In this document: in pieces, positions 1 to 64,000 of the stretch | Numbering within the stretch: the first letter of the stretch is position 1 | Layout of the letters: each line of letters opens with the position of its first letter | NCBI GenBank assembly: GCA_039029275.1 | Contig: JBCCGL010000005.1 | Span: 209,122 to 273,121, forward strand | Origin: Pseudomonadota bacterium | GTDB lineage: Bacteria; Pseudomonadota; Gammaproteobacteria; JBCCGL01 | Direction of reading: 5' to 3' | Length of the DNA stretch: 64,000 bases | Position numbers and translations under genes: made by a program | The notes under the pieces: generated by a model | Told to the model about the DNA's origin: nothing | Database searches by the model: none | What the model saw: the letters and a program-made list of their open reading frames with translations, nothing else

Positions 1-26
1 GTATTTCAACAGCCTGCTGCGTCCGT

Positions 27-455
27 CTATCCCGCTATATAGTGCTCCAAATGGTCAATCACGGTTTGCTGCTCGTCGATAATTGAGCGCACCAGCTCGC
101 CAAGAGAGACCAGACACACTAGCTGACCACCATCCATTATTGGCAGATGACGGATGTCTTTTTCCGTCATTAGCGCCATGCATTCGTCGATGGTGTTTTC
201 CGGCCGCCCACAAATAACGCGCGCAGACATAATTTCGCGCACCTGTGTGTCGTGCGCCGATTTGTCACTTAAGAGGACTTTACGCGCGCAATCGCGCTCT
301 GAGAGGATGCCGGCGAGCTTGCCATTTTCGAGCACCAGCAGCACGCCGATGTTCTTTTCTGCGAGCTGGCTTACCGCTGACTGTACCGAGTCGTCTGGGT
401 TAACCGACCAGATATCCCGGTGGTGATCCTGGATCAACTGTTTAATAGTCTTCAT
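27..455 (-). CDS. CBS-domain pair protein
   Basis: 142-aa ORF. The sequence pattern (…GVLLVLENGKLAGILSERD… and …DIRHLPIMDGGQLVCLVSLGELV…) is typical of tandem CBS domains. Confidence 0.7.
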   Translation of the reverse strand: MKTIKQLIQDHHRDIWSVNPDDSVQSAVSQLAEKNIGVLLVLENGKLAGILSERDCARKVLLSDKSAHDTQVREIMSARVICGRPENTIDECMALMTEKDIRHLPIMDGGQLVCLVSLGELVRSIIDEQQTVIDHLEHYIAG

Positions 456-521
456 TACAACCTCCTTATCTCGTCCTTGTTTTAACAGGAAATCCCTATT
501 CCTGCAAAATCCGACCGGCTG

Positions 522-1856
522 CTACTTGTCGCGCGGTTTGTCGGAATCCTCAGCCTTATCCTGCTGCGAGTCTTCGTCTAGCTCCTGTTTAATTCGCTCC
601 AGTTCAGTAGCAATTTCTTCTTCACTTAACGGTTCGACGATCCCGTCTTCGGCCAACTGATCGATTACGGCGTCTTCATTGACGGAGGAGGTATCGGCCT
701 CTGTACCGTCGTCTGACGCGTCCTCTTCACGGATTCGCGCGAGTTCTTCCTCTATCTCCTCGTCCAGCATAGCGTCGTCGCGCGTGTCGGTATCAATATC
801 CACGCCGGGATCTTGTTCATCGGTTTCTGCGGCGGGTCCTTCGTGCTCATGCCGATCGAGCTCAGCTTCCATTTCATCTTCGCTGAGCGGTTGATAAGGC
901 ACATCTGCCGCGTCGGCGTGCGAAGTATCGTCTGGATCAGAAGTGTCTTTTGCGGGCTTGGAATCAGCGTCGTCGAGGAACTCAAATTCATCCTCATCGT
1001 CGTCTTCTTCGTCATCATTCAGGACAACCGTGGCTGACTCTGGCGGCATGATCACAGGCTGGCTGGCCAGTGGCATCGTGCCATCTCCCGGCGTCGGCTT
1101 GGGCTTCTTTCGCAACATGATCCTGGAAAAAAGGATCCCGAATTCGAACAACAACCACATCGGCAGCGCTAAAAGCGTCTGCGAAATCACATCCGGTGGG
1201 GTCAGGAACATCCCGATTATGAAGGCGGCGACAATAAAGTACGGGCGTTTGCTGGCCAGCGACTCGGGTGTTGTAACGCCGATTGCGACCAGCAAAATGA
1301 CAGCAATCGGCACCTCGAAGGCGATTCCGAAAGCGAAAAACATCGTGATGATAAAGTCCAGATAGCTTGCGATATCCGGGCTGTAGGCGACACCTGTGGG
1401 CGTAGTGCCAACCATAAAACCAAACACCAGCGGCGCGACCACGTAGTACGAGAATGCCACCCCGATGTAAAACAGAAGGGTGCTGGATACCAGCAGCGGT
1501 ACAACAAGGCGCTTCTCGCTGCGGTAAAGCCCCGGCGCGATAAAACCCCAAATCTGAGAAAGCAGATACGGGACGGTGACAAAGACCGATGCGACGAGCA
1601 CCAGTTTCAAGGGTGTCAAAAACGGGGCAACGACACCTATTGACACCATCGTCGTGCCTTCGGGCAGACGATCACTCAGGGGGCCGGCAAAGAACGTGTA
1701 GACCTCGTTGGCAAACGGGAACAAACAGGCAAACGCTAAAATTATCGCCAGCACGCAGCGCAGCAGGCGATCACGAAGCTCGAATAAATGGGAGAGAAAA
1801 CCCTGTTCCTTGCCCTCGTCGTCGAGTTTTTCTTCGTCTTGCTCCGTTGTGCTCAT
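522..1856 (-). CDS. tatC: Sec-independent (twin-arginine) translocase subunit TatC with a long acidic C-terminal extension
   Basis: The first ~250 aa have the six-TM TatC pattern (FLSHLFELRDRLLRCV…, …LTPPDVISQ…) and the gene directly follows tatA-tatB. The C-terminal ~190 aa are extremely D/E-rich and low-complexity. Confidence 0.85.
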   Translation of the reverse strand: MSTTEQDEEKLDDEGKEQGFLSHLFELRDRLLRCVLAIILAFACLFPFANEVYTFFAGPLSDRLPEGTTMVSIGVVAPFLTPLKLVLVASVFVTVPYLLSQIWGFIAPGLYRSEKRLVVPLLVSSTLLFYIGVAFSYYVVAPLVFGFMVGTTPTGVAYSPDIASYLDFIITMFFAFGIAFEVPIAVILLVAIGVTTPESLASKRPYFIVAAFIIGMFLTPPDVISQTLLALPMWLLFEFGILFSRIMLRKKPKPTPGDGTMPLASQPVIMPPESATVVLNDDEEDDDEDEFEFLDDADSKPAKDTSDPDDTSHADAADVPYQPLSEDEMEAELDRHEHEGPAAETDEQDPGVDIDTDTRDDAMLDEEIEEELARIREEDASDDGTEADTSSVNEDAVIDQLAEDGIVEPLSEEEIATELERIKQELDEDSQQDKAEDSDKPRDK

Positions 1857-2278
1857 GCGGAGTTCTGTTTATCCGAATCTGCACTGTCATCGCGTGCGGC
1901 TGATTCCGATTTGGTTTTGGATTGCTCGACGACGGCCTCGGTGTGCTTGAGCGTTTCTTCGCGCGCTGCAGCCTGTTCAGCCCAGGACTTTTCCGCCAGC
2001 GTCATGGATTCGCGGGTTGAGGTTTCAACTTCGGCGCGCGTTTCGTTAACAACGCTCTGAAGTTCTTGAATTTGTTTTTTTTGCTCGCCGATGAGCTCGC
2101 GCAATTCACCTGATTCCATCTCGCGATTGATGTCGGATTTGACATTCGCAATCATGCGCTGCGCCTGACCAACCCAGCGACCCACCTTGCGCGCGACATC
2201 GGGCAGACGCTCCGGGCCAACCACGAGAAGCCCGACCACGGTGATCAGGCACATTTCCCAGAACCCAATGTCAAACAT
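1853..2278 (-). CDS. tatB: Sec-independent translocase subunit TatB
   Basis: N-terminus MFDIGFWEMCLITVVGLLVVGPERLP is the TatA/B family signature. The rest is a long amphipathic/charged tail. Position is between tatA and tatC. I chose the start at MFDIGF. Confidence 0.8.
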   Translation of the reverse strand: MFDIGFWEMCLITVVGLLVVGPERLPDVARKVGRWVGQAQRMIANVKSDINREMESGELRELIGEQKKQIQELQSVVNETRAEVETSTRESMTLAEKSWAEQAAAREETLKHTEAVVEQSKTKSESAARDDSADSDKQNSA

Positions 2279-2361
2279 GGGAGATATCACACATGGCTAA
2301 TATCAACATGGAATCGTCAAACGCCAGAGATTCCCGACAACGCGGTCGGGCAATCGTTGAA

Positions 2362-2580
2362 TCAGGCTTTGTCTTTTTCGGTTGATTCGGCGCTGGCTTC
2401 GCCGTCGATCACGCGCTCTTCAGTCGCGTCTTTGATTTGTTCCGGGTCTTCTTTGACGGACTGTTTGAAGCCTTTGACCGCTGCTCCCAGATCGCCGCCC
2501 AGATTTCGCAAGCGCTTGGCGCCAAACAGCAACAGCACGATTGCCAGAATAATCAAAAGTTGCCAAACACTGATTCCCAT
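2362..2580 (-). CDS. tatA: Sec-independent translocase subunit TatA
   Basis: [40 protein letters not shown] is the canonical TatA TM plus hinge. The ORF extends upstream, but the conserved start is at MGIS. Confidence 0.8.
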
Positions 2581-2611
2581 TAGGTCTCTCCAGTTTCTAT
2601 TCGTTGTGGTC

Positions 2612-2953
2612 TTACCGTTGGCGTGAGGCTTTTTCGTCCAGCCCCGAGCGGCCAAAGCGGCGTTCCAGTTCGGTTAAAACGGCGTCGGGCTTGAGCCCAC
2701 GCTCGCTTAGCATCACAAGCGTGTGAAACCACAAATCGGCGGTTTCACTGATTAATTTCGCGTCGTCTGCATTTTTGCCGGCGAGCACGGTTTCTACTGC
2801 TTCTTCACCCACCTTTTGTAAGATGCGGTCACGACCATTGGAATACAAGCTCGCAACATACGACGCATTCGGATCAGCGCCCTTGCGCTGTTCCAGTTCT
2901 ACCGCAATCGCTCGCAGTATATCGCTTGCAGTGCCACCCGTCATACTAGCCAT
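2612..2953 (-). CDS. hisE: phosphoribosyl-ATP pyrophosphatase
   Basis: Sequence …[29 protein letters not shown]…[15 protein letters not shown] matches the HisE family. The ATG overlaps the hisI stop (ATGGCTAG). Confidence 0.85.
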
Positions 2954-3332
2954 ACATCTCGTTAGGGTCTTTGAGCACCGGGTCGGTAACGCGCCACTCG
3001 CCGTCTTCCAGGCGCCTGTAGAGACAGCTCTCACGCCCTGTGTGGCAGGCAATGCCGCCGGTTTGCTCAACTTCAAGTAGCAGCACATCACCGTCGCAGT
3101 CAAGCCGGATCGAGCGGATTTTCTGCGTATTGCCAGACGATTCACCTTTATGCCACAACCTGCCGCGTGATCGAGACCAGTAAACCGCCTCACCGCGCTC
3201 GACCGTCAGCGCCAGTGACTCGCGATTCATCCACGCCATCATCAGAACTTTTCCGCTCGCAGCATCCTGCGCGATTGCCGCAACGAGACCGTCGTCGGTC
3301 CAGGTAATTTCGTCGAGAAAACTGGCGTTCAT
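2946..3332 (-). CDS. hisI: phosphoribosyl-AMP cyclohydrolase
   Basis: 128 aa. [11 protein letters not shown]…[20 protein letters not shown]…DCDGDVLLL matches HisI family motifs. Confidence 0.9.
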
Positions 3333-3398
3333 GATTGTGGTTGCAGGGCTGCAGTCGGAACGGGCGCGAATTCTAGCACACAGACAAACTGCGTTATG

Positions 3399-4172
3399 CT
3401 AGAGGCGTACCTCAATGCCACGTGCACGCATGCGGTCCTTTGCCTCGCCGACTGTATATTCGCCAAAGTGGAAAATACTCGCTGCCAGAACCGCATCGGC
3501 GCCGCCGATCAGCACGCCGTCGCAGAGGTGATCGAGATTGCCGACACCGCCAGAGGCGATCACCGGAATCGACACCGCGTCGACGATTGCGCGCGTCAGT
3601 TCGAGGTTAAAGCCAATTTTGGTGCCGTCACGATCCATGCTCGTCAGCAGGATCTCGCCCGCGCCAAAGTCCGCCATTTTGCGCGCCCATTCGACCGCAT
3701 CGATACCGGTCGGCTTGCGCCCGCCGTGAGTGAAAATTTCAAAGCGCGGTGACTCACTATCGGCGTTGACCTGTTTGGCGTCGATAGCCACCACGATGCA
3801 CTGCGAGCCCACTTTGTCGCTGGCTTCACGCACAATTTCCGGCGTGAACACAGCGGCAGTGTTGATGCCAACCTTGTCGGCACCCGCATTGAGCATCGTG
3901 CGCACGTCTTCGACCTTGCGGATACCGCCGCCCACGGTGAGCGGAATAAACACCTGGTCGGCTACGCGTTCAACCACGTCGACCATCGTCGCGCGGTCGT
4001 CCGAGCTCGCGGTGATGTCGAGAAAGGTAATTTCATCGGCGCCCTCGGTGTTGTAGCGTTTGGCGATCTCGACGGGATCACCGGCGTCGCGGATATCGAC
4101 GAATTGCACGCCTTTAACGACGCGCCCGTTGTCGACGTCAAGGCACGGAATGATGCGTTTGGCCAATCCCAT
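3399..4172 (-). CDS. hisF: imidazole glycerol phosphate synthase cyclase subunit
   Basis: [24 protein letters not shown]… and …[12 protein letters not shown]… are HisF (TIM-barrel) hallmarks. The start is set at the conserved [13 protein letters not shown]. The upstream in-frame extension in the ORF track is probably not translated. Confidence 0.9.
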
Positions 4173-4185
4173 CAATACACCCCCA

Positions 4186-4935
4186 TCAGGCCAGGCCCTC
4201 GCCGAGCATATCGCCGACCAGTTGCTTGGCGTCGGCCAGGTCGATCGTGCCCTCGTACAATGCGCGGCCGATAATCGCGCCACTGATCCCGTCTCCCGCG
4301 ACTTCGCACAGATTTTCAATATCGTCGAGGTTAGTAACCCCGCCAGAGGCGATGACGGGTATGTCAATCGCGCGCGCCAGTGCAGAGGTTGCCTCGACGT
4401 TAACGCCCTGCATCATGCCGTCTCGGGCGATATCGGTGTATACGATGGCCGCCACACCTGCACCCTGAAAGCGCTGCGCGAGGTCTATCGCATCGATATC
4501 GCTGCCCTCGGCCCAGCCTTCGACCGCGACCTTGCCGTCGCGCGCATCCAGCCCGACAATGACCTTGTCAGCAAAGCTTGCGCAGAGGCGCTCGACGAAC
4601 TCCGGCTCGCGTACCGCTTGCGTGCCAATGATGACGTATGAAACACCGGCGTCGATGTAGCTCGCCGCGATCTCTTCGTTGCGGATGCCACCCCCAATCT
4701 GCAGCGGCAAAGCCGGATGCTGCTCGCGAATGGCGCGCACGATTTGAGCGTTTTTCGGCTCTCCGGCAAACGCGCCGTCGAGATCAACTAGGTGCAAGCG
4801 TCGCGCGCCTTCGTCCACCCAACGCCCGGCGACGCTGACGGGATCGTCCGAAAAAACGGTGTCATCGTCCATACGTCCCTGGCGCAGACGAACGCACTTG
4901 CCTTCTTTTAAATCAATTGCGGGTATCAGCAGCAT
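4186..4935 (-). CDS. hisA: ProFAR isomerase (1-(5-phosphoribosyl)-5-[(5-phosphoribosylamino)methylideneamino]imidazole-4-carboxamide isomerase)
   Basis: [17 protein letters not shown]…VDLDGAF…IGGGIR…ASGGV are HisA hallmarks. The start is taken at [10 protein letters not shown] (the ORF allows 4956). Confidence 0.85.
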
Positions 4936-5076
4936 TTTTTGTTCCGTTACTCCCACTCAATCAGGAGATTTAATATCTCTTTTCAAATGAATTATCGCCA
5001 ATGCCGCATCGCTCCGGGAATAATCCAAAAAAAATTAGTGGTAAGCCGTTCAGGCAAGGCCCGAGTTTTTCGAAAG

Positions 5077-5152
5077 GCGCAGTTTACACGCAGTAAATGA
5101 GCACTTGAGCAATGCGAGAACAGCGCGTGAGCGGCTTGGATCAATTTTTAAA
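5077..5152. repeat. copy A of a dispersed ~27-nt motif (GCGCAGTTTACACGCAGTAAATGAGCA…GGATCAATTTTTAA)
   Basis: Matches a second locus at 28585-28629 at 26 of 27 positions, with a shared tail GATCAATTTTTAA. It contains the TTTAC-N5-GTAAA inverted half-sites. A 34-nt insertion separates the core and the tail here. Confidence 0.6.
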
Positions 5153-5651
5153 ATTTTTTTTCAAACCACTCAGTGTCGACATAACGACCAAATTTGAAAC
5201 CTACCTCGCTCAACACGTGCAAGGGTTTAAATCCAAATTTTATATGCAGCGCGCGCGACGCGTCGTTGGGCAATCCCAACACCCCGTAGGCGCGGTGCAC
5301 ATTCTCACCTTCGAGCGTTGTTAGCAGTTCGCCATATAGCAGACCGCCAATGCCTTCGCCGAAGACGTCGGGCGACAAATAAATCGTGGTCTCGACCGAC
5401 TCGGCATACGCAGGCTTGGCGCGAAATTTAGTGCTCCCCGCGTACCCGACAACCGCGCCCTCGCGCTCTGCAACAAACAATCGGTGCGGCCCGCTTTCGC
5501 TGAACTGATCGAACCAACCCTGCCGTTCCTGCGGCTCGAAGACGTCAACGTCAAAAGTGATGATGGTGTGCTGCACATAATAATTGTAGATATCCGTCAG
5601 CGCGGACAGATCGCTTTGACGTGCCGCGCGAATCAGTACTCGCCGTTCCAT
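5148..5651 (-). CDS. GNAT-family N-acetyltransferase (phosphinothricin/aminoacid acetyltransferase-like)
   Basis: 167-aa product MERRVLIRAARQSDLSALTDIYNYYV…AVVGYAG… has a GNAT fold pattern. Its ATG lies 19 nt inside the 3' end of hisH, in another frame. Confidence 0.7.
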   Translation of the reverse strand: MERRVLIRAARQSDLSALTDIYNYYVQHTIITFDVDVFEPQERQGWFDQFSESGPHRLFVAEREGAVVGYAGSTKFRAKPAYAESVETTIYLSPDVFGEGIGGLLYGELLTTLEGENVHRAYGVLGLPNDASRALHIKFGFKPLHVLSEVGFKFGRYVDTEWFEKKF

Positions 5652-6289
5652 TGCACAAAATTTCGCAGCAGTTGCAGTCCGTTGTCGGCGCTTTTTTCCG
5701 GATGAAACTGGCAGGCGAACACATTGTCTTGCGCGACTGCGCAGGTAAAACCATGGCCATAGTGACTGCGACCGACCGCGAGCATGTGATCTTGCGGATC
5801 GACGTAATAGCTGTTGCAGTAATAAAAGCGCGCGCCCTCGTCGATACCATTCCACAACGGGTGCTGGCTATCGGCCTGCCACACCTGGTTCCAGCCCATT
5901 TGCGGCACGGACAAACGCGCGTTGGTCTCAGCATCGCGCATATCGGTTTCAAACGCGTGCACGCCGCCGCGAATCAGGCCGAGGCAATCGACGCCGTCGT
6001 TTTCATCGCTGCGATCAAATAACACCTGCAAACCCATGCAAATGCCAAGAAAGGGTTTGTCGACGTAAGCCTGGCGAATCGCCTCGATCACATCGTGCGC
6101 GCGCAACTGCGCCATACAATCGCGCGCCGCACCCTGCCCGGGAAATACCACCCGATCCGCCTTTTGAATATCTGCGTTGTCGTTGGTTACGAGAACCCTG
6201 GCTTTGTCAGACACGTGCTCGATCGCCTTGGCAACCGAGCGCAGATTACCCATGCCGTAGTCGACCACGGCAATCGTCTGCGCGCTCAC
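5633..6289 (-). CDS. hisH: imidazole glycerol phosphate synthase glutamine amidotransferase subunit
   Basis: IAVVDYGMGNLRSV…GICMGLQVL…FHPEKS is the class-I GATase triad motif set of HisH. Confidence 0.9.
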   Translation of the reverse strand: MSAQTIAVVDYGMGNLRSVAKAIEHVSDKARVLVTNDNADIQKADRVVFPGQGAARDCMAQLRAHDVIEAIRQAYVDKPFLGICMGLQVLFDRSDENDGVDCLGLIRGGVHAFETDMRDAETNARLSVPQMGWNQVWQADSQHPLWNGIDEGARFYYCNSYYVDPQDHMLAVGRSHYGHGFTCAVAQDNVFACQFHPEKSADNGLQLLRNFVQWNGEY

Positions 6290-6292
6290 GGC

Positions 6293-6886
6293 TTACAACA
6301 CACCTTTTGTGGAAGGCATCTTTCCCGCCATCCGCGCATCGGGCGTAATCGCCATTCGCACGGCGCGACCAAACGCCTTGAACACGGTTTCGATCTTGTG
6401 ATGCTCGTTGTGACCGCGCAGGTTGTCGATGTGCAGTGTGGCTTGCGCGTGGTTAACAAACCCCTGAAAAAACTCGTAGAACAGATCAACGTCAAAGCTA
6501 CCCACGCGCGGGCGCACAAAGTTGATTCCATACTCCAGGCCGGAGCGACCGGAGAAGTCGATCACTACGCGCGAGAGTGCCTCATCCAATGGTACGTAAG
6601 CGTGGCCGTAACGCGCGATGCCCTTTTTGTCTCCCAGTGCCTGCGCAAATGCCTGCCCGAGAGTGATGCCGATGTCCTCGACAGAGTGATGGTCGTCGAT
6701 GTGTGTATCGCCGTTGCAGGTGATGTCGAGATCGATCATGCCGTGTCGCGCGATCTGATCCATCATGTGTTCTAAAAACGGCACGCCTGTGTTGAAGCTG
6801 GTTTTACCATCTCCGTCGAGGTTAATACTGACGGCGATCTGGGTTTCCTGCGTGTCGCGGCTTACCGAGGCCGTGCGGGCTGTCAT
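6293..6886 (-). CDS. hisB: imidazoleglycerol-phosphate dehydratase
   Basis: …[17 protein letters not shown]… and DxHHxxED-type motifs ([11 protein letters not shown]) match the IGPD family. The start is set at MTARTAS. Confidence 0.85.
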
Positions 6887-7128
6887 GTCTGCGCTTCCGG
6901 GGCTTGCGTTGTTTGGGGCGCGCAAGGATACACCGGAACACGGTTTAAGTCAGGTCGCGAATGCGCTCGGGCCACCGGTTCCACGCCGGCAAATCGAGTG
7001 GCGTAACCGTTCTACGAAACCCGGAAGTCCGTGTGATCAGGGCTCGGAGGGCGTAAGAAACCGGCAATTTCGTAAAAATTCGCATTAATCATCTGAATTT
7101 ACGCGTTAGAATTTGTGCTCGGTATTGA

Positions 7129-9447
7129 ATGTCGGGCAATTCGATGGATCCGGAAAGACACTTTAACGCGCTGAAGCAAAACGAAATGCTGCACTGGTAC
7201 GAGATTAAGTCCATCCTCGGCCAAGGCGGATTCGGCATTACTTATTTGGCCCGAGACACTAATCTCGACCAAATGGTCGCGATCAAGGAGTACTTGCCCA
7301 CCGAATTCTCGACGCGTGATGTAGAAAACACAGTTCAGCCCATTTCACAGAACCACACTCAGATTTTCGACTGGGGCAAAAAGCGCTTCCTTGATGAGGC
7401 TAAAACCCTCGCCCAGTTTCGCCATCCAAACGTTGTGCGAGTCAGCAGCTTTTTCGAAAATAACAATACCGGCTACATGGTCATGGACTACGAAGAAGGC
7501 ACGGATCTTTCCGTGCTCATCAAAGCCGGCGAAAAATTCAATGAAGAGCGCCTGCTTGGCATATTGCTTCCGATTCTTGATGGTTTGGAACAAATTCACT
7601 CGCAGGGGTTTATTCACCGGGATATCAAACCGGCGAACATCTTTCTGCGCAATGACGGTAGTCCGGTTTTAATCGACTTTGGCTCCGCGCGACAGTCTGT
7701 GGGCGGCCAAACACGCACGATGACCAGCCTGGTGACGCCGGGCTACGCACCGTTTGAACAGTACCATGACGCCGAGGGCAAACAGGGACCGTGGACGGAC
7801 ATCTATTCGCTCGGGGCGAGCTGCTGCGCGCTGATAACCGGTAAGCCGCCAACCGACGCGCTAAAACGAAGCATGGCGAAGCTCGATCACGGCACCGATA
7901 TCTACGTCGATTTGGTCGATCTCTATGAAGGCAAATACTCCCAACACGTACTTAGAGCTATCGACTATGCGCTCGAATTCCGCGAATCCGATCGTCCGCA
8001 GTCGATCAAGGACTGGCGGCCGATTCTGCTTGGCGAAGTAGCCGCACCCGCAGCCGAACCTGTCACGCAAATCAACACGTCACCGTCGGCCGCCACACAG
8101 ATCGTCACACCAATCGACTCGCAGACTGCCCCCACCGCACCAACCGTCTCTGAATCTCGAACACGACCAGAACCGGTCAAAATCACACCGACCCCAGAGG
8201 CTGCCGAAGCCGCGCCAGCTGCAGAAAAGAAAGGGACCACGAATTTACTGCTTATCGCTGTCGCGGTTTTGTTGCTCGTCGTCATAGGGGGCGGCGTTTT
8301 TATAATGCAATCGGGCGCACCAACACCCGTCGAGCAGGCACAGAACGGGACCAACACGTCTCCTGAACAAACATTGATACAACCTGAAACTCAGCCTGAG
8401 GATGAGCTTACAGTCGCGAATGTTCAGCAATCTACGGACACGCAGACTTCTGAAACGACAGAGGAACCTGAGACTCCCGCCACTTCGCAAGAACAGACCG
8501 AGGATGTGACTCAAAAAGCCGCAGCCGAAGAGGAAGCGAATAAACTTGCGGAAGCAAAACGACTGCAGGAAGAACAGGCTAATCAGGCAGCGCTGAAAAA
8601 AGAACAAGAACGCATAGCCGCTGAAAAGAAAAAACTCGCCGAGGAACAAGCTCAACTGGCCGCCGCCAAAAAGAAACAGGCCGAAGAACAAGCCCAATTG
8701 GCCGCCGCTAAAAAGAAACAAGCTGAAGAGGAGGCGAAAAAGCAGGAAGCTGCCAGACTCGCTAAACTAAAAGCTGAAGAAGAAAAGAAAGCGCAAGAAG
8801 CGGCCGCCGCGAAGCAACAAGCCTCCAAAAAACCGGCGGACTTTCGCGGTACCTATATCCCGGACGAAGGTTTTGAGGCAGTAGTACTCAACCAAAACGG
8901 CGATGTTGTCAGAGGAACTATCGGCACCGAGGGTTCAACGCTGGAAGGCAAAGTTGTCGGCAATAAACTCACCTTTTCTTTTCTCTATTCACTCACGGGC
9001 TACGGCCACAAACCAGGAACCGGCGAGTTCACGCTCGACAGCTCCGGGCGTCTGTCAGGTTTTCGAAGCGAGGGAGGGTTTGATTACAACACCCCCTGGA
9101 ACCTCACACGAAATTCATCCGCAAAAACCAAGTCGGCAGATTCCAGCCTGTTCAAAAACCTGTCCGGAACCTATAAACCGGACGAAGGATTTGAGTATCT
9201 CGTGCTCAAACAAACCGGCAATAAAATTAAAGGGGAAATCGGTACCGAAGGCAGTACCTTAAGCGGCGAACGAAACGGCAATGTCATCACCTTTAAAATG
9301 CAATACTCTAAGACAGGCTATGGCCACAAACCGGGCTTTGGTGAATTCTCTATCAGCGCTGACGGTAAAAGGTTGACAGGGAAACGCAGTAAAGCGGGCT
9401 TTGCGGATAACAGTCCGTGGAACTTGACACGCATTATCGAAAACTGA
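7129..9447 (+). CDS. membrane-anchored Hanks-type serine/threonine protein kinase with coiled-coil region and duplicated C-terminal domain
   Basis: N-terminal kinase motifs are GQGGFGITY, AIKEY, HRDIKPANIF, DFGSA and APFEQ. One hydrophobic TM segment (LLLIAVAVLLLVVIGGGVFI) follows, then a T/E/Q-rich linker and a KAEEQ-type coiled coil. Two ~95-aa direct repeats (Y[IK]PDEGFE…YGHKPG[TF]GEF…PWNLTR) end the protein. Confidence 0.85.
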   Translation: MSGNSMDPERHFNALKQNEMLHWYEIKSILGQGGFGITYLARDTNLDQMVAIKEYLPTEFSTRDVENTVQPISQNHTQIFDWGKKRFLDEAKTLAQFRHPNVVRVSSFFENNNTGYMVMDYEEGTDLSVLIKAGEKFNEERLLGILLPILDGLEQIHSQGFIHRDIKPANIFLRNDGSPVLIDFGSARQSVGGQTRTMTSLVTPGYAPFEQYHDAEGKQGPWTDIYSLGASCCALITGKPPTDALKRSMAKLDHGTDIYVDLVDLYEGKYSQHVLRAIDYALEFRESDRPQSIKDWRPILLGEVAAPAAEPVTQINTSPSAATQIVTPIDSQTAPTAPTVSESRTRPEPVKITPTPEAAEAAPAAEKKGTTNLLLIAVAVLLLVVIGGGVFIMQSGAPTPVEQAQNGTNTSPEQTLIQPETQPEDELTVANVQQSTDTQTSETTEEPETPATSQEQTEDVTQKAAAEEEANKLAEAKRLQEEQANQAALKKEQERIAAEKKKLAEEQAQLAAAKKKQAEEQAQLAAAKKKQAEEEAKKQEAARLAKLKAEEEKKAQEAAAAKQQASKKPADFRGTYIPDEGFEAVVLNQNGDVVRGTIGTEGSTLEGKVVGNKLTFSFLYSLTGYGHKPGTGEFTLDSSGRLSGFRSEGGFDYNTPWNLTRNSSAKTKSADSSLFKNLSGTYKPDEGFEYLVLKQTGNKIKGEIGTEGSTLSGERNGNVITFKMQYSKTGYGHKPGFGEFSISADGKRLTGKRSKAGFADNSPWNLTRIIEN
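8641..8724 (+). repeat. 2 x 42-nt near-perfect in-frame tandem repeat (EEQAQLAAAKKKQA) inside the kinase CDS
   Basis: GAGGAACAAGCTCAACTGGCCGCCGCCAAAAAGAAACAGGCC is followed immediately by GAAGAACAAGCCCAATTGGCCGCCGCTAAAAAGAAACAAGCT. Confidence 0.8.
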
Positions 9448-9539
9448 CCCGCACCGCGGTGTCCGGCACGACTTGGAGCACCGCTCAAAACCACAGGCAG
9501 TTTCCGGTTTTTACGTCAATTGTCGTTCAGCTTTCCGGC

Positions 9540-10325
9540 CTATTGCATTAGCCGAGATACCATAGGCTCCATTGACTCCGCCCAAATTTCATACCCGACT
9601 CTTTTCAAGTGCAATCCGTCTCGCATTATTTTTTTTGATACGCCACCGTTCGCAGACAAAAAACTTTTTGAGATATCGAGGTACCAAATATTCTGCTCAT
9701 CCGAAAATCCTGAAATAATCTGATTAACTTCATCATTGCGCGCTCTTTGTTGATCGCCAGCCTCAAAGCCTCTTGGGAAAATGCCCAATAACAAAATTTT
9801 GCTCATCGGCAGTTTATTTTGCAAAAAGTCCAGGATCTTCTTGATTCCATCAGCGGTGTCAGCTGCCTCGTCCATTAGATGACCTGTGTTATTTGTTCCG
9901 ATCATTAATATAACCAGCTTCGGGGACAACCCGTCGACGGCGCCATTTTCTAACCGCCACAAAACGTTTTCGGTGCGATCCCCATCGAAACCTAAATTAA
10001 GTGAATTTCTGTGCGAGTAGTATTTTGCCCACGCTGCTCGCCCATTGGTTTCCCAACGCTGCGTAATCGAGTCACCGATCATGACAAGGTCAATTTGGTC
10101 CTCGTGAGCTTTTTGCACGAGTTTCTCCTGATGCCGTTCCATCCACCATTTTTCAACCTCTCGCGGAACCGGGGCAACTGCGGACTCCCCTTGCTGTCGT
10201 TCAAACATCGGTTCGAACGCGCTTGATTTCTTATAGAAAAACCAAACGCCCGCTATCGCGATGAGTACAAGGATGAAAATTTTAATCATTTTGTCCATTA
10301 ATCCGAGCAAAGGCGCGTTACGCAT
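9540..10325 (-). CDS. SGNH/GDSL-family hydrolase (PAF-acetylhydrolase-like), N-terminal membrane anchor
   Basis: MIGDSITQRW (GDS block), MIGTNNTGH and DGLHL (the DxxH block) match the SGNH fold. There is an N-terminal hydrophobic helix. Confidence 0.7.
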   Translation of the reverse strand: MRNAPLLGLMDKMIKIFILVLIAIAGVWFFYKKSSAFEPMFERQQGESAVAPVPREVEKWWMERHQEKLVQKAHEDQIDLVMIGDSITQRWETNGRAAWAKYYSHRNSLNLGFDGDRTENVLWRLENGAVDGLSPKLVILMIGTNNTGHLMDEAADTADGIKKILDFLQNKLPMSKILLLGIFPRGFEAGDQQRARNDEVNQIISGFSDEQNIWYLDISKSFLSANGGVSKKIMRDGLHLKRVGYEIWAESMEPMVSRLMQ

Positions 10326-10755
10326 ATATGTGCAGAGTGGGCAATATTACGAATTCGCGAAAAAAATAACCGAGAACAACGAAACCAGGTTTGCCACACG
10401 TTTGGAAAAGTTCACGACGTGCCCAGCGTACACATGCAATCCTATCGACACCTTGCCAAACTTATTTTACTTTTTTACAACGCCTGACTATCGAATCGGC
10501 TCGCTGCAAACATGGACGACAACGTAAGCCATAAAGGGATCACGGGTAAAGCCTACTCCATTTGCCGTATAAATTAACAAATTACTAATACGAATAACTC
10601 TCATTATTTTCTTCATTAATATCAAATAGTTAAAAAATTCCGGTTCTACTAGATACCGAAAAAACATCGGCGTATGCTGGTGTCGTCGCCGCCATTTAAC
10701 CGGTTCGCGGAACACAAAAAACACCAAACCAGCAAAGTCTACCCAGGAGGAATTT

Positions 10756-11229
10756 ATGCTCAAATCATTGAGTATCGACCCAGGTAAATGCACAGGTTGT
10801 TTGCAATGTGAGATGGCCTGCTCATACGAAGCCGAGGGTGTTTTCAACCCTTCAAAATCGCGTATCAAAGTCTTTACCTTTCATGACGAGGGGCGGTTCG
10901 TTCCCTACACATGCACGCAGTGCGCGGAAGCCTGGTGCCTGCAGGCCTGCCCGGTAGATGCGATTGTGATCAATGCCGATACCGGCGCCAAAGACATCCT
11001 CAATGATGTGTGCGTGGGCTGCAAAGTCTGCACCATCGCCTGCCCGTTCGGCACCGTGAACTACAACCAGGATACCGGCAAGGTGATCAAGTGCGATCTC
11101 TGCGGGGGTGATCCCAAATGCGCCGAGGCATGCCCCACCGATGCGATCACTTACGTTGACGCCGACGCTACGGGTCTGGAGCGCATGCGCGCCTGGGCGT
11201 CAAAAAGCGACAACCAGCCGGCAGCATGA
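10756..11229 (+). CDS. 4Fe-4S ferredoxin-type electron-transfer subunit (AorA-like)
   Basis: Four CxxCxxCxxxCP-type cysteine clusters. It lies immediately upstream of the AOR gene, as in bacterial AorABC. Confidence 0.8.
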   Translation: MLKSLSIDPGKCTGCLQCEMACSYEAEGVFNPSKSRIKVFTFHDEGRFVPYTCTQCAEAWCLQACPVDAIVINADTGAKDILNDVCVGCKVCTIACPFGTVNYNQDTGKVIKCDLCGGDPKCAEACPTDAITYVDADATGLERMRAWASKSDNQPAA

Positions 11230-11241
11230 GGGGGTGACATC

Positions 11242-13101
11242 ATGGCTTGGACAAAGAAAGTACTGCGTGTCAATTTAACCGACGGCAGCGTCGTCCGCGA
11301 GCCCCTCAACATGGAGTGGGCAAACGATTATCTCGGTCAGCGCGGATTGGCCACCCGTTACATGGTTGAAGAAGTCGACCCCGCGTGCGACGCGCTTGGC
11401 CCCGACAACAAACTGATCTTTGCGACCGGTCCTTTAACCGGCACAAACGCATCCACCGGCGGTCGCTACTCGGTTATCACCAAAAGTCCGCTGACCGGTG
11501 CGATCGCGTGCTCGAATTCGGGAGGATTTCTGGGCGCCGAGCTGAAAATGGCGGGGTGGGACATGATCGTATTCGAGGGCAAGGCAGCATCCCCGGTGTA
11601 TCTCAACATCGAGAACGATGAGGCCGAGCTGATCGCTGCGGACGACCTCTGGGGTAAATCGGTTTGGGAAACCGACAAGGTCTTGCATGAAAAGCACAAC
11701 GACCCACAGATGCGTGTCGCCACAATTGGCCGCTCGGCCGAGGCGGGTTGTCTGTTCGCGGCGGTGATCAACGATCTGCACCGCGCTGCGGGGCGCTCAG
11801 GCGTGGGCACCGTGATGGCATCGAAAAACCTCAAAGCGGTCACCGTTCGCGGGACCAAAGGTGTCGGAAACATCAACGACCCCGCGCGCTTTATGCAGGC
11901 GGTCAGCGCCGGTAAAGCCGTGCTGGCGGAAAATGCCGTCACCGGACAGGGCCTGCCCACCTACGGCACACAGGTGCTGATGAACGTGATCAACGAGGTC
12001 GGCGCCCTGCCGACGCGCAACATGCGCGAAGTCCAGTTCGAAGGCGCGCACGATGTCTCGGCGGAGAAAATGGCCGAGTCACGCGCATCCGACGGCAAGC
12101 CAAACCTCACCACAAACGCCGGCTGCTTCGCCTGCACGATTGCCTGCGGGCGCATCTCGACCGTGGACCAAAAGCACTTCAGCGTCGAAAACAAACCGGA
12201 ATACTGGGGCAACTCGGGTGGACTCGAATACGAAGCGGCGTGGGCCTTAGGGCCGGATACTGGCGTTAACGATCTCGACGCGCTCACCTACGTTAACTTT
12301 CTCTGCAACGAAGACGGCTTCGACCCAATCAGCTTTGGTGCGACGGTCGCGGCGGCGATGGAGTTGTTTGAGGAAGGCGCGATCACGACCGAGCACACCG
12401 ACGGAATCGAACTGAAATTCGGTTCCGCCGAGGCGCTTGTGGCGGTCACTGAGCTCACTGCCAAAGGTGAAGGTTTTGGCAAAGAACTCGGTTTGGGATC
12501 CAAGCGTTTGTGTGAGAAGTACGGACGACCGGAACTCTCGATGACGGTAAAAGGGCAGGAATTTCCGGCCTACGATCCGCGCGGCATTCAAAGCATGGGG
12601 CTGACCTATGCAACGTCCAATCGGGGAGCGTGCCACCTGCGCAGCTATACGGTTGCGGCGGAAGTTTTGGGGATTCCGGAAAAAACTGACCCGCTGGTCG
12701 CCGACGACAGCAAAGCCGGGCTGGTCAAAGCGTTTCAGGACGCGACTGCCGCGTTCGATTCTGCCGGGTTGTGCATCTTCACCTCATTTGCATGGACCCT
12801 CGATGACGTGGCGCCGCAGGTCGACGCGGCGTGCGAGGGCGACTGGAGCCCGGAGCGACTGGCCGAAGTGGGCGAGCGGATCTGGAATCTCGAACGCGAC
12901 TTTAACAACAAAGCGGGGCTGACAGCCGCTGACGACAAATTGCCGCAGCGCCTGCTCAAAGACGCGGCCAAAACCGGCCCGGCGCAAGGCAAGGTCTGCG
13001 ACCTCGACAAGATGCTGCCCGCCTATTACGAGCAGCGTGGTTGGACGCCTGATGGGGTGCCAACGGATGCAACGCGCGCGAAGTTCGGACTGCCCGCCTG
13101 A
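11242..13101 (+). CDS. tungsten-type aldehyde:ferredoxin oxidoreductase catalytic subunit (AOR family, AorB-like)
   Basis: 619 aa. The N-terminal domain MAWTKKVLRVNLTDGSV…YLGQRGLATRYM…GPLTG and the C-terminal …CHLRSY… region are characteristic of the AOR family. Confidence 0.9.
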   Translation: MAWTKKVLRVNLTDGSVVREPLNMEWANDYLGQRGLATRYMVEEVDPACDALGPDNKLIFATGPLTGTNASTGGRYSVITKSPLTGAIACSNSGGFLGAELKMAGWDMIVFEGKAASPVYLNIENDEAELIAADDLWGKSVWETDKVLHEKHNDPQMRVATIGRSAEAGCLFAAVINDLHRAAGRSGVGTVMASKNLKAVTVRGTKGVGNINDPARFMQAVSAGKAVLAENAVTGQGLPTYGTQVLMNVINEVGALPTRNMREVQFEGAHDVSAEKMAESRASDGKPNLTTNAGCFACTIACGRISTVDQKHFSVENKPEYWGNSGGLEYEAAWALGPDTGVNDLDALTYVNFLCNEDGFDPISFGATVAAAMELFEEGAITTEHTDGIELKFGSAEALVAVTELTAKGEGFGKELGLGSKRLCEKYGRPELSMTVKGQEFPAYDPRGIQSMGLTYATSNRGACHLRSYTVAAEVLGIPEKTDPLVADDSKAGLVKAFQDATAAFDSAGLCIFTSFAWTLDDVAPQVDAACEGDWSPERLAEVGERIWNLERDFNNKAGLTAADDKLPQRLLKDAAKTGPAQGKVCDLDKMLPAYYEQRGWTPDGVPTDATRAKFGLPA

Positions 13102-13180
13102 TTCCGGGGTGTACCGCACGGCGGCGAGTGAAACCGTCGCCGATTTTTTAACGATTCGGTCTTAAGCGAGTTACCAGACA

Positions 13181-14449
13181 ATGCAGCACGTTATCATTGG
13201 CGCGGGCCCCGCCGGCGTCATCGCCGCCGAACACCTGCGCAAGCTCGATCCAGCCAGCGACGTCACAATTATTGGCGATGAGCCAGAGGCGCCCTACTCG
13301 CGCATGGCGATCCCGTATTTCCTTATCGACAAAATCGAAGAGCGCGGAACCTTTCTGCGCAAAAGCGTCGGTCACTACGACGATCACCGCGTCAACGTCA
13401 TGCAGGATCGGGTAACGGCGATTAACTCCGACTCAAATACTCTGACGCTCAGAGGTGGCGGAACGCAGTCTTACGATCGCCTGTTGATCGCCACCGGTTC
13501 GCGCCCAGTATCGCCGCCGATTCCTGGCATGGACTTGCCCGGTGTTCACACCTGCTGGACGCTGGCGGATTCGCGCCACATCGTCGAGCTGGCCAAACCG
13601 GGCTCCAAAGTCGTGCTTATGGGCGCCGGATTCATCGGTTGCATTATTCTTGAGGCCCTGGCGTCGCGCGGCGTCGACCTCACGGTAGTCGAGATGGAAA
13701 ACCGCATGGTGCCGCGCATGATGGATGAAGACTCGGGCGGACTGATCAAGCGCTGGTGCGAATCAAAAGGCGTCACGGTGCTGACCTCCACCCGAGTGGC
13801 GGGTGTTGAAAAAGGCAAGGAAACGGCTTTGGCAATATCGCTTGAAAATGGCGACACGCTGCCGGCCGATCTTTTGATCTCGGCCACCGGAGTGACCCCG
13901 TGCACCGATTTCCTCCAAGGCAGTGGTATCGAAATCGATCACGGCATTCTGGTCGACCATCATTTGCGCACCAACGTCAGTAACATATTTGCCGCAGGTG
14001 ATGTCGCGCAAGGGCGTGACTTTTCCACCGGCGGGTATTCCGTGCAGGCGATCCAGCCAACCGCGGTCGAACACGGCCGGATCTGCGCAAACAACATGGT
14101 TGATGGTAACGAAATCACCCACGGCGGCAGTATCAACATGAATATCCTCGATACGATGGGACTCATTTCCGGCTCCTTCGGCATGTGGGAGGGTACCGAC
14201 GACGGTGATACAACCGAGCTGAGCGATCATGGTCGCTATCGATACCTGCGACTGAATTTTCAGGACGATGTTTTGGTCGGGGCCAATAGTCTCGGCCTGA
14301 CCCAGCACATTGGCGTGCTCCGCGGTCTGATCCAGAGCAAGCTGCATCTCGGTGCATGGAAGGCACGCTTGATGGACGACCCAACCCAGATCATGCCCGC
14401 CTATCTGGCCGCCACACAAGGCATGGGGTCGACGACCAAAGTGCAGTAA
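13181..14449 (+). CDS. FAD/NAD(P)-binding pyridine nucleotide-disulfide oxidoreductase (AorC-like)
   Basis: Two Rossmann motifs (VIIGAGPAG and VVLMGAGFIG) plus an AAGD FAD motif. It sits between the AOR gene and the MoaD-like gene. Confidence 0.8.
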   Translation: MQHVIIGAGPAGVIAAEHLRKLDPASDVTIIGDEPEAPYSRMAIPYFLIDKIEERGTFLRKSVGHYDDHRVNVMQDRVTAINSDSNTLTLRGGGTQSYDRLLIATGSRPVSPPIPGMDLPGVHTCWTLADSRHIVELAKPGSKVVLMGAGFIGCIILEALASRGVDLTVVEMENRMVPRMMDEDSGGLIKRWCESKGVTVLTSTRVAGVEKGKETALAISLENGDTLPADLLISATGVTPCTDFLQGSGIEIDHGILVDHHLRTNVSNIFAAGDVAQGRDFSTGGYSVQAIQPTAVEHGRICANNMVDGNEITHGGSINMNILDTMGLISGSFGMWEGTDDGDTTELSDHGRYRYLRLNFQDDVLVGANSLGLTQHIGVLRGLIQSKLHLGAWKARLMDDPTQIMPAYLAATQGMGSTTKVQ

Positions 14450-14453
14450 AGGC

Positions 14454-14705
14454 GTGAAAATTACGCTGAAACTCTACGCCACGCTGAGTGATTTGCTGCC
14501 CTCAGGCGCGCATAAAAATGCGGCCGAAATCGACGTCGATGAAAACGTCACACTCAACGAGATTATTCAGCGTTTTAATATTCCGCCTGAGCTGGCGCAT
14601 CTGGTGCTGATCAACGGACACTTTGCCTGCGAGGCTGATCGCGACAGGTCGATGCTTAAATCGGGTGATGTGCTGGCGATCTGGCCGCCGGTGGCTGGGG
14701 GATAG
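14454..14705 (+). CDS. MoaD/ThiS-family small sulfur-carrier-like protein
   Basis: 83 aa ending …IWPPVAGG (a C-terminal Gly-Gly). GTG start 5 nt after the upstream stop. Confidence 0.6.
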   Translation: MKITLKLYATLSDLLPSGAHKNAAEIDVDENVTLNEIIQRFNIPPELAHLVLINGHFACEADRDRSMLKSGDVLAIWPPVAGG

Positions 14706-14728
14706 CCGCCCTGCACTTCACCCGCGAT

Positions 14729-15001
14729 ATGGGCATTAACCGCCGCGATTTTTTTCGCATCCTGCCCACTGCCATCGGCAAAAGTGACCACGCAATCGAC
14801 GGATCGCAGATCAAGATTTCGCCGATAGGAGGCGTCGGCACGCTGAATATTTCACTCGGACCCGAGGGTGAGCGTCGCTTGTCCGCATTAATGGTATTGC
14901 CGCGAATGCGGGTGGATTTCGATTTCGTCGAGGTCAGTGACGAAGAGGCCCAGGCGTTTATGGCAAACTTCGATTTCTACTATCGGAGAGGTGGAGGTTA
15001 A
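14729..15001 (+). CDS. hypothetical small protein (90 aa) ending in RRGGG, translationally coupled to the next gene
   Basis: ORF with an N-terminal NRRDFFRI motif. Its last codons (GGAGGTTAA) form the Shine-Dalgarno sequence of the downstream GTG-initiated gene. Confidence 0.3.
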   Translation: MGINRRDFFRILPTAIGKSDHAIDGSQIKISPIGGVGTLNISLGPEGERRLSALMVLPRMRVDFDFVEVSDEEAQAFMANFDFYYRRGGG

Positions 15002-15002
15002 C

Positions 15003-15413
15003 GTGAGCGCGACCGGCCAATGCCTGTGTGGCGAAGTGCGATTTGCTTTTGGCGGTGAACCATTGTTTACCCTGCATTGTCATTGCCAGAGCTGTCGTCG
15101 TTTTAGCGGGGCGGCAGTTGCCACTTATGTTGGCGTAACGAAATCAGACTTTAAATGTGAGGAGGGCGCCATCAGCTTTCACGAGTCAGCCCCGGGAATA
15201 CGTTGGGGCTCGTGTGCGACCTGCGGCACATCGATCTGCTACGAGGCCGATTGGTGCGCTGACGAGATTCACCTTTTGATCGGCACGCTCGACACACCGG
15301 ATCGGTATGTACCGCAGCGGCATTCGTTTTATTCAGAGCGCCTTGCGTGGCTTGATCTGGCGAGCGAGTTGCCCAAAAGTGATGAGAGCCTCAGCACCGA
15401 ATCACGTGACTGA
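15003..15413 (+). CDS. GFA-family (glutathione-dependent formaldehyde-activating/CENP-V-like) zinc protein
   Basis: CLCGEVRF…HCHCQSCRR…CATCGT cysteine pattern typical of the GFA domain. GTG start preceded by GGAGG. Confidence 0.6.
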   Translation: MSATGQCLCGEVRFAFGGEPLFTLHCHCQSCRRFSGAAVATYVGVTKSDFKCEEGAISFHESAPGIRWGSCATCGTSICYEADWCADEIHLLIGTLDTPDRYVPQRHSFYSERLAWLDLASELPKSDESLSTESRD

Positions 15414-15450
15414 GACTGCCGAAACCGCGTACTTGAGGTAAGCTTGAGGT

Positions 15451-16470
15451 ATGGCAACGCAACTCACCGACAAATTTAGGCGTCCGCTGCACGATCTGCG
15501 AATTTCAGTTACGGATCGCTGCAACTTTCGTTGCGTGTATTGCATGCCCAAATCCGTGTTCGACGGTCACAGGTTTCTGGCGCGCAGCGAACTTTTGAGC
15601 TTTGAGGAAATCGAGCGCGTGGCGCGCGTATTCGTCGACTACGGCGTCAAAAAGCTCCGCATTACCGGCGGCGAACCCATGATCCGTCATCAGTTAGAAA
15701 AACTGATTGAACGCCTCGCGAACATCCCCGGTGTCGAAGATATCAGCATGACAACTAACGCCTCAATGATGACGGTCAAGCGCGCACGTTCGCTCCGCGA
15801 CGCAGGCATGCAGCGGCTTAATGTGAGCCTGGACGCGCTCGATGACGAGACATTCAAAGCTGTTAATGACGTCGATTTTCCGGTTGAGCGAGTGCTCGAA
15901 GGTGTTGCCGCCGCCGATTCCGTCGGGTTCGAATCGATCAAGATCAATATGGTTGTGAAAAAGGGCATGAACGGCCACAGCATCGTGCCGATGGCGCGCT
16001 ACTTTCACGGCAGCGGGCAAATCCTGCGTTTTATTGAATTCATGGACGTGGGCAATTCGAACCAGTGGAACTACGACTCGGTGATTTCATCGCGTGAAAT
16101 CGCAGACATGATCGACGCCGAAATGCCGATTGAACCGGTGCAGGCCAACTATCGCGGTGAAGTCGCCAAGCGCTGGCGATTTAAAGACGGTGGTGGCGAA
16201 ATTGGCATCATCTCGTCTGTGACTGAACCGTTTTGCGGCGACTGTTCGCGCGCGCGATTATCGGCGGTGGGCAATCTGTATACCTGTCTGTTCGCATCCC
16301 ATGGTCACGATCTGCGCGAGGTTATCCGCGCGGACGTTGACGAGTCATTACTGCGCGAACGCGTTAAAACTATCTGGTCAATACGTCGGGATCGATACTC
16401 CGAAACGCGCACCAGTGAGTCGGTCATTTCGATTGTTCCCAAGGTCGAGATGTCGCATATCGGTGGCTGA
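15451..16470 (+). CDS. moaA: GTP 3',8-cyclase (molybdenum/tungsten cofactor biosynthesis protein A)
   Basis: Radical-SAM motif CNFRCVYCMP, the C-terminal Fe-S cluster CGDCSRARLSA and the GG tail identify MoaA. Confidence 0.9.
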   Translation: MATQLTDKFRRPLHDLRISVTDRCNFRCVYCMPKSVFDGHRFLARSELLSFEEIERVARVFVDYGVKKLRITGGEPMIRHQLEKLIERLANIPGVEDISMTTNASMMTVKRARSLRDAGMQRLNVSLDALDDETFKAVNDVDFPVERVLEGVAAADSVGFESIKINMVVKKGMNGHSIVPMARYFHGSGQILRFIEFMDVGNSNQWNYDSVISSREIADMIDAEMPIEPVQANYRGEVAKRWRFKDGGGEIGIISSVTEPFCGDCSRARLSAVGNLYTCLFASHGHDLREVIRADVDESLLRERVKTIWSIRRDRYSETRTSESVISIVPKVEMSHIGG

Positions 16471-16537
16471 CGCTCGTTTGACGACTGCAGCGCTCGCTGT
16501 TTTGATTTAATTTTAAAACCAAACCGCACTTACACGT

Positions 16538-16876
16538 ATGAAAACCATTGACTGGTCGGAATTCCGACAAGTAGAGCTTCGAGTTGGTACCGTAACCAGC
16601 GCCGAGGTGTTCGAAAAAGCGAGAAATCCGGCTTATATTTTGCACGTCGATTTCGGTAACGAGATTGGTGTCCGAAAATCCAGCGCGCAAATCACCGATT
16701 TGTACTCAACCGGCGAGCTCGTCGGCAAGCAAGTGGTTGCAGTGGTGAACTTTCCGCCGAAGCAGATAGGACCGATCATGTCGGAGTGTCTGGTCACGGG
16801 TTTTCATCGCGAAGACGGTGCAGTCGTGCTGGCGGTACCGGACAAAGACACGCCCAACGGCGCCAAACTCGCCTGA
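16538..16876 (+). CDS. tRNA-binding (EMAP/CsaA-like) domain protein
   Basis: 112 aa. LRVGTV…GKQVVAVVNFPPKQIGP…MSECLV matches the CsaA/Trbp111 fold pattern. Confidence 0.7.
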   Translation: MKTIDWSEFRQVELRVGTVTSAEVFEKARNPAYILHVDFGNEIGVRKSSAQITDLYSTGELVGKQVVAVVNFPPKQIGPIMSECLVTGFHREDGAVVLAVPDKDTPNGAKLA

Positions 16877-16888
16877 AGCGATGAGATA

Positions 16889-17254
16889 TTGGTCAAAATG
16901 GTTTACACAAAAGACGAGGTCATTGAAGGCTTCGAACTGACTTTCGATCCCGGCGACAAGCTCAATGCCAGTTTGTATTTGGGGGTCCGACCAGACGGCT
17001 TGACACCCGCGCGAATCGACGACGCCATCACCGCGCTGCGTGAAAATCAATTGTGGTCGGACGAGCATCCGAGGGTCGTGCGCGATGATCAAAAGCAGGC
17101 GTACAAGGATCAACTTGATTTTGTCGAAGCCTTTTCATACGACGACGGTTCAATTTTGATCGCCCGTTTTGATCATCCGCAGTATCCGTCTGACACGGGT
17201 CGCTGGCGCGCGCTGATGATGTTCTTTAACAGCACCTATTCGCGCGACAGATAA
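16889..17254 (+). CDS. hypothetical protein
   Basis: 121-aa ORF with normal-looking codon usage. I recognise no family. Confidence 0.4.
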   Translation: MVKMVYTKDEVIEGFELTFDPGDKLNASLYLGVRPDGLTPARIDDAITALRENQLWSDEHPRVVRDDQKQAYKDQLDFVEAFSYDDGSILIARFDHPQYPSDTGRWRALMMFFNSTYSRDR

Positions 17255-18162
17255 ACTATTCCTCCAAGCGTCATCGCCATGCCCGCAGCGTGATAGATGG
17301 TGAAGCTCTCGCCAAGCAATGAAACCGCAAGCGCGGCTGTGGCGATTGGGCCAATACTGGTGATCACACTGGTTTGACTCGCACCGATACGACCAATCGC
17401 AGCGCTGATCAAAAAGGCTGGGAGCGCGGTAGCGACGACCCCGATTAGCATTGTCAGCATCAGAACTGGCGTCGGAAGAAACAAATCATCGATGGGTCGT
17501 GTGAATGCAAAATGAACCCCGATCACCACGCTGGCCGTGCCCATCGCGATACACGTGAACATCGCACTGCCGAGTTGGCTGATGCACGGTTTGCTGAAAA
17601 GGAAGTAAACCGCAAAACACAGCGCGCTCGCCAATACCAGGACGCTACCTGTTATCGCGTCGCTGCCCAGCGAGCTGAAATCATGCAGAAAAATTAGCAC
17701 TACGCCGCCGTAGCTCAGCGGCAGCGCCAGCAACAATCGTCTGGATATTTTTTCAGAAAATATCAACCACGCGAGAAAGCACACAAATGTGGGGTAGATA
17801 AACAACAGCATGCGTTCGAACTGCGCGGTGATATAGGTCAGGCCAAGCAGATCGAAGTACGCCGCGCCGTAGTAACCAAGAATTCCGACCGCCATCGAAT
17901 AAAGGATGTATCGTTTGTCGAGCGTGCGAGTTTTTGCGGTGCGTCTGGATGAGTACCATCCCACGATCAAAAATATGGGAAACGCGAATGCCATGCGCAA
18001 AGCCATCAGCGTCTCTGTGGCAACGCCGTGCTGATAAACCAGTTTGATTAAAATCGGTTTGAGTGAAAACGTAATCGCCCCGGCGAGTGCAAAGTACAGA
18101 CCTGCACGGGATTGGTTACCATGTAGTGCGTTGATAGCGGGCATTGAAGGTTTTAAATCCAA
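17236..18162 (-). CDS. DMT-superfamily (EamA-like) transporter
   Basis: Ten hydrophobic helices in two EamA-like halves. Confidence 0.75.
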   Translation of the reverse strand: MDLKPSMPAINALHGNQSRAGLYFALAGAITFSLKPILIKLVYQHGVATETLMALRMAFAFPIFLIVGWYSSRRTAKTRTLDKRYILYSMAVGILGYYGAAYFDLLGLTYITAQFERMLLFIYPTFVCFLAWLIFSEKISRRLLLALPLSYGGVVLIFLHDFSSLGSDAITGSVLVLASALCFAVYFLFSKPCISQLGSAMFTCIAMGTASVVIGVHFAFTRPIDDLFLPTPVLMLTMLIGVVATALPAFLISAAIGRIGASQTSVITSIGPIATAALAVSLLGESFTIYHAAGMAMTLGGIVYLSRE

Positions 18163-18194
18163 CGAGTTTGCCGTCGTGGCGTGTGGAAACGATT

Positions 18195-19382
18195 ATGTTC
18201 GATTTATCTGATCTCGCAAACAAACGTTGCCAACAAGTTCGGGCGGCAATGATAACAGCGCAGTTGCCTGCACTGCTGGTTCTTGATCCTGTCAACATCT
18301 TTTACGCAACCGGCGCGCGCAATATGAGCGTGTTTGCCATGCGCGTACCCTCGCGGTACTTGATGATGTTCGCCGAAGGGCCGACGATTCTTTTTGAGTA
18401 CACGGGGTGCGAGCACCTCGCAAAAGGGTTACCGACAATCGATCAAATCCGACCCGCACGCGGCCTGTGTTACGTAAGCTCGGGAAACAACACTGAAGAG
18501 GCCGCCAGAGGTTTGGCCAGCGAAATCGCGGATTTGTATCGTGAGTACACCAGCGCGGATACGTCGCTCGCAATCGACCGCTTTCCACTAACGGTTACAG
18601 ACGCACTGCGTGATCAAGGGTTTTTGCTTAGCGATGCCGATCCGGTTTTTGCCCGCGCGCGCAAAGTCAAAATGCCTGAAGAAATCGAGGTTATGCGCGA
18701 AGGCGTGCGGCGCGTGGAATCGGCAGTCGATGTATTCAGAACTTCGCTTTTGCCAGGACGCTCCGAGTCAGAAGCCTGGAGTGAATTCCATCGCCCGTTT
18801 ATCGCGACTGAGGGCCAATATGTAACCACCCGCTTGATGCAGTCCGGCGAGCATACGTTTCCCTACTTTCAGGAATGCGCCAGTCGCACAATCGAATCCG
18901 GCGATTTGGTTTGTCTGGATACGGACGCACTCGGGTTCGGAGGGTATGCGGTCGACTTTTCGCGTACGTTTATTTGCGGTGACAAAGCACCGACCGCGCG
19001 ACAGCGCGAGCTTTATCAAAGGGCAAAGGATCAACTCGAGTGGAATTCCAGCTTGATCAAACCCGGCATCACGTTCGAGGAAATCGGAAACAAGGCATGG
19101 CCAGTGCCGCACGAACACCAAGCCAGCCGTTATTACTGTGTCGCACACGGTTTGGGCATGTCGGGTGAATTTCCGAACATTGCACATGCGACAAAAGGTG
19201 AACCCTATCCGATTGATGGTCTGGTCGAGTCGGGAATGGTTTTATGCGTTGAGAGTTATATTGGTTGTGAGCGAACCGGTCAGGGCGTCAAATTGGAGGA
19301 CCAGTTCGTCGTCACCCAGAACGGTGCCGACGCGATGAGTCGCTACCCTCTTGACGATCAGTTTTTGAATCGAGAAATTTAG
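18195..19382 (+). CDS. M24-family metallopeptidase (Xaa-Pro aminopeptidase/creatinase-like)
   Basis: Creatinase-type N-domain followed by the pita-bread domain (…DLVCLDTDALGFGGYAVDFSRTF… …HGLGM… …ESYIG…). The start is taken at MFDLSD to avoid overlap with the divergent EamA gene. Confidence 0.75.
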   Translation: MFDLSDLANKRCQQVRAAMITAQLPALLVLDPVNIFYATGARNMSVFAMRVPSRYLMMFAEGPTILFEYTGCEHLAKGLPTIDQIRPARGLCYVSSGNNTEEAARGLASEIADLYREYTSADTSLAIDRFPLTVTDALRDQGFLLSDADPVFARARKVKMPEEIEVMREGVRRVESAVDVFRTSLLPGRSESEAWSEFHRPFIATEGQYVTTRLMQSGEHTFPYFQECASRTIESGDLVCLDTDALGFGGYAVDFSRTFICGDKAPTARQRELYQRAKDQLEWNSSLIKPGITFEEIGNKAWPVPHEHQASRYYCVAHGLGMSGEFPNIAHATKGEPYPIDGLVESGMVLCVESYIGCERTGQGVKLEDQFVVTQNGADAMSRYPLDDQFLNREI

Positions 19383-20107
19383 ACGCGCAAAACGGCCTCG
19401 GCCATTTCCATCATCGAGAAAAAGGTGAAGTCGACAGTTGGTCGTTTGGCTACTTCCGCTGTTGCCCCCCAAGAGCCGCCCTGCGATAAACGCTGACGAT
19501 CGATCCACGCTCTGGCTAACCCGGCGTTGGTCGCAGGCACATGATCGTGAAACAGACTTTGCGCGGTGTGCAAGATCTGGTCAGGTTCGACTCCCAAATC
19601 GCTCTTGATATTTTCCAACATAAAATCAAAGTTATTCGAATTTGGTTTGTATGAACCTGCATCCTCGGCGGTGTAAATCGCGTCGAACTCAACCCCAAGC
19701 CGATTATTTGATGCGGCAAATCCGGCGCGATCGACATTCGATAGAATCACGAGTTTGAAATGCTTTTTGAGAATGCGAAGCGCATCAGCGCTGTCAGAGA
19801 ATGCCGGCCAAAACGGCACGGATTCGCCGAAGGTGTCGTCAAGATCAGAGGTCGTTTCTAAATTGAACTCATCGGCAAGTGCTTGGTGCACGTGCCGAAG
19901 AACATCGGGATAAACCATTCCCGGTGTGGCGGCCTCCTGCGCGCTTTCTTTTTTTGCAAATTCGAGAAGCGCAGTATCGCGCGTTATGTCAGCTCGACGA
20001 TTGTGGCGGATTATCGGTTGCAGCGCGTCCCAGATCCCACTCTCCCAGTCGATCAGGGTGCCGTAGCAGTCGAAAGTAAGAGCAGAATAATCGGACAGTC
20101 CTTGCAT
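19379..20107 (-). CDS. HAD-superfamily hydrolase (haloacid dehalogenase type II-like)
   Basis: LTFDCYGTLIDWE (motif I DxYGT), …LSNVD… and …SYKPN… are HAD signature blocks. Confidence 0.7.
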   Translation of the reverse strand: MQGLSDYSALTFDCYGTLIDWESGIWDALQPIIRHNRRADITRDTALLEFAKKESAQEAATPGMVYPDVLRHVHQALADEFNLETTSDLDDTFGESVPFWPAFSDSADALRILKKHFKLVILSNVDRAGFAASNNRLGVEFDAIYTAEDAGSYKPNSNNFDFMLENIKSDLGVEPDQILHTAQSLFHDHVPATNAGLARAWIDRQRLSQGGSWGATAEVAKRPTVDFTFFSMMEMAEAVLRV

Positions 20108-20225
20108 CGTCAGTAGGCCGGGTTAGGTGTTTGCGAAAGCTTCACGTGTTATTTTGATTCGGACGAAATTACTCATGCGTTAAAAACGATATCACAAAGC
20201 CGAACATATTCAGAAAGTGATGTTG

Positions 20226-20708
20226 TCAGCGATTTATAGTCAGCTCCTTGGTAAAAAATTGACTATATGGATCAAGCTCGTAATTACCGAATGGTCCGCA
20301 CTTTACAAATCCATATTTTTTGTACATAGCGATTGCTGGAGCAAAAGCATCATGAGTACCCGTTTCCAAACTGACATGCAAATAGGCGCGCCGTTTAGCT
20401 TCAGCTAAAATCTCGCGCAGTATTTTTTCTCCAATGCCTTTTCGAAGGTAACGCTTATCTGTTTTCATAGACTTGATCTCACCAGATGTAGAGCACAATT
20501 CTTTAAGTGCTCCACAGCCCGCTATCTTTTCATCTAAACGAGCAGACCAAAATGTTATGGAGCTGTCCTTCAATTTTTCTGGCTCTATCGCGTGAATGCT
20601 CTGAGGTGGTGAATATTGATGCATTTCCTGCAGGTGATCATTGAGCAGTCTTGCAATATCGCCATCTGAGAGATCGTCTTTTTGTATTTCGACTTTCATA
20701 TTCTTCAA
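20226..20708 (-). CDS. GNAT-family N-acetyltransferase, in an AT-rich patch
   Basis: 160 aa with a GNAT core (…LRKGIGEKILREILAEAKRR…). The local base composition is visibly AT-richer than its neighbours. Confidence 0.75.
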   Translation of the reverse strand: MKNMKVEIQKDDLSDGDIARLLNDHLQEMHQYSPPQSIHAIEPEKLKDSSITFWSARLDEKIAGCGALKELCSTSGEIKSMKTDKRYLRKGIGEKILREILAEAKRRAYLHVSLETGTHDAFAPAIAMYKKYGFVKCGPFGNYELDPYSQFFTKELTINR

Positions 20709-20731
20709 CTAACTTAAAATTGCGTAAATCG

Positions 20732-20769
20732 AAAAAAAAAAACGGCAGTGACTTGAATAGTCACTGCCG
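20732..20769 (-). terminator. rho-independent terminator of ibpA
   Basis: Perfect 10-bp inverted repeat GGCAGTGACT-tgaata-AGTCACTGCC, followed on the minus strand by an 11-nt U-run, about 40 nt after the ibpA stop. Confidence 0.65.
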
Positions 20770-20805
20770 CCGATCTTGCTCTTAGTAAAAGAATTTACGC
20801 AGCGA

Positions 20806-21258
20806 TTACGCGACTTTGTGCGGGATCACTTTCTCCGCAGAACCAATCGCGATTGTCTTCGGCTTCATGGCCTCGGGCACTTCTTTCACCAGGCTGATAT
20901 TCAGCAAACCGTTATCAAGGCTCGCGCCGGTGACTTCGACGTGATCGGCAAGATTAAATTTGCGTTCGAAGCTGCGATTGGCGATGCCCTGGTAGAGATA
21001 ATTGCGCTGCACATCCGACTCGGCTTTTTTGCCGCGCACGGTTAGCACGCCTTTTTCTACCTGAATATCGAGTTCGCTTTCTTCGAAGCCTGCGACAGCC
21101 AGCGTAATGCCGTATTGGTCGTCGCCCGTGGCTTCGATATTGTACGGGGGATAACCCGCAGAAACTTGTTCACCGCGCAGTGCGGTATTCAGCAGCGAGC
21201 CGAAGCGGTCAAAGCCGATGCTGCTGCGATAAAGAGGGGTTAAATCGATAGTCGTCAT
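20806..21258 (-). CDS. ibpA: small heat-shock protein (Hsp20/alpha-crystallin family)
   Basis: The alpha-crystallin domain pattern YNIEATGDDQYGITLAVAGF…LTVRGKK…G(L)LNISL matches IbpA-like proteins. Confidence 0.85.
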   Translation of the reverse strand: MTTIDLTPLYRSSIGFDRFGSLLNTALRGEQVSAGYPPYNIEATGDDQYGITLAVAGFEESELDIQVEKGVLTVRGKKAESDVQRNYLYQGIANRSFERKFNLADHVEVTGASLDNGLLNISLVKEVPEAMKPKTIAIGSAEKVIPHKVA

Positions 21259-21915
21259 TGTATATTCTCCTAAAGAAGCAATATTGAGTTAAAAGGTCGC
21301 CCAACGCGGGCTGGCTTGCGGTGCTCTTTTTAAGACCCACCGTTTGCCTGTACTTCAATCTGGAGATGGACAAATTATTTTCAAGTTTTGGAGATGAGAA
21401 ATTACTAAAAAATGGTTCTCGAAGGCGCTTATGTGGGAAACATACGCTTAACCACCCATTTCAGGTCGGAGTCGCTCGAAGGTTGGGATGTCCGATGGAA
21501 CGACGGCCTATTTCGCTGCTGACGCTGTGAAGATGGCTATTTCGGGAGAAAACTCACCGTTGCCATCAATGGTTGACGCGGCGACTGTGTGAAATCCGGC
21601 GCGGGTAAATTCGGAACTCAAACTGACGCCGCAGACCGGACACGTATAAGCGTTAAGATCAGCGCCTGCGTCGTCTTGCATCGTGTACTTCGCAGGTTAA
21701 GTTTCGCTGGTGAGCGCGAAGCTGTCGCATGGAAGCCAGATTCCAAACCACTGGTCGGTCCCGGTTCGTATTTGACAATCCGTGCAATAGCAAAAAACCT
21801 GCTTTATCGGTTCACCTTAAAACTCAAAACGAACGCGACCACATTCGCAACCACCTGTTCGCATCACTATCTTCGCTAATTGACCACATACTTATTTTTT
21901 GTGGCACTGAAAAAT

Positions 21916-22815
21916 CTAGTCGTCGCTGTCGCCTAGCATACGCCCTACGAGTGTCTTTAATTCGTTTGAATCTGCACCGGCCATGACGAGCGATCGAACA
22001 CGCGACGCCAACTCATTGGCCAACAGTAGCCTGGAACGAAACTCGCGCTTATCTTTGTTTTCGTGCCGGGACTTCGCACAAAGACAGGTACCGATTGCAT
22101 CGACGAGTTCGTCGATGCCAGCGCTCTCTGTAGCCACAGTTTTGACAACCGGTACTTGCTGTTCTTCGGGATCACGCAACTGCAACATGGCGTTAAGCTG
22201 TCGCGCGGTTTGTGCAGCGAGGGGCGTATCCGCCTTGTTGATTACCAGCACATCGGCGGTCTCCAGAATGCCGGCCTTAATCGCCTGGATATCATCGCCA
22301 AGCCCCGGCGCGTTGACCACAACGCTAACGTCGGCAATTTCTGATACCTCTGTTTCCGACTGACCGGTCCCGACCGTTTCGAGCAGCACGACGTCCCACC
22401 CGGCGGCGTCGATCAGATCGATAACGGTGAGAATATCTACGCTTAAACCGCCGAGGTGCCCGCGCGTGGCGATCGAACGTATAAACACATCCGGGTCTTC
22501 GTCGAATCCGATCATTCGCACGCGATCACCCAACACCGCGCCCCCGGAAATTGGACTCGACGGATCAACCGCCACAACAGCAACGCGCTTTTGCCGCTCT
22601 CGCAAGGCCGCGATCAGGCAATTAATCAGGGTCGATTTGCCAACACCGGGAACGCCGGTAACGCCAACAAGGGACGCGTGGCCGATATAATCGTTAACAC
22701 ACTCTTGCAGCCTGGTCGCCAGCTCAGCGGATGACTCCACCAGACTGATCGCGCGCGCGAGTGCACCAGCGTCGCGATCGCACACCCGAGCGACCAGTTG
22801 ATCCAGCCGGGACAT
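21916..22815 (-). CDS. meaB: methylmalonyl-CoA-mutase-associated G-protein chaperone (MeaB/ArgK family)
   Basis: P-loop GVTGVPGVGKST plus the rest of the MeaB pattern. It lies directly downstream of the mutase large subunit. Confidence 0.85.
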   Translation of the reverse strand: MSRLDQLVARVCDRDAGALARAISLVESSAELATRLQECVNDYIGHASLVGVTGVPGVGKSTLINCLIAALRERQKRVAVVAVDPSSPISGGAVLGDRVRMIGFDEDPDVFIRSIATRGHLGGLSVDILTVIDLIDAAGWDVVLLETVGTGQSETEVSEIADVSVVVNAPGLGDDIQAIKAGILETADVLVINKADTPLAAQTARQLNAMLQLRDPEEQQVPVVKTVATESAGIDELVDAIGTCLCAKSRHENKDKREFRSRLLLANELASRVRSLVMAGADSNELKTLVGRMLGDSDD

Positions 22816-22828
22816 TTCGTGCGCCCGA

Positions 22829-24511
22829 TTATTCGACGATCAGCGGTCGCCCAAAGCCGAGCTCTTCGCGCAGGCAAGCGATAATTTCACCGTGCGTGCA
22901 ATCCTCTGCGGCCGCATCGATCACCGCGGCGAACACATTATCGTTTTTACTGTTGGCCGCCCTGCGCAAATTATCGATACCGTTGGCGACTCGCGGCCGA
23001 CTGCGCGCGGCTTTGAATTGCTTGAACGATTCAACGTGCGCCACCATGCGATCGGCGTCTGGCCGGTACGGCGGCACCGAGTGCGAGTCGTCGTCTTCGC
23101 GATAGCAGTTTACACCCACGATTTTTTCTTCGCCGGACTCAACCTTGTCCTGCCACTGCATCGCGGACTCGCCGATCATTGCCTGAACCACGCCGCTTTC
23201 AACCGCCTTGTACATGCCACCCGCCGTGTCGATCTGGTCGATAATGCTGCGAATTTTTGCATCCATCGCGTCGGTCAGCTGTTCTACGTAATAAGAACCC
23301 GCTAGCGGATCGATGACATCGCACAGGTGCGCCTCTTCGCGCAGGATGTTTTGCGTGGCGACTGCAATTTTTGCTGTGTCCTCGGTCGGGCAACTGATGG
23401 CTTCGTCGTAGGCGTCGGTGTGCATCGACTGCAGACCACTCAAAATGCCCGCGATAGCTTGCGCGGTGACTCGCGAGATATTGTTGAGCGGCTGTTGCGC
23501 GGTCAAATCGGCGCCGGATGTTTGCCCGTGAAACTTGAAACGCCAGGATTTGGGATTCTTTGCGCCCAGTCTTTCCCGCGCAATCTCGGCCCAGATGCGT
23601 CTACCCGCGCGAAATTTCGCGACCTCTTCGAACAAGCTGATTGAGATGTCAAAAAAGAACGTGAATCGGGGCAAAATAACGTCGGGATCCATACCGCGTC
23701 CAATGCAGTCCTCGGCGTATTGAAGCGCACTCGATAAGGTAAACGCCATGGTTTCCGCAGGTGTGGCGCCGGCCTGTTGCATGTGCTGTCCAACAATCGA
23801 CATTGGGTTCCAGTTGGGCACGTGTTGGCGACAAAACTCGATGTGGTCAAGCAACAAGCGGCGCGAGCCCGGCAGCGAAAGCCGGTAAAACATGTGGTTG
23901 GCAACAAAGTGTGAGATGTAGTCGCTTTGATTCGACGTGCCGCTGATTTTGTCCCACCCCACGCCGCGTCGACGCGCAACATTCAGGACGAAGGCAAGCA
24001 GCGTAAATGGCGATGGGTCATTCATCGCGGTAGAGATTCGGTCAATCGGCACGCCGTCGAGAGCGCTGTCCATGTGCTCGACCGTGTTAACCACCGTGCC
24101 GCACGTGCCCAGCAACGGCAGCGGTACTTCGTCGCAGTCATTGCCGCGAAAGCCGGAGTTGCACGGCAGCAGGCTGATCGCATTGGCGCCGCGATCGAGA
24201 ATTGTGCGTACCCGCTCATTGTAATCGTGTGGAGTGCCGAGTCCGATCAACTGACGCTGCGACCAGGTTCTGCCGCGGTGCATGGTGGGATAGATGCCGC
24301 GCGTGTAGGGATACTGTCCAGGAAATCCGAGCTGCTCAAGAAACTCGTTTTCATCACACTCACCTGCCGGCGTGTACAGCGGATCGATTTCGATGCCGGA
24401 TCGGTTGCGAACGGTTTTGTCGTTGGCACCGATCTGCTGGCGATATTCCTCACTCCACTCGCCCGACGCGCGGGCAAGTGGCGATTCTTTGCGTTGATCA
24501 AATTTATGCAT
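22829..24511 (-). CDS. B12-dependent acyl-CoA mutase large (substrate-binding TIM-barrel) subunit, split type, specificity unassigned
   Basis: 560 aa with the MCM-family barrel (…[22 protein letters not shown]…). It lacks a C-terminal B12 domain, which is encoded separately upstream. Confidence 0.85.
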
Positions 24512-24550
24512 GTTGAATGTCTCCCGCTCCGAATGCTGTGTCGGGGTTGA

Positions 24551-24976
24551 TTACATTAGATAAGCCGCAAGTTTTTCTTGTCTGGTTGCATTCCCCAGTC
24601 GCAGTGCGCAGTCAACGATCTCGTCGCGCAGCGATCCCGGACCGAAAATCGCCCGTACACCGACTTCCTTGAGCATTGCGTGCTCGGGATCGGGCACGAT
24701 CCCGCCAACAAAAACGGCGACATTGGCCAGGCCCGCATCGTCCAGCGCCTGCATTAAATCGGGAATGATCAGGTGGTCGGTCGCCAGCGTGCTGATACCA
24801 ATGAGATCGACGTCTTCCTGGGTCGCGAGCTGGACCACTGCATCAATCGATTGCCACGGCGGTGTGTAAATAACCTCCATGCCCGCGTCGCGCAGGTAGC
24901 TGGCGACGATTCGGCTACCACGGTCGTGGCCGTCAAGTCCAATCTTGGTGATGAGTACACGGCAGGGAGTGTTCAC
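24551..24976 (-). CDS. acyl-CoA mutase small subunit (cobalamin-binding domain)
   Basis: 141 aa. The DxHxxG B12-binding motif (GLDGHDRG) and the Rossmann-like remainder fit the small subunit. Confidence 0.8.
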   Translation of the reverse strand: MNTPCRVLITKIGLDGHDRGSRIVASYLRDAGMEVIYTPPWQSIDAVVQLATQEDVDLIGISTLATDHLIIPDLMQALDDAGLANVAVFVGGIVPDPEHAMLKEVGVRAIFGPGSLRDEIVDCALRLGNATRQEKLAAYLM

Positions 24977-24996
24977 ATCATTAACCTAACAACTGT

Positions 24997-25653
24997 TTGT
25001 TTTTCTATTACAACGCAGCTACGGTACACTGTCAACCATTTTGCAACTGGAGCCTTGCTGCCGTGCCAGCAACTGATGTGAAATCTACGCGCCGCCGCTC
25101 GCATAACCGCGTGCAACCTTTGCTCGATGCTGCCGCGAAACTGTTCACCGTGAAGGGTTATCGGGAGACCACTATGCGGGATATCGCCGCCGAAGCAGGA
25201 ATGCAGGCCGGTTCGGTTTACTACCATTTCAAATCGAAGGCGGATTTGTTGCTGGCCGTTTATACCCTGGCGGTAGATAGTCTTGAAGCGCAACTCGAGA
25301 GCGCGCTATCGAACGTTGATGACCCGTGGCAACGGCTTGAGGTCGCCGTGGTCGCGCACCTAGAAACCATTCTCGATCACAACGACTATTCGAGTGTCAT
25401 GATCGGCGTGACACCCGATAAGGCGGAGGATATTCGGCCAGCGCTTATCGCCTTACGCGACCGTTACGAATCGTACTTTGAAGCGATCATCGCGCGATTA
25501 CCTCTGGCTAAACGAACCGATCGTCGATTGCTGCGACTGATGTTGCTAGGTGCGCTCAACTCGACCAAATCCTGGTACAAAGAAGACGAGAAATCTGCCA
25601 GGGCAGTCGGGATCGCGTACGTGAGATTTCTCAGAAATTCGATCGAAGCGTGA
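24997..25653 (+). CDS. TetR/AcrR-family transcriptional regulator, divergent from the mutase operon
   Basis: HTH block …FTVKGYRETTMRDIAAEAGMQAGSVYYHF… is a TetR signature. The true start is possibly a little downstream of 24997. Confidence 0.75.
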   Translation: MFFYYNAATVHCQPFCNWSLAAVPATDVKSTRRRSHNRVQPLLDAAAKLFTVKGYRETTMRDIAAEAGMQAGSVYYHFKSKADLLLAVYTLAVDSLEAQLESALSNVDDPWQRLEVAVVAHLETILDHNDYSSVMIGVTPDKAEDIRPALIALRDRYESYFEAIIARLPLAKRTDRRLLRLMLLGALNSTKSWYKEDEKSARAVGIAYVRFLRNSIEA

Positions 25654-25747
25654 GTCGCGAGAGCGGATTCAATACGTTTTGTGCGCTGGTTCATTCAGTC
25701 GCCCCACGTAAGGGTCCCTTGCCGCGTGTAGTTGATTCGACTCAGAA

Positions 25748-26704
25748 TTACCCTGGGGGTTTTTCAAGCGGCTGGCCGCATGTGGGACAAAAACCGGATT
25801 GCTCCAGTGTTTCGCTGTGTATTTGATCGCGGATTTGTTCGGCTGCGCGCCGCGAAAGACCCAGGCTTTTGCGCAGGGCATCGATGTCGGCTTCTTCAAC
25901 ATTACAGATATTGCCATCCTCGAGCGCCCTGCGAAATTCTCTTTTCAAGCTTGCACGGCGTCGGTGTAGCTGATCGTTGAGCCCACTGGCAATAATGCCG
26001 GCGGGCAGTGCTGCCATTCCGATTCCGACGATGGTAATAATCGCCCCGAAAACTTTTCCTGCAACCGTAATAGGCGTCACATCACCATAACCCACTGTTG
26101 TTAGCGTTGCGACTGCCCACCACATCGCCGCGGGAATCGACCCGAAGGCTTCAGGTTGCGCCTTGTGCTCGACCAGCCAGGCGCCACTGGCAGCGAACAC
26201 CAGCATCAGCATAAGAATAAAAAATCCCGCGAAAAATGCACCGGCTTCTTCCTCAAACACAGCGAGCAGCATTGCAAGTGCCGGCGAGTAGCGCGTGAGC
26301 TTGAGCAGGCGCAACATGCGGAAGGTCCGCAGTATTCGCAGATCAATCGGGATAATCAGGTAGAGCAATGAGGGCAATATCGCCAACAGATCAATTAGCG
26401 CCAGCGGTGACTTTGCCCACGCCAAACGCGAAGGTGTGTCCGGGTTTTCAGGCGCGACCCAAAGTCGCGCTGCATACTCAATGACAAACACACTGAGTGA
26501 AAAGACTTCAAAGAAATCGAAGAGCGGCTGCCAACTGGTGTAAAGCGAATCGACGGTCTCCAATATAACCGCGACCACATTTAGCGTGATCAGGACAATC
26601 AGCGATATCTCGAGCAGGCGAGGTCCGTCGGCACCCCGATCAGGGCGCTCAAGCCACCAGTAAACGCGTGACCGCAATGTCGGAGGCACGATGACCTCAC
26701 TCAT
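25748..26704 (-). CDS. voltage-gated potassium channel (6TM, Kv/KvAP-like)
   Basis: The selectivity filter TVGYGD, an S4 with Arg at every third position (LRILRTFRMLRLLKLTR) and the pore helix identify it. The start is taken at MSEVIV, which overlaps the upstream stop as ATGA. Confidence 0.8.
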   Translation of the reverse strand: MSEVIVPPTLRSRVYWWLERPDRGADGPRLLEISLIVLITLNVVAVILETVDSLYTSWQPLFDFFEVFSLSVFVIEYAARLWVAPENPDTPSRLAWAKSPLALIDLLAILPSLLYLIIPIDLRILRTFRMLRLLKLTRYSPALAMLLAVFEEEAGAFFAGFFILMLMLVFAASGAWLVEHKAQPEAFGSIPAAMWWAVATLTTVGYGDVTPITVAGKVFGAIITIVGIGMAALPAGIIASGLNDQLHRRRASLKREFRRALEDGNICNVEEADIDALRKSLGLSRRAAEQIRDQIHSETLEQSGFCPTCGQPLEKPPG

Positions 26705-27887
26705 GACGAAGCTTGCTCCAACCGCGCACAAGTGGAACCGCGATTTGACTGAACAGCGCTGTACCCCAAAGCAAATTGCCGACCAAAGCAGGAACGTGCG
26801 GCACCACAAAGAACGTCGCGATCGCCAGACCTATCCCGAACAAGCGGATATCTCCGCGACCGAAATCCGACTCGATGCGATGCTCGATAACGTGCCGCAG
26901 TGCCCAAAGCATCGCTATATATCCAGCCAGACCAAAACAGCCAACGGCGGCGTACTTTGTTGGATACGGCTCCCAAAATCCGACTTTCACCTCAGCGGCC
27001 AACGCGACACCCACCATAACACCGCAAAGCATCAGGACCAGATGCGCAAGCCACCAAAATACCAGCGTGGAAATTCGGCTGTCCTTCGGTTTACCGTTGC
27101 CGATAAAGTCGAAATAAATCCAGCACATGATGAACATCGAGACGCCGCCGATGACAAAATTGACCAGCACATCGGGCGTCACTTTGTAAATTCCTTTCTC
27201 GGAGAGGGTCACCACCAGTTTAAAAAAACCCTCGCCTAATACGATCAGTGTCAGTAGTGCAAAACGTTCAGCCATATGTGCCATTCGTGGCGCAAATCGC
27301 TCAAACCGCAGCACGCTCAGCTTGGGAATCTGGTACACGGTTTGGGTGGCCAGCATGGTGAGCCCGAACATCCAATAACCATAGGGCTGGGGTACAAGCC
27401 CTGACACCGCAAATAAGACAGAAAAAAAGATGAAATTGCGCGCCTGCTCCGAGCACAACGATTGACCAGTAGAATTATTGCGCCGGGCGCGAAGGTAAAG
27501 GGCTGCAAGCAGTGCTCGATTGACAGCAAAACCCAGAGTAAAAAATGCCCACCCCTTACCGTCGATTGCCGGGATGGCGGCCGCCATAAACATCACGGTG
27601 CAAATCATCATCGACATGATGATTCTGTGCCATACATCAGTACTGACAAAGATTGAATTGAAAACACTCAACTCACCCCAGGCATACCAAAGCGCAATAA
27701 AAACGCCGGCAAAAATAAAAAATCCCTGAACGGTTAAATGATCTGAAAGGAAATTACCCAATAAAAAAATGGTGACGACGTGGATCAAGTCGTAAAACAA
27801 CTCGGTCCAGTGCACGTGCTCGTGCACGTGATCAAGATCGTGATGATGTTGTGGCTTGCGCCACATCGGGTGGTCATTCAATGCCAT
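26697..27887 (-). CDS. LtrA-family (low-temperature-requirement A-like) integral membrane protein
   Basis: 396 aa. The N-terminal …RKPQHHH…VHWTELFYDLIHVVTIF… block is characteristic of the LtrA/DUF1211-type family. There are about ten TM helices. Confidence 0.7.
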   Translation of the reverse strand: MALNDHPMWRKPQHHHDLDHVHEHVHWTELFYDLIHVVTIFLLGNFLSDHLTVQGFFIFAGVFIALWYAWGELSVFNSIFVSTDVWHRIIMSMMICTVMFMAAAIPAIDGKGWAFFTLGFAVNRALLAALYLRARRNNSTGQSLCSEQARNFIFFSVLFAVSGLVPQPYGYWMFGLTMLATQTVYQIPKLSVLRFERFAPRMAHMAERFALLTLIVLGEGFFKLVVTLSEKGIYKVTPDVLVNFVIGGVSMFIMCWIYFDFIGNGKPKDSRISTLVFWWLAHLVLMLCGVMVGVALAAEVKVGFWEPYPTKYAAVGCFGLAGYIAMLWALRHVIEHRIESDFGRGDIRLFGIGLAIATFFVVPHVPALVGNLLWGTALFSQIAVPLVRGWSKLRHE

Positions 27888-27962
27888 GGAAGGACTCGTT
27901 ATCAGTCGATTCAGTTCGGGGCAGATCCAGGTGCTGCGCGGAGTTTAATGAAAATCTAACGT

Positions 27963-28430
27963 TCAACCACGCCCCCGATATCCTGCAACGCCTTGATCGG
28001 GTGCCCAAACACCTGCGGGGAGTTCCCCGTGCTGAAAAAACACATCGATAGGAATACCACCGCGTGGATACCAGTACCCACCAATGCGAAGCCATCTGGG
28101 ATTCAGCTCGTCGACCAGTCTGCGTGCGATGCTGACGGTACAGTCTTCGTGAAATGCGCCGTGATTTCGAAACGAACCCAAAAACAGTTTTAGTGATTTG
28201 CTCTCTACCAGTTTTTCATTCGGCACGTAATCGATCACCAGATGCGCGAAATCCGGTTGGCCGGTTATTGGACACAGCGAGGTGAATTCCGGCGCGGTAA
28301 ACCGGGTCACATAATCAACATCGCGTTGAGGGTTTGGCACGGTTTCGAGCACCGCTTGTTCCGGCGACTGCGGCTGGATCGTGTCGCCACCCAGCTGCGT
28401 GAGGTTTTCGTAAATTGATTGATCGGTCAT
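27963..28430 (-). CDS. queF: NADPH-dependent 7-cyano-7-deazaguanine (preQ0) reductase, type I
   Basis: …[15 protein letters not shown]…, with the Cys in the QueF motif, and …HEDC… match QueF. Confidence 0.85.
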
Positions 28431-28513
28431 GATTCTTTTCTGCTTGAAACCAGTTGAAAACAGACAACTAAAAAACGTTATCGAGGCAGGTTATGCAAGG
28501 CATAAAATTGATG

Positions 28514-28537
28514 AAAAAACGGTCTGGAACCGTTTTT
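28514..28537. terminator. bidirectional hairpin terminator between queE and queF
   Basis: AAAAACGGT-ctgga-ACCGTTTTT is a palindromic stem flanked by A-runs and T-runs on both strands. Confidence 0.5.
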
Positions 28538-28584
28538 AGCGCCAGCCTCGTAGGGGTGAAGCGCATGGACGCGCTGAACACAAA

Positions 28585-28629
28585 GCGCAGTTTACACGGA
28601 GTAAATGAGCATTTTGAATCAATTTTTAA
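28585..28629. repeat. copy B of the same motif (GCGCAGTTTACACGGAGTAAATGAGCA-TTTTGAATCAATTTTTAA)
   Basis: Direct sequence comparison with 5077-5152. It is located between the queE stop and the queE/queF terminator hairpin. Confidence 0.6.
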
Positions 28630-28656
28630 CGCTGCAAAACCAACGTAGATAGTTTT

Positions 28657-29376
28657 TTATACACCGCGCTCATTGCCCCATAACTGCACATGCAACTGCG
28701 GCAACACGCGCACATTAAACCAATGTCGGGAATTGACTTCATCGACCAGCCATCGCATTTTTGCATTCAGCGCATCGGGATCGACCGCTGCGTCACCGCT
28801 GCTTAGATTGCACGGCTGCAGTACGATCGGCAGTTGGGGGTGCGCGATGCGCCGCTCGCCAGCCCATTCGAGATCGCGCTCGTCCGCAACCACTATCTTT
28901 AACGATAGTGATGTATTGCTTCCCACAGCTTTAATGCACGCTGATAATTTTTCTGCATCGAATTTCATTTTTGACGACGGCGGCTTGGGGCTTAGCGTCA
29001 TCGCATCGAGTTTGGAAAACCAGGGCTGCAGGACTGTGCCCTGCGTTTCCATCGCGAAGGTGAACCCTTTTTTGTGTCCAGCGTCAATTAACTCGTCCAG
29101 AGGTTGCATCGCCGGATTGCCGCCGGAAAGCGTAATCAAGATCGGCTGCCCGTGGCTGAGCTTCTCGACTTTTTCCAGCACTGCGCCCGCACTCATGGGT
29201 ATCCAGTCCTTGCGATACTTTTTATCGACCGCGTAAAGCGTATCGCACCAACTGCAGCGAAAGTCACAGCCGCCGGTGCGGACAAAAACCGTGGGCTGGC
29301 CAATCAACGCGCCTTCGCCCTGAATCGTCGGGCCGAATATCTCGCTGATAAAAATCGTGTCGGTGGATGTGCTCAC
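28657..29376 (-). CDS. queE: 7-carboxy-7-deazaguanine synthase (radical SAM)
   Basis: The CDFRCSWCDT cluster and the QueE-specific layout identify it. It is adjacent to queD and queC. Confidence 0.9.
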   Translation of the reverse strand: MSTSTDTIFISEIFGPTIQGEGALIGQPTVFVRTGGCDFRCSWCDTLYAVDKKYRKDWIPMSAGAVLEKVEKLSHGQPILITLSGGNPAMQPLDELIDAGHKKGFTFAMETQGTVLQPWFSKLDAMTLSPKPPSSKMKFDAEKLSACIKAVGSNTSLSLKIVVADERDLEWAGERRIAHPQLPIVLQPCNLSSGDAAVDPDALNAKMRWLVDEVNSRHWFNVRVLPQLHVQLWGNERGV

Positions 29377-29729
29377 GGGCGATATTCAGCGTTTGATTTT
29401 GGCGTTTCAGAAACGCAGACGGCGGAGACCTCTGGCCAACGCGCCTTGCACCAATCATAAAATGTCCTGGCCAGCTTTTCCGCGGTTGTGTTGTCGTCAC
29501 CAAACACATCGTTTAGATGTCGATGATCAACGTCATCGTTCAAATATTTTTTAAAAACATCCAACTCGCGATAGTCGCGCACAAATCCATGCTCGTTTAG
29601 TTCATTTGCGACAAGCTCGACGGTCACCACATAGTTGTGGCCGTGCATGCGCATGCACGGGTGGTCGTCGGCCAGACCGAAAAGTTGGTGCGAGGCGGAA
29701 AAATGAAATTCCTTGGTAATGCGAAACAC
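29373..29729 (-). CDS. queD: 6-carboxy-5,6,7,8-tetrahydropterin synthase
   Basis: 118 aa. …FSASHQL…HGHNY… is the PTPS/QueD zinc motif. Confidence 0.9.
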   Translation of the reverse strand: MFRITKEFHFSASHQLFGLADDHPCMRMHGHNYVVTVELVANELNEHGFVRDYRELDVFKKYLNDDVDHRHLNDVFGDDNTTAEKLARTFYDWCKARWPEVSAVCVSETPKSNAEYRP

Positions 29730-30439
29730 TACGTGACCCTGTTGCTTTCGTGATCCGCGACTGCCTGCTTCCAGAAATCTGGATCTAGGTACTCGGTTGG
29801 ATCAACAACACCCGCGAGAGAAAATGCCTCGCGCCGCTCCACGCAGGTGCCGCAGCGCCCGCAGTGATCTGCGCCGCCCTTGTAGCACGACCAAGTTTCA
29901 GTGATTGGCACACCAAATTCTTCGGCCTGCCGCGCTATCTCGGTTTTATCGGTGTTTACAAACGGTGCTAATAGATCGACATCGTGAACGCCATCGAGCG
30001 CGAGTTTCTGCATCGCGCGAACGCTGTCGATAAAGTCCGGGCGGCAGTCCGGATAGATAAAGTGATCGCCGCCGTGCACGGCGATGGCGACGGCATCGCA
30101 CGCACGCGCCGCCGCTACGCCAAAGGCAATCGTCAGCATGATTGCGTTGCGATTCGGAACCACGGTCACGCGCATGCTCTCCTCTTCGTAGTGACCGTCC
30201 GGTACGTCGACATCATCGGTGAGGGCTGAACCGCTGAGGCGCTGACCAACATGGCGGATATCGATAATTTCGTGCGGCACGCGCAGGGCGCTGGCACAGC
30301 GCGCGGCATAGTCGAGCTCAACGGTATGGCGTTGCCCGTAGTCGAACGACACGAGCACATTGAGGTCAGTCTCGCGCGCCATTTTGTAGGCGAGAGTGAC
30401 CGAGTCGAGTCCGCCGGAGCAGACGACAAGCGTTTTCAT
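29729..30439 (-). CDS. queC: 7-cyano-7-deazaguanine synthase
   Basis: The PP-loop SGGLDS and the C-terminal zinc cluster CGRCGTC identify QueC. Confidence 0.9.
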   Translation of the reverse strand: MKTLVVCSGGLDSVTLAYKMARETDLNVLVSFDYGQRHTVELDYAARCASALRVPHEIIDIRHVGQRLSGSALTDDVDVPDGHYEEESMRVTVVPNRNAIMLTIAFGVAAARACDAVAIAVHGGDHFIYPDCRPDFIDSVRAMQKLALDGVHDVDLLAPFVNTDKTEIARQAEEFGVPITETWSCYKGGADHCGRCGTCVERREAFSLAGVVDPTEYLDPDFWKQAVADHESNRVT

Positions 30440-30674
30440 GATGTCTCCTCGCCGGCAAAATAGGCCGACGACTCAATTCCTGCCAGAACCGTGATCGGTA
30501 AGGCGTGCGCGGATTTTACATCAAATTGGACAATCCGTTTAACGGTTCGAATTAACCGACGAAGGAACGAATTTCAGACAAGCGGTAATCAGTGTTCCAA
30601 GAATCCGATTTACTCGACAAAAATGACGTTGCAGTATTTGCGTTAATGCTGCAAACAAAAACCGGGGTATCTCC

Positions 30675-30860
30675 ATGTTGAAGTTCGAGCCTGATGAGGT
30701 GTATCAGGACAGCCAAGAAAGCCCAGCCTACGCGTTCGTTTCCGTCAATTTGGGCCAGCGAGGTCAGAGCAATAAGGGGTTACGCATCGCCGTCATTGGC
30801 GACACCACATTTGAGGCTGTCGAACTACGCGAGCATGTTCTCGATAAATTAAACGAGTGA
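30675..30860 (+). CDS. hypothetical small ORF (61 aa)
   Basis: An isolated ORF in a ~430-bp intergenic region. No recognisable family. It may be non-coding. Confidence 0.2.
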   Translation: MLKFEPDEVYQDSQESPAYAFVSVNLGQRGQSNKGLRIAVIGDTTFEAVELREHVLDKLNE

Positions 30861-30868
30861 CTAATCTC

Positions 30869-32080
30869 TTACCTTAACGCTCGCACAAACGGCACTGTGA
30901 AGAGCACACACAGGGCTGCAAATGCGAAACACACATCCCGCATCGAAAACCCCGAATCGAGCATAACACCCACTGTCACCGGGCCAATGGCCGATGCAAA
31001 AACGGTTAGCGCCGTCATCAGTGATTTGATCGCACCGAGGTATTTTGCCCCGTAAAGCTCGGCCCACATGGCGGTTGATCCGGTAAAGTACAAGCCGGTG
31101 TTGAGGCCGAGACAAATCATGTAAGGAATCAGCAGCCAATGCGACTGCGCAGGGCCGACGATTATGAGCGCTGCAACCATCGGCATCAGAAACCACGGCA
31201 TGACTTTTGTTGCGCTAAAGCGGTCGATAATCGGGCCGGAACCAAGCGAAGTTGCGATGGTGACGAAGGCGTACAAGCCGTAATTGCCGGTGACCCATTC
31301 GGCCGACCAACCCTTGTGCTCGGCCAGCGTCAGATGATGAAAGAACAGCGCGGTGCCGATCATCGACGGCAGCATCAGTGCCGGTGTCATCAGGTAAAAA
31401 CGTTTTTCTGCCAGTACCTGTCGACGGGTATAGCCGCTGCTGTCGGGATTGTCGATTGCCTGCCGCTGAAGTTTTGCAGAGTGCGCGATATCTCGATCCG
31501 ACTGGCCGCGCAGTAAGCAAAGCGCGATTGGGATAATCGCCAGCACACCCAGCGCTGTAACCAGATACGCATCGCGCCATCCGAGCGCGGCGATACCGAT
31601 CACGGCGGAGACCGGCAGGATGGCCTCGCCGACCGAAAACCCCATCGATGACACCGCAATCGCCTTGCCGCGATGGCTGTCGAAATACCGCGCCATCGAC
31701 GTTGACCCGGTCAGGCTTGTGAGCCCTTGCCCAAACTGGCGCAGCAGGAAAACAGCGACGACGATAAACCAAACGGAGTTCACCTGACTGATTGCGGTGC
31801 ACGCGACTGCCAGACCCACAAGCGTCGCTACCGCAAACGCGCGCAGGTCTATACGGTCGAGCAGCTGGCCGCTCCAGGGCAAAAGGATAGCGCTGATCAG
31901 GGTTCCGATCATATACAGTGAGCCCCACTCGGTATGGCTTAGGCCAAAGTCAGCGCGAATGCCGGGGCCAAAAATACCAATGAAATAGGTTTGCCCCGCG
32001 CTCGATGTAAAACACATTAAAAAGCCAAACGCCAGAAATCGGGTGTTCGTGCGCGCAAAGTGTACGTAGTCGACTAGCAA
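30869..32080 (-). CDS. MFS-superfamily transporter
   Basis: 12 predicted TM helices with MFS loop 2-3 character. Confidence 0.8.
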   Translation of the reverse strand: MLVDYVHFARTNTRFLAFGFLMCFTSSAGQTYFIGIFGPGIRADFGLSHTEWGSLYMIGTLISAILLPWSGQLLDRIDLRAFAVATLVGLAVACTAISQVNSVWFIVVAVFLLRQFGQGLTSLTGSTSMARYFDSHRGKAIAVSSMGFSVGEAILPVSAVIGIAALGWRDAYLVTALGVLAIIPIALCLLRGQSDRDIAHSAKLQRQAIDNPDSSGYTRRQVLAEKRFYLMTPALMLPSMIGTALFFHHLTLAEHKGWSAEWVTGNYGLYAFVTIATSLGSGPIIDRFSATKVMPWFLMPMVAALIIVGPAQSHWLLIPYMICLGLNTGLYFTGSTAMWAELYGAKYLGAIKSLMTALTVFASAIGPVTVGVMLDSGFSMRDVCFAFAALCVLFTVPFVRALR

Positions 32081-32289
32081 ATCAGTAGGTTCCGGCTCGG
32101 CATTGGGAGGGTCGGCTGCGCGGGGATTGTAGGGGTGCGAAATGCCGAATGGAACTGCTATTTTTAACTCTCACGCGCGCAGTTATTGTGACGGTATACG
32201 TTTTTGGAATAAACATATTCCACACCTGTTTTTACACGTCAGGCCGGTGCTAGAATGCGATTCGCTTTTCAATCGACACAGGATCTTTT

Positions 32290-33456
32290 ATGAGCGCTGA
32301 CGACCAAGATTTCAAAACCCGCGAAGTCCATGCAGGTGTCTCTCCAGACCCTGTTACCGGCGCGATTCTTACTCCTATCTATCAATCGACGACTTACGTG
32401 CAGGAGTCGGTCGATCAATACCTTGAGAAAGGCTTTTCCTATAGCCGTTCGGGCAATCCAACCGTTGTCGCGCTGGAAAACAAAATAACCGCGCTCGAGG
32501 GCGGCGTGGGGAGCCTGTGTTTCGCTACCGGCATGGCGGCGACCAGCTGCACGCTGGTAGGGATGGTAGGGACGGGTGATCATGTGATCCTGTCTGATGT
32601 GGTTTACGGCGGCACGCACCGCGTCAGCACCAAAGTGTTGAATCGCTGGGGGCTGGAAGTGACGTTTGTGGACACCTCAGACGCGGCGAACGTCAAAAAT
32701 GCGATTCAATCCAATACCAAACTGATCTTCACAGAGACACCCGCCAACCCCACGCTGAAGCTGACCGATATTGCCGCAGTTTCAGAAGTCGCCAAAGCGG
32801 CGGGGATTCCGCATGTGGTCGACAACACGTTCCTGACGCCGTACTACCAGCGACCGCTCGAACTCGGTGCAGACATCACTCTGCACAGCACAACCAAGTT
32901 TATGGAAGGCCACAATATTAGCGTGGGCGGTTCGATAAGCTGCGCGAATCAGGAACATCTGGAAAAAATTATGTTCGTGCGCAACTGTCTCGGCTCGAAC
33001 ATGTCGCCGCAGGTTGCGTTCTACACCCTGCAAGGCTGCAAAACCATGAGCACCCGCCTCGAAGCGCAATCTGCGAATGCGCTTGAAGTCGCGCGATTTC
33101 TGGAAACGCACGACATGGTCGAGCGCGTCGCCTATCCCGGTCTTGATTCCTTTGCGCAAAAAGAACTGGCAGACCGACAAGCCAGCGGGCATGGTTCGAT
33201 GCTGTGGTTCGAAGTGAAAGGTGGTGTTGCATCGGGCAAAAAACTGATGGATACCCTGCAGCTATGGAGCCTCGCGGAGAACCTCGGTTCGGTCGAGTCA
33301 CTGGTCACCCATTCGGTTACCATGACCCACGCCGACATGCCGCGTGAGGAGCGCATGGCGGCAGGGATCACCGATGGATTGGTGCGATTGTCCGCCGGCC
33401 TTGAATCCGCCGATGATCTAATTGCCGATCTCAAACAGGCGCTTGACGGTTTGTAA
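32290..33456 (+). CDS. Cys/Met-metabolism PLP-dependent enzyme (cystathionine beta-lyase/gamma-synthase family)
   Basis: 388 aa. The PLP-lysine block …HSTTKFMEGH… and …YSRSGNPT… are diagnostic of the trans-sulfuration family. Confidence 0.8.
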   Translation: MSADDQDFKTREVHAGVSPDPVTGAILTPIYQSTTYVQESVDQYLEKGFSYSRSGNPTVVALENKITALEGGVGSLCFATGMAATSCTLVGMVGTGDHVILSDVVYGGTHRVSTKVLNRWGLEVTFVDTSDAANVKNAIQSNTKLIFTETPANPTLKLTDIAAVSEVAKAAGIPHVVDNTFLTPYYQRPLELGADITLHSTTKFMEGHNISVGGSISCANQEHLEKIMFVRNCLGSNMSPQVAFYTLQGCKTMSTRLEAQSANALEVARFLETHDMVERVAYPGLDSFAQKELADRQASGHGSMLWFEVKGGVASGKKLMDTLQLWSLAENLGSVESLVTHSVTMTHADMPREERMAAGITDGLVRLSAGLESADDLIADLKQALDGL

Positions 33457-33629
33457 TCGGTGAAATTTCCGGGTATCGAAATTTTTCCGCTTCTTATTTC
33501 CAAAGGTTCTGTCGAGCCGGGCTCTGACTATCGCCAACACACCGTTTAGTGCGGTTAACAGCGATTCTGGAGCGTTGCGTTGCTGCCGCTTGCGTGACGA
33601 GCGCGGGCCTAATCTACGCCAAGAGCCCG

Positions 33630-34496
33630 TTATAAAGCCGAGAGCAATGCGTGGATCAGGGGATTCTGGCTGTCGGCGTCATGCGTCACGATCGAGAAGC
33701 GTCGGCTGAGATCCATCGGCGATCTCAGGACAACAAACTCCCCTGAATTCACTTCCTCGGTAATCGACAAACTGGAAAGGCAGCCGATCCCCAGGCCCGA
33801 TTTGACGGACTGTTTGATCGCGTCCTGCCGCTCCAGGATCAGCGACGAACGCACTTGACCTCCCAGGCGTTGTAGCTCGACTTCGAAAACCGTGCGCGTT
33901 CCAGAGCCCGGTTCGCGCAGTATCCAACGGTGTTGACCGATTTCATCGACGTCGATAACACCCGCTTTTGCCAGCGGGTAGTCGGCGTGACAAAACAATA
34001 CCAGGCTATCCTCGCGCCAGGGCTGCATATGCAGCTCGGTCGGTGGGCATGGACCTTCAATAAATCCGATCAGCGCCTGACCTCTCTCGAGTGTTTGTAT
34101 GACCGATTGGGTATTCGTGATGGCGATGTGCGGTGAAATATCCGGGTATTTTTGCAGCAGCCTCGCGACCGCCCCGGGAAGGATATAGGAAGCGATTGTC
34201 AGGCTCGCCGCGATACGTAAAGCGCCACGAAGCGACATCACGTTGGGGTTTTTAAGCGTATCGACGACGCCCAGAATTTGCCGAATCTTGGGCAAGACAC
34301 TGTTGCCGTCGTCGGTTATTTTCAGTTCTCTTCCCTCTCGAGTGAAAAGGCGGTAGTCCAAAATCTGTTCCAATTCCCGCAGCGATTGACTCGCAGCTGA
34401 TTGGCTTAGCGATTGCTCTTCCGCAGCCTGTGTCAGTCTCCCGAGTCGGGCTGTGGCTTCAAAAATCCGGAGCTGCCGGGTTGTTACGTTAATCAT
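33630..34496 (-). CDS. LysR-family transcriptional regulator
   Basis: The N-terminal HTH …TRQLRIFEATARLGRLTQAAEEQSLSQSAASQSLRELE… is a LysR signature. It is divergent from a YeiH-family gene (a YeiE/YeiH-like arrangement). Confidence 0.85.
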   Translation of the reverse strand: MINVTTRQLRIFEATARLGRLTQAAEEQSLSQSAASQSLRELEQILDYRLFTREGRELKITDDGNSVLPKIRQILGVVDTLKNPNVMSLRGALRIAASLTIASYILPGAVARLLQKYPDISPHIAITNTQSVIQTLERGQALIGFIEGPCPPTELHMQPWREDSLVLFCHADYPLAKAGVIDVDEIGQHRWILREPGSGTRTVFEVELQRLGGQVRSSLILERQDAIKQSVKSGLGIGCLSSLSITEEVNSGEFVVLRSPMDLSRRFSIVTHDADSQNPLIHALLSAL

Positions 34497-34595
34497 TCGG
34501 TTTTACTTATGAATCTGATGAATAATATCCATTATATTTATATAACGAACTGATTAAAAATTCCCGCACATTTTTGATTCTGGCAGCGCTGAACT

Positions 34596-35579
34596 GTGCC
34601 GAGTTTTGTAATCTTGCCTTTGATCGCTTTGACGGCGATGTGGCTGTCCCGATTTCCGGAGGTGGCGAGTGTAGGGCTAAGCCCCTTACCGCTGGCGATT
34701 CTGCTGGGGATTGTTTGGGGACACGTAAATTGGCGTCCCGCAACTGATCGAGAACACGCCTTCTCTTTGTTTTGTCAGCAGAAGTGCCTGCGCGCAGGGA
34801 TAATTTTGCTCGGTTTAAGCTTGAGCTTTCAGCAAATTCTCGGCGTAGGCTGGGAAACCGTATTACTCAATTGCATTGTCATCGTATCGGTGATCGGTTT
34901 GGGAGTATTAGTCGGTCTCCGCTTGTTGGGATTGCCACGTGATCTGGCCATATTGATTTCAACCGGGAGCGCCATTTGCGGTGCAGCAGCGGTTTTGGCC
35001 ACCGATTCTTCACTGAAATCGCAACAACAATATGTCACGGTTTCAATCGCCACAGTTGTGCTGTTCGGCACGCTTGCAATGTTCTTTTATCCGCTCGTTT
35101 ACCCCTACGCAGGAATGGATGAACAGGCATTTGGTATTTACATCGGCAGTACCGTGCACGAAGTGGCACAGGCCGTGGCGGCGGGCGACTTGATCAGCCC
35201 GGAAGCGTTGCATACCGCCGTCGTCACCAAGCTGATTCGTGTCATGTTACTCGCACCTTTTATCATAATGCTGGGCTTCTGGCTCAGCAGACAATCGGCG
35301 ACTGAAGGTTCAACAACCCGGAATATCGTGATTCCATGGTTTGTATTGGGTTTTATCGCGATGGCGGCGGTGAACTCGTTTTGGGTTTTGCCTTCAGGCG
35401 TCACTGAAGTTGCGAACAAATCAAGCCAATTTCTATTAGCTCTGGCGATGGCTGCGCTCGGCACCAAAACACACTGGCACTTGATTAAAAACGCCGGCGG
35501 CAAACCGCTACTGCTGGCTTTCATTTTGTTTACGTTTTTAATCGCCGGCGGATATGTCTTAAATACGCTTATTTTCTGA
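34596..35579 (+). CDS. YeiH/UPF0324-family membrane protein (putative sulfate exporter family)
   Basis: About ten TM helices and the conserved …ISTGSAICGAAAV… block. It is paired with a divergent LysR gene. Confidence 0.8.
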   Translation: MPSFVILPLIALTAMWLSRFPEVASVGLSPLPLAILLGIVWGHVNWRPATDREHAFSLFCQQKCLRAGIILLGLSLSFQQILGVGWETVLLNCIVIVSVIGLGVLVGLRLLGLPRDLAILISTGSAICGAAAVLATDSSLKSQQQYVTVSIATVVLFGTLAMFFYPLVYPYAGMDEQAFGIYIGSTVHEVAQAVAAGDLISPEALHTAVVTKLIRVMLLAPFIIMLGFWLSRQSATEGSTTRNIVIPWFVLGFIAMAAVNSFWVLPSGVTEVANKSSQFLLALAMAALGTKTHWHLIKNAGGKPLLLAFILFTFLIAGGYVLNTLIF

Positions 35580-35693
35580 TTTTTTTTACCGCTGATCTCG
35601 CGCACGGTGCATCTTTTTGCGCTTACATCCGCCGCCGCCTTGAACTAAAATTCGCGCTTTTCCGAAACAAACAAGCAGTCGGCACAAGATAAA

Positions 35694-36581
35694 TTGACGA
35701 GCGTCAGCGACCCAGATCAGCGCAAGCATAATCTGACCGGCAGTCTTTGGATGATCGGTTCGATGGCGGGTTTCGCTATCGAAGATTCGTTGATCAAACT
35801 TGCGACGAGATCGATCCCGATTGGCGAAGTCCTGATTCTTTTTGGCCTTGGGGGCATGCTGATTTATTCGGGCATTTTGCGGTTCAAGGGTGAATCGGTT
35901 TTTCACCCCGATGTGTTGTCTCGCCCAATGATCATCCGCTTTGGATTCGAGATAACCGGTCGGCTGTTTTACACCCTCGCGATCGCACTGATCCCCTTAT
36001 CGGTGGCCACGGTTATCTTGCAAGCCACGCCGCTTGTTGTGGTCGCCTGCGCTGTAGTCGTGTTTGGAGAAAAGGTGGGCTGGCGCAGGTGGGCAGCCAT
36101 TTTCATCGGGCTCGTTGGTGTAATTGTAATCGTCCAACCGGGCGCAGGCGGGTTCTCGAATTTAACGGTACTCGCCATCGTCGGCATGCTCGGATTCGCC
36201 GGGCGAGATCTGGCCAGCAGGATTGCGCCCAGAACGATTAGCACAGCTCACCTTGGCGTTTACGGATTTCTGGCGATTGTCGTCGCGGGAATTGTTTACT
36301 CCATTTGGGCCAACACGCCACTGGTTATGCCAGACGGAAAAACCGCTTTGTTTGTTATCGGCGCAACTGTCTTCGGTGTGTTCGGTTATTCCTGTTTGAT
36401 GAAAGCAATGAAAACCGGAGAGGTTTCAGCGGTCACGCCGTTTCGCTATACCCGATTACTTTTTGGCGTAGCGTTGGGCTTGCTGCTGTTTGGTGAGTCT
36501 TTAACGCCGGCGATGGTTTTTGGCTCTATTCTCATTGTGGTATCCGGCCTGTTCATCGTTTGGCGAGGTAAACGCGTATAA
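35694..36581 (+). CDS. DMT-superfamily (EamA-like) transporter
   Basis: Two EamA repeats with ten TM helices. Confidence 0.75.
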   Translation: MTSVSDPDQRKHNLTGSLWMIGSMAGFAIEDSLIKLATRSIPIGEVLILFGLGGMLIYSGILRFKGESVFHPDVLSRPMIIRFGFEITGRLFYTLAIALIPLSVATVILQATPLVVVACAVVVFGEKVGWRRWAAIFIGLVGVIVIVQPGAGGFSNLTVLAIVGMLGFAGRDLASRIAPRTISTAHLGVYGFLAIVVAGIVYSIWANTPLVMPDGKTALFVIGATVFGVFGYSCLMKAMKTGEVSAVTPFRYTRLLFGVALGLLLFGESLTPAMVFGSILIVVSGLFIVWRGKRV

Positions 36582-36770
36582 CAAGTTCGCTGACCAAAAC
36601 TGCTCGCGGCTTGCATGACGGTTCCGGTCTGCTCAAAGGTGCATTTAACCCGCGAATACGGGATAATCGCGCGTCTTTTGCGGCACGCCATGAGTCCCGC
36701 ATTGCCACGACCACCATAGATTAACCCGACGGTTCACGAACACCGGTTGGTATAAATAACGAGCAAAAAA

Positions 36771-37976
36771 ATGAACGCAGAATCCGCCACCGCCGAAGTG
36801 GTCGACTACGACGTCAAGACTAAAAAACACGGGTTTGCGACCCGCGCGATTCACGCTGGGCAGCAACCCGACCCGACCACAGGCGCCATCATGACGCCGA
36901 TCTATCTCAGCTCAACCTATGTGCAGGAGAGCCCCGGAGTCGACAAGGGATACGATTACAGTCGCGGCACTAATCCGACGCGGCAGGCATTTGAGGCGTG
37001 TATCGCCAGCCTTGAAAATGGAGCCGCCGGCATTGCCTTTGCCTCTGGCGTCGCCGCGAGCAGCGCGGTACTGGATTTGTTAGACACTGATTCGCATATC
37101 GTCGCAATGGACGATTTGTACGGCGGCTCGCATCGTTTGTTCGAGCGTGTGCGCTCACGCACGGCTGGCATGCAAACGAGTTTCGTCGACATGTCGAATC
37201 TGGATGCCGTCGAAAGCGCGATTCAACCGAACACAAAAATGATCTGGCTGGAAACGCCCAGCAACCCATTGCTTAAAATCGCCGACCTGAATGCGATTGC
37301 GAGCATCGCCAAAAAGCACGACGTAATTGCAGTCTGCGACAACACGTTTGCGTCACCTTATCTGCAAAATCCCATCGATTTTGGTTTTGACATTGTGCTG
37401 CACTCAGTCACCAAATACATCAACGGCCACTCCGACATCGTCGGCGGCATTGTGGTTGTGCGCGACGATCCCGAATTGATTGAAAAAATGCAGTTTTTTC
37501 AATACGCGGTTGGCGGCATCGCCGGTAGCTTCGACGCGTTTTTAGCCATGCGCGGCGTTAAAACGCTGCCGCTTCGCATGAAGGCGCATTGTGAAAACGC
37601 GCAGGCAATCGCGGAATTTCTTGAAGCGCACCCGAAAGTGGATCGCGTGTACTACCCTGGCCTTGAGTCACACCCCCAGCACGCACTCGCGGCGCAACAA
37701 ATGCGCGGGTTCGGTGGCATGGTTACCATGGTTCTTAAAGGCGGATTGCAGGAGTCGCGGCGCTTTCTCGATCACTGCGAATTGTTTGCGTTGGCTGAAA
37801 GCCTGGGCGGAGTCGAAAGCTTGATCGAACTGCCCGCGCTGATGACACACGCGTCGCTGCCCCCCGAATCGCGCAAAGCGCTGGGCATCGACGACTCACT
37901 GGTACGCTTGTCGGTTGGCGTCGAAGACGTCGATGACCTTATTGCCGAACTCGATTATGCCCTGTCGCAAGCGTGA
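36771..37976 (+). CDS. Cys/Met-metabolism PLP-dependent enzyme (cystathionine gamma-synthase/lyase or O-acylhomoserine sulfhydrylase family)
   Basis: 401 aa. …YSRGTNPTR… and the PLP-lysine block …HSVTKYINGHSD… identify the family. Confidence 0.8.
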   Translation: MNAESATAEVVDYDVKTKKHGFATRAIHAGQQPDPTTGAIMTPIYLSSTYVQESPGVDKGYDYSRGTNPTRQAFEACIASLENGAAGIAFASGVAASSAVLDLLDTDSHIVAMDDLYGGSHRLFERVRSRTAGMQTSFVDMSNLDAVESAIQPNTKMIWLETPSNPLLKIADLNAIASIAKKHDVIAVCDNTFASPYLQNPIDFGFDIVLHSVTKYINGHSDIVGGIVVVRDDPELIEKMQFFQYAVGGIAGSFDAFLAMRGVKTLPLRMKAHCENAQAIAEFLEAHPKVDRVYYPGLESHPQHALAAQQMRGFGGMVTMVLKGGLQESRRFLDHCELFALAESLGGVESLIELPALMTHASLPPESRKALGIDDSLVRLSVGVEDVDDLIAELDYALSQA

Positions 37977-38072
37977 AGAAACTGGACATTTGACTTAGGG
38001 CAATCGCGCATTCAACATCGGGGACTGCACTAAACGACCTTCGATTCCTGTGAGTCTCGGCAGTTTATTATT

Positions 38073-38516
38073 TTGAGAAAAGCACGCGCTATTGGCATCA
38101 ACCATATCGCCCTTGAAGTTGGCGATATCGACGAAGCGCTCGAATTCTATAGTCAGCTGTTTGACTTCGAACTTCGCGGTCGCAGCGAAACGATGGCGTT
38201 TATTGATCTCGGTGACCAGTTCCTGAATTTTTCAAGGGGACGCAAGCAGTCGCCTGACGACGAACGTCATTTCGGGTTTGTCGTCGATGATCGACAACTG
38301 GTGCTCGACAAGCTCGACAACCTGGGGATCGATCTCTTGCCCGGGCCGTTCAAAGATTTTCTCGATCCATGGGGAAACAGAATCGAACTCGTTGACTACA
38401 ACGATATTCAGTTCACCAAGGCCCGTCATGTTTTGAGGGGTATGGGACTCGGTGATCTCAAAAAGACACAGGAAGCGATCGACGAGCTAACCGAAAAAGG
38501 CATGGCGCCGGATTAA
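38073..38516 (+). CDS. VOC-family (glyoxalase/bleomycin-resistance/dioxygenase-fold) protein
   Basis: …INHIALEVGDIDEALEFY… and …DPWGNRIEL… are VOC beta-alpha-beta-beta-beta motifs. Confidence 0.7.
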   Translation: MRKARAIGINHIALEVGDIDEALEFYSQLFDFELRGRSETMAFIDLGDQFLNFSRGRKQSPDDERHFGFVVDDRQLVLDKLDNLGIDLLPGPFKDFLDPWGNRIELVDYNDIQFTKARHVLRGMGLGDLKKTQEAIDELTEKGMAPD

Positions 38517-38547
38517 ATGCCCAACCCATCGAAGTCGAGTGCACGCC

Positions 38548-39942
38548 TTACGCGGATAACGAATTTGCGTAATACGCGAGGATGCTTTTGGATTCGTCCG
38601 GGACTGTGTAACGCCCGTCCTCATCGCAATCGACGATATGCCTGAACACCAGCATCTCCAACGCTGTTGCCAAACTAAAGTGTTGCGTGGTTTGTGGAAT
38701 CCCGATCACGGCACCGTTGGATTCGGATTCACTGACGATTGATTTTGCGTGAGTGAGCAACGCATCTTCAGACGCCGGATATTCGCTTGTTTGCAGAAGC
38801 GCACGCGCAACGACGGCAACAGGCAGCACCGGAATCAAACCGCGCAGATCATCGAGCAAGGCGTTCGCGAGCGGCTCAACATCTTTTAGTCCTCTGCCCG
38901 CATCGACTAATTCAGGATGACTATTCAGGTAGTCGCGCATTGAAATTGGTCGACCGAATGCGGCGCTGGCGTACCCAAGCCGACGCCAGCGACTGCCGAT
39001 CATCAAACGAATATTTTTAAGCACAAAAACTATTGTTGTTTTGATCGCAAACCATGCCGAACGTCGCTCGGCGTTTTCATCCAGCCCGCGCAGCAATGTG
39101 CGATCCTCGAGCGTGCGATCATAATTGATGCCCACCGGAACGAGCACGACATCACGATCGCGTTGCGGGACGAAATCACGCAGCATGTACCCAAGAAAAC
39201 CGAGCTTCGGTGGACGCAACTTTCCGTCTTTGCTGAGGCCGCCTTCGATGAATACGGCCTGACAAACGCCCTCGCGCGACGCCATATTCACGTAGCGCTC
39301 CAGCACTTTACGATACAGCGAGTTACGCGAATTGCGCCGCACGAAAAATCCCCCCATCGATTTCACCAGCGTTTGCAGGGGCCAGATACGCGCCCACTCG
39401 CCAACCGCATAAGACAACGCGGTGCGCTCGGCGACCAAACAGGACACGAGCACGTAATCCATATTACTGCGGTGATTCATCACGAACACGACGGTTGCAT
39501 CTGGATCGATCTCGGCAAAACGTTTGTCGTCGAGCTGTGCAATACGCACCCGATAAAGCCGCTGCGCTATACCGCGCGCAAACCAATAGCCCAAGCGAAA
39601 ATACATATACGCGTTGAACGCGGGAACGATTTCGCGCGCGTAGCGGCTGACTTTTGTGCGCAGGACTTCGCGCGCTTCACCGCTGGATTGTGCCTCCTCA
39701 TTGATCGCCGCGATGACTTCCGGGTCGTGAACGAGGCGGTCAATCAAGGTTTGGCGACGCGTGAGTTGAAACGGACGCAGCTCGATTTGCAGACGTGTGT
39801 TGACGTCTTCTATAACGCGACTGACTCGACGACGCAGGATGATGCGAATGCTTGGCAAGAGTAACCAGCTGACGCTGGCGACCAGTGCTATCAGAACCAG
39901 CGCGGTAAACAGCCAGATTGGAATGGTGATGGTTTCCGCCAC
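38548..39942 (-). CDS. PlsB-like glycerol-3-phosphate/lysophospholipid acyltransferase-family protein
   Basis: An N-terminal TM helix, the HxxxxD acyltransferase motif (VMNHRSNMDY) and the …GGFFVRR… block resemble the PlsB catalytic core. At 464 aa it is much shorter than PlsB. Confidence 0.65.
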   Translation of the reverse strand: MAETITIPIWLFTALVLIALVASVSWLLLPSIRIILRRRVSRVIEDVNTRLQIELRPFQLTRRQTLIDRLVHDPEVIAAINEEAQSSGEAREVLRTKVSRYAREIVPAFNAYMYFRLGYWFARGIAQRLYRVRIAQLDDKRFAEIDPDATVVFVMNHRSNMDYVLVSCLVAERTALSYAVGEWARIWPLQTLVKSMGGFFVRRNSRNSLYRKVLERYVNMASREGVCQAVFIEGGLSKDGKLRPPKLGFLGYMLRDFVPQRDRDVVLVPVGINYDRTLEDRTLLRGLDENAERRSAWFAIKTTIVFVLKNIRLMIGSRWRRLGYASAAFGRPISMRDYLNSHPELVDAGRGLKDVEPLANALLDDLRGLIPVLPVAVVARALLQTSEYPASEDALLTHAKSIVSESESNGAVIGIPQTTQHFSLATALEMLVFRHIVDCDEDGRYTVPDESKSILAYYANSLSA

Positions 39943-39987
39943 GCTAGCTCGCCGTTGTAATTCTCATCGGCAGAATAGCGGATTTTG

Positions 39988-41199
39988 CTACAAGGTGCCG
40001 ACTGCGTATTGCAGTCGTTGCATCGCGCGCGACACCGTCTCGCGACTGCACGCGACGTTGAGACGCATAAAACCCCTGCCCTCTTCGCCGAAGATCATGC
40101 CTTCGTCCAGGTACAGTTTAGCCGTCTCAAAGAACAGCGATTTCAGCTCGCTATGTTCGAGCCCCAAATCGCGACAGTCAAGCCACATCAGGTAGGTAGC
40201 CTGCAAATCAAGCGGTTTTATTTGCGGGATATTGTCTGCCAAAAACGTGCGCACGAATTCAATATTGCCGTGAATTTGTGCAATCGCGGCGCCCAGCCAT
40301 TCGTCACCCTCTTCGTACGCTGCCTGGGTTGCGGCGATACCAAACGGACTCATCGTGAACAGTCCGGTCGAATAAATTTCCTTACGTACTGCCTCGCGTA
40401 GATCGGAGTCTTCAATGATCATATTGGCAGTTTGCAATCCGGCGACATTGAACGATTTGCTCGGAGCGGTACAGATGATTGATCGTGCGCGTAACTCCGG
40501 CGAGAGTCGTCCGTACGCAAAGAAGTCGCCACCGGGCATGATAAGGTCAGCATGAATTTCATCGGCGACAACAATCACATTGTTGCACACGCAAATTTCA
40601 GCGAATCGTTCCAGCTCGGCGCGTGTCCAAATTCGCCCGACCGGATTGTGCGGCGAACACAGCAATACAATTTTTACCAGCGGATCGCGGGCTTTTTCTT
40701 CAAGATCATCGAAGTCCATGTCATAGCGCGCGCCGTCAAAACGCAGCGAATTACTCTCCGAGATTCGATCGTTGTTCACTGCCGCGTAGGTAAACGGGTG
40801 ATAAACCGGACGTTGGATCAGGACTTTATCGCCAGGTTGGGTAAGGCGCTTGACGATGAGGTGAATGCCGGGCACGACACCCGGTGTGGGCACTATCCAG
40901 TCCGTATCAATCGACCAGCTGTGGCGTCGTCGCATCCATCCCGCTATTGCGTCAAAGTATCGCTGGGACGGTACGGCATACCCGAAGACGCCGTGCGAAG
41001 CGCGCGCTTCCACTGCGCGGCGAATCGGGTCGGCCGCGTGGAAATCCATGTCGGCCACCCACATCGGTAACACCTGCTCGTCCCCCAGTGCAGGGTCCGC
41101 CTGTTCGAACGGGCTGATCGCGCCGTCGGCGACGCGAAATTCCCACTTCAGCGAGCTTGTACCGCGATTGTCGATAAATTGGTCAAACAGGTCTGTCAT
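39988..41199 (-). CDS. PLP-dependent C-S lyase/aminotransferase (PatB/MalY family)
   Basis: …FDQFIDNRGTSSLKWE… is the PatB/MalY N-terminal hallmark, on a class-I aminotransferase fold. The start is taken at MTDLFDQ. Confidence 0.8.
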   Translation of the reverse strand: MTDLFDQFIDNRGTSSLKWEFRVADGAISPFEQADPALGDEQVLPMWVADMDFHAADPIRRAVEARASHGVFGYAVPSQRYFDAIAGWMRRRHSWSIDTDWIVPTPGVVPGIHLIVKRLTQPGDKVLIQRPVYHPFTYAAVNNDRISESNSLRFDGARYDMDFDDLEEKARDPLVKIVLLCSPHNPVGRIWTRAELERFAEICVCNNVIVVADEIHADLIMPGGDFFAYGRLSPELRARSIICTAPSKSFNVAGLQTANMIIEDSDLREAVRKEIYSTGLFTMSPFGIAATQAAYEEGDEWLGAAIAQIHGNIEFVRTFLADNIPQIKPLDLQATYLMWLDCRDLGLEHSELKSLFFETAKLYLDEGMIFGEEGRGFMRLNVACSRETVSRAMQRLQYAVGTL

Positions 41200-41407
41200 T
41201 ACGATGCGTTCTTGGGTTTGGTTTTTGTTTGCCAACGCGCGACTATCAAAGCGTCAACCAGGATAAGCAGTATGCCAAAACTTGTACGCAGTGTCGGTGC
41301 TGTTTTGACGACAACAACATCCGTTGGCGCAAAATGTATTTTAGGTAAATCGAGCCGTCAGGGTTTCAAGCTGGAGTACACTGATCACCACAGTCGGGAG
41401 ACCCACA

Positions 41408-42496
41408 ATGACAAAACCGCGCGCTCGCGAGCTAGGCCTGGACTTTCCTGGTGTCACAGGAAAGCACAATGCAATTACCGACGTCGAAGGCGTAACGGTC
41501 GGTTGCTGCACACTTCGCAATGACGAGAAAGGCATTCGCACGGGCGTGACAGCCATCGTGCCTCGGCAGGATAAAAACAATCCGACGCCGGTACTGGCCG
41601 GTCAGTTCACCCTGAACGGTAACGGCGAAATGACCGGCACACATTGGATCAACGACGCCGGTTATTATCTAGGACCGATCTGTATCACCAACACACACGC
41701 GGTGGGCGTGGTACATCACGCCTGCGTGCAGTGGATGATTCAGCGTTATTCTGAGGCATTTTCCAACGATCACATCTGGGCGATGCCGGTTGTAGCCGAA
41801 ACCTACGATGGCGAATTGAATGACATCAACGGCATGCACGTAACTGCCGAGCACGCGCTCAATGCGCTTGAATCTGCAAGCGGCGGCAAGATAGCGGAAG
41901 GTAATATCGGCGGTGGCACCGGTATGATCTGCTACGGCTTTAAAGGCGGCACCGGAACCGCATCGCGCAGGATTGAAACAGGAAACGAACGCTACACGCT
42001 TGGAGCGCTGGTGCAGGCAAACCACGGCACTCGCGGTTGGCTCAGCGTGCTTGGTGTTCCGGTTGGCCAACATCTATTGGATGAGAATGTCGCGAAGAAC
42101 GAGCGCGGTTCGATTATCGCGATATTGGCGACGGACGCACCGCTCTCACCGCTTGCACTGCGCCACCTTGCGCGACGCGCAGCTTTGGGAGTCGGGCGCG
42201 GCGGAACACCAGGCGGAAACAGCTCCGGTGACATTTTCCTTGCGTTTTCTACGGCGAACGCACACGCAATGTACAAGGCGTCCACACAACCTCAATCATT
42301 TACATTTGTGAGCGAATCCGAACTGGACAACTACTACCTGGCAGCCGTCGAGTCGGTTGAGGAATCGGTCATTAACGCCTTGCTTGCGGCAGAAGACATG
42401 CCGACATTTAAACCCGCCGGTGCGGTTTGCCGCGCGATTGATCACGCGGAGCTGCAAAACGTGATGCGCCGATACGGTCGAATGACGACCGGCTAA
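41408..42496 (+). CDS. S58 (DmpA/OAT) family L-aminopeptidase/D-Ala esterase-amidase
   Basis: …ITDVEGVTVGCCTL…GIRTGVTAIVP… and …GGGTGMICYGFKGGTGTASR… form the DmpA self-processing Gly-Ser/Thr region. Confidence 0.8.
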   Translation: MTKPRARELGLDFPGVTGKHNAITDVEGVTVGCCTLRNDEKGIRTGVTAIVPRQDKNNPTPVLAGQFTLNGNGEMTGTHWINDAGYYLGPICITNTHAVGVVHHACVQWMIQRYSEAFSNDHIWAMPVVAETYDGELNDINGMHVTAEHALNALESASGGKIAEGNIGGGTGMICYGFKGGTGTASRRIETGNERYTLGALVQANHGTRGWLSVLGVPVGQHLLDENVAKNERGSIIAILATDAPLSPLALRHLARRAALGVGRGGTPGGNSSGDIFLAFSTANAHAMYKASTQPQSFTFVSESELDNYYLAAVESVEESVINALLAAEDMPTFKPAGAVCRAIDHAELQNVMRRYGRMTTG

Positions 42497-43104
42497 TCTG
42501 CAAATCGCGCGACGCCAATACCCAGATCCTTTCTGAAAACAGCGAACAGCAATGACGCTGTAGTCAAAATCAATCCGAGTTGAAACGCCGCGTTTTCGAT
42601 GGTCCAAACAGGTATCGCCGGAACAATAATCACCGCACTCAAAAAGCTGGTGATGAAGGTCAGGCGGGTTTCGCTTTCAGGGTAATTCCACGCTTTGATA
42701 AACGTGGGAATTGTTGCGAAGGTGTTTGCCGCAGTCGCGAGCAAGATCGCAACAAGAGGCGAATCCGCGATTCCCCAAAATACCAGTGCCAACAGCGAGA
42801 AAGCGCCACAGGCCAAGTCGAACCTGGTTAACGCCCAATAACTGTTTTTGTTGATAAACGATGCGAGAAAAACCAGCGCCGGAACAACGCCACCAACTAT
42901 CACGCGCACCGATGCCCATACATCGGCATCGGCCGAAAACGCCGCGCCGATACTCACCAAGGGTGCCAGAGCCCACATAAACCACGACACACGATTGGGC
43001 TTGGTTACCCCCCGTAAGGTATCGCGAAAATAGGCGTAGCCGCCCCAGATCATTACCAGTGCGCTGACAATTACGAGCGTTTGGGCAAGTGTTAAACCGG
43101 TCAT
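42493..43104 (-). CDS. hypothetical integral membrane protein (about 6 TM)
   Basis: 203 aa, strongly hydrophobic. No family recognised. Confidence 0.5.
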   Translation of the reverse strand: MTGLTLAQTLVIVSALVMIWGGYAYFRDTLRGVTKPNRVSWFMWALAPLVSIGAAFSADADVWASVRVIVGGVVPALVFLASFINKNSYWALTRFDLACGAFSLLALVFWGIADSPLVAILLATAANTFATIPTFIKAWNYPESETRLTFITSFLSAVIIVPAIPVWTIENAAFQLGLILTTASLLFAVFRKDLGIGVARFAD

Positions 43105-43366
43105 ATTTGTATAGTATTCGATTGTGTTGTTATGTCATTAACGGTGTTCCGGAACGTTTCGGCATGTACCCAGGAATCCCGGATAATGCACGGCGTTCTT
43201 GACCGCTTACGCGCCATCGCCGTCCCGATCAACGCTTGGATCACCGATTTTTCTGCTCAATGATCTGCTCCGCTGGAAACTGCGTAAAATACATCCAGAA
43301 TCCGACGCAACACAACAAGCTTGACCCTAGTGACCAACAAAAATATGTGCACGCTCGCCCCCTACA

Positions 43367-44476
43367 TTGCGTGAGTTATCGATGAAACCTAACTCTCGCC
43401 GAGCGTTGAAGAACAAAATCCGTATTAGCTTGGACCGCACGCTGCTCACGCATCTGCGGTCTTTATGGCTGCCGACTTTCAAAATCGAAGGGAAAACGGC
43501 CGGTGGGGAATCATTGACGCTGTTGTACGCCGGCACGGACGCAGAGCGTATGTATCTGAAATCAATACTGTTTCCCGATGGTGCCAAACAGCAGCGTCTT
43601 GGCAGGCATTTTTTCTGGCAAATCGACCCGCTGGCAACAAAGCTGGGGGCTGACATACAAGTCAGCGTCGCCACATATATCACGCGATTTCTTTTCCCAA
43701 GCGAACAACATTTCTATATTCCAACGTGGCTTGAATGCGAAGCGTCTATTGAAAAGACGTCGGTAACAATTGGTACCACAAAATCACGCCGCCGGCAGAT
43801 TAAACAACTCCTTAAACACAACATGCATTATTCGGTGACAAGAGATCTGGATGACTTAATGCACTTTTATGAGCGAATGTACAAACCGCTGATCTCACAA
43901 TCCCACGGTGGAAACGCTCTAATGATGAAGGCCGACCACATGCTTGAGCGCGTAACTAACGGCGAAGGTGATTTGGTTTTAATTCACCAGGGTGATGACA
44001 CGATAGCGGGTAGCCTGATTGTTTACGACAAAGGTCAGCCACGCTTGTTTTCAGAAGGAATACTCGATGCCGATAAACGTTATATGCGTCAAGGAGTAGG
44101 GTCCGCAATATACTTGTTCAGCTTTCAATATCTCATCGAAAAAGGTTTTAGCCGTGTCAACCTGGGACGTTGCAGGGCGTTTGTTAACGACGGTGTTTTT
44201 TACTTCAAAAAACGTTTTGGCTTGGAAATTATTGGCGAGTTGCAAAAAGGCATGTTACTAAAAAATGTCTCGAATTCGCCTGCGAGCATCAAAATCCTAA
44301 GCTCTAATCCTTTTGTGTATTTGAAAGGCGGAAAGCGCTTTATTGCTCACTTTCTGCGAAAAAATATTGACAGTAATTCAGATGCCACACCTGATTCAGA
44401 GAACGATCTCGATTTGAGTGTTCTCGGGGTAGAGGATGTTGTTGCGATTACGCCTGCGAACGACCGCGTTATCTGA
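43367..44476 (+). CDS. FemAB/Acetyltransf_6-like GNAT-fold protein (island paralog 1)
   Basis: About 365 aa with a C-terminal GNAT-like block (…RQGVGSAIYLFSFQYLIEKGFSRVNLGR…FYFKKRFG…). It resembles the BioF2/CelD/FemAB-type long GNATs and lies in an AT-rich region. Confidence 0.55.
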   Translation: MRELSMKPNSRRALKNKIRISLDRTLLTHLRSLWLPTFKIEGKTAGGESLTLLYAGTDAERMYLKSILFPDGAKQQRLGRHFFWQIDPLATKLGADIQVSVATYITRFLFPSEQHFYIPTWLECEASIEKTSVTIGTTKSRRRQIKQLLKHNMHYSVTRDLDDLMHFYERMYKPLISQSHGGNALMMKADHMLERVTNGEGDLVLIHQGDDTIAGSLIVYDKGQPRLFSEGILDADKRYMRQGVGSAIYLFSFQYLIEKGFSRVNLGRCRAFVNDGVFYFKKRFGLEIIGELQKGMLLKNVSNSPASIKILSSNPFVYLKGGKRFIAHFLRKNIDSNSDATPDSENDLDLSVLGVEDVVAITPANDRVI

Positions 44477-45347
44477 CGTGGAACGTCAACGTTGCCCAAA
44501 GTGATTCGTAGAAAATACGCGGCTCTTCCAAACCGAGAGCCGTGAGAATTCCTGTATACCAATACTCCGATTCATCCTTCTTTCGTAAGTCTATAAAACG
44601 CACATACCAGTTGCCCGATTGGCCAAGTGTGAAACGGACTTGGCCGTTTTCATCTGAGCGCACCCTAACCAAATCAGAATATTCGGATTCGGTATTTTCG
44701 TCTATGTGCGCTTCATGAGAGGCAAAAACCAGCGTATCGGCCAAGGGTTTGCCGTCTTTGTAAATTGTTGCAGCAAATTGCTCACCCTCAGTGAGTGCAA
44801 ATGTATTCACATCCGGGATAATTTCAACGGGATAGCCCAATGGGTTTGCAAAATTTTCACTGAGTTTGTCGCCGGCCTGAATAGCGGACTTGGCGAATTT
44901 GGAAAATCGTTCGACAACGGCGGTGTCTGATTCGCCAGCAATTTTTCGTTCTGCGATCTGATCCGACAATCCCTCAGATTTGAGATAACGGTTAAACTTT
45001 TCCGCCGCCAGCCGTATCGTGTGCGGGCGAGTCGCTAAACCGATGAAATACGTACCTTCTGCGCCAAATTCGTACCTGCCCCGCGTTACCTTGTCGCTAA
45101 GCGTCCACTCGTTTTCAAGAAAAGAGTCGGTATCCCCTGAGGGCAGTAACACATCCGCCGACGCTCGCGATCGTCCTTTGATTGAGGACTCGCTCACATG
45201 AAACGATCCGTTTATGAATGGAAGCGATACGTCGGTGTTCGGAGTGACGAAATGTGATTCGGGCTTTGCGAACAGGGTGTGCGCGTGAGCGTGTCCGAGG
45301 CTGCACATCAATACGGCAGCGGTCACCATTTGAGCGGAGGCACGCAT
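44469..45347 (-). CDS. secreted protein, DUF4198-like (periplasmic partner often found with Ni/Co uptake genes)
   Basis: Signal peptide (MVTAAVLMCSLGHAHA) followed by a beta-rich ~270-aa domain. It starts 3 nt after hupE. The family assignment is from memory and uncertain. Confidence 0.45.
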   Translation of the reverse strand: MRASAQMVTAAVLMCSLGHAHAHTLFAKPESHFVTPNTDVSLPFINGSFHVSESSIKGRSRASADVLLPSGDTDSFLENEWTLSDKVTRGRYEFGAEGTYFIGLATRPHTIRLAAEKFNRYLKSEGLSDQIAERKIAGESDTAVVERFSKFAKSAIQAGDKLSENFANPLGYPVEIIPDVNTFALTEGEQFAATIYKDGKPLADTLVFASHEAHIDENTESEYSDLVRVRSDENGQVRFTLGQSGNWYVRFIDLRKKDESEYWYTGILTALGLEEPRIFYESLWATLTFHVR

Positions 45348-45349
45348 CG

Positions 45350-45928
45350 TTAAGCACCGACGAGGACGTGCAAGCCAATGCCTGCGATGCCAGCCCCCAC
45401 ATAACGCAAGACTTGCGGACCATCTTCGAATCTTGATGCCAGCCCGCCAACGCCGACACCGAGCAGGTGAATCACTGCGGTGCCCATCATGAACCCCAGA
45501 GAATACATGTACGGACTCGCGATCTCGGGCATTTCAAGCCCGTGTGCGTAGCCGTGAAAAATTGCGAAAAACGCGACAAATGCGAGGCTTATCATCGGTG
45601 ACAGTTTTAGATTCGCAGCGATTGCAAGACCCAGGACCAACACTGACAATGCGATACCTGATTCGACGAGCGGGAGCCCGATATCTGCGAGGCCGGCGAT
45701 GCCTCCCAGCACCATCACCCCAACAAATGTTGCCGGGACATACCAGATAGCTTTACCACCGATCTGGTAACTGATGATGCCAACGCTGATCATTGCAAGG
45801 AAGTGGTCAAAACCCAATATTGGGTGCAACAAGCCGACAACGAAGCCTACTCCCTCAACGGAGTGATCTTCGTGCGCCATCACTATCGACGGAATCGCCA
45901 ACAGTACCAAATAAGCAAACTTCCTCAC
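45350..45928 (-). CDS. hupE: HupE/UreJ-family nickel/cobalt permease
   Basis: The N-terminal signature AHEDHSVEGVGFVVGLLHPILGFDHFLAM (the HPxxGxDH motif) plus six TM helices is typical of HupE/UreJ. Confidence 0.8.
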   Translation of the reverse strand: MRKFAYLVLLAIPSIVMAHEDHSVEGVGFVVGLLHPILGFDHFLAMISVGIISYQIGGKAIWYVPATFVGVMVLGGIAGLADIGLPLVESGIALSVLVLGLAIAANLKLSPMISLAFVAFFAIFHGYAHGLEMPEIASPYMYSLGFMMGTAVIHLLGVGVGGLASRFEDGPQVLRYVGAGIAGIGLHVLVGA

Positions 45929-46002
45929 CTCTTACTCCAATTTTGTTTGTTTGAAAATGCGAAATACTAATAGATCGTATACCGGTTGTTCTGCGGATCA
46001 GA

Positions 46003-47148
46003 TCATATTCGTTGATCGTTACCCGTGCTTTTTCGGGATTCAAGAAGCGTCTTGAATTTGAAAATCCAAAACAATATCAAACCTTTGACTGTGTTACCTG
46101 GAGTACGCAATGACACGTATCGCTGCACTCTGGGATTCCACACGCGATGCGCGGGGCTATCCGATATCAGACTTATAACCTTGACGTCTGAATGATCGGC
46201 AAAGTGCTCGAGTAGAAAACGCTTGACCAAAAGTCCCGGAGAGCATTTTGAAAATTCCTGGTCGTACGCAGTTTTTAGACCGACACAAAACTGACCAAAA
46301 ATCAGGCAAACCTGCATACCAATGAGCTTTTGATCTATGTACAGAGCAAATAGTTCGACATTTCCACTTTCTGCCAATTTTGAAATGACACGTTGATAAA
46401 ACTGCTTTTTTCGCGGACTAAGTGAAATCGCTAGTGGTTTCTTGTGCTTTCCGCGACCCTTTCCGTGCCCACCTTTCCATCCTCTTTCTTCTAACTCCAG
46501 GAAATTCGCAAAGCCGTCCAAAACATGGCCGATCTCAACCAAGCGGCAGTATTCCACAATACCCAGCGCATTTGCCTGCTTGATGCGCCTCGTAATGTTT
46601 TGCCGATGCTTGCGTGTGAAGTTGCCGCTCAGAGTTTCGTATGCATCCAAATCAATGAAGTTGCACGAATCACGGCTCCTTTTAAACACGATGGGTTCGC
46701 CGCTATTCGAAAACATCTCGATAAGAACCGAACTGTCCAACACCTCCTTGGCAAGAAAAACATCCCACTTCGTGTTTCTATAGCGTTTGAGTTCTCGAAT
46801 AAAGAATAAAAAAACTGCAGCCTTGTCCGCCTCCTTATTAATCAGAAAATCAGGCATGTACAGTTGTTCTCTTGACGGAATGCTAGCCTGAGTCCACGTG
46901 ATTAACGAACCTTTCTTTTCAAACTCAATTGGGAACACGGCTACGAGCTTAGCGGACTGAAAAACCGCAAAGAAATGGATTCTGTCTTGAGTCTTTTCTA
47001 CCTCTTTAATAAACGCCTCGAACCATGCGGGGTGGCAGTAGAACGAGCGAATATCAGCAACCTCGGTAAGACTCAACCACTCGTCGCGGAGACGGTCAAT
47101 TCCTGACTGGCCGACGAAAACCTCAATCTCGAAATCAGCGTGGCTCAA
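46003..47148 (-). CDS. FemAB/Acetyltransf_6-like GNAT-fold protein (island paralog 2)
   Basis: 381 aa. …GNFTRKHRQNITRRIKQANALGIVEY… and the C-terminal …VELFALYIDQKLIGMQVCLIFG… block match the CelD/FemAB-type GNAT family. Confidence 0.65.
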   Translation of the reverse strand: MSHADFEIEVFVGQSGIDRLRDEWLSLTEVADIRSFYCHPAWFEAFIKEVEKTQDRIHFFAVFQSAKLVAVFPIEFEKKGSLITWTQASIPSREQLYMPDFLINKEADKAAVFLFFIRELKRYRNTKWDVFLAKEVLDSSVLIEMFSNSGEPIVFKRSRDSCNFIDLDAYETLSGNFTRKHRQNITRRIKQANALGIVEYCRLVEIGHVLDGFANFLELEERGWKGGHGKGRGKHKKPLAISLSPRKKQFYQRVISKLAESGNVELFALYIDQKLIGMQVCLIFGQFCVGLKTAYDQEFSKCSPGLLVKRFLLEHFADHSDVKVISLISDSPAHRVWNPRVQRYVSLRTPGNTVKGLILFWIFKFKTLLESRKSTGNDQRI

Positions 47149-48260
47149 TGGGAACGTCTAATGGTTTTTTTAAGATAGTAGGCAGCACGAACTATGGACC
47201 CGATCAGCGTACGGTTAATCGCTTGCAGTTCGATTACCTCTCGGCTTGTCGGCTTCCAAACTTTCTGCCAGGAATAACTTGAAATCATATCGTAGCGTGT
47301 GACATCAGGGTGTTGACTATAGCGATCGATCACGTATTTCCTGAGCAATTGACCGGGACTGGCATCGGTGTACCGCTCGTTAAAGCCGTGCTTTAACCAA
47401 TAAACAGACGCGCCTGAAATTACGCAAAAATCTGCTGCTACTGGCTCTTTATTGATGAGCAAAAGGTGGATATCGCAGCGGTTCGATCGCGCAAATCGTT
47501 TCATCAAGTTCCGGTAAAATTCCAACTGGTCGGGATGCAGGGCAATTGCCCGTTTACCGCCTCTTTGACTCTTCCACCCCGACGCTTCAAGCGCTACGAA
47601 CTGATCGAAAGCATGATCAAGTACGCTCTGATCACACACGGTTACGAACTCCACCTCGCCGAGTGCTTTTAATCGCGCCAGTCCTCGCTTTAGATTACTA
47701 CGCATTTTCTTGGCTAAGACGTCCCTTCCGTAATCGTCAAAGTCGAGCTGAATGAAATTATTGATTGCTATCGCTCTGATCGCAAAGGGGGATGCAACCT
47801 CTTTTCCGACAAGTTGGGATAGTTCGTCCTGGATAAAACCACCCAGCTTTACCAAGTCCCAGGCAACATAGACGTGCAATTGACGCAGGAGTCTGTGGAG
47901 ATCATCCAGTGACCAATCGGGCGGCCACAACATGCCCCTAACCGGAATTGGAGTATCAGGTAGTTGGAGTATTTTGACGGACAAAAAGAGCCGCTTTTTT
48001 AACACTTTTGAGAGCGGCAGCACGGCCCGAAGCTCGACGCCCCGGTACACAGCAACGATGAATTCGAATTGGGCATTCTTACGCAGAGATTCGAAGTATG
48101 AGAGATAATACCCCGATGTCTGCATTAACCCGGTTTGCCCAAAGGATTCGGCGAGGGAATCCCACGCCTGCGCAAGCTTACGAATTTCACTGATTTCATG
48201 GACGATCTCGACGCGCACATCTTCGCCTGCCAGATTTGTTTGGATACTGATTGACTCCAC
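47145..48260 (-). CDS. FemAB/Acetyltransf_6-like GNAT-fold protein (island paralog 3)
   Basis: 371 aa with a parallel motif (…KKMRSNLKRGLARLKALGEVEF… …HLLLINKEPVAADFCVISG…). It overlaps the downstream paralog by 4 nt. Confidence 0.65.
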   Translation of the reverse strand: MESISIQTNLAGEDVRVEIVHEISEIRKLAQAWDSLAESFGQTGLMQTSGYYLSYFESLRKNAQFEFIVAVYRGVELRAVLPLSKVLKKRLFLSVKILQLPDTPIPVRGMLWPPDWSLDDLHRLLRQLHVYVAWDLVKLGGFIQDELSQLVGKEVASPFAIRAIAINNFIQLDFDDYGRDVLAKKMRSNLKRGLARLKALGEVEFVTVCDQSVLDHAFDQFVALEASGWKSQRGGKRAIALHPDQLEFYRNLMKRFARSNRCDIHLLLINKEPVAADFCVISGASVYWLKHGFNERYTDASPGQLLRKYVIDRYSQHPDVTRYDMISSYSWQKVWKPTSREVIELQAINRTLIGSIVRAAYYLKKTIRRSH

Positions 48261-48622
48261 TATCTTTTACATTTTTTCCGCGAATCTGACTTTTTGATTG
48301 GATTGACCATTGACCTACGGAGGAGTGTCAACGACTTACAAAACCACATCAAGGGGTTTTTAAAAAATGTCCAATCAATCGGCACAAACGGAAAACTCAG
48401 GTGTTCTCCAAATTGTGGAAGTCATTTGCTCACAGTAATTTTGTTTTAATTTTCTGGTTTTCTGGTTATCACGCCAATTCGTACCTACACGGTCAGATAT
48501 CGGATCACAGTCGAAGTTCAAAACACCGAGTTCAACACTGTCTTTTGTCCGCACCGATTCAATTTTGCGATCTGGACCTGCGCAGCACACCCGAAGATTT
48601 TGGAAGAGGCTTAATCCTCGTT

Positions 48623-49531
48623 TTACTCGTGCTTATCGGTAGCGGTTATTCCCGCCGCAGCCGCGACCACACAGGCAACCGCGATCATACCCTGTATCCC
48701 CATTCGCTCACCCAGTATCACCGCACCAATCAATGCTGCAACCGCAGGTTCAACGCTGACCAAAACGCCGTACATACGCTTGGTGATCTTCTTCAGCGCT
48801 TCGAATTCGAGCGTAAATGGAATACTCGTTGAGAGTAACGCGACACCTATGCCAACAAAAATGATCAGCGGGTCATTTACCATCGCGGGCAGCGCAGGAA
48901 TCGCAAACGGAATCATTGCACAAGCGGCAACAGTCATTCCGATGGCCAACCCATCGTGACCGGGGATGCGACTCGAAACACGCGTTGACAGGATGATAAA
49001 CAGCGCCCAGCCCGTGCCCGCGAGAACCGCGAACAATATGCCGATTGGGTCAAGGTCGATACCCGAAAGTGGCGACAAAAGGGCAATGCCGGCTGCGGCC
49101 AGAGCAACCCAACCAAAATGGCTGACACGCCGCGAGTTAAACGCGGCCACGCCAAGCGGTCCGATAAACTCAATGGCTACAGCAGCTCCGAGTGGAATGC
49201 GTGCAATCGACTGATAAAAAAACATGTTCATCGCCGCAAGACACAAGCCAAACATCAACAGCAACATCCGGTTTTGGGCAAATATTCGCGTGGTTTGACG
49301 AATACCCGTGCGCGAGACAATCAACAACAGGATCGCAGCGAAAATGATTCGTACGGCGACTGCCCCATCTGCCCCGATAACAGGGAACAAATTTGTCGCG
49401 AAAGCTGCGCCGAGCTGGATCGCGACAATTGCCAACAACACCAGCCCGGGAGGTGGAATGGCGCCCAGCATGTTTGCAGCGACGGACTCATTATCCGGCA
49501 TGGATCGCGCAGCTCTTCTATCGTCGCTCAT
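48623..49531 (-). CDS. DMT-superfamily (EamA-like) transporter
   Basis: Ten TM helices in two EamA repeats. The true start may be downstream of the ORF's first Met. Confidence 0.75.
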   Translation of the reverse strand: MSDDRRAARSMPDNESVAANMLGAIPPPGLVLLAIVAIQLGAAFATNLFPVIGADGAVAVRIIFAAILLLIVSRTGIRQTTRIFAQNRMLLLMFGLCLAAMNMFFYQSIARIPLGAAVAIEFIGPLGVAAFNSRRVSHFGWVALAAAGIALLSPLSGIDLDPIGILFAVLAGTGWALFIILSTRVSSRIPGHDGLAIGMTVAACAMIPFAIPALPAMVNDPLIIFVGIGVALLSTSIPFTLEFEALKKITKRMYGVLVSVEPAVAALIGAVILGERMGIQGMIAVACVVAAAAGITATDKHE

Positions 49532-49653
49532 TATTACAAGTATTGGTTAACGTAAGTTGTATGCTTGGAACAGTCCGCAGACGAAATTACTTTCGCACTG
49601 AATAAAACTGCTTTATTTGTCCACTGATCTCATATCGAATAATTATTTTACAT

Positions 49654-51357
49654 TCAGTTTACCGACAGTGCCCTTGAATCGGCCTCGAGCAATTCATAAA
49701 TCTTGCAGACAATTAACGCGCGTAACGCAATCGCCATATAATCAACGCGCGGCACATCTGGCACTTTAATCAGCGTTTTACGCGCCTTGTTCAGCAGCCT
49801 ATCGCACTGCCGCATGAAAGCGGACTTCTTTCTAACCGTAGATTTCTCAGCGTGCTTAACAATGAATTCAATCGCTTCGCTGGAAAAAACGCCCGTTTGC
49901 TGGCTACGTAAATATTCGAAAATATAAGCGACAACGTCTTCGCGTCCAAGAAATTCAGCCCTGCTGCTGGTCGAACCTTTACTCGCTAGCTTTATGTCCC
50001 CAGAGTTTTCCTCAACAATTTCTTTAAACAGAGATTTATCGTTACGGTAGGTATAGGGCTGGCTGCGAATGCTCTCCGCAATTTCCCGACTAAGCAGCGG
50101 GTTGATTAACTCGCAAAAATAAGATTTGATCAAATTTAGCCCCGCCAAACTGGCAGGCATGAGATAAGTAAAATAAAGTCGATCGATATAATCACCCATT
50201 TCCTCATTTTCTTTGATCATATCAGCTGGGTTGTAATCTTGAGCAGGCAATTTTAACTTTTGAATGAGTTCTTGCGTGTTCGAGTAGTCCTGTAGCCTGA
50301 AGAACCGCCAGTCTTTGTAGAGTTCCTCCGTTGTTTCGCGCCACGTATTCCCAAAAGCTTCGTCACCTCGAATGATGCCTTCAATGCCATCGTTGTAGAT
50401 ATTGCGCCACATTCGAAATCCATCGGTGTAACCCGATATGTTATCGACGAGGCCTTCTCCGTGCGCCACAAACGAATCAAAAACTCGACCAATCGTATCG
50501 ACGTTTTTAGGGTCTAACTCATAATAAGTGTGGGCAGTTTTGTATTTTTGACTCAACTCTGCTGCAACCGCAGCATCAGATCTTTTATCATCCCCTGATC
50601 GTGCTTTCCCCCAGGTTATAGAGCGCAGGTTCGGTTGCTCTCCGATTGCTTGAATAATGCCGCGGCTATCGTAGCCCCCTGAAAGCGCGATTGGCCACTT
50701 TGCAAAGTCGATACGCATACTGGAAACAGAATTTTTAATCGCGGATGCCAGCCGGGATTTGTGAGATTCTTTACTCGCTTGTTTCGGGCTGTAGCACAGT
50801 TCGGTCGTTTGCAATGCGCACGTCCAGGAATCCCTGTCCAGCGTCAAAATCGTATCGGGTGGCACACGGTGTAATCGATCGTCCCAGCTTATTTTTGCTC
50901 CCAGTACTCCGTTCGAGAGCATCCAGCCGGGTGCCTGCACGTTTGGAGAAAAGTTGCCCAGCAACGCAAGCAAAGCGCGCTGGGATGTGGCCGCGAGAAA
51001 TTTGTCTTCGTCGTGAAAATACCAGATCGGGCGCGAGCTATAGACGTCTGTAGCGACCTGAATATGAGTGCTGTCTCCGCGGAATAAAGCGTAACTGCCA
51101 TCTGGCGTATACCCGCCAACCTTATGCCACTCCTCTGAGTCATTCAAAAAATTTCCGACCGCAACGTTAATGCCGTTGACAGGGAGTGAATCTGGTTTGT
51201 TAATGACGCCTGCAACAATTCCATCGTTTTGTGCAACATGGGGCTCCAGGTACGCGATGTCAGCCGGTTCAAGCAGGTCGGATATTTTAACGATGTAATC
51301 CGAGACTGCTGCGGCTTCTGATCTGTCTACGAAACATGCACATATTGCGTGGGCCAT
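49654..51357 (-). CDS. asparagine-synthetase-family PP-loop amidotransferase lacking the N-terminal Cys nucleophile
   Basis: 567 aa. The PP-loop SGGYDSR and the surrounding AsnB-like synthetase domain are present. The N-terminus MAHAIC… has no MCG nucleophile. Confidence 0.7.
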   Translation of the reverse strand: MAHAICACFVDRSEAAAVSDYIVKISDLLEPADIAYLEPHVAQNDGIVAGVINKPDSLPVNGINVAVGNFLNDSEEWHKVGGYTPDGSYALFRGDSTHIQVATDVYSSRPIWYFHDEDKFLAATSQRALLALLGNFSPNVQAPGWMLSNGVLGAKISWDDRLHRVPPDTILTLDRDSWTCALQTTELCYSPKQASKESHKSRLASAIKNSVSSMRIDFAKWPIALSGGYDSRGIIQAIGEQPNLRSITWGKARSGDDKRSDAAVAAELSQKYKTAHTYYELDPKNVDTIGRVFDSFVAHGEGLVDNISGYTDGFRMWRNIYNDGIEGIIRGDEAFGNTWRETTEELYKDWRFFRLQDYSNTQELIQKLKLPAQDYNPADMIKENEEMGDYIDRLYFTYLMPASLAGLNLIKSYFCELINPLLSREIAESIRSQPYTYRNDKSLFKEIVEENSGDIKLASKGSTSSRAEFLGREDVVAYIFEYLRSQQTGVFSSEAIEFIVKHAEKSTVRKKSAFMRQCDRLLNKARKTLIKVPDVPRVDYMAIALRALIVCKIYELLEADSRALSVN

Positions 51358-51489
51358 ACTGACTCATATCCCAATTGAAATCTGAATTGCGTTTACACCG
51401 ATAAAGCAATGCAAAGATTGATGTGGTTCTCAAGTTACACATCACTTGGCAGGCGGTTGATTTCGGTGAGCACATCATACGCGAAACCA

Positions 51490-54400
51490 TTAATGAAAAT
51501 CCCTCGACTGGACTTCCAATCCGCTCAACAAATAGCTTATGTCTTCGAGGTGATCGGCAATTAAATGCAATACTCCATCCTCTTTTTGTACTTTACCTCT
51601 CACGCCTAATAAGTCCGACTGCAATAGCGCCTGTCGCTGTTTCTCCACAATCTTTGGCCAGACAATTGTATTGATAAAACCGTCTTCATCTTCCAGCGTG
51701 ACAAACACAACGCCCGCCGCTGTTCCCGGTCGTTGTCGATTAACCACCAGCCCCGCCACCAACGCTGTCTGATCCGTCTCCAGTTTCCACAGGTCAGATG
51801 AGTTCAGCGCACCGTATCCTTGCAAGGTTTCGCGCAGCATTGCCAGCGGATGTCTGCGCAAGGTAAGACCGGTTTGTCTGTAATCCGCCAGCACATCGTC
51901 TACTTCGGCAGGTGTACGCAACATCGGCTTAACCTCATCTGCCTCCGCCTCACGCAAAAGCGGCAACGCTTGCTCAACGCCGCTGACCTGCCAAAATGCG
52001 CTGTGTCGATGCCCGCTCAACTCGCGCAGCGCATCGGCGGCGGCGATGCATTCGATTTCCTGGCTGGACAAGCCGGTTCGATACATCAGTTCGCGCACAG
52101 AGGAAAACGCTCTCTGCGCCCGCACTTCACACAAACGTTCGACCGCGTTTTTGGATAAACCCTTAACCATGCGGAGCCCCAATCGCAGCTCGGCCTGACC
52201 CGCTTTGTTTTTCTCCAGCGTGCAATCCCACTCGCTCGCATTGATCTCGACGGGTCGAACAACCACACCATGCCGTCGCGCATCCTGAACCAGTTGATCC
52301 GGCCGGTAAAAACCCATTGGCCAGCTGTTGATTAAGGCGCAACAAAATGCGGCCGGATAATAGTTCTTCAACCACGAGGAGATGTAAGCGAGGTGCGCAA
52401 AACTGGCGGAGTGCGATTCCGGAAAACCGTAATCACCGAAACCTTTTATCTGCTCGAAGATACGCAGAAAGTATTCATCAGAGTAGCCGTTAGTTTTCAT
52501 TCCCGCGTAGAGTTTTTCACGATGCGGTTCCAGCCCGCCTTTGCGTTTCCACGCCGCCATGTCGCGCCGCAGTTGATCGGCCTCGCCCGCCGTGTAGTCC
52601 GCTGCGATCATCGCGAACTGCATGACCTGCTCCTGAAAAATTGGCACCCCGAGCGTACGCTCCAATACTCTTTTGACTTTCTCGCAGGGGTAAGTAACCG
52701 GCTCGCGCCCGTTTCGCCGCGCCAGATACGGGTGCACCATATGCCCCTGAATCGGCCCCGGCCGCATGATCGCGATCTCGATCACCAGATCGTAGTAATT
52801 CTCAGGGCGCAGGCGCGGCAGCATGCTCATCTGCGCGCGTGACTCGATCTGAAACACGCCGACAGTATCCGCTCGACAAATCATTTCATAAACCGACGGA
52901 TCCTCACGCGGGATATCCGTCAGCGCCATTGGCTCGGTGTCGTCAAAGTCGCCGATTAGTTTGAGCGCCTTGCGGATAGCCGTCAGCATGCCGAGCGCGA
53001 GCACGTCGACCTTCATCAACCCCAGCGCTTCGAGGTCGTCCTTTTCCCACTGGATAACGCGGCGGTCGGCCATCGCCGCGTTTTCAATCGGCACCAGTTC
53101 GGTGAGCTTGCCTTCGCTGATGACAAAACCGCCGACGTGCTGCGAGAGATGCCGCGGAAATCCGATGATGACGCCGACCAGATAAACAAATTGCCGGATG
53201 ACGAAGCTGTCCAGCGCGAGGCCACCGGCTTCAAGCTTGTCCTCGACGCGCTGATCCCACCAGGTGATCGACTTGGCCAGATGGTCGATTTGCTCCTGAC
53301 TCATGCCAAGCGCCTTGCCCACATCGCGAATCGCGCTGCGCGTGCGATAGGTGATCACGGTCGCGGCCAATGCCGTGCGCTCGTGGCCATATTTGTTATA
53401 GATGTACTGGATCACCTCCTCGCGCCGCTCGTGCTCGAAGTCCACATCGATATCCGGCGGCTCGGCGCGTTCACGCGAAACAAAGCGCTCGAACAACAGC
53501 TGCGTGCAGTCCGGGTGCACATTGGTAATACCGAGGCAAAAACAGACGATAGAGTTAGCCGCCGACCCGCGCCCCTGACACAGAATTTCCTGCTCGCGGG
53601 CAAACTTCACGATGTCGTAAACGGTGAGAAAGTAAGACTCGTATTGCAATTCGGCGATCAGTGCCAGCTCGCGCTCGACCACGCTGCGGTTTTTGTCCGA
53701 TATGCCATCCGGCCAGCGCTCCGCGATACCCCGCTCGGTTAGCTCGCGCAACCACGATCGCGGCGTATAGCCCGGCGGTACCACCTCGCGCGGGTAGCGG
53801 TACTCCTCACGCAATACGTCGAGCGAAAAATGACAGCGCTCTGCAATGCGCAGGGTTTCATCAAGCAGCACCTGCGGATAAATCGCCTGCAGTTGTTCGC
53901 GACTGCGCAGATGGCGCTCGCCGTTTTTGTGTTTGCGGTAGCCGAGTCGATCGACGCTGGTGCCGAGGCGAATCGCGGTGACGACATCCTGTAGCACGCG
54001 ACGCTTGCGCACGTGCATATGCACATCGCCGCTGGCGCACAGCGGTACCCCGTGTTGTTCGCCCATGGCCTGGAGTTGTTGTAACGTTTCCCTGTCGTCA
54101 CCTTCAAGCAACAGCTCGACGGCGATCCACAGCGCTTCACCAAAGCATCGTTGCAACCAGCGCAACGGTTCGTCGTCGAACTTGCCCGCGCTTCGTACGG
54201 GCGACCACAAGGCGATACAGCCTTTCGGAAAATACTGCTGCAGCATCTCACGGCTTAGCAAATACCGGCCTTTTTCCGCTGCGCAGCGCGCCATGCTGAT
54301 CAGGTGCGACAAGCGTCCGTAACTCGCGCGACTGGTCGCCAGCAGGACGAACCGCGTACCGTCGTCGAGCGTAAACTCGCTGCCAACGATTAATTTTATT

Positions 54401-54597
54401 TTGTCCCGCGCCGCCAAATGCGCCCGCGCCACGCCGCTGAGCGAGCACTCGTCGGTGATGGCAATCGCGCTGTAGCCCAGTTCAAGCGCGCGCGCGACCA
54501 ACTCCTGCGGGTGCGATGCACCGCGCAAAAAGGTGAAGTTGCTAAGGCAGTGCAGCTCGGCGTAGAAGGCACCTCGGCTGTCGTTTTGTGAGGGCAT
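51490..54597 (-). CDS. dnaE2: error-prone DNA polymerase III alpha-subunit homolog (DnaE2/ImuC)
   Basis: A PHP domain (AELHCLSNFTFLRGAS) and the polymerase core are present. It is about 1035 aa from MPSQND and sits in a lexA-imuA-imuB cassette. Confidence 0.9.
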   Translation of the reverse strand: MPSQNDSRGAFYAELHCLSNFTFLRGASHPQELVARALELGYSAIAITDECSLSGVARAHLAARDKIKLIVGSEFTLDDGTRFVLLATSRASYGRLSHLISMARCAAEKGRYLLSREMLQQYFPKGCIALWSPVRSAGKFDDEPLRWLQRCFGEALWIAVELLLEGDDRETLQQLQAMGEQHGVPLCASGDVHMHVRKRRVLQDVVTAIRLGTSVDRLGYRKHKNGERHLRSREQLQAIYPQVLLDETLRIAERCHFSLDVLREEYRYPREVVPPGYTPRSWLRELTERGIAERWPDGISDKNRSVVERELALIAELQYESYFLTVYDIVKFAREQEILCQGRGSAANSIVCFCLGITNVHPDCTQLLFERFVSRERAEPPDIDVDFEHERREEVIQYIYNKYGHERTALAATVITYRTRSAIRDVGKALGMSQEQIDHLAKSITWWDQRVEDKLEAGGLALDSFVIRQFVYLVGVIIGFPRHLSQHVGGFVISEGKLTELVPIENAAMADRRVIQWEKDDLEALGLMKVDVLALGMLTAIRKALKLIGDFDDTEPMALTDIPREDPSVYEMICRADTVGVFQIESRAQMSMLPRLRPENYYDLVIEIAIMRPGPIQGHMVHPYLARRNGREPVTYPCEKVKRVLERTLGVPIFQEQVMQFAMIAADYTAGEADQLRRDMAAWKRKGGLEPHREKLYAGMKTNGYSDEYFLRIFEQIKGFGDYGFPESHSASFAHLAYISSWLKNYYPAAFCCALINSWPMGFYRPDQLVQDARRHGVVVRPVEINASEWDCTLEKNKAGQAELRLGLRMVKGLSKNAVERLCEVRAQRAFSSVRELMYRTGLSSQEIECIAAADALRELSGHRHSAFWQVSGVEQALPLLREAEADEVKPMLRTPAEVDDVLADYRQTGLTLRRHPLAMLRETLQGYGALNSSDLWKLETDQTALVAGLVVNRQRPGTAAGVVFVTLEDEDGFINTIVWPKIVEKQRQALLQSDLLGVRGKVQKEDGVLHLIADHLEDISYLLSGLEVQSRDFH

Positions 54598-54608
54598 GAC
54601 CAGAAAGT

Positions 54609-56165
54609 TCAGCCGAACAGGCCATGCAGATACCACTGCTGCGGCTGATGCAGATCGCGATATACCCAGCACAGGCGCCCGTACGAATCGCGTGCGATGT
54701 AGTAGTCGCGCCGTACGTCGTGCTGATCCCACCAGCCCTGTTCGACGCGCTCCGGCCCCGATAACAAGGCCACGTCTTTAACGTCGAGTGCTTCGGCCTG
54801 CGGCAGCAACCAGAGGGGCCTGGGTTGATCGATTTTGTTCTGTGCAGGCGCTGCTGCCGTCACCAGCTGACTGGCGCGCTCGGGGCGAAAATCAGCGGGT
54901 GCGGTAACAGCAAAAATCGCGCGATCGCCCAGGCGCGCCTGAAGTTGTTCGAATAATGCCTGCGCGCTGCCTTGCTCTTCGCCATTGCGACCCGCCGGTG
55001 CCAGCAGTTGCGCATTGTGATAGCGGCACGGAAAAAAACGCGTCGCCGATAACTCGACGCTCACCACCGGTGCTGGAAGCTCAAGCTGTTGCAGACGCAC
55101 CTGTAGCAATGCGAAAAGACGATCGACGTCGTGCGTGGCGGTGCGCGTGCCGGTGATGATACTGGTGGCATTGCTGCGCTCGTGAAACAGACGCAGCTTG
55201 ACCCGATTAACGCCGAGATCGCGCGCGCGCAGAAAGTCGCCCAACTCCTCCAGCAAGGCATGCGCGGCCTGGCCGAGCTGATCGAGATCGGACACCTCAT
55301 GCATCAGTTCTTCGCTACGGCAGAAGCGCGGTTTGCGCCGGAAGGTTTCGCGCACATCCGCCGCCTCGCCCAGCAGCTTGTCGAGGTAGAGTAAAAACCC
55401 CGGCCCAAATCGCTTACCGAGTTGATCCTTTGGTAAGCGCCAGATATCGCGCAGCTCGCGCACGCCGCTGTTGTGCAGGCGCTGGCGCTCGCGCGCGTTC
55501 ATTGGCAGGTAGTCAGTCGGAATCCCGCCCAGCGCCGAGCGCAAATCCTGCCGCTCGCACACATTATTCGTGCTGCCCGTGCGTGCGAGTAACAGGCTCG
55601 CCGCCGGGGTCGGGCTCACCGCCATATAAAAAGCGTGCTGACGCTGCGAAAGTTGCTGCGCGACGCCGGTCTGGATCGCCTCCAGACTACCGAAGTAGGC
55701 GATACTTCGCTGCACTTCGAGCAGCAGGGCGTTGCCCGCGCACAGCGTTACCTGCGAAGTGAACTGCTGCATCAGTAGCGCGAGTTGATACAGGCGTTTT
55801 TTCTGCACGACGCGATCGATCGGACGCAGCTGGAGTTGCGGGCAGATCGCATAGGCCGCACTCAGCAACATGCCTTTTTTGACCCCGCCCCTGTGCGCCA
55901 GCTGCGATGCAGTGTGGATGCGCTCGCGCCCCTTGTCGCGCACAAAGGTTGCAACCGGCCGTTGCGCGTGATCCTCAACTACTGCCTCGAGGCTGATTCT
56001 CGGCAGGTATATCGCCAGCCATAACGCGGCGCGCGCTGGAGTGCGCGATTCGATAACAGGCGTCGTAGGGTGTTGCGGCTGCTTGGGTTGTGCAAGCTGT
56101 TCTGGCGACTGATCCGGCTGCGTATCGAACAGAGGCAATGAGGCTGGGGTTTTGAGCTTGACCAC
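54609..56165 (-). CDS. imuB: ImuB (Y-family polymerase-like, catalytically inactive-type) protein
   Basis: UmuC-like fold pattern (…LWLAIYLPRISLEAV…). Position is between imuA and dnaE2. Confidence 0.8.
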   Translation of the reverse strand: MVKLKTPASLPLFDTQPDQSPEQLAQPKQPQHPTTPVIESRTPARAALWLAIYLPRISLEAVVEDHAQRPVATFVRDKGRERIHTASQLAHRGGVKKGMLLSAAYAICPQLQLRPIDRVVQKKRLYQLALLMQQFTSQVTLCAGNALLLEVQRSIAYFGSLEAIQTGVAQQLSQRQHAFYMAVSPTPAASLLLARTGSTNNVCERQDLRSALGGIPTDYLPMNARERQRLHNSGVRELRDIWRLPKDQLGKRFGPGFLLYLDKLLGEAADVRETFRRKPRFCRSEELMHEVSDLDQLGQAAHALLEELGDFLRARDLGVNRVKLRLFHERSNATSIITGTRTATHDVDRLFALLQVRLQQLELPAPVVSVELSATRFFPCRYHNAQLLAPAGRNGEEQGSAQALFEQLQARLGDRAIFAVTAPADFRPERASQLVTAAAPAQNKIDQPRPLWLLPQAEALDVKDVALLSGPERVEQGWWDQHDVRRDYYIARDSYGRLCWVYRDLHQPQQWYLHGLFG

Positions 56166-56174
56166 GGTGTCGCC

Positions 56175-56819
56175 TCAGGCCGCGTGCGGCGGCGTGAACG
56201 GCAGTGGCAGCTGTACATCAATGCTCGGCGTGGCAAAACTGCCGCGCGCCTTGAGTACGTCAACGCGCACGCCTTGCAGCGCGGGCGATAGCTTAAGGCG
56301 TAGCGCCGCCGGGGAGTGTTCGGTTGGCGCATTGCAAAACAAAACCGCGAGTGCGTTGCCCTGCTCGGCAGCTAGCTGTAAGCGCCGCAGTACTTTACGC
56401 GGAAATTGTCTTGCCCACGCCAGCACCAGCCCGCAGGCACCGGATTGCAGCGCTTTTTCGATACACCAGTGGCGCTCGGCCTCGCTGCGGGTTTGCGCAA
56501 CCACGGCGACGTGATCAAGATTGATTTCGCAACCAAGCAACGCCGGTGCGTAAGGCAAATACGGTGGGCACACCCACAGCTGACTGGACTGGCGCTGCGA
56601 CAGCGTGCGCATTAGCGGCGCCAACAGGCGTATCTCACCAACGCCCCAGCGCGGTGCGATCAATTCGATCAAGGCCTTATCCGGCCAGCCGCCGGTGGGC
56701 AAGCGGTTATCGAGCTGCGCGTGACCGCTCGGCCAGTGCTTGAATTGCGCCGCATACGCCGACCGACCACGCCACACGGCGGGGTTGTCGATCAGAAGTT
56801 GTTGCAGCGCATCGCTCAC
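56175..56819 (-). CDS. imuA: ImuA (RecA/SulA-like) SOS-mutagenesis protein
   Basis: 214 aa. …AGEIRLLAPLM… resembles the RecA-fold core of ImuA. It lies between lexA and imuB. Confidence 0.75.
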   Translation of the reverse strand: MSDALQQLLIDNPAVWRGRSAYAAQFKHWPSGHAQLDNRLPTGGWPDKALIELIAPRWGVGEIRLLAPLMRTLSQRQSSQLWVCPPYLPYAPALLGCEINLDHVAVVAQTRSEAERHWCIEKALQSGACGLVLAWARQFPRKVLRRLQLAAEQGNALAVLFCNAPTEHSPAALRLKLSPALQGVRVDVLKARGSFATPSIDVQLPLPFTPPHAA

Positions 56820-56839
56820 GGCTCGTGACTACCCAGGAT

Positions 56840-57457
56840 TTACCAATGGCGCAGCACGCCGACGGCGATGCCTTCGATCGACAGCGACTGCTTTTGCAGA
56901 TCGACAATAATCGGCGGGAAGTGCTCATTCTCGGCTTGCAGGTAGATTTTGTCGCCGCGTTTGCGCAGGCGTTTGACCGTGACTTCGTCGTGCAGGCGTG
57001 CGACCACAATCTGGCCATTGTCTGCATCCGGCTGGCGTTTTACCGCGAGCAAGTCGTCGTCCAGAATCCCGATATCGCGCATACTCTCACCGCGCACGCG
57101 CAGCAGGTAGTCGGCCTTGGGGCGGAAAAATTCGGGATCGATACGGCAGTAGTCCTCGATGTGCTCCTCGGCCAGAATCGGCGAGCCCGCTGCCACCTGA
57201 CCGACAATCGGCAAGCCGCGCGATCTGGCGGCACGTTTGCTCTCCTGCTGCACAATGCGAATGCCGCGCGAGGCGTTCGGAATCAGTTCGATTGCGCCCT
57301 TTTTCGCCAGCGCCTGCAAGTGACCGCGCACACCGTTGGGCGAGCTAAGCTCGAGCGCTGCCGCGATCTCAGCCACCGTTGGCGGCATGCCGTGGAGTTT
57401 CAAGTGGCGGCTGATACAGTCCAGCACCTGCTGCTGGCGTTCGGTTAATTCATCCAT
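56840..57457 (-). CDS. lexA: LexA repressor
   Basis: The N-terminal [15 protein letters not shown]…, the Ala-Gly cleavage site (VAAGSP) and the S24 Ser/Lys dyad (…RVRGESMRD…VKRLRK…) identify LexA. The start is set at MDELTERQ. Confidence 0.9.
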
Positions 57458-57473
57458 CTGGATTGCTCTTAAT

Positions 57474-57504
57474 CTGTTTATATAAACACTGTTCAAATAA
57501 ACAG
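57474..57504 (-). promoter_or_regulatory. two tandem overlapping LexA (SOS) boxes upstream of lexA
   Basis: CTGTTTATATAAACAC (CTGT-N8-ACAC) abuts CTGTTCAAATAAACAG (a perfect CTGT-N8-ACAG), 17-47 nt upstream of the lexA start. Confidence 0.75.
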
Positions 57505-57611
57505 TATATGATGATTATGGATTATTCAAGTCGATCCGGAAAACCGAGTGTAATTTGGCCAATTTACCCTCACGCGGCATACTCTTGGGGTTATTGTCCG
57601 GACAACCCCTG

Positions 57612-58427
57612 ATGACCGATTCAACCTCGCTCACACCTGTTCTCTTCATCCCGCACGGCGGCGGGCCGCTGCCTTTGATCGACGATCCGGCGCACGCCTC
57701 GCTCAGTCGCTTTCTCGGCGCCGCGGCGCAGTATTGCCCGGACCCAGATGCCATCGTCGTGTTTAGCGCGCATTGGGAGGAGGATGTCGCCGTGATCGGC
57801 AGTCACCCGAACCCGGCCTTAATTTACGACTACTACGGCTTCCCCGAAGAAACCTACCGCATCGAATATCCGGCACCCGGCGCGCCCGATTTGTGTGATG
57901 AGATCACGACACTGCTCGAGCGCACCGGCATTGAGTCGCGGCAAGACAGCGAACGCGGTTTCGATCACGGTTTGTTTGTGCCGCTGAAAATGATGTACCC
58001 GCAGGCAAATATTCCATGCGTGCAGGTGTCCTTGCTCAAATCGCTCGATGCAGCGGCGCACATCGAGATCGGCCGCGCGCTGGCACCGCTGCGAGAGAAA
58101 AATATACTGCTGCTCGGGTCCGGCATGTCGTTCCACAATCTGCGCACCTTGATGCGCCCGGAGTCCGAAACGCACACGTTAAGCGTTGAGTTTGACGACT
58201 GGTTGCGTGAGACCTGCTGCGACGAGCATCTGCAAAGTGCTGAGCGGACGCAGCGACTGATCAACTGGAAGGAGGCACCCGCCGCCGCCTACAGCCACCC
58301 GCGCGAGGAGCATCTGCTGCCACTGCACATGTGCTTTGGTGCCGCGACCAAAACCACGACACCCGCGCGACTGATTTACAACGATCAACTGATGAGCGCG
58401 CAAGTGAGCGCGTTGCTGTGGCAATGA
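57612..58427 (+). CDS. class-III extradiol ring-cleavage dioxygenase (LigB/YgiD 4,5-DOPA-dioxygenase-like)
   Basis: …VLFIPHGGGP… and …FSAHWEE… are LigB-family metal-binding His blocks. The start is taken at MTDSTS. Confidence 0.75.
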   Translation: MTDSTSLTPVLFIPHGGGPLPLIDDPAHASLSRFLGAAAQYCPDPDAIVVFSAHWEEDVAVIGSHPNPALIYDYYGFPEETYRIEYPAPGAPDLCDEITTLLERTGIESRQDSERGFDHGLFVPLKMMYPQANIPCVQVSLLKSLDAAAHIEIGRALAPLREKNILLLGSGMSFHNLRTLMRPESETHTLSVEFDDWLRETCCDEHLQSAERTQRLINWKEAPAAAYSHPREEHLLPLHMCFGAATKTTTPARLIYNDQLMSAQVSALLWQ

Positions 58428-59341
58428 ACGCACTGAACGCATCGCCGGTCGGATTTATCGGCCTCGGCAATATGGGGTCGGGCATGGCGCGCTGCCTGCT
58501 TGACGCCGGCGTACCATTGCATATTTTCGATTGCGATTTGAAACGTTGTGAGACGTTTTCCGACTCAACCGCGGTGGTATGCAACACCCCAGCCGACCTC
58601 GTACGACACTGCGACCTGATCTTTCTATGTCTGCCTTATGCACCTGAAGTGCGCGATGTTCTGTTTGGTCCAGAGGCGATCGCAAATGAAAACAACCGCG
58701 GCAAACGCATTATCGATTGCACCACGCTCGATCACCGCGACGCGCTCACCATTGCAGAACAACTAAGTTCACTCGATATCGACTACAGCGACGCGCCGGT
58801 CTCCGGTCTGGTGCAGCGCGCGCACGATGGCACTCTCACCGTGATGTTTGGCGGAAGCGCCAGCGCGTTCGAAGTCGCGAAACCGTATCTGGACTGTTTT
58901 GGCAGCAAGGTCCTGCACTGTGGCAGTGTGGGGTCTGGTCAGGCGATGAAGGCCTTCAACAATATTCTCTACAACATCAATATCGCCGGACTCTGCGAAG
59001 TGTTGCCGCTCGCGGTCGCGACGGGGCTCGATCCGCAAACTCTTGCAAACGTTGTCACCAGCGGCAGCTCCAGCAGCTTTGCTTCGCAGCATTTCGTACC
59101 CAAAATTCTTGCGCGCGAATTTAGCGGCGACTACCCGATGGCAAAGGCGTACAAAGACATTGAGAACGTAGCGGGCATCGTCGCTGATTTCGATACTCCC
59201 ACACCGATGATTGATGCAATGAAATCGGTTTACAATTCCGCAATGGAAAACGGCTATGGCAACGAGCCCAAAAGCGCGATGATCAAAGTGTTTGAAAAAT
59301 CGCTGGGCGTCACATTGTCCAATGAACCAACATCGAACTAA
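58424..59341 (+). CDS. NAD(P)-dependent beta-hydroxyacid dehydrogenase (3-hydroxyisobutyrate/2-hydroxy-3-oxopropionate reductase family)
   Basis: The Rossmann motif GFIGLGNMGSGMA and the HIBADH catalytic Lys block (…GSGQAMKAFNN…) are present. The ATGA overlaps the upstream gene. Confidence 0.8.
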   Translation: MNALNASPVGFIGLGNMGSGMARCLLDAGVPLHIFDCDLKRCETFSDSTAVVCNTPADLVRHCDLIFLCLPYAPEVRDVLFGPEAIANENNRGKRIIDCTTLDHRDALTIAEQLSSLDIDYSDAPVSGLVQRAHDGTLTVMFGGSASAFEVAKPYLDCFGSKVLHCGSVGSGQAMKAFNNILYNINIAGLCEVLPLAVATGLDPQTLANVVTSGSSSSFASQHFVPKILAREFSGDYPMAKAYKDIENVAGIVADFDTPTPMIDAMKSVYNSAMENGYGNEPKSAMIKVFEKSLGVTLSNEPTSN

Positions 59342-59366
59342 CTGACTCAGTTTTTAGAGCACAATC

Positions 59367-59750
59367 GTGATTGAGTTTTTTCTACATTTTTTTCCACTGC
59401 TCACCATTTTTTCTGCGTGCGTTGTGGTTTTCTTGTACGCGACGCACCTCAACACGCTGCACAAAATTGAAAAACACATGCTGGCGAATCGCCCCACAGA
59501 GTGGGAGAAGCTGGGAAAACCCAGCGTATTCGGAAAACGTACGACTGAACAAAAGCAGGATTTTCAGGAATTCATGGAAACTGAAAGTGCGCAGGACGTG
59601 AAAGATACACAGATCACCTCGCTGTGGGACAGAGCGAAAATTATCCATCAGCGAATGGTGTGGTTGATCTGGTTTACCTTTGGCATTTATATCTTCACGA
59701 TTTTTGCGGTCAGATGGTTAGAGCAGCAACTTCTCGCTGCGCATTTATGA
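59367..59750 (+). CDS. hypothetical small membrane protein (2 TM), AT-rich
   Basis: 127 aa with hydrophobic helices at both the N- and C-termini. No family recognised. Confidence 0.4.
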   Translation: MIEFFLHFFPLLTIFSACVVVFLYATHLNTLHKIEKHMLANRPTEWEKLGKPSVFGKRTTEQKQDFQEFMETESAQDVKDTQITSLWDRAKIIHQRMVWLIWFTFGIYIFTIFAVRWLEQQLLAAHL

Positions 59751-59759
59751 GCCTACTTT

Positions 59760-60944
59760 ATGAGCCTTAACGAATCGCAACTGACACTTCAGGCTAAAGC
59801 AAAAGCGCTGGCCGACACTCACATAAAATCACGAGCGGCGGAAACCGATAAAAACGAATCCTACCCTTGGGAAAATGTGCAGCGGTTGGTTGATGCCGGT
59901 TTTATGGGGATGACAATTCCGACCGAATACGGAGGCCAGGGCTTGAGCTATCTCGACGTTGTGCTGGTGATTGAACAAATCGCGCGAGTGTGCGGTGTAA
60001 GCGCGCGCATTGTGGTCGAGGCCAATATGGGTGCTGTCGGTGCGGTGATGACATACGGTAGCGAGGAGCAAAAAAAACTCGCCGCCGATCTGGTTTTGTC
60101 CGGTGACAAGCCTGCGATTTGCATTACCGAACCGGACGCCGGAAGCGCGACGACCGAGATGACAACGACTGCGGAAAAAAAAGGCAACAATTATGTTCTT
60201 AACGGTAAAAAGCACTGGATTACTGGCGGGAGCGTTTCCCGATTTCATTTAATCTTTGCGCGTGTTGTCGAAAATGGAGAGCCGCAGGGAATCGCCGGAT
60301 TTATCGCCGTGCGTGATGAGGCAAAAGGCTTAATCATTGGCAAGCGCGAACCGACGATGGGGCTACGCGGCATTCCCGAAACAGAAGTTATTCTCGACAA
60401 TCTTGAAGTCCCCCAAAACATGGCGCTGATTCCGCCGGAAGGGCTCAAGCGTGGTTTCGCAGGATTGATGACAGCTTACAACGGTCAACGCGTGGGTGCC
60501 GCAACGGTCGCGATGGGGATCGCTCAGGGCGCATACGAAGAAGCGGTTGCTTACGCCAAAAAACGCGAGCAGTTTGGTCGCCCCATCGCCGAGTTTCAGG
60601 GTTTGCAGTGGATGCTTGCGGATATGTCGATTGGGCTTGAGGCTGCGCGCGCCTTGATTTACAAAGCAGCCGCAAGCGATGTCCACGGCTTTCCGGATAT
60701 GCGCATGGCAGCGCAGGCAAAAATTCTTGCATCAGAGACAGCAATTAAAGTCACCAACGACGCGCTGCAGATGCACGGTTCGGCCGGGTACTCGCGCAAC
60801 AACCCGTTGGAACGAATGGCGCGCGACGCGCGCATGTTTACCATAGGCGGTGGCACCGCACAAATTTTGCGCACGCAGGTTGCCGGATCAATTCTGGGCA
60901 TCAAAACACCACAAACGCGCGGCGGATATTTACCTAAAGACTAA
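59760..60944 (+). CDS. acyl-CoA dehydrogenase
   Basis: A three-domain ACAD pattern, the catalytic-base region (…GGGTAQILRTQVA…) and FAD-binding blocks. Confidence 0.85.
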   Translation: MSLNESQLTLQAKAKALADTHIKSRAAETDKNESYPWENVQRLVDAGFMGMTIPTEYGGQGLSYLDVVLVIEQIARVCGVSARIVVEANMGAVGAVMTYGSEEQKKLAADLVLSGDKPAICITEPDAGSATTEMTTTAEKKGNNYVLNGKKHWITGGSVSRFHLIFARVVENGEPQGIAGFIAVRDEAKGLIIGKREPTMGLRGIPETEVILDNLEVPQNMALIPPEGLKRGFAGLMTAYNGQRVGAATVAMGIAQGAYEEAVAYAKKREQFGRPIAEFQGLQWMLADMSIGLEAARALIYKAAASDVHGFPDMRMAAQAKILASETAIKVTNDALQMHGSAGYSRNNPLERMARDARMFTIGGGTAQILRTQVAGSILGIKTPQTRGGYLPKD

Positions 60945-61768
60945 CGGCTAAAAATTACCGGGCAAATATCGCTTTGCATTGGCATTCCGGGTTTTACTCC
61001 CGCTGCTGCAATTTCCTCCAGGAAGTCCGGGTCAACGCCACCCGCCCTTGGCGCGAAACGAATATCGTCGCCGAACCATTGCAGCGATACCACGCGACGC
61101 GCCATCCCCGGCGGCAGTTGTCCTGAGCCGCCGTGCGCCGTCATGCCGTGAAACATAATGCAGTCGCCCGGTTCAACTTCCCACTGCAAAAATTTGAACT
61201 CGTTCCGGCGCGCCTCGATATCCGGAAAGGTGTCTTTCTCCTGTTCAACTTTGCCCATTAACTCCTTTTCAGCTTCACTGCGAAAGTTTTCACGCGCGTA
61301 GTCGCTGGGCCAATGGTGCGAACCCTTAACAAATTCCAGCGCGGTTTCGCGCGCGACTGGGTCGAGTGGAATCCAGGTGCTGCAGCATTGCCAGCCATCG
61401 ACCGGCCAATAGGGTTGATCGCGATGCCAGCGTGTTTTACGTTGCGTGCCGGCACTGCGCAGAAAAACAGTGATGTTAGAAATCACCACTTTTTCCGATT
61501 GCATTAAAGCGGCGACATGCGGAGCGATTGGTGAATCGAAAATTATTTTTTTGTAGTGCGGGTTTTCGTCAACCAACATTTGATCGTGGAAAAAATGCTC
61601 ACCTGTCGAATCATCTTTCATGTAGTCGATTTGGCGCACAGTGGGATTCGCCAAGTTGTACTCGACACCCGCGCGCAGCGCATCCAGCATCGATTGATCC
61701 AACATATTTTTAAGGAGAACCGCGCCGTCAGATTTGTAGGTTTCGACCAGATGATCAGACACGAGCAT
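60941..61768 (-). CDS. PhyH-family Fe(II)/2-oxoglutarate-dependent dioxygenase
   Basis: …WHRDQPYWP… (HxD) and …HGMTAHGG… (distal His) fit the phytanoyl-CoA-dioxygenase-like fold. Confidence 0.75.
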   Translation of the reverse strand: MLVSDHLVETYKSDGAVLLKNMLDQSMLDALRAGVEYNLANPTVRQIDYMKDDSTGEHFFHDQMLVDENPHYKKIIFDSPIAPHVAALMQSEKVVISNITVFLRSAGTQRKTRWHRDQPYWPVDGWQCCSTWIPLDPVARETALEFVKGSHHWPSDYARENFRSEAEKELMGKVEQEKDTFPDIEARRNEFKFLQWEVEPGDCIMFHGMTAHGGSGQLPPGMARRVVSLQWFGDDIRFAPRAGGVDPDFLEEIAAAGVKPGMPMQSDICPVIFSR

Positions 61769-61782
61769 GACGTTAGATCCTC

Positions 61783-62928
61783 TTATTGGTACACCGCAAC
61801 CGGATTACCCAGACTGACAAAGTCAGGCTCAACACCTAGACCCGGTTGATTGCTGGCGTACAATTTTCCGCCCTCGGTTCTTGGGCCGGGAGTACCGGTT
61901 GGCTCAACATTATAGCTGTGTAAATCCGTAGTATTGATCAAAAATTCAGCCGGCGTGGAAGCGGCGAAATGCGAAATAACTGCAGTTGTAATCTCTCCAC
62001 CCCAGGTGTCTTCGCTGATCACCGGAATGCGATTGTCGATAAAAAAATCGCGCACGCGCCGCGCTTTTGATATTCCACCCAGGTTAGAAATTTTAAGGCA
62101 AACGATTTCAGCCGCGCGATCATTTACGATTCGCTGGGCCATCGCAATACCGGTGACGCACTCGTCGAGCTTTATCGGCAGGTCGACGCGCCGCCGTACC
62201 TGTAAGCACTCTTCGTAGCTGTGACAGGGCTGTTCCATCACATAGTCGAGGTCGCGCGTGGCGCGTGCAACGCGCAGGGCTTCGTCGACATGCCACCCCT
62301 GGTTGGCGTCGGCCAGCGCTTTTTCACCCGGCTTTAACGCGTTGACTGTCGCGCGAATCCGGTCAATATCCGTACGCCAATCCGAGCCGACTTTGATCTG
62401 GAATTGTTTGTACCCTTCGGCGCGTAAAATATTGAGTTCGGCGACCATCTCCTGTGGTGGCTTTTGCGGCGCAGGGCGATACATCGGTGCCCCATCGATC
62501 AACTTACCTCCCAACAGCATCCACACGGGTTGCTCGGTTGCCTTGCCTAAAATGTCCCAACACGCTGCATCAAAAGGTGCCTTGGCGTATCCATGCCCTT
62601 GTATCGTGTGGTCCATTATGCGCTCAATCTTCGAGACTTGACGCGGGTCTTCGCCTAGGAGTCTTGGTGCGATTAATTTGGCCGCGGCTTCAGCGCCTTC
62701 ATCGAAAGCAACCATGTAATTGTTGCCGCAGGGGCAGAATTCACCGCATCCTGAAATACCTGCATTGGTTTCGATGACCACTACAGTCGAATTAGCGGAT
62801 TCGATTACGTTGCCTCGTCCCCACGCGTAGGCACCCCGACCATAACGCAGTGCTTTTTTGTAAATCGAAATTTTTGTTATGCGCAAAACAGGCACCTCTG
62901 ATTTGTTGTCGCTTGATCTTATTGGCAC
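61783..62928 (-). CDS. enolase-superfamily enzyme (mandelate racemase/muconate-lactonizing enzyme family)
   Basis: …KVGSDWRTDIDRIRA…DANQGW…KLDE…CLKISNLGG… are MR/MLE metal-ligand and KxK-type blocks. Confidence 0.8.
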   Translation of the reverse strand: MPIRSSDNKSEVPVLRITKISIYKKALRYGRGAYAWGRGNVIESANSTVVVIETNAGISGCGEFCPCGNNYMVAFDEGAEAAAKLIAPRLLGEDPRQVSKIERIMDHTIQGHGYAKAPFDAACWDILGKATEQPVWMLLGGKLIDGAPMYRPAPQKPPQEMVAELNILRAEGYKQFQIKVGSDWRTDIDRIRATVNALKPGEKALADANQGWHVDEALRVARATRDLDYVMEQPCHSYEECLQVRRRVDLPIKLDECVTGIAMAQRIVNDRAAEIVCLKISNLGGISKARRVRDFFIDNRIPVISEDTWGGEITTAVISHFAASTPAEFLINTTDLHSYNVEPTGTPGPRTEGGKLYASNQPGLGVEPDFVSLGNPVAVYQ

Positions 62929-63039
62929 ATGATTAAAAAAATACTACGTCACGCGCAGTTATTCTTGTAACCCGCCTGTTCCTCGGCCACGACATCTGGC
63001 TGAAACGCCCGATCGACACTCGCGCGAATCAGCCTTATA

Positions 63040-64000
63040 TCAGATTCGATACTGCGCGACCGGCGCGCCTAACACTTCAGCGTCAGGTTCGATTCCCAAA
63101 CCAATCGAATCGGGAAGATCGAAGCACCCCGTGCGATTACGCGCACCCTGGCCAGGGGCGGGGTCGACGCTTACCATGTCCTGACACGACCAGCTTCCGA
63201 GACAATATTGTGAGGGAATACTTTGCGCAAAATGCGCAGCCGCGGTATCGGCAATCACGGACCCTCCTGTATCCATAACCAGCATAGTCATTCCGCTTGC
63301 AAGGCAAAAATCCCGCATACGGCGCCCCTTGGTTAAGCCGCCAACACGGTTAATTTTTATGTTAACCATTTCCGCGATCTGCTCGTGCTGTATTCTCAGC
63401 ATGTCTTCAAATGTATGGAGACTTTCATCGATACACAGTACTGCATTTGTTTGAGTATGCACTTGAGCAGTTTCTGTAAGAGTTTCGCAGGGTTGTTCGT
63501 ACCAGGTTTGTATGCGATCCGCTGCGTTGATAACGGTAATGGCCTCGCGCGATGACCACGCGCGGTTGCTGTCGAAATAAATTGTTTCATCTTCATGACG
63601 TTCAGCCCAAAGCGCGTTGATGCATTCAATGTCTGAATCCACCCCCGAACCGATTTTGCACGAGTGCACACGATAGCCCTTCGCGCGGTAGTCGTTGATT
63701 TCCGCAAGCATTGAATCAGGAGAGCTATTGGAGATACTCGATGCTATCGGCACGCGGTGAGCTTCGCGCGCGCCGAGCATTTCGCATAGCGGAACGCCAG
63801 CCGCGCGCGCGGCGATATCCCACGCCGCGATATCGAGCGCTGATTTTGCGTAGAGATGACCGGGTAGTGCGTGATCCATAGTGCGATTCAGTGCATCGAG
63901 CTGACGCGGATCACATCCAAGGATCGCGGGAACCAGTTCTTCGAAGGCAGCGCGGATACCACGCCCATGCGCCGGCAGGTAGCTCGACCCCCAGGGGCAA
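63040..64000 (-). CDS. enolase-superfamily enzyme (MR/MLE family), 5' end beyond window
   Basis: …AKSALDIAAWDIAA…DSNRAW…IDES…NIKINRVGG… motifs. The reading frame stays open to coordinate 64000, so the N-terminus is outside the window. Confidence 0.75.
   Translation of the reverse strand, partial: CPWGSSYLPAHGRGIRAAFEELVPAILGCDPRQLDALNRTMDHALPGHLYAKSALDIAAWDIAARAAGVPLCEMLGAREAHRVPIASSISNSSPDSMLAEINDYRAKGYRVHSCKIGSGVDSDIECINALWAERHEDETIYFDSNRAWSSREAITVINAADRIQTWYEQPCETLTETAQVHTQTNAVLCIDESLHTFEDMLRIQHEQIAEMVNIKINRVGGLTKGRRMRDFCLASGMTMLVMDTGGSVIADTAAAHFAQSIPSQYCLGSWSCQDMVSVDPAPGQGARNRTGCFDLPDSIGLGIEPDAEVLGAPVAQYRI

Follow-up and report, generated by a model that had tools for sequence, protein, structure and literature searches.

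Which acyl-CoA is rearranged by a two-subunit, B12-dependent mutase whose active-site motifs depart from those of methylmalonyl-CoA mutase (MCM), isobutyryl-CoA mutase (ICM) and 2-hydroxyisobutyryl-CoA mutase (HCM)? This question is raised by a four-gene cassette in a 64,000-nucleotide stretch of gammaproteobacterial DNA, referred to here as the window. A preliminary description of this DNA had reported a split large/small architecture with a MeaB protein and a dedicated TetR regulator, and had suggested that the substrate may be novel. All four open reading frames were present at 21916-25653, confirming the architecture (Table 1). Judged by sequence comparison, the locus very probably encodes a two-subunit, AdoCbl-dependent pivalyl-CoA mutase (PCM), which would interconvert isovaleryl-CoA and pivalyl-CoA, together with a MeaB chaperone and a divergent TetR repressor. 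By the same comparison, the cassette is clearly orthologous to the B12-dependent PCM previously characterised in Xanthobacter autotrophicus, and is ordinary rather than novel.

Table 1. Features of the predicted pivalyl-CoA mutase cassette, with positions in the window.
Feature	Position	Strand	Remarks
MeaB-type G-protein chaperone, 299 aa	21916-22815	-	Last gene of the operon; PF03308 (E=2e-83), TIGR00750 (279.8 bits, above the cutoff of 240.75)
Predicted pivalyl-CoA mutase large (substrate-binding TIM-barrel) subunit, 560 aa	22829-24511	-	PF01642 (E=4e-161)
Predicted pivalyl-CoA mutase small (B12-binding) subunit, 141 aa	24551-24976	-	GTG start; PF02310 (E=1e-22), TIGR00640 (123 bits)
Operator-like element AACAGTTGTTAGG, putative TetR site	24985-24997	-	Comparative alignment
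Putative sigma-70 promoter of the mutase operon	25007-25035	-	Read from the sequence and by comparison
Divergent TetR-family regulator, 196 aa if started at GTG 25063	25063-25653	+	TetR_N (PF00440, E=4e-20) and TetR_C_24 (PF17932, E=4e-14)

Pairwise alignments and a multiple sequence alignment showed that the barrel subunit reads RQLIGLG where MCM, ICM and HCM carry RQ[Y/F/I]AGF, and SLLPCNS where they carry FD[L/M]PT. Both segments had been called atypical in the preliminary description, and both were in register, with no canonical residues hidden by a shifted alignment. MCM Tyr89 was replaced by Leu88, two further specificity positions, absent from the preliminary description, were changed (Arg207 to Asn205 and Tyr243 to Gln242), and Leu115 occupied the position of HCM Asp117. 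MCM His244 was retained as His243, and the equivalents of the CoA-channel residues Gln197, Gln330 and His328 of MCM were conserved. The numbering offset of the HCM structure 4r3u was verified by recovery of I90, D117 and Q208 in the alignment.

The top match to the large subunit among 72,556 plasmids was Xaut_5043 on plasmid pXAUT01 of X. autotrophicus Py2 (71.8% identity, 98% query coverage). This plasmid holds the equivalent set of TetR, small-subunit, large-subunit and MeaB genes (Xaut_5045-5042), and the identities were 41% for TetR (Xaut_5045), 66% for the small subunit (Xaut_5044), 72% for the large subunit (394/549) and 51% for MeaB (Xaut_5042). In an exact-sequence look-up, Xaut_5043 was identified as Swiss-Prot A7IQE5, 'Pivalyl-CoA mutase large subunit', and Xaut_5044 was named 'Pivalyl-CoA mutase small subunit' in Swiss-Prot/UniRef. 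The PCM assignment is based on these names and on background knowledge of the enzyme. The Xanthobacter enzyme was reportedly characterised as an isovaleryl-CoA/pivalyl-CoA mutase by Kitanishi, Cracan and Banerjee (2015, J Biol Chem 290:20466).

At the matching positions, Xaut_5043 reads RQLIGLG, SLLPCCS, ANH and GQHMQQ, and the PCM signature also includes [VI]ANH and VGQHMQQAG. The proposal of a novel substrate fails because the characterised PCM family, represented by the 72% identical Xaut_5043, already has the RQLIGLG/SLLPC residues on which it was built. PCM had been listed among the possible split architectures, but its own motifs had not been recognised in RQLIGLG and SLLPCNS. Both systems have separate alpha and beta subunits, of ~560 and 141-148 aa respectively, the first-shell residues L88, L115-P116-C117, N205-H206, Q242-H243 and Q246 are identical, DxHxxG is found in the beta subunit and a G-protein chaperone adjoins the mutase. 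They differ in that the TetR gene is co-directional in Xanthobacter but divergent in the window, and in that the genes that follow in Xanthobacter (Xaut_5041-5035), for a thioesterase, an ABC transporter and two CoA ligases, have no counterpart in the window. Near the pocket, C118, Q207, I203, I124 and V334 of Xanthobacter are N118, M207, V203, N124 and A334 in the window. The Xanthobacter genes lie on the megaplasmid of a soil alphaproteobacterium, whereas the present cassette is chromosomal in a gammaproteobacterial host that is probably marine.

The PCM clade is discrete: its members are at least 63% identical, and no other mutase exceeds 41% identity to them. Matches in the plasmid search split into 6 records at 63-72% and 413 records below 40%, and an exhaustive search of 50% representatives returned one full-length representative at 887 bits (70%), the next full-length match scoring 467 bits (41%). 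The active-site signature (Leu, Asn and Gln at MCM Tyr89, Arg207 and Tyr243, with an LPC[NC]S loop) was invariant in 121-184 members; residues L88, I89, L91, L115, P116, C117, S119, N205, H206, Q242, H243 and Q246 were invariant across the clade, and the LIL / [LI]PCNS / NH / QH / Q signature was confined to its members. The clade was found in ~400 species representatives, including many from marine settings, and its hosts include marine Gammaproteobacteria, Roseobacters, SAR324, Acidimicrobiales and Bradyrhizobium.

Within the clade, co-variation between residues 118 and 207 is nearly perfect (N/M in 154, C/Q in 27 and other pairs in 3 of 184 sequences). The window enzyme is of the N118/M207 type, like most of the clade, and the characterised Xanthobacter enzyme is of the C118/Q207 type; N124 and A334 of the window enzyme are rarer states. 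The 27 C118/Q207 sequences form a tight subclade, at least 87% identical to one another. Since N118/M207 members reach 82% identity to the Xanthobacter PCM, the C118/Q207 group is nested inside the clade and is not a sister family. Residue 207 may face the pocket, because it lies two positions past the Arg207 equivalent on the same strand.

This division leaves room for a second reading, in which enzymes of the N118/M207 subtype, that of the window among them, have the same fold and chemistry but a natural substrate different from, or broader than, pivalyl-CoA. Candidates would be other branched or neo-acyl-CoAs from the breakdown of natural lipids, isoprenoids or osmolytes, and the Xanthobacter subtype would act on pivalyl-CoA only as a lineage-specific trait or a side activity. 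Besides the near-perfect co-variation, other points favour this reading: to our knowledge, the sole characterised member of the clade is of the C118/Q207 type, and the clade is spread over hosts for which pivalate is no obvious substrate. The N118/M207 subtype is dominant in marine Gammaproteobacteria, Roseobacters, SAR324 and Actinomycetota, and pivalate is not known to be an abundant natural compound. The window and its closest relatives (large subunits 79-84% identical, MeaBs of 294-303 aa) hold the same minimal cassette without a ligase, and no CoA ligase, isovaleryl-CoA dehydrogenase (IVD) or methylcrotonyl-CoA carboxylase was found near the window cassette. The acyl-CoA dehydrogenase that is co-clustered in relatives is not clearly IVD-like, its top solved relatives being 2pg0 and LCAD, with IVD sixth. 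Against this reading, the first-shell determinants (the equivalents of MCM Tyr89, Arg207, Tyr243 and His244 and of HCM Asp117) are identical between the subtypes, the C118/Q207 group is nested in the clade, and the co-variation may simply mark one young lineage. Orthologous ligase and ABC transporter sets also flank both subtypes. An acyl-CoA ligase was present within 8 kb in 17 of 60 N118/M207 loci, where a Liv-type ABC transporter, an acyl-CoA dehydrogenase, a thiolase, a PaaK-like ligase and a PaaI thioesterase were also observed. Next to the Xanthobacter-type mutase lies a 659-aa ligase, orthologs of which, 50-58% identical, accompany window-type mutases. A different natural substrate is unlikely, and so is the fuller version of this proposal, that the N118/M207 subtype isomerises an unrecognised natural branched acyl-CoA sensed by its TetR and that the Xanthobacter enzyme is a narrow C118/Q207 offshoot.

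Far less probable is a divergent ICM, HCM or MCM, although the split architecture is ICM- and HCM-like and the best solved match by both sequence and fold is the HCM large subunit 4r3u of HcmAB from Aquincola tertiaricarbonis (E=7e-103; TM 0.80). HcmAB likewise has split subunits with a MeaB-like partner, and its substrate resembles that of PCM in being a tertiary- or quaternary-branched C4-C5 acyl-CoA, but the identity is only ~33-40%. Ile90, Asp117 and Gln208 (HcmA numbering) are replaced by Leu88, Leu115 and Asn205, the FDMPT loop by LPCNS and Tyr-His by Gln-His, and no 2-HIBA-CoA ligase was found near the cassette. The fold match was obtained with an AlphaFold2 model (pLDDT 72.5 overall, with low confidence at the active-site segments 75-89, 206-210, 332-342 and 365-405), for which MCM and IcmF were the next matches; the model served for fold assignment only.

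MCM (P. shermanii MutAB, human MMUT) has the superfamily, fold and radical 1,2-shift chemistry in common with the window enzyme, but is a single chain of ~730 aa that comprises both the barrel and the B12 domain. As the preliminary description had held, the window enzyme is not a canonical MCM: it scored 413.8 against the cutoff of 876 of the equivalog model NF006944, Leu88, Asn205 and Gln242 replace Tyr89, the carboxylate-binding Arg207 and Tyr243 (P. shermanii numbering), and neither an epimerase nor a carboxylase occurs within ~10 kb on either side of the cassette, again in line with that description. For ICM, Leu88 and Asn205 stand at the positions of MCM Tyr89 and Arg207, where Phe80 and Gln198 of ICM would be expected. 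IcmF (4xc6, 5cjv, 5cjw) is likewise an AdoCbl acyl-CoA mutase with G-protein chaperone function and has a weak side activity on isovaleryl-CoA/pivalyl-CoA, both ligands being represented in structures. It is, however, a single fused polypeptide of ~1100 aa, with ~27% identity in the structural alignment and a sequence match spanning residues 226-549 only, and the window enzyme scored 221, far below the cutoff of 1500, with the IcmF model NF045497. The split architecture speaks against an ethylmalonyl-CoA mutase (single-chain MeaA type, in a context of crotonyl-CoA carboxylase/reductase and epimerase), as does the finding of no ccr or epimerase near the cassette. Identity to the ICM, HCM and MCM enzymes was 33-41%, against 72% to PCM.

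Isolation from pathway genes and a somewhat short MeaB (299 aa against 329 aa in Xanthobacter) could suggest that the cassette is degenerating or already inactive, but this is hardly credible given four intact open reading frames, retained DGHDRG, His243, P-loop and NKAD motifs, the same minimal cassette with MeaBs of similar length in the closest relatives, and a conserved promoter and operator.

For the favoured PCM, the radical mechanism established for acyl-CoA mutases at the family level can be outlined. The small subunit, in which the motif D15-G-H17-D-R-G20 is legible, would bind AdoCbl base-off/His-on through DGHDRG, and entry of the substrate into the (beta/alpha)8 barrel of the large subunit would trigger Co-C homolysis. 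The 5'-deoxyadenosyl radical would then remove a hydrogen from a methyl group of pivalyl-CoA. In a 1,2-shift, the thioester carbonyl would leave the quaternary carbon for the methylene radical, and return of the hydrogen would yield isovaleryl-CoA, or the reverse. In MCM, the substrate carboxylate is held by Tyr89, Arg207 and Tyr243. Because Leu88, Asn205, Gln242 and Leu115 stand at the corresponding positions, the pocket of the window enzyme lacks a carboxylate or hydroxyl anchor and appears fit for a branched all-carbon acyl group. MeaB, with its P-loop GVPGVGKST and NKAD motif, would act as the GTPase that gates cofactor loading and removal of damaged cofactor. The physiological role of the enzyme may be to let pivalate and other quaternary-carbon (tert-butyl) acids enter the leucine/isovaleryl-CoA pathway.

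The value of the PCM assignment is chiefly one of annotation, with little new biology. In NCBI, 'acyl-CoA mutase large subunit family protein' is the only label given to the window protein and hundreds of its orthologs, and a PCM equivalog model is lacking in NCBIfam. These orthologs could be named PCM by orthology together with the invariant RQLIGLG, [LI]PC[NC]S, ANH and GQHMQQ. The marine spread of the clade raises the questions of where a quaternary-carbon acyl-CoA would come from in that setting and whether the N118/M207 specificity is the same as that of the assayed enzyme.

Mobility of the cassette is suggested by its occurrence among unrelated neighbouring genes in close relatives and by identities of 70-75% between phyla. 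The GC content at 22-24 kb was 0.574, compared with a mean of ~0.53 for the window, a contrast too weak to claim a horizontal-transfer island. An M24 peptidase of the window (18144-19382) was compared with the M24 peptidase next to TetR in Roseovarius-type loci; it matched at 31% over 163 aa only and was regarded as a coincidence.

MeaB was encoded in 49 and TetR in 43 of the 65 clade loci analysed. The TetR of the window weakly matched the acyl-CoA-responsive TetRs Bacillus FadR, FasR and PsrA. Its mechanically called reading frame starts at TTG 24997, merely 20 nt from the small-subunit start; the alignment with Xaut_5045 and the length of the closest relatives' TetRs (197-200 aa) favour GTG 25063, with GGAG 10 nt upstream, or GTG 25078 as the probable start. 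The putative mutase promoter consists of a -35 box TTGACA (25035-25030), a 17-nt spacer and a -10 box TGTAAT (25012-25007), in which the G at the second position caused a generic promoter scan to miss it. Across five related loci TTGAC was invariant, and the 17-nt spacer and a T-A-rich hexamer were positionally conserved. No B12 riboswitch or other RNA was found, with zero Rfam matches across the whole window.

An inverted-repeat finder returned nothing in the intergenic region, and comparative alignment was needed to detect AACAGTTGTTAGG, an element that follows the -10 box, precedes the start codon of the small subunit and has the half-sites AACA/TGTT. It was unique within the window (0.04 expected by chance) and conserved in the alignment with loci L002, L004, L006 and L007. 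The operator pattern was matched exactly in 10 of 83 loci, the ten coming from alpha-, beta- and gammaproteobacteria. In L004, L006, L082 and L083 the match is no more than 25 bp upstream of the start of the small subunit, and in the other six it falls at comparable coordinates. The TetR probably represses the mutase operon at this putative binding site, from which it would be released, probably by an acyl-CoA or the free acid. The conserved operator and its TetR offer a simple handle on the inducer.

ORF calling and domain profile matches confirmed that the region 21916-25653 encodes the MeaB GTPase, the two subunits of a split acyl-CoA mutase and the divergent TetR regulator named in the preliminary description. 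The large subunit scored below the curated cutoffs of the equivalog models for methylmalonyl-CoA mutase (MCM; 413.8 versus 876) and fused isobutyryl-CoA mutase (IcmF; 221 versus 1500). When 72,556 plasmids were searched with this subunit by tblastn, the best match was the Xanthobacter autotrophicus Py2 megaplasmid pXAUT01, which aligned to 98% of the query at 71.8% identity. Of the matching records, only six showed 60-80% identity; 413 more stayed below 60%, those listed being 36-39% identical. A second mutase-like place was also detected on pXAUT01. The megaplasmid carries the same four genes, Xaut_5045 (TetR), Xaut_5044 (B12-binding), Xaut_5043 (large subunit) and Xaut_5042, which is annotated as LAO/AO transport ATPase, i.e., MeaB. 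By exact-sequence look-up, Xaut_5043 corresponds to UniProt A7IQE5, whose Swiss-Prot RecName is "Pivalyl-CoA mutase large subunit", and Xaut_5044 bears the name "Pivalyl-CoA mutase small subunit". This pivalyl-CoA mutase (PCM), i.e., Xaut_5043/Xaut_5044, was reportedly characterised by Kitanishi, Cracan and Banerjee in 2015.

Features of the mutase cassette and its regulatory region, with BLASTP identity to the Xanthobacter counterparts. Coordinates refer to the window unless a related locus is named.
Feature	Coordinates	Strand	Evidence	Identity to Xanthobacter
MeaB GTPase, 299 aa	21916-22815	-	PF03308, E=2e-83; TIGR00750 above its cutoff	51%
Acyl-CoA mutase barrel (large) subunit, 560 aa	22829-24511	-	PF01642, E=4e-161	72% (394/549)
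B12-binding (small) subunit, 141 aa	24551-24976	-	PF02310; TIGR00640	66%
Divergent TetR, ORF as called	24997-25653	+	TetR_N + TetR_C_24	41%
-35 box, TTGAC invariant in compared loci	25035-25030	-	Alignment	
17-nt spacer between -35 and -10			Alignment	
-10-like hexamer TGTAAT	25012-25007	-	Alignment	
Conserved element AACAGTTGTTAGG with AACA/TGTT half-sites, directly before small-subunit start	24985-24997		Alignment	
AACANNTGTTWGG in locus L082	6948-6960			
AACANNTGTTWGG in locus L083	5108-5120			
AACANNTGTTWGG in locus L006	9487-9499			
AACANNTGTTWGG in locus L004	9506-9518			

The preliminary description had regarded several specificity residues as atypical and the substrate as possibly novel. 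Pairwise alignments to solved structures and a 124-sequence alignment showed that its motifs had been read in register. RQ-L88-I-G-L in the window aligned with RQ-Y89-A-G-F in MCM and RQ-I90-A-G-F in 2-hydroxyisobutyryl-CoA mutase (HCM), and S-L-L115-P-C-N-S with S-V-A-F-D-L-P and S-T-D117-F-D-M-P, respectively. Asn205 and Gln242 occupied the positions of MCM Arg207 and Tyr243, and MCM His244 was kept as His243. The numbering recovered I90, D117 and Q208 for the HCM structure 4r3u, and the 5req chain index equals the literature numbering minus one. Every flagged motif was present in the Xanthobacter enzyme, with RQLIGLG identical, SLLPCCS in place of SLLPCNS, [IV]ANH and GQHMQQ. The novel-substrate reading is unsupported, since these residues typify a characterised family and each of the four genes has its ortholog at the type locus of that family. 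The cassette is a further, generically annotated member of the already characterised PCM family, and its enzyme most probably has PCM activity.

More than 120 relatives with 70-84% identity were found in protein databases, all with generic annotation, from Gammaproteobacteria (Pseudomaricurvus, Haliea), Bradyrhizobium, Roseovarius, Chloroflexota, Actinomycetota and Deltaproteobacteria, and 394 stretches from GTDB species representatives encode a relative. Residues L88, I89, L91, L114, P116, C117, S119, F121, N164, Q195, S196, Y198, S200, A204, N205, H206, Q242, H243, Q246, D288 and D366 showed no or almost no variation among clade members. In an exhaustive search of 1.84 billion representatives clustered at 50% identity, the clade proved discrete: P0125 (70% identity, 887 bits) was its single full-length representative, the full-length proteins ranking after it were 41% and 40% identical (467 and 448 bits), and the LIL / [LI]PCNS / NH / QH / Q signature was seen in clade members only. 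The nearest non-PCM lineages, P0127 (41%) and P0128 (40%), both have Leu and Gln at the positions of MCM Tyr89 and Tyr243, respectively, but diverge at other sites; P0127 reads LIL/TPDNT with Asn replacing the catalytic His244, and P0128 reads LVY/TGSSV. Residue combinations of uncharacterised kinds occur in many more of the 50%-cluster representatives, so there are probably acyl-CoA mutases of uncharacterised specificity outside the window, though not within it.

The AlphaFold model of the large subunit (pLDDT 72.5, pTM 0.76) had a clear (beta/alpha)8 pattern, and its top match was 4r3u, the large subunit of HCM (TM 0.80), followed by MCM and IcmF; no solved PCM structure was found among its structural matches. 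By extension from the chemistry established for the family, the small subunit would bind AdoCbl base-off/His-on by its DGHDRG motif, and after Co-C homolysis the 5'-deoxyadenosyl radical would take a methyl hydrogen from pivalyl-CoA. A 1,2 shift of the thioester carbonyl would then give a tertiary radical, to which the hydrogen would be returned to form isovaleryl-CoA, in a reaction expected to be reversible. Leu88, Leu115, Asn205 and Gln242, in place of the residues with which MCM and HCM bind a carboxylate or hydroxyl group, would provide a pocket for an all-carbon branched acyl group. MeaB, with the P-loop GVPGVGKST and NKAD motifs, would act as a GTP-dependent chaperone for cofactor loading and repair.

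Two subtypes were distinguished within the clade by positions 118 and 207, which co-vary almost perfectly (N/M in 154 sequences, the window included, and C/Q in 27). The sole characterised enzyme is C118/Q207, whereas the window enzyme is N118/M207. The C/Q sequences form a tight Bradyrhizobium/Xanthobacter subclade and share at least 87% identity with the characterised enzyme, against 64-82% for the N/M members. Residue 207 sits two positions past the Arg207 equivalent on the same beta-strand and may thus face the barrel interior; V203/I203 on this strand also differs, and the window has the rarer N124 (9/121) and A334 (16/121). The AlphaFold model has low confidence in the segments with these variable residues. 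A different or broader physiological substrate of the N118/M207 subtype is improbable. Given the subtype differences and the low model confidence, the specificity of the characterised PCM very likely, rather than certainly, carries over to the window enzyme.

The genomic context of both subtypes was surveyed by calling ORFs in 82 loci and clustering the neighbours, and the conserved core was TetR, small subunit, large subunit and MeaB. The survey counts run low, as antisense ORFs took the place of some real genes in high-GC genomes. Among 60 NM-type loci, the recurrent neighbours within 8 kb included acyl-CoA ligase (17), acyl-CoA dehydrogenase (9), BktB-type thiolase (8), Family III CoA-transferase, PaaK-like ligase and PaaI thioesterase (5 each) and Liv-type ABC transporter components (3-7). 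The co-clustered acyl-CoA dehydrogenase had no clear identity as isovaleryl-CoA dehydrogenase. A 659-aa ligase adjoins the C/Q-type mutase in locus L048, and its orthologs (50-58% identical) adjoin N/M-type mutases in Gammaproteobacteria, Sulfitobacter, Roseovarius, Rhodoferax and an actinobacterial MAG, indicating that both subtypes share one uptake-activation-isomerisation module. Such a module fits a proposed role in which an acid would be converted to its acyl-CoA, then to isovaleryl-CoA, and enter the leucine pathway. In Xanthobacter, the four genes are followed by a PaaD-like thioesterase, a PaaK-like ligase, an AMP-dependent ligase and an ABC transporter. The window cassette is minimal, without accessory pathway genes, flanked on one side by Hsp20, GNAT, HAD, M24 peptidase and EamA genes and on the other by an ion channel, LtrA and queFEDC; its closest relatives (79% and 78% identity) have the same minimal divergent cassette with unrelated flanks. 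As originally noted, no epimerase or carboxylase lies nearby, within ~10 kb. In locus L081 (from pXAUT01; locus positions 1-7300), the Xanthobacter cluster directly adjoins epoxyalkane:CoM pathway genes, namely 2-hydroxypropyl-CoM lyase, two SDRs, phosphosulfolactate synthase and a pyridine nucleotide-disulfide oxidoreductase whose annotation would fit 2-KPCC.

Both the alignment with Xaut_5045 and the length of TetRs in close relatives (197-200 aa) point to GTG 25063 (GGAG 10 nt upstream) or GTG 25078, rather than TTG 24997, as the start of the TetR gene. With the start at 25063, the intergenic region is ~86 bp (24977-25062). Comparison with four related divergent loci revealed the putative promoter elements listed in the table and, inside this fragment, the operator-like element, also written AACAGTTGTT. 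The pattern AACANNTGTTWGG was unique in the window (0.04 matches expected by chance) and was found in 10/83 loci of alpha-, beta- and gammaproteobacteria. It lies ≤25 bp upstream of the small-subunit start in L004, L006, L082 and L083, and its coordinates in six further loci are consistent with the operon 5' end (L024, L030, L040 and L080 near 8844-8921); it is at or near this end whether TetR is divergent or co-directional. We infer that AACAGTTGTTAGG is a putative TetR operator. The regulator is weakly similar to the acyl-CoA-responsive TetRs Bacillus FadR, FasR and PsrA, which suggests an acyl-CoA or acid as its ligand. Comparison with Rfam detected no RNA element in the window, B12 riboswitches included.

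Elsewhere in the window, a tungsten-type aldehyde:ferredoxin oxidoreductase (11242-13101, +; AFOR_N + AFOR_C, E=1.9e-138) is followed by a pyridine-nucleotide-disulfide oxidoreductase (13181-14449) and a MoaA-like radical SAM enzyme (15451-16470), a module (11242-16470) unusual for an apparent marine aerobic gammaproteobacterium. In the region 51490-56165 (-), the gene of an ImuB-like IMS-family protein (518 aa) precedes that of a DnaE2-type error-prone polymerase (1080 aa, DNA_pol3_alpha), probably as an imuA-imuB-dnaE2 mutagenesis cassette, with a local GC of 0.58-0.61, above the rest of the window. The stretch 44000-52000 has lower GC (0.47-0.49) and may be an island; it contains tandem FemAB-like GNAT genes (Acetyltransf_6; 46003-47148 and 47145-48260), a DUF4198 protein and a 567-aa ORF (49654-51357) without a Pfam match. 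ORF translations identified contiguous queF-queE-queD-queC (27963-30439, -) for preQ1/queuosine precursor biosynthesis. The ion-transport channel ORF (25748-26809) and the LtrA ORF (26697-27887), both on the minus strand, overlap by ~110 bp as called mechanically; the true start of the channel is probably a downstream codon.

Follow-up and report, generated by a model that had tools for sequence, protein, structure and literature searches.

A recurring, undescribed cluster of putative FemX-fold transferases and a HupE-DUF4198 pair within a composite AT-rich gammaproteobacterial segment

We analyzed a segment of about 8 kb within a 64,000-nucleotide stretch of gammaproteobacterial DNA, hereafter the window. 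An earlier sequence-only reading had placed seven genes in this segment, and ORFs were found at each of those positions. The genes, and the spacer upstream of G1, are as follows.

43367-44476, plus strand: G3, a tandem-GNAT protein with a predicted FemX fold; Acetyltransf_6 at only 23.5 bits (gathering score 22); core module member
44469-45347, minus strand: DUF4198 protein, putative periplasmic metal-capture protein; Pfam 89 bits; core module member
45350-45928, minus strand: HupE/UreJ-type secondary metal permease; Pfam HupE_UreJ 186 bits; core module member
46003-47148, minus strand: G2, an Acetyltransf_6 tandem-GNAT protein; Pfam 66 bits; core module member
47145-48260, minus strand: G1, an Acetyltransf_6 tandem-GNAT protein; Pfam 88 bits; core module member
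48261-48622, minus strand: spacer upstream of G1, 362 nt, AT-rich (GC 0.41); presumed promoter region
48623-49531, minus strand: EamA/DMT transporter, RhtA-like; Pfam EamA 65 bits; neighbor, outside the module
49654-51357, minus strand: AsnB-like PP-loop enzyme, 567 aa; Asn_synthase 18.4 bits, below the gathering score of 21; outside the module

The segment had been judged AT-rich by eye, and windowed GC and GC3 agreed. Positions 43105-51489 have a GC of 0.482 compared to 0.546 in the rest of the window, the lowest value among all 8.4-kb windows (mean 0.536, s.d. 0.021), and the seven island genes have a mean GC3 of 0.535 compared to 0.625 for 39 other long ORFs (Mann-Whitney p = 2e-4). The AT-richness of the island is genuine but modest. 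As the sequence-only reading had reported, a Pfam scan of the ORFs at 42493-51357 revealed no integrase or transposase, and searches at the island found no tRNA, no riboswitch, and no meaningful flanking repeats. Elsewhere in the window, smaller low-GC patches were observed at 9-11 kb and 20-22 kb.

HMM searches with Pfam and NCBIfam reproduced the proposed families for six of the proteins, the Asn_synthase match of the AsnB-like protein falling below its gathering score. The 4-nt overlap of the tandem G1 and G2 genes follows from the ORF coordinates, and G3 is convergent on the plus strand, as had been noted, overlapping the DUF4198 gene by 8 nt. By gene layout, G1 is the first gene of a G1-G2-hupE-DUF4198 operon in which hupE lies 74 nt downstream of G2 and 2 nt upstream of the DUF4198 gene. 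The three transferases had been described as paralogs. This holds for G2, which is distantly paralogous to G1 (24% identity, BLASTP E 3e-27). G3, however, belongs to a separate family with only the fold in common: BLASTP detected no relation to G1 or G2, and hhalign gave a probability of 0.3%. The G3 family is large and unnamed (1882 50%-identity cluster representatives at E<=1e-3), and its K281 is invariant in 107 sequences; close homologs of G1 numbered only 8 among 5.8 billion proteins searched. AlphaFold2 models addressed the question whether the transferases resemble FemX or CelD, yielding a FemX-like fold for both G1 (pLDDT 93.3) and G3 (pLDDT 90.8). The best PDB matches to the G1 model were FemX (E 3e-12, TM 0.57-0.66), FemA, Sba18/Sbb17, and MprF, whereas acyl-CoA-dependent tandem GNATs scored lower (TM 0.33-0.45). 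The G3 model best matched FemX, Sbb17/Sba18, and aminoacyl-PG synthases, with TM scores of 0.36-0.51. On these models, G1 and G3 are predicted to be closest in fold to FemX and other aminoacyl-tRNA-dependent transferases. Their dependence on tRNA is nevertheless not assured, because a PF13480 relative, BspF, is annotated in NCBIfam as an acyl-CoA-dependent crotonyltransferase.

The sequence-only reading had asked whether the arrangement of two GNAT genes, hupE, and a DUF4198 gene recurs. It does, together with a third GNAT-like gene and in several unrelated contexts. The core, or large parts of it, was present in nine other contigs, the named ones being Woeseiaceae or Pseudomonadales MAGs, and HupE and DUF4198 sit beside transferases in six of the nine. 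The gene orders are listed below, with the slash as a divider within a locus.

This locus: G3 (plus strand), then DUF4198-HupE-G2-G1 (minus strand)
L008: order identical to here, plus a sulfotransferase
L009: G3 / DUF4198-HupE; a family-5 peptide/nickel binding protein nearby
L010 (Woeseiaceae): G3 / sulfotransferase-G1-G2 fragment-HupE-DUF4198-TonB receptor
L011 (Woeseiaceae): G1-G2-HupE-DUF4198
L012 (Pseudomonadales MAG): ATP-grasp ligase-DUF4198-HupE-G2 / sulfotransferase-G1
L006: HupE-DUF4198 ... G3-G1-G2
L004 and L016: G3-G1-G2
L007: G1-G2

This cluster is undescribed but recurring. G2 orthologs lie behind G1 in L004, L006, L007, L008, L011, and L016 and are divergent from it in L012, while G3 adjoins G1/G2 and/or the HupE-DUF4198 pair in L004, L006, L008, L009, L010, and L016. 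The weakly NoeE-like sulfotransferase of L008, L010, and L012 occupies the position that corresponds to the spacer at 48261-48622. No sulfotransferase remnant was found in this spacer, nor any Rfam match, including to cobalamin and NiCo riboswitches. It also contains no Zur, Fur, or NikR box that would point to metal regulation.

Could these genes be adjacent merely by shared ancestry in environmental Gammaproteobacteria, the low GC marking accessory DNA? The module loci all come from uncultured environmental bacteria, and part of the linkage could therefore be inherited synteny; those with taxonomy are without exception Woeseiaceae or Pseudomonadales MAGs. Moreover, more distant G1 relatives (L013-L015) and 79 metagenome loci of the wider G3 family (26-40% identity) never have HupE or DUF4198 adjacent, and L004 has the three GNATs but lacks the metal pair. 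Against shared ancestry, the same five families stay together despite at least five different orders and orientations, and the GNATs and DUF4198 proteins share only 33-45% identity between loci. An all-against-all comparison found no other gene family common to three or more module loci, indicating that the flanks differ throughout. In L008 there is a 4-nt overlap between the ORFs of G2 and hupE, which abut in L010 and L011 by our own ORF calls. Genes that stay linked through rearrangement and relocation are usually taken to be under selection for co-expression. We consider a lack of any functional link improbable; recurrence in unrelated contexts makes a functional unit of amide-bond-forming transferases and a metal-uptake pair a reasonable reading.

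The EamA and AsnB-like genes behave differently. The EamA protein scores 198 bits against the NCBIfam RhtA model (cut-off 354). The family of the AsnB-like protein is large and unnamed and occurs mostly in polysaccharide loci but also at stand-alone positions and in one prophage. The PP-loop, LSGGYDSR, is invariant in 26 family members, none of which has a cysteine at position 2. The N-terminal cysteine is thus absent, as had been noted, and the protein is a putative ATP-dependent amide-forming enzyme without the glutaminase nucleophile. NCBIfam models likewise agreed that it is no lasso cyclase, and it scored only 21.6 bits against the XrtA amidotransferase model (cut-off 817). None of the nine other module loci has a homolog of either protein; the two genes are neighbors of the module in this genome only. 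The sequence-only reading had joined all seven genes into one biosynthesis-export-uptake system, in which the AsnB-like enzyme and three GNATs make a product, EamA exports it, and HupE/DUF4198 bring metal back. Without EamA and the AsnB-like enzyme, this proposal has no export arm and keeps only one of two biosynthetic families. The six minus-strand genes do run in the same direction, with gaps that are short (122 nt and 362 nt), and lower GC is common to all seven genes; the EamA gene, however, has a GC of 0.547, equal to the window average. Different amide-forming enzymes are added in other loci, raising the possibility that the module recruits a variable ATP-dependent ligase. In L004, G2 is followed by a 502-aa protein with a PP-loop-like SSGYDST motif and then an amidase, but hhalign showed no significant relation of this protein to the AsnB-like family (probability 4.6%), whose members mostly occur without any other island gene. 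A single system spanning the whole 8 kb is therefore unlikely. Three parts make up this composite segment, and we are fairly confident that its anatomy is a conserved module with two passengers, EamA and AsnB-like.

HupE and DUF4198 carry the features expected of a metal-uptake pair. HupE has a signal peptide followed by HEDH, its GLLHPILGFDH motif (HPxxGxDH) is kept in all module copies, and it is 55-70% identical to the copies in L006 and L008-L012. The DUF4198 signal peptide ends in AHA, leaving a mature N-terminal histidine (HTLFAKP), and this A|HTLF.KP terminus is kept in six of six module copies. Experimentally, the DUF4198-family protein IsDUF4198 binds nickel via its N-terminal histidine (PMC12537917), and another, Zcp, binds zinc and is associated with envelope-maintenance machinery (PMC12663993). 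In the "anglerase" logic, a periplasmic His-1 domain captures the metal ahead of a HupE-type permease (PMC12537917).

By gene layout, G1-G2-hupE-DUF4198 would be expressed as one unit. From what is established for the two families, DUF4198 would use its N-terminal histidine to capture a divalent metal in the periplasm and HupE, an inner-membrane permease, would take the ion into the cell, together supplying Ni2+/Co2+ or possibly Zn2+. As fold and neighbors suggest, the three cytoplasmic transferases could add aminoacyl or acyl groups successively to an amine-bearing acceptor, drawing on aminoacyl-tRNA as in FemX/FemA/FemB or else on acyl-CoA. The product may be a small peptide-like conjugate, sulfated where the sulfotransferase is present, serving as a metal-acquiring chelator or as an envelope decoration made during acquisition of that metal. 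Our best guess, with low confidence, is a role for the transferases in assembling or decorating a peptide-like compound that is linked to the acquisition of Ni/Co (or Zn). By their family assignments, extra neighbors appear peptide- or metal-related in L009, in L010 (the only locus with a TonB-dependent receptor), in L012 (a BacD/DdaF-like amino-acid ligase of the ATP-grasp type), and in L004 (the amidase, then multicopper oxidase and Metal_resist genes), which counts in favor of this reading. HupE, on the other hand, is thought to carry free ions rather than chelates, and with no conserved exporter in the module loci and a TonB receptor in one, a secreted chelator would have no dedicated route. 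A metal-related, peptide-like small molecule as the product is accordingly a tentative proposal.

Somewhat less probable still is envelope decoration, in which the FemX-like enzymes, with the sulfotransferase where there is one, would attach aminoacyl or acyl groups and sulfate to a cytoplasmic peptidoglycan, LPS, or exopolysaccharide precursor, HupE-DUF4198 being co-expressed since metal scarcity calls for both and the AsnB-like enzyme adding a glycan-amidating activity here. Cell-wall precursors are the substrates of characterized FemX/FemA enzymes, the sulfotransferase weakly resembles NoeE and hence a glycan sulfotransferase, and Zcp offers a link to envelope maintenance (PMC12663993). The wider G3 family neighbors glycosyltransferases, CapK-like ligases, and TupA-like ATP-grasp enzymes, which favors a glycan or envelope acceptor; both it and the AsnB-like family occur in Wzx/Wzy-type polysaccharide loci that hold these enzymes and sulfotransferases, and of 34 long G3-family loci, 6 contain G3-like and AsnB-like genes together. 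Yet none of the ten module loci contains or adjoins a glycosyltransferase, flippase, polymerase, or mur gene, several have small-molecule-type enzymes (amino-acid ligase, amidase, DAO/amidohydrolase), and the tight translational coupling of G2 and hupE, as read from gene layout, is left unexplained. Overall, we lean toward a composite of a transferase and metal-uptake module, an RhtA-like transporter, and an AsnB-like enzyme as the best explanation.

Among known systems, the aminoacyl-tRNA-dependent peptidyl transferases FemX/FemA/FemB and the related tRNA-dependent peptide synthases Sba18/Sbb17 are the top structural matches and share the tandem-GNAT fold predicted for G1 and G3. FmhB/FemA/FemB, like the module, comprise several diverged copies acting from one locus, which suggests successive additions. 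FemABX enzymes, however, serve Gram-positive cell-wall synthesis, whereas the module hosts are Gram-negative with no cell-wall genes nearby; the module proteins fall in PF13480 rather than the Pfam FemAB family, their TM scores to known enzymes are moderate (G1 0.57-0.66, G3 0.36-0.51), and they are accompanied by a metal permease and a metal-binding protein. G1 and G2 are also clear PF13480 members alongside CelD/BcsL-type Acetyltransf_6 proteins. FemAB-like and AsnB-like gene pairs are a known theme of exopolysaccharide loci, a pairing seen again in the wider G3 family. Around the island, no exosortase or glycosyltransferase was found among the ORFs examined and the GNATs did not match the NCBIfam PEP-CTERM FemAB model, in line with the PEP-CTERM context having been discounted. 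Opine-type metallophore operons (staphylopine/pseudopaline cnt) are, like the module, small and combine biosynthetic enzymes with Ni/Co/Zn uptake parts, but their enzyme families are entirely different, and the module has neither nicotianamine-synthase-like or opine dehydrogenase genes nor a conserved exporter or chelate-type importer. Similarity of the module DUF4198 to Zcp is marginal (E 0.06), but the strong Pfam matches, the HPxxGxDH motif of HupE, and the signal peptide followed by an N-terminal histidine in both module proteins are as in known HupE/UreJ and DUF4198 proteins. The anglerase likewise couples periplasmic His-1 capture to a HupE-type permease (PMC12537917); here the two functions would be divided between separate genes, which lie not beside hydrogenase, urease, NikR, or a B12 riboswitch but embedded in an operon with transferases.

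All seven open reading frames (ORFs) that a sequence-only reading had placed in an AT-rich segment were present, and their family assignments held up against Pfam and NCBIfam.

Genes of the AT-rich segment, with their profile matches
43367-44476, plus strand, G3, long GNAT-like transferase; Acetyltransf_6 (PF13480), 23.5 bits, borderline against a gathering score of 22
44469-45347, minus strand, DUF4198 protein; Pfam DUF4198, 89 bits
45350-45928, minus strand, HupE permease; Pfam HupE_UreJ, 186 bits
46003-47148, minus strand, G2, long GNAT-like transferase; Acetyltransf_6, 66 bits
47145-48260, minus strand, G1, long GNAT-like transferase; Acetyltransf_6, 88 bits
48623-49531, minus strand, EamA (RhtA-like DMT transporter); Pfam EamA, 65 bits, and NCBIfam RhtA-like, 198 bits, below the equivalog cut-off of 354
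49654-51357, minus strand, AsnB-like gene; Asn_synthase, 18.4 bits, below the gathering score of 21

GC measurement confirmed the AT-rich character, although the excess was modest. GC was 0.482 in 43105-51489 versus 0.546 across the rest of the window, the lowest value among all 8.4-kb windows of the 64 kb (mean 0.536, sd 0.021), and GC3 averaged 0.535 in the seven genes compared to 0.625 in 39 other long ORFs (Mann-Whitney p = 2e-4). Further low-GC patches were a GDSL-lipase gene at 9540-10325 (-; GC 0.455) and ~1.8 kb at 20100-21900 with a GC of ~0.44-0.50 and only short ORFs (<=160 aa). As had been described, DnaE2 and an ImuB-type polymerase border the segment on the right; on the left are an S58 peptidase and a C-S lyase of the PatB type. 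The ORF taken for lexA beside the imuA-like gene (56825-57448, +) had no Pfam match at E<=0.001, and a nearly co-extensive ORF (56840-57496, -) lies on the opposite strand. A mobile genomic island was not supported. The reported absence of integrases and transposases was upheld, with no recombinase among the scanned ORFs between 42493 and 51357; ARAGORN found no tRNA in the window, and a search for flanking repeats or island borders returned only short, chance-level pairs. Without a recombinase, a tRNA or attachment site, or direct repeats, composition was the sole island-like property. The PADLOC defense library gave no matches, PHROGs gave only weak matches of unknown function, and Rfam at gathering thresholds found no riboswitch, of the cobalamin or NiCo type or otherwise, and no other RNA in the whole window. 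Promoter and terminator scans yielded counts at or below shuffle expectation. Roughly 40 nt before G1 begins (48290-48330, - strand), a TTGACA-like hexamer is followed by a short direct repeat, GGTCAATGGTCAAT, a possible operator with no counterpart seen in other loci.

The arrangement GNAT-GNAT-hupE-DUF4198 recurs in other bacteria. Loci were gathered from contigs carrying G1 or G3 homologs, from a scan of one genome per species, and by tblastn with the window proteins. Close G1 homologs were rare (8 in 5.8 billion proteins) and a word search found three close G3 homologs. Together these sources provided nine further loci with all or parts of a module composed of G3, DUF4198, HupE, G2, and G1. 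A short second contig (L005) with the same protein as L004 was left out of the count.

Gene order in the module loci (arrows, direction of transcription; ST, sulfotransferase)
Window: G3→ ←DUF4198 ←HupE ←G2 ←G1
L008: the window's gene order, with ST upstream of G1
L009: G3→ ←DUF4198 ←HupE
L010 (Woeseiaceae): ←G3 ST→ G1→ G2-fragment→ HupE→ DUF4198→ TonB-dependent receptor→
L011 (Woeseiaceae): G1→ G2→ HupE→ DUF4198→
L012 (Pseudomonadales MAG): ←ATP-grasp ligase ←DUF4198 ←HupE ←G2 ST→ G1→
L006: HupE→ DUF4198→ ... G3→ G1→ G2→
L004: G3→ G1→ G2→; metal pair absent
L016: G3→ G1→ G2→, on a 3.2-kb contig
L007: G1→ G2→, with G1 at the contig start

An all-against-all comparison of every ORF identified six families common to the loci: G1/G2, G3, DUF4198, HupE, a sulfotransferase (in three loci), and a sensor-kinase/response-regulator type (in two only). 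The same comparison found no flanking gene family common to three or more module loci, and no sulfotransferase remnant was found in the window. Identities across loci were 33-40% for G1, 34-44% for G3, 36-46% for DUF4198, and 55-70% for HupE. At the G2/hupE junction the ORFs share 4 nt in L008, are directly adjacent in L010 and L011 according to our own ORF calls, and are separated by 74 nt in the window. Linkage by descent only, which we consider very unlikely, would have to accommodate families that stay together despite rearrangement, relocation, and divergence, the usual signature of a functional unit. Module GC tracks that of each host (0.47-0.60) and is slightly below the flanks in six of seven loci; with its host-like composition, the module gives the impression of accessory DNA that has been resident for a long time, not of a recent acquisition. 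The sequence-only reading had joined all seven genes into one biosynthesis-export-uptake system. EamA and the AsnB-like gene, however, are missing from all nine other loci, and we give the seven-gene system little chance. Most likely the module is a conserved unit and these two genes are passengers.

Two features of L009 deserve comment. A called 1233-aa "Glyco_transf_20 + Trehalose_PPase + DUF4198" fusion (L009:8618-12319, on a long-read contig at 1x) appears to be an artefact of gene calling; translation gives separate HupE and DUF4198 frames broken by frameshifts. In addition, the window carries MR_MLE (enolase-superfamily) paralogs at 61783-62928 (-) and 63040-63879 (-), and the former is 44% identical to an MR_MLE gene divergent beside G3 in L009. 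This match may indicate that L009 comes from a relative, or that MR_MLE is loosely associated with the module.

The three transferases had been described as FemAB-like paralogs. G1 and G2 are indeed distant paralogs (24% identity, E 3e-27, BLASTP); G3 had no BLASTP match to either, and because profile-profile comparison of the G1 and G3 families (hhalign) was not significant we rejected a three-paralog relationship at the sequence level. The G3 family is large and unnamed, with 1882 cluster representatives at 50% identity (E<=1e-3; 170 at E<=1e-30), and its other members score 19-42 bits against Acetyltransf_6. Predicted models of G1 (pLDDT 93.3) and G3 (pLDDT 90.8) are both tandem-GNAT, and for both the best Foldseek match in the PDB was FemX (G1, E 3e-12, TM 0.57-0.66; G3, E 4e-10, TM 0.36-0.42, with a global TM of 0.36-0.51 over the best matches). 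The nearest structures were Weissella FemX, S. aureus FemA/FemX, the aminoacyl-tRNA-dependent peptide synthases Sba18/Sbb17, and aminoacyl-phosphatidylglycerol synthases, while tandem GNATs that use acyl-CoA (VipF and the clavulanate protein) matched the G1 model with a TM of only 0.33-0.45. The models support the view that, at the level of fold, G1 and G3 are FemX-like rather than simple acetyltransferases, and from its 24% identity to G1 we infer that G2 shares the tandem-GNAT fold; to this extent the FemAB-like label was borne out. By sequence, no FemAB-family Pfam or NCBIfam model matched G1, G2, or G3 at E<=0.01, and no true relative was found in the PDB for G1 or G3 as single sequences or for the G1-family profile. 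The closest named NCBIfam relative of G1 and G2 is BspF, annotated as a crotonyltransferase. None of the three GNATs matched the NCBIfam/TIGRFAM models dedicated to PEP-CTERM/exosortase EPS systems, in agreement with the reported lack of such a link, and plasmid searches with G1 and G3 returned distant GNATs only. A lysine in the C-terminal GNAT domain is invariant in G3 (K281, 107 sequences) and at least 90% conserved in G1 (K290, 60 sequences), which is compatible with aminoacyl-tRNA as donor without deciding it.

We next consider the metal pair. HupE and DUF4198 proteins, given biochemical roles only recently, are usually discussed with hydrogenase, urease, NikR, and TonB receptors. In all six full copies of DUF4198 a signal peptide ending in Ala is followed by HTLF.KP, leaving an N-terminal His after cleavage. 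Window HupE reads ...VMA|HEDH... after its signal peptide and has the first-helix motif GLLHPILGFDH (HPxxGxDH); all six HupE copies have a signal peptide, then HE(E/D), and a GLLHPxLGxDH motif. HupE thus groups with the HupE/UreJ permeases by Pfam match, signal peptide, mature N-terminal His, and motif, and DUF4198 with a periplasmic metal-binding family by Pfam match, secretion signal, and N-terminal His. Two papers from 2025 bear on these features. An Ideonella DUF4198 protein binds Ni2+ via its N-terminal His, and HupE-type permeases with periplasmic His-1 capture domains have been described (PMC12537917). In Neisseria, the DUF4198 protein Zcp captures zinc in the periplasm under Zur regulation, and in vitro it also binds Co, Ni, and Cu (PMC12663993); the similarity of window DUF4198 to Zcp is marginal (E 0.06). 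Because of this conservation and these reports, HupE and DUF4198 make a credible device for periplasmic capture and inner-membrane import of a divalent transition metal. Consensus searches for Zur, Fur, and NikR boxes ahead of the operon starts of eight loci turned up no convincing site, and window hupE has no gene for a Ni or Co enzyme next to it.

The passenger AsnB-like gene belongs to a family of ~570-aa proteins with at least 159 matches in a set of 8000 scored candidates (30-37% identity among the matches listed), mostly nameless or "hypothetical" and in a few cases called "asparagine synthase". The window protein begins MAHAICAC..., and an alignment of 26 members has a conserved start, M-[AS]-K-x-I-Y-I-C, and an invariant PP-loop, LSGGYDSR. 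None of the 26 has Cys at position 2, as had been claimed for the window protein. A glutamine-dependent AsnB was rejected on the missing Cys nucleophile of the glutaminase domain; the protein scores 29.7 bits against TIGR01536 (cut-off 267). Its best NCBIfam match was the lasso macrolactam-cyclase model NF033561 (42 bits, cut-off 300). A lasso-peptide cyclase was rejected on this score, on the polysaccharide-locus contexts of the family, and on the absence of a B-type protease among neighboring ORFs, which the earlier reading had correctly noted. The XrtA amidotransferase of PEP-CTERM EPS loci was likewise rejected (TIGR03108, 21.6 bits versus a cut-off of 816.9). Searching the PDB by sequence with the single protein or the family profile found no true relative. 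The public annotation (AAF434_08745, 439 aa) covers 77% of the 567-aa ORF and is too short, since the first 128 residues are conserved across the 26 members (P31, G68, W77, P85, G87, and others). A 502-aa protein directly after G2 and before an amidase in L004 (L004:4358-5866) has an SSGYDST PP-loop-like motif, no Pfam or NCBIfam match, and a relative only in L061 among the fetched loci; it was left out as a recurrence of the family because hhalign gave a probability of 4.6%.

AsnB-like genes lie in Wzx/Wzy- or glycosyltransferase-rich polysaccharide loci (L003, L097, and L098) and in two stand-alone positions. The L003 locus, from a Gammaproteobacteria MAG, has three tandem paralogs (L003:6616-11728) beside two sulfotransferases, glycosyltransferases, and a G3-family gene (15599-16660), and in L059 a G3-family gene is flanked by two AsnB-like genes. 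A member 37% identical to the window protein is carried by an SPbeta-like prophage/phage (L002:10001-11713, L095:8001-9671), between tail genes (YomF/YomG-like) and the holin/endolysin cassette, a typical slot for accessory "moron" genes. The phage-defense role prompted by this copy was set aside, as PADLOC was negative and IMG/VR had the gene on a single viral contig. Across 79 metagenome loci of the wider G3 family, a HupE or DUF4198 neighbor was never seen; frequent neighbors were CapK-like adenylating enzymes, TupA-like ATP-grasp enzymes, glycosyltransferases, and radical-SAM enzymes, and an AsnB-like gene was a neighbor in 6 of 34 long loci. From these contexts, glycan-decoration loci are common ground for the AsnB-like and G3 families, even though the AsnB-like gene lies outside the narrow module tied to metal uptake. 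Several G3-family proteins, P0282 (790 aa), P0207, P0209, and P0239, are about double length, and P0282 has a flavin amine-oxidase domain at its C-terminus (199 bits), which may hint at an amine as acceptor or product.

Our proposal starts from what the analysis shows: the composition, recurrence, and operon-like packing of the module, the FemX-like fold, and the metal-binding signatures. The module operon would be expressed as a single unit, with DUF4198 and HupE delivering Ni, Co, or Zn. In the cytoplasm, the three transferases would add aminoacyl or acyl groups to an amine-bearing acceptor, perhaps in turn like FmhB, FemA, and FemB, and loci carrying a sulfotransferase would add sulfate. 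That the product is peptide-like and metal-related is a tentative suggestion. The ATP-grasp ligase of L012 is a BacD/DdaF-like amino-acid ligase, the amidase of L004 is followed by copper-oxidase and metal-resistance genes, and a family-5 peptide/nickel binding protein is among the neighbors in L009; with the TonB receptor of L010, these genes lead us to lean towards a metal-linked small peptide-like compound. The chief rival, decoration of the envelope or a glycan co-expressed with metal uptake, draws on the glycan-locus habitat of the wider G3 family, but no module locus contains a glycosyltransferase or flippase, and we regard it as rather unlikely. At its most specific, the peptide-like reading becomes a route, dependent on aminoacyl-tRNA and independent of the ribosome, by which Woeseiaceae and other uncultured Gammaproteobacteria would make a small peptide-like Ni/Co (or Zn) chelator that is sulfated in some cases. 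The three FemX-like enzymes would attach residues one after another, the compound would give up its metal to DUF4198 in the periplasm, and HupE would carry the ion into the cell. We judge this version improbable. Secretion of a chelator is at odds with the lack of a conserved exporter in the module, the presence of a TonB receptor in one locus only, and the view of HupE as an ion permease.

The association of a HupE/DUF4198 subfamily with three FemX-like transferases, and often a sulfotransferase, suggests an unrecognized enzymatic side to Ni/Co/Zn acquisition in Woeseiaceae and relatives known only as metagenome-assembled genomes. If aminoacyl-tRNA is used, the metal physiology of Gram-negative bacteria would be added to the known scope of tRNA-dependent, non-ribosomal peptide-bond formation, and the chelator reading, if true, would define a new biosynthetic class of metallophore. 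Our analysis also defines two unnamed families, G3 (~1900 clusters at 50% identity) and the Cys-less AsnB-like proteins (~570 aa), that both recur in polysaccharide loci without annotation. Full-text literature searches on combinations of these families turned up no account of a cluster of this kind, and only unrelated work on PF13480; the lasting association of HupE/DUF4198 with three transferases of FemX fold, and in some loci a sulfotransferase, appears to be undescribed. The parts themselves are members of known families (PF13480, HupE/UreJ, DUF4198, and DMT), and G3 and the Cys-less AsnB-like family are unnamed branches of known superfamilies. Set against known systems, the AsnB-like protein falls outside the glutamine-dependent AsnB enzymes and the lasso cyclases, and the GNATs fall outside the PEP-CTERM models. 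G1, G2, and G3 are unlike the FemABX transferases in failing the FemAB sequence models, whereas the tandem-GNAT fold of G1 and G3 is like theirs. We class the module as a metal-uptake operon whose enzymatic side is new.

Follow-up and report, generated by a model that had tools for sequence, protein, structure and literature searches.

Why should a gene for a HupE/UreJ-family metal permease lie beside genes for FemAB-like transferases? The first-pass annotation of a 64,000-nt stretch of gammaproteobacterial DNA (the window) had described an apparent four-gene operon of two GNAT paralogs, hupE and a DUF4198-like gene, and had called the pairing unusual. Our best explanation, to which we give a probability of roughly 45%, is that these genes form a conserved, laterally mobile module. 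HupE and the DUF4198 protein would act with two or three cytoplasmic FemX-fold transferases that yield a metal-linked product, and GNAT1-GNAT2-hupE-DUF4198 would be read as one transcript.

Open reading frames bore out the coordinates of the two overlapping GNAT paralogs (48260-46003), both members of PF13480, and also the 74-nt gap between GNAT2 and hupE and the shared minus-strand orientation of all four genes (Table 1). GNAT2 starts at a TTG that overlaps the GNAT1 stop codon (TTGA), giving a 4-nt overlap, and the spacer between hupE and the DUF4198 gene is 2 nt (TAA cg ATG) rather than the 3 nt first reported. The range initially marked, 45350-48260, takes in both GNATs and hupE but leaves the DUF4198 gene outside its start coordinate. 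That reading frame must start at 45347 to include the signal peptide; the automatic call on the same contig begins 50 codons later. For GNAT1, the gene caller favours a GTG 14 codons downstream, giving 357 aa. One strand, a 4-nt overlap, gaps of 74 and 2 nt and the absence of a terminator-like site are the marks of a single operon, and judging from this layout the four genes are most likely co-transcribed in this genome. GNAT3, which the first-pass annotation had overlooked, converges on the DUF4198 gene, their 3' ends overlapping by 8 nt. As GNAT3 belongs to the same module, the conserved unit exceeds four genes; the operon first described survives as a set of co-oriented, tightly spaced genes but not as a strict four-gene unit.

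Table 1. Features of the gene block, in window coordinates.
Feature	Position	Strand	Description
GNAT3	43367-44476	plus	divergent Acetyltransf_6-like protein, 369 aa; PF13480, marginal
DUF4198	44469-45347	minus	predicted periplasmic metal-binding protein, 292 aa; PF10670
hupE	45350-45928	minus	HupE/UreJ-family inner-membrane metal permease, 192 aa; PF04955
GNAT2-hupE spacer	45929-46002	minus	74 nt; carries GGAG ribosome-binding site
GNAT2	46003-47148	minus	paralogous PF13480 Acetyltransf_6 transferase
GNAT1	47145-48260	minus	PF13480 Acetyltransf_6 FemX-fold transferase, 371-aa ORF
Region upstream of GNAT1	48261-48622	minus	AT-rich non-coding stretch, 362 nt; likely promoter region, inferred
EamA/RhtA-like exporter	48623-49531	minus	PF00892, E 9e-18; window-specific neighbour
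Asparagine-synthase-like (AsnS-like) protein	49654-51357	minus	PP-loop protein, 567 aa, LSGGYDS; window-specific neighbour

The 362 nt upstream of GNAT1 (GC 0.414) are likely to be the promoter region of GNAT1-GNAT2-hupE-DUF4198. They hold no ORF of at least 60 aa with family support, and no consensus sigma-70 site was called there. A consensus scan for promoters and terminators picked up sites no more often than it did in shuffled DNA, and neither the 74-nt gap nor the 362-nt region contained any; the predicted RNA fold of the gap did not exceed that of shuffled versions in stability (z +1.19). Rfam gave no match at gathering score in the whole window; at E<=10 it returned nothing relevant and no riboswitch between 44300 and 49800, where the sole match, an S4 leader within the EamA gene, was rejected as a chance match. 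Pattern scans for Fur, Zur and NikR boxes, run on the window and on 8 related loci, yielded scattered weak matches only, mostly intragenic; the 74-nt gap had no box, and inverted repeats of the NikR type were lacking close to the module promoters. Common 11-mers (one mismatch allowed) in 13 upstream regions reflected only homology among closely related loci. The earlier statement that the gap holds no NikR-like or B12-riboswitch element is thus upheld by Rfam and the pattern scans. Metal-dependent regulation, offered as one reason for the pairing, is unsupported because neither search found a metal-responsive operator or riboswitch.

The permease itself matches PF04955 almost end to end (profile positions 2-177 of 179; E 6e-55; 186 bits, cutoff 23) and is 53-70% identical to HupE of related loci. 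In Rhizobium leguminosarum HupE, HX5DH and FHGxxHGxE are reportedly the functionally essential motifs; in the window protein they read HPILGFDH and FHGYAHGLE, and these columns are invariant in 7 module orthologs. A signal peptide is cleaved between VMA and HEDH. The full-length PF04955 domain, signal peptide and both motifs are shared with the known HupE/UreJ permeases of R. leguminosarum and cyanobacteria. Unlike theirs, this hupE is not beside hydrogenase, urease or B12 genes, NikR sites and B12 riboswitches were not found by the scans above, and its partners are a DUF4198 gene and FemX-like genes. HupE/UreJ proteins are Ni/Co secondary transporters (PMC2667541), so that family membership holds for the proposed nickel/cobalt permease; "nickel/cobalt" is nevertheless a family-level label, and characterised DUF4198 proteins bind Zn or Ni.

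The DUF4198 protein matches PF10670 (E 6e-25; 89 bits, cutoff 34). Its signal peptide is cleaved between AHA and HTLF, making His the first residue of the mature protein. This His is invariant in 9 orthologs (HTLF.KP following the Ala of the cleavage site) and occurs in 79% of the DUF4198 family (PMC12537917), members of which have been shown experimentally to bind Zn (PMC12663993) and Ni (PMC12537917). The ortholog profile matches the structure of Zn-binding Zcp from Neisseria gonorrhoeae (9MHI) at E 8e-14. With Zcp and the Ni-binding IsDUF4198 of Ideonella sakaiensis the window protein shares PF10670, a Sec signal peptide and the mature N-terminal His. Zcp, however, is monocistronic and Zur-regulated, and genes of the IsDUF4198 type adjoin TonB-dependent receptors and NikR; the window gene is partnered with hupE, and the pattern scans found neither a Zur nor a NikR box. 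Alike in logic are the 'anglerase'-HupE/UreJ-2 fusions (PMC12537917), in which the metal ion is caught by a periplasmic domain bearing an N-terminal His and fed to a HupE-type permease. Here the capture protein would be a separate DUF4198 polypeptide of another fold family, encoded 2 nt downstream, and the permease is PF04955 rather than PF13795.

Among the transferases, GNAT1 and GNAT2 match PF13480 at E 9e-25 (88 bits) and E 4e-18 (66 bits) and share 23% identity over 365 residues (E 5e-27). The EAxGWK motif of PF13480 GNATs (E225-A226-G228-W229-K230) is invariant in 59 homologs. It is absent from GNAT3, which passes the PF13480 cutoff marginally (23.5 bits against 22). All nine GNAT3 orthologs match PF13480 (best E 1.6e-7), and a profile-profile alignment of the GNAT3 and GNAT1 families covers the same domain (E 0.0017). 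Structure prediction for GNAT3, from 4 sequences, reached pLDDT 54, too poor for a fold search. These proteins are rare: only about 18 representative clusters reached E<1e-49 among 1.84 billion. Fusion proteins of the GNAT1 family (P0078, P0093, P0194) consist of repeated PF13480 domains only and gave no Rosetta-stone clue.

Is the association with hupE fortuitous? All 11 GNAT loci with enough flanking DNA adjoin an orthologous HupE-DUF4198 pair, in about six gene orders; they include Woeseiaceae, Pseudomonadales and 'delta proteobacterium' MAGs. The related loci are all MAG or metagenome contigs, several of them incomplete. L097 has the window's gene order, with a sulfotransferase gene ahead of GNAT1, GNAT3 convergent on the DUF4198 gene and GNAT2 and hupE overlapping as ATGA. 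In the Woeseiaceae, L008 carries GNAT1-GNAT2-hupE-DUF4198, and L007 carries GNAT3 in opposite orientation, then sulfotransferase-GNAT1-GNAT2 fragment-hupE-DUF4198-TonB-dependent receptor. In L009 (Pseudomonadales) a sulfotransferase-GNAT1 pair diverges from GNAT2-hupE-DUF4198-ATP-grasp ligase. The order is hupE-DUF4198-GNAT3-GNAT1-GNAT2 in both L010 and L004, whilst in L006 GNAT3-GNAT1-GNAT2 converge on hupE-DUF4198, and in L096 hupE (product 70% identical) and DUF4198 converge with GNAT3. GNAT1 orthologs are 33-44% identical in related loci and GNAT2 orthologs 28-32% identical (L002, L005, L006, L008, L009, L010, L094, L097); GNAT3 orthologs occur within the module in L002, L004, L006, L007, L010, L014, L095, L096 and L097.

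Among the best 80 other metagenomic HupE homologs, DUF4198 accompanied only three (L014, L016, L025), all module members, and in the two whose flanks could be read a GNAT gene, GNAT3 or GNAT2, is present as well. HupE homologs in this set without DUF4198 never had GNATs. The pairing is therefore real and not a matter of chance, for no related locus with flanks long enough to judge lacks it; the first-pass annotation had asked for comparative synteny, and as the linkage is present in related genomes the coupling does not fall for want of it in relatives. Its other premise, that HupE/UreJ genes usually sit beside hydrogenase, urease or B12 genes, did not describe the few HupE homologs sampled, which adjoined unrelated housekeeping genes. 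The literature searched held no description of a GNAT-HupE-DUF4198 linkage.

The same comparison qualifies the idea of a fixed operon. GNAT1-GNAT2-hupE-DUF4198 adjoin in this order in L097, L008 and L016, but hupE-DUF4198 stand apart from GNAT1 and GNAT2 in L010, L004 and L006 and are paired with GNAT3 alone in L014 and L096, so the coupling is at the level of the module and not strictly of one operon. As hupE-DUF4198 occur without an upstream GNAT in L010, L004, L014 and L096, an internal promoter, within the 74-nt gap or close to it, is possible. A decayed 3' remnant of GNAT2 immediately upstream of hupE in L004, L006 and L010 indicates that GNAT2-hupE is the ancestral junction.

The module is probably mobile. 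In the window the block stands out as the 8.4 kb of lowest GC (0.482; mean 0.536), and an integrase flanks the module in L010. Where the closest DnaE2 homolog (69% identical) is encoded, dnaE2 has other neighbours and the block is missing beside it, at such a distance weak evidence of insertion, and a tRNA scan of the window revealed no integration site. Mobility raises the alternative that the GNATs and hupE-DUF4198 are independently expressed cargo of one island, with no functional coupling, and the shuffling of internal gene order from locus to locus fits this. We consider it very unlikely. The proteins are only about 30-60% identical between loci and their hosts span several orders, yet adjacency has been kept through about six rearrangements, a classic signature of selection for linkage. 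The ATGA coupling of GNAT2 to hupE in L097 and the lack of GNATs around HupE homologs without DUF4198 also speak against independent cargo.

What the transferases do was approached through the fold of GNAT1, the one protein on which the FemX-fold test was done. Its AlphaFold (AF2) model (pLDDT 93) found FemX, FemA, Sba18/Sbb17 and the MprF aminoacyl-PG synthase domains as best Foldseek matches in the PDB, with FemX structures at the top (E 9e-13, TM 0.59-0.66). The description of the transferases as FemAB-like is thus borne out, for GNAT1, at the level of a FemX-type fold. A PDB sequence search with the GNAT1 profile found no match, and the GNATs match PF13480 only, not the FemAB sequence family PF02388. 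The model suggests the two-lobed tandem-GNAT fold of FemABX-type enzymes (Weissella FemX, S. aureus FemA, streptothricin-type Sba18/Sbb17, MprF), and several paralogs in sequential arrangement likewise recall FemX/A/B. Sequence identity, by contrast, is about 12%, the family is of the CelD/BcsL type and the module has no peptidoglycan or antibiotic gene context.

Fold comparison also bears on the donor. Aminoacyl-tRNA-dependent enzymes match the GNAT1 model at E 1e-12 to 1e-9 (TM 0.5-0.6), clearly above the acetyl-CoA tandem GNATs VipF and the clavulanate tandem GNAT (TM 0.3-0.47). That the latter are found at all, that PF13480 is annotated as an acetyltransferase family, and that among NCBIfam models the crotonyltransferase BspF comes nearest (E 3.5e-16, though far under its cutoff) would suit a different role. 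BspF, a characterised PF13480 relative, is acyl-CoA-dependent by its NCBIfam name, so the GNAT donor could be acyl-CoA. On such grounds the GNATs might be acyltransferases that use acyl-CoA to modify or detoxify a compound or protein, needed only while the permease is active and synthesising no peptide, for example by N-acylating a toxic amine, an amino-acid analogue or a metal complex taken up along with the metal. This seems unlikely given the lower acetyl-CoA matches, and three conserved paralogs exceed the need of one detoxifying step.

The same structural matches, to peptidoglycan enzymes (FemX, FemA) and to aminoacyl-phosphatidylglycerol synthase domains (MprF), could instead point to envelope remodelling. 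FemX-like enzymes would aminoacylate a peptidoglycan stem peptide or membrane lipid, the DUF4198 protein would be a Zcp-like metal buffer supporting envelope enzymes, and HupE would tune the flow of metal; what joins the genes would then be the homeostasis of the envelope under metal stress, with no diffusible product. Zcp is indeed dispensable for Zn uptake and associates with the envelope-maintenance machinery (PMC12663993). Its Zn site, however, comprises three coordinating His, of which one could be mapped, in an alignment covering the C-terminal half only: the VGHES His, changed to Ala in mutant 9MHK, lies opposite Asp/Glu in the module clade. No cell-wall gene lies near the GNATs in the window or the related loci examined, and mur, PBP, lipid-synthesis genes and a flippase domain are absent beside the module in every locus. 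The accessory genes are instead of small-molecule type, and we regard envelope remodelling as improbable.

These accessory genes vary with lineage, and no biosynthetic or export gene is common to all loci. In the window they are EamA (NF007823 RhtA, 198 bits, under the model cutoff) and the AsnS-like ORF, which lies in the same low-GC stretch (GC 0.479) and weakly matches Asn_synthase, the macrolactam-cyclase subfamily and AsnB. Neither has an ortholog in any related locus, and the EamA exporter is only a candidate member of the module. Elsewhere there are a sulfotransferase, an ATP-grasp enzyme of L-amino-acid-ligase type and a TonB-dependent receptor. A 502-aa ORF with a PP-loop-like ISSGYDS follows GNAT2 in L002, L010 and L094 and was not counted as a common component; nothing in Pfam, NCBIfam or the PDB matches it, and it shows no significant similarity to the AsnS-like ORF despite the similar SGYDS.

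Might a product of these enzymes chelate metal, as the first-pass annotation suggested? Opine-metallophore (cnt) loci, which make staphylopine and pseudopaline, combine CntL/CntM with a TonB-dependent receptor and with CntI, an exporter of the EamA type. The module resembles them in clustering biosynthetic enzymes with metal uptake, and has an EamA exporter in the window and a TonB-dependent receptor in L007. It differs in lacking nicotianamine-synthase-like and opine-dehydrogenase genes, in that no Zur box was found by pattern scan, and in importing through an ion permease and DUF4198 instead of an ABC or chelate system. CntL/CntM, IucA/IucC and NRPS domains are absent from the Pfam and NCBIfam matches of window genes between 41.4 and 51.4 kb and of the related loci. 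HupE-type permeases are known to transport ions, not chelates, and DUF4198 proteins bind bare ions. A metallophore is required by neither, which counts against such a product. It is doubtful that two or three FemX-type aminoacyl-tRNA-dependent ligases assemble a short metallophore (a 'nickelophore' or 'zincophore') that works with DUF4198 capture and HupE.

Our best inference is broader: the transferases produce or modify a small molecule, derived from amino acids, that is linked to the uptake of a transition metal. Gene content, the families and folds of the proteins and the linkage across loci are observed; co-transcription, the donor substrate, a product and the metal belong to the proposal. 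Transcription of GNAT1-GNAT2-hupE-DUF4198 would start in the 362-nt region, with GNAT3 transcribed towards it from the other strand. The periplasmic DUF4198 protein would bind a transition-metal ion (Ni, Co or Zn) and pass it to HupE for import. The FemX-like enzymes would add aminoacyl groups taken from aminoacyl-tRNA to an amine acceptor, or perhaps acyl groups instead, building or tailoring a small compound. Its role would depend on that metal: outside the cell or in the periplasm it could be a metallophore, and inside the cell a ligand or buffer. Lineage-specific accessory enzymes, including the 502-aa protein, may then diversify the product.

HupE/UreJ and DUF4198 proteins are widespread, yet their characterisation has only begun, the first DUF4198 structures and functions dating from 2025. 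The module identifies DUF4198 as a dedicated HupE partner, a split version of the anglerase-HupE fusions. Rare yet evolutionarily persistent, it points to a FemX-type chemistry that, in uncultured Proteobacteria of sediments and soils, is tied to acquiring transition metals. If a metal ligand is made, a tRNA-dependent metallophore pathway, independent of ribosome and NRPS, would be added to the known routes, and a FemX-type metallophore would represent a new mode of substrate delivery to HupE-type permeases. If no metal ligand is made, the module would still show what the large and functionally obscure CelD/BcsL (PF13480) family can do.

The map of open reading frames bears out the minus-strand layout proposed in the first-pass annotation, an apparent four-gene operon of two FemAB-like transferases, a HupE/UreJ permease and a DUF4198-like secreted protein. 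Its four co-oriented genes stand, but a third paralog, GNAT3, had been missed on the plus strand. The TGA stop of GNAT1 and the TTG start of GNAT2 share the bases TTGA, the hupE stop and the DUF4198 start lie 2 nt apart, and GNAT1 and GNAT2 share 23% identity along their entire length. GNAT3 is, by sequence, a divergent member of the GNAT1/GNAT2 family: PF13480 matched nine of nine orthologs, and a profile-profile alignment covered the same domain as in the GNAT1 family. GNAT3 and the DUF4198 gene are convergent and overlap by 8 nt. Their stop codons overlap or nearly touch in four loci (among them window 44469-44476 and, on contigs carrying related loci, L097 1679-1721 and L014 9471-9482), and with no space left for terminators, convergent transcription or antisense interplay may occur. 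Divergent from GNAT3 is a gene for a 203-aa multi-pass membrane protein that matches no family and has no ortholog among the related loci; at its 3' end this gene shares 4 nt with the S58 peptidase gene.

Features of the window
Feature	Position (nt)	Strand	Remarks
Hanks-type Ser/Thr protein kinase ORF	7129-9447		772 aa
Aldehyde:ferredoxin oxidoreductase (tungsten/molybdopterin type)	11242-16470		adjoins pyridine-nucleotide-disulphide oxidoreductase and MoaA
B12-dependent methylmalonyl-CoA mutase and MeaB GTPase	21916-24511
203-aa membrane protein gene	42493-43104
Low-GC block	43105-51489
GNAT3	43367-44476	plus	PF13480, 23.5 bits vs cutoff 22
DUF4198 gene	44469-45347	minus	Pfam DUF4198, E 6e-25
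hupE	45350-45928	minus	Pfam HupE_UreJ, E 6e-55
GNAT2-hupE spacer	45929-46002	minus	74 nt; GGAG ribosome-binding site at end
GNAT2	46003-47148	minus	PF13480, E 4e-18; TTG start
GNAT1	47145-48260	minus	PF13480 Acetyltransf_6, E 9e-25
Non-coding AT-rich stretch	48261-48622		362 nt, 5' of GNAT1
TTGACA and tandem repeat	48290-48335	minus
EamA/RhtA-like exporter gene	48623-49531		upstream of GNAT1, beyond the 362-nt stretch
Asparagine-synthase-like (AsnS-like) gene	49654-51357		upstream of GNAT1, past the EamA/RhtA-like gene
imuA-imuB-dnaE2 cassette	51490-56819		error-prone polymerase

GNAT1-GNAT2-hupE-DUF4198 is most likely a single transcript in the window: the genes overlap or lie close together, no terminator was found between them, L097, L008 and L016 keep the same order, and an ATGA overlap couples GNAT2 to hupE in L097. 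A consensus scan found no terminator-like or promoter-like sites in the GNAT2-hupE spacer, whose RNA fold has no stability beyond that of shuffled sequence (z = +1.19). A promoter internal to the unit may drive hupE-DUF4198, since in gene orders D and F the pair is apparently expressible without upstream GNATs. Some 40-70 nt 5' of GNAT1, TTGACA is followed by a tandem direct repeat, GGTCAAT GGTCAAT CCAATCAA. This element, which the consensus scan missed and which is not conserved in the other loci, could be a promoter or operator.

Metal-dependent regulation, also raised in the first-pass annotation, is so far without sequence support. An Rfam search found no riboswitch or other RNA family around the module genes (the GNATs, hupE and the DUF4198 gene), and searches of the window and eight related loci with Fur, Zur and two types of NikR operator pattern turned up only a scatter of weak matches, none of them where an operator would be plausible. 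Words shared across 13 upstream regions revealed nothing past the homology of close relatives. The Rfam and NikR scans thus uphold the earlier statement, which reported no recognisable NikR-like or B12-riboswitch element in the 74-nt gap.

GNAT1 is rare: its closest non-self homolog is 44% identical, and only about 18 clusters were found at E<1e-49 among 1.84 billion representative proteins. GNAT3 has three non-self homologs in a search of 5.8 billion sequences. Loci were mapped by tblastn with the window proteins on retrievable related contigs, and the check by comparative synteny that had been proposed came out positive, with the GNAT/hupE/DUF4198 linkage recurring in related loci. Contigs of L002, L003, L005, L094, L095, L098 and L100 end near the GNATs on at least one side and are not informative negatives.

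Gene orders in the window and related loci (G1-G3, GNAT1-GNAT3; arrowheads give direction)
Type	Order	Loci
A	G1>G2>HupE>DUF4198> <G3	window, L097 (sulfotransferase gene ahead of G1); partial contigs L008 (Woeseiaceae) and L016 agree
B	<G3, sulfotransferase>G1>G2 fragment>HupE>DUF4198>TonB-dependent receptor	L007 (Woeseiaceae)
C	sulfotransferase>G1 divergent from G2>HupE>DUF4198>ATP-grasp L-amino-acid-ligase-like gene	L009 (Pseudomonadales)
D	HupE>DUF4198>G3>G1>G2>502-aa ORF	L010 ('delta proteobacterium', integrase gene adjoining), L004
E	G3>G1>G2> <DUF4198<HupE	L006
F	HupE>DUF4198> <G3, G1/G2 not within reach	L014, L096

A decayed GNAT2-type 3' remnant lies directly 5' of hupE in L004 (450-700), L010 (6100-6330, with an in-frame stop) and L006 (the last 104 nt before the contig end), and each of these loci also holds an intact GNAT2 elsewhere. 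These remnants suggest that the G2>hupE junction, as in the window, is ancestral and that the hupE-DUF4198 cassette was relocated later together with the GNAT2 end, which might carry the promoter of the pair.

Synteny was also read from the permease. Among the best 80 homologs in a metagenome scan with a HupE alignment (41-58% identical), only three have a DUF4198 gene downstream (L014, L016, L025), and GNAT3 or GNAT2 is present as well in the two of these whose flanks are readable. In a small sample, equally similar homologs lacking DUF4198 adjoin unrelated housekeeping genes such as arginine decarboxylase, LptF/G and NadD/RsfS. Judged from these neighbourhoods, the GNAT association is therefore specific to the DUF4198-coupled HupE subclade.

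The low-GC block has the lowest GC of any 8.4-kb stretch of the window (0.482 vs a mean of 0.536, sd 0.021) and is flanked by a DmpA-type S58 peptidase gene and the imuA-imuB-dnaE2 cassette. The cassette directly adjoins this island; read from its first possible start, the dnaE2 ORF exceeds the database protein by 45 codons. Neither a tRNA gene nor an integrase lies in the window, but an integrase flanks the homologous module in L010. The organism belongs to the uncultured Pseudomonadota. Its DnaE2 matches that of an NCBI MAG exactly and is 60-64% identical to DnaE2 of various Gammaproteobacteria, and the closest relative by this protein (69%) has different genes next to dnaE2. These other neighbours and the L010 integrase suggest, without proving, that the module moves laterally. 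That its genes simply hitch-hike on a mobile island is a less probable account of the linkage. Between loci the module proteins are about 30-60% identical and the hosts come from several orders, and adjacency has been kept through about six gene orders. Such persistence is strong evidence that selection holds the module genes together and that the link is functional, not chance juxtaposition.

An AlphaFold2 model of GNAT1 built on a 59-sequence alignment was confident (pLDDT 93, pTM 0.90), and its best structural neighbours in the PDB are Weissella FemX (E 9e-13, TM about 0.6), S. aureus FemA, two peptide synthases of streptothricin type (Sba18/Sbb17) and MprF synthase domains, every one of them an aminoacyl-tRNA-dependent transferase. 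VipF and the clavulanate GNAT, tandem GNATs that use acetyl-CoA, scored lower, so 'FemAB-like' is right at the level of fold. By sequence GNAT1 is of the CelD/BcsL-type PF13480, and no solved structure similar to it by sequence was found in the PDB. The fold evidence concerns GNAT1; the GNAT3 model (pLDDT 54) was of too low quality and was left unused. An acyl-CoA-dependent modifying or detoxifying function of the GNATs is less probable than the metal-linked role proposed below.

HupE has a signal peptide (...VMA/HEDH, the slash marking its end), and HPILGFDH and FHGYAHGLE, motifs reported to be essential in R. leguminosarum HupE, are invariant across seven module orthologs. The HupE/UreJ family is described as secondary Ni/Co transporters (PMC2667541). 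The organism uses a cobalt cofactor, as its B12-dependent methylmalonyl-CoA mutase implies, the genes lying 21 kb from hupE.

The DUF4198 signal peptide ends AHA/H, so the mature protein starts with His, and this start (A/HTLF.KP) is invariant in nine orthologs. First functions for the family come from two 2025 papers: Zcp of N. gonorrhoeae is a Zn-binding periplasmic homodimer (PMC12663993), and IsDUF4198 binds Ni via its N-terminal His (PMC12537917). The ortholog profile matches Zcp (PDB 9MHI, E 8e-14), although the Zcp His that is Ala in mutant entry 9MHK aligns to Asp/Glu in the module proteins. The window protein is a credible binder of some metal. 'Anglerase' domains with an N-terminal His are fused to HupE/UreJ-2 permeases (PMC12537917), and hupE-DUF4198 looks like an analogue of this design, albeit split and non-homologous. 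Envelope aminoacylation with a Zcp-like metal buffer is a less probable role for the module.

By predicted function, the partners that vary from locus to locus all belong to small-molecule metabolism and transport, not cell-wall synthesis: a sulfotransferase, an L-amino-acid-ligase-type ATP-grasp enzyme, an AsnS-like enzyme, an EamA exporter, a TonB-dependent receptor and a 502-aa SGYDS protein. The 502-aa ORF lies 3' of GNAT2 (L010:12318-13826, L002:4358-5866, L094:2533-4041; 75-100% identical) and has no match in Pfam, NCBIfam or PDB. Its ISSGYDS motif resembles the PP-loop LSGGYDS of the window AsnS-like ORF; neither BLASTP nor hhalign gave significant similarity between the two.

We propose, at slightly less than even odds (roughly 45%), that the FemX-like enzymes make or modify a compound derived from amino acids and linked in its role to a metal, and that the DUF4198 protein would capture this same metal, which HupE would then import. 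The narrower version, a FemX-built, tRNA-dependent metallophore served by DUF4198 and HupE, is improbable. All parts of the module belong to known families; it is their conserved combination that is new, and our literature search found no description of a conserved GNAT-HupE-DUF4198 combination. This metal-uptake locus, whose conserved enzymatic partner is unusual, offers a solid and testable lead; a new mechanism is not thereby demonstrated.
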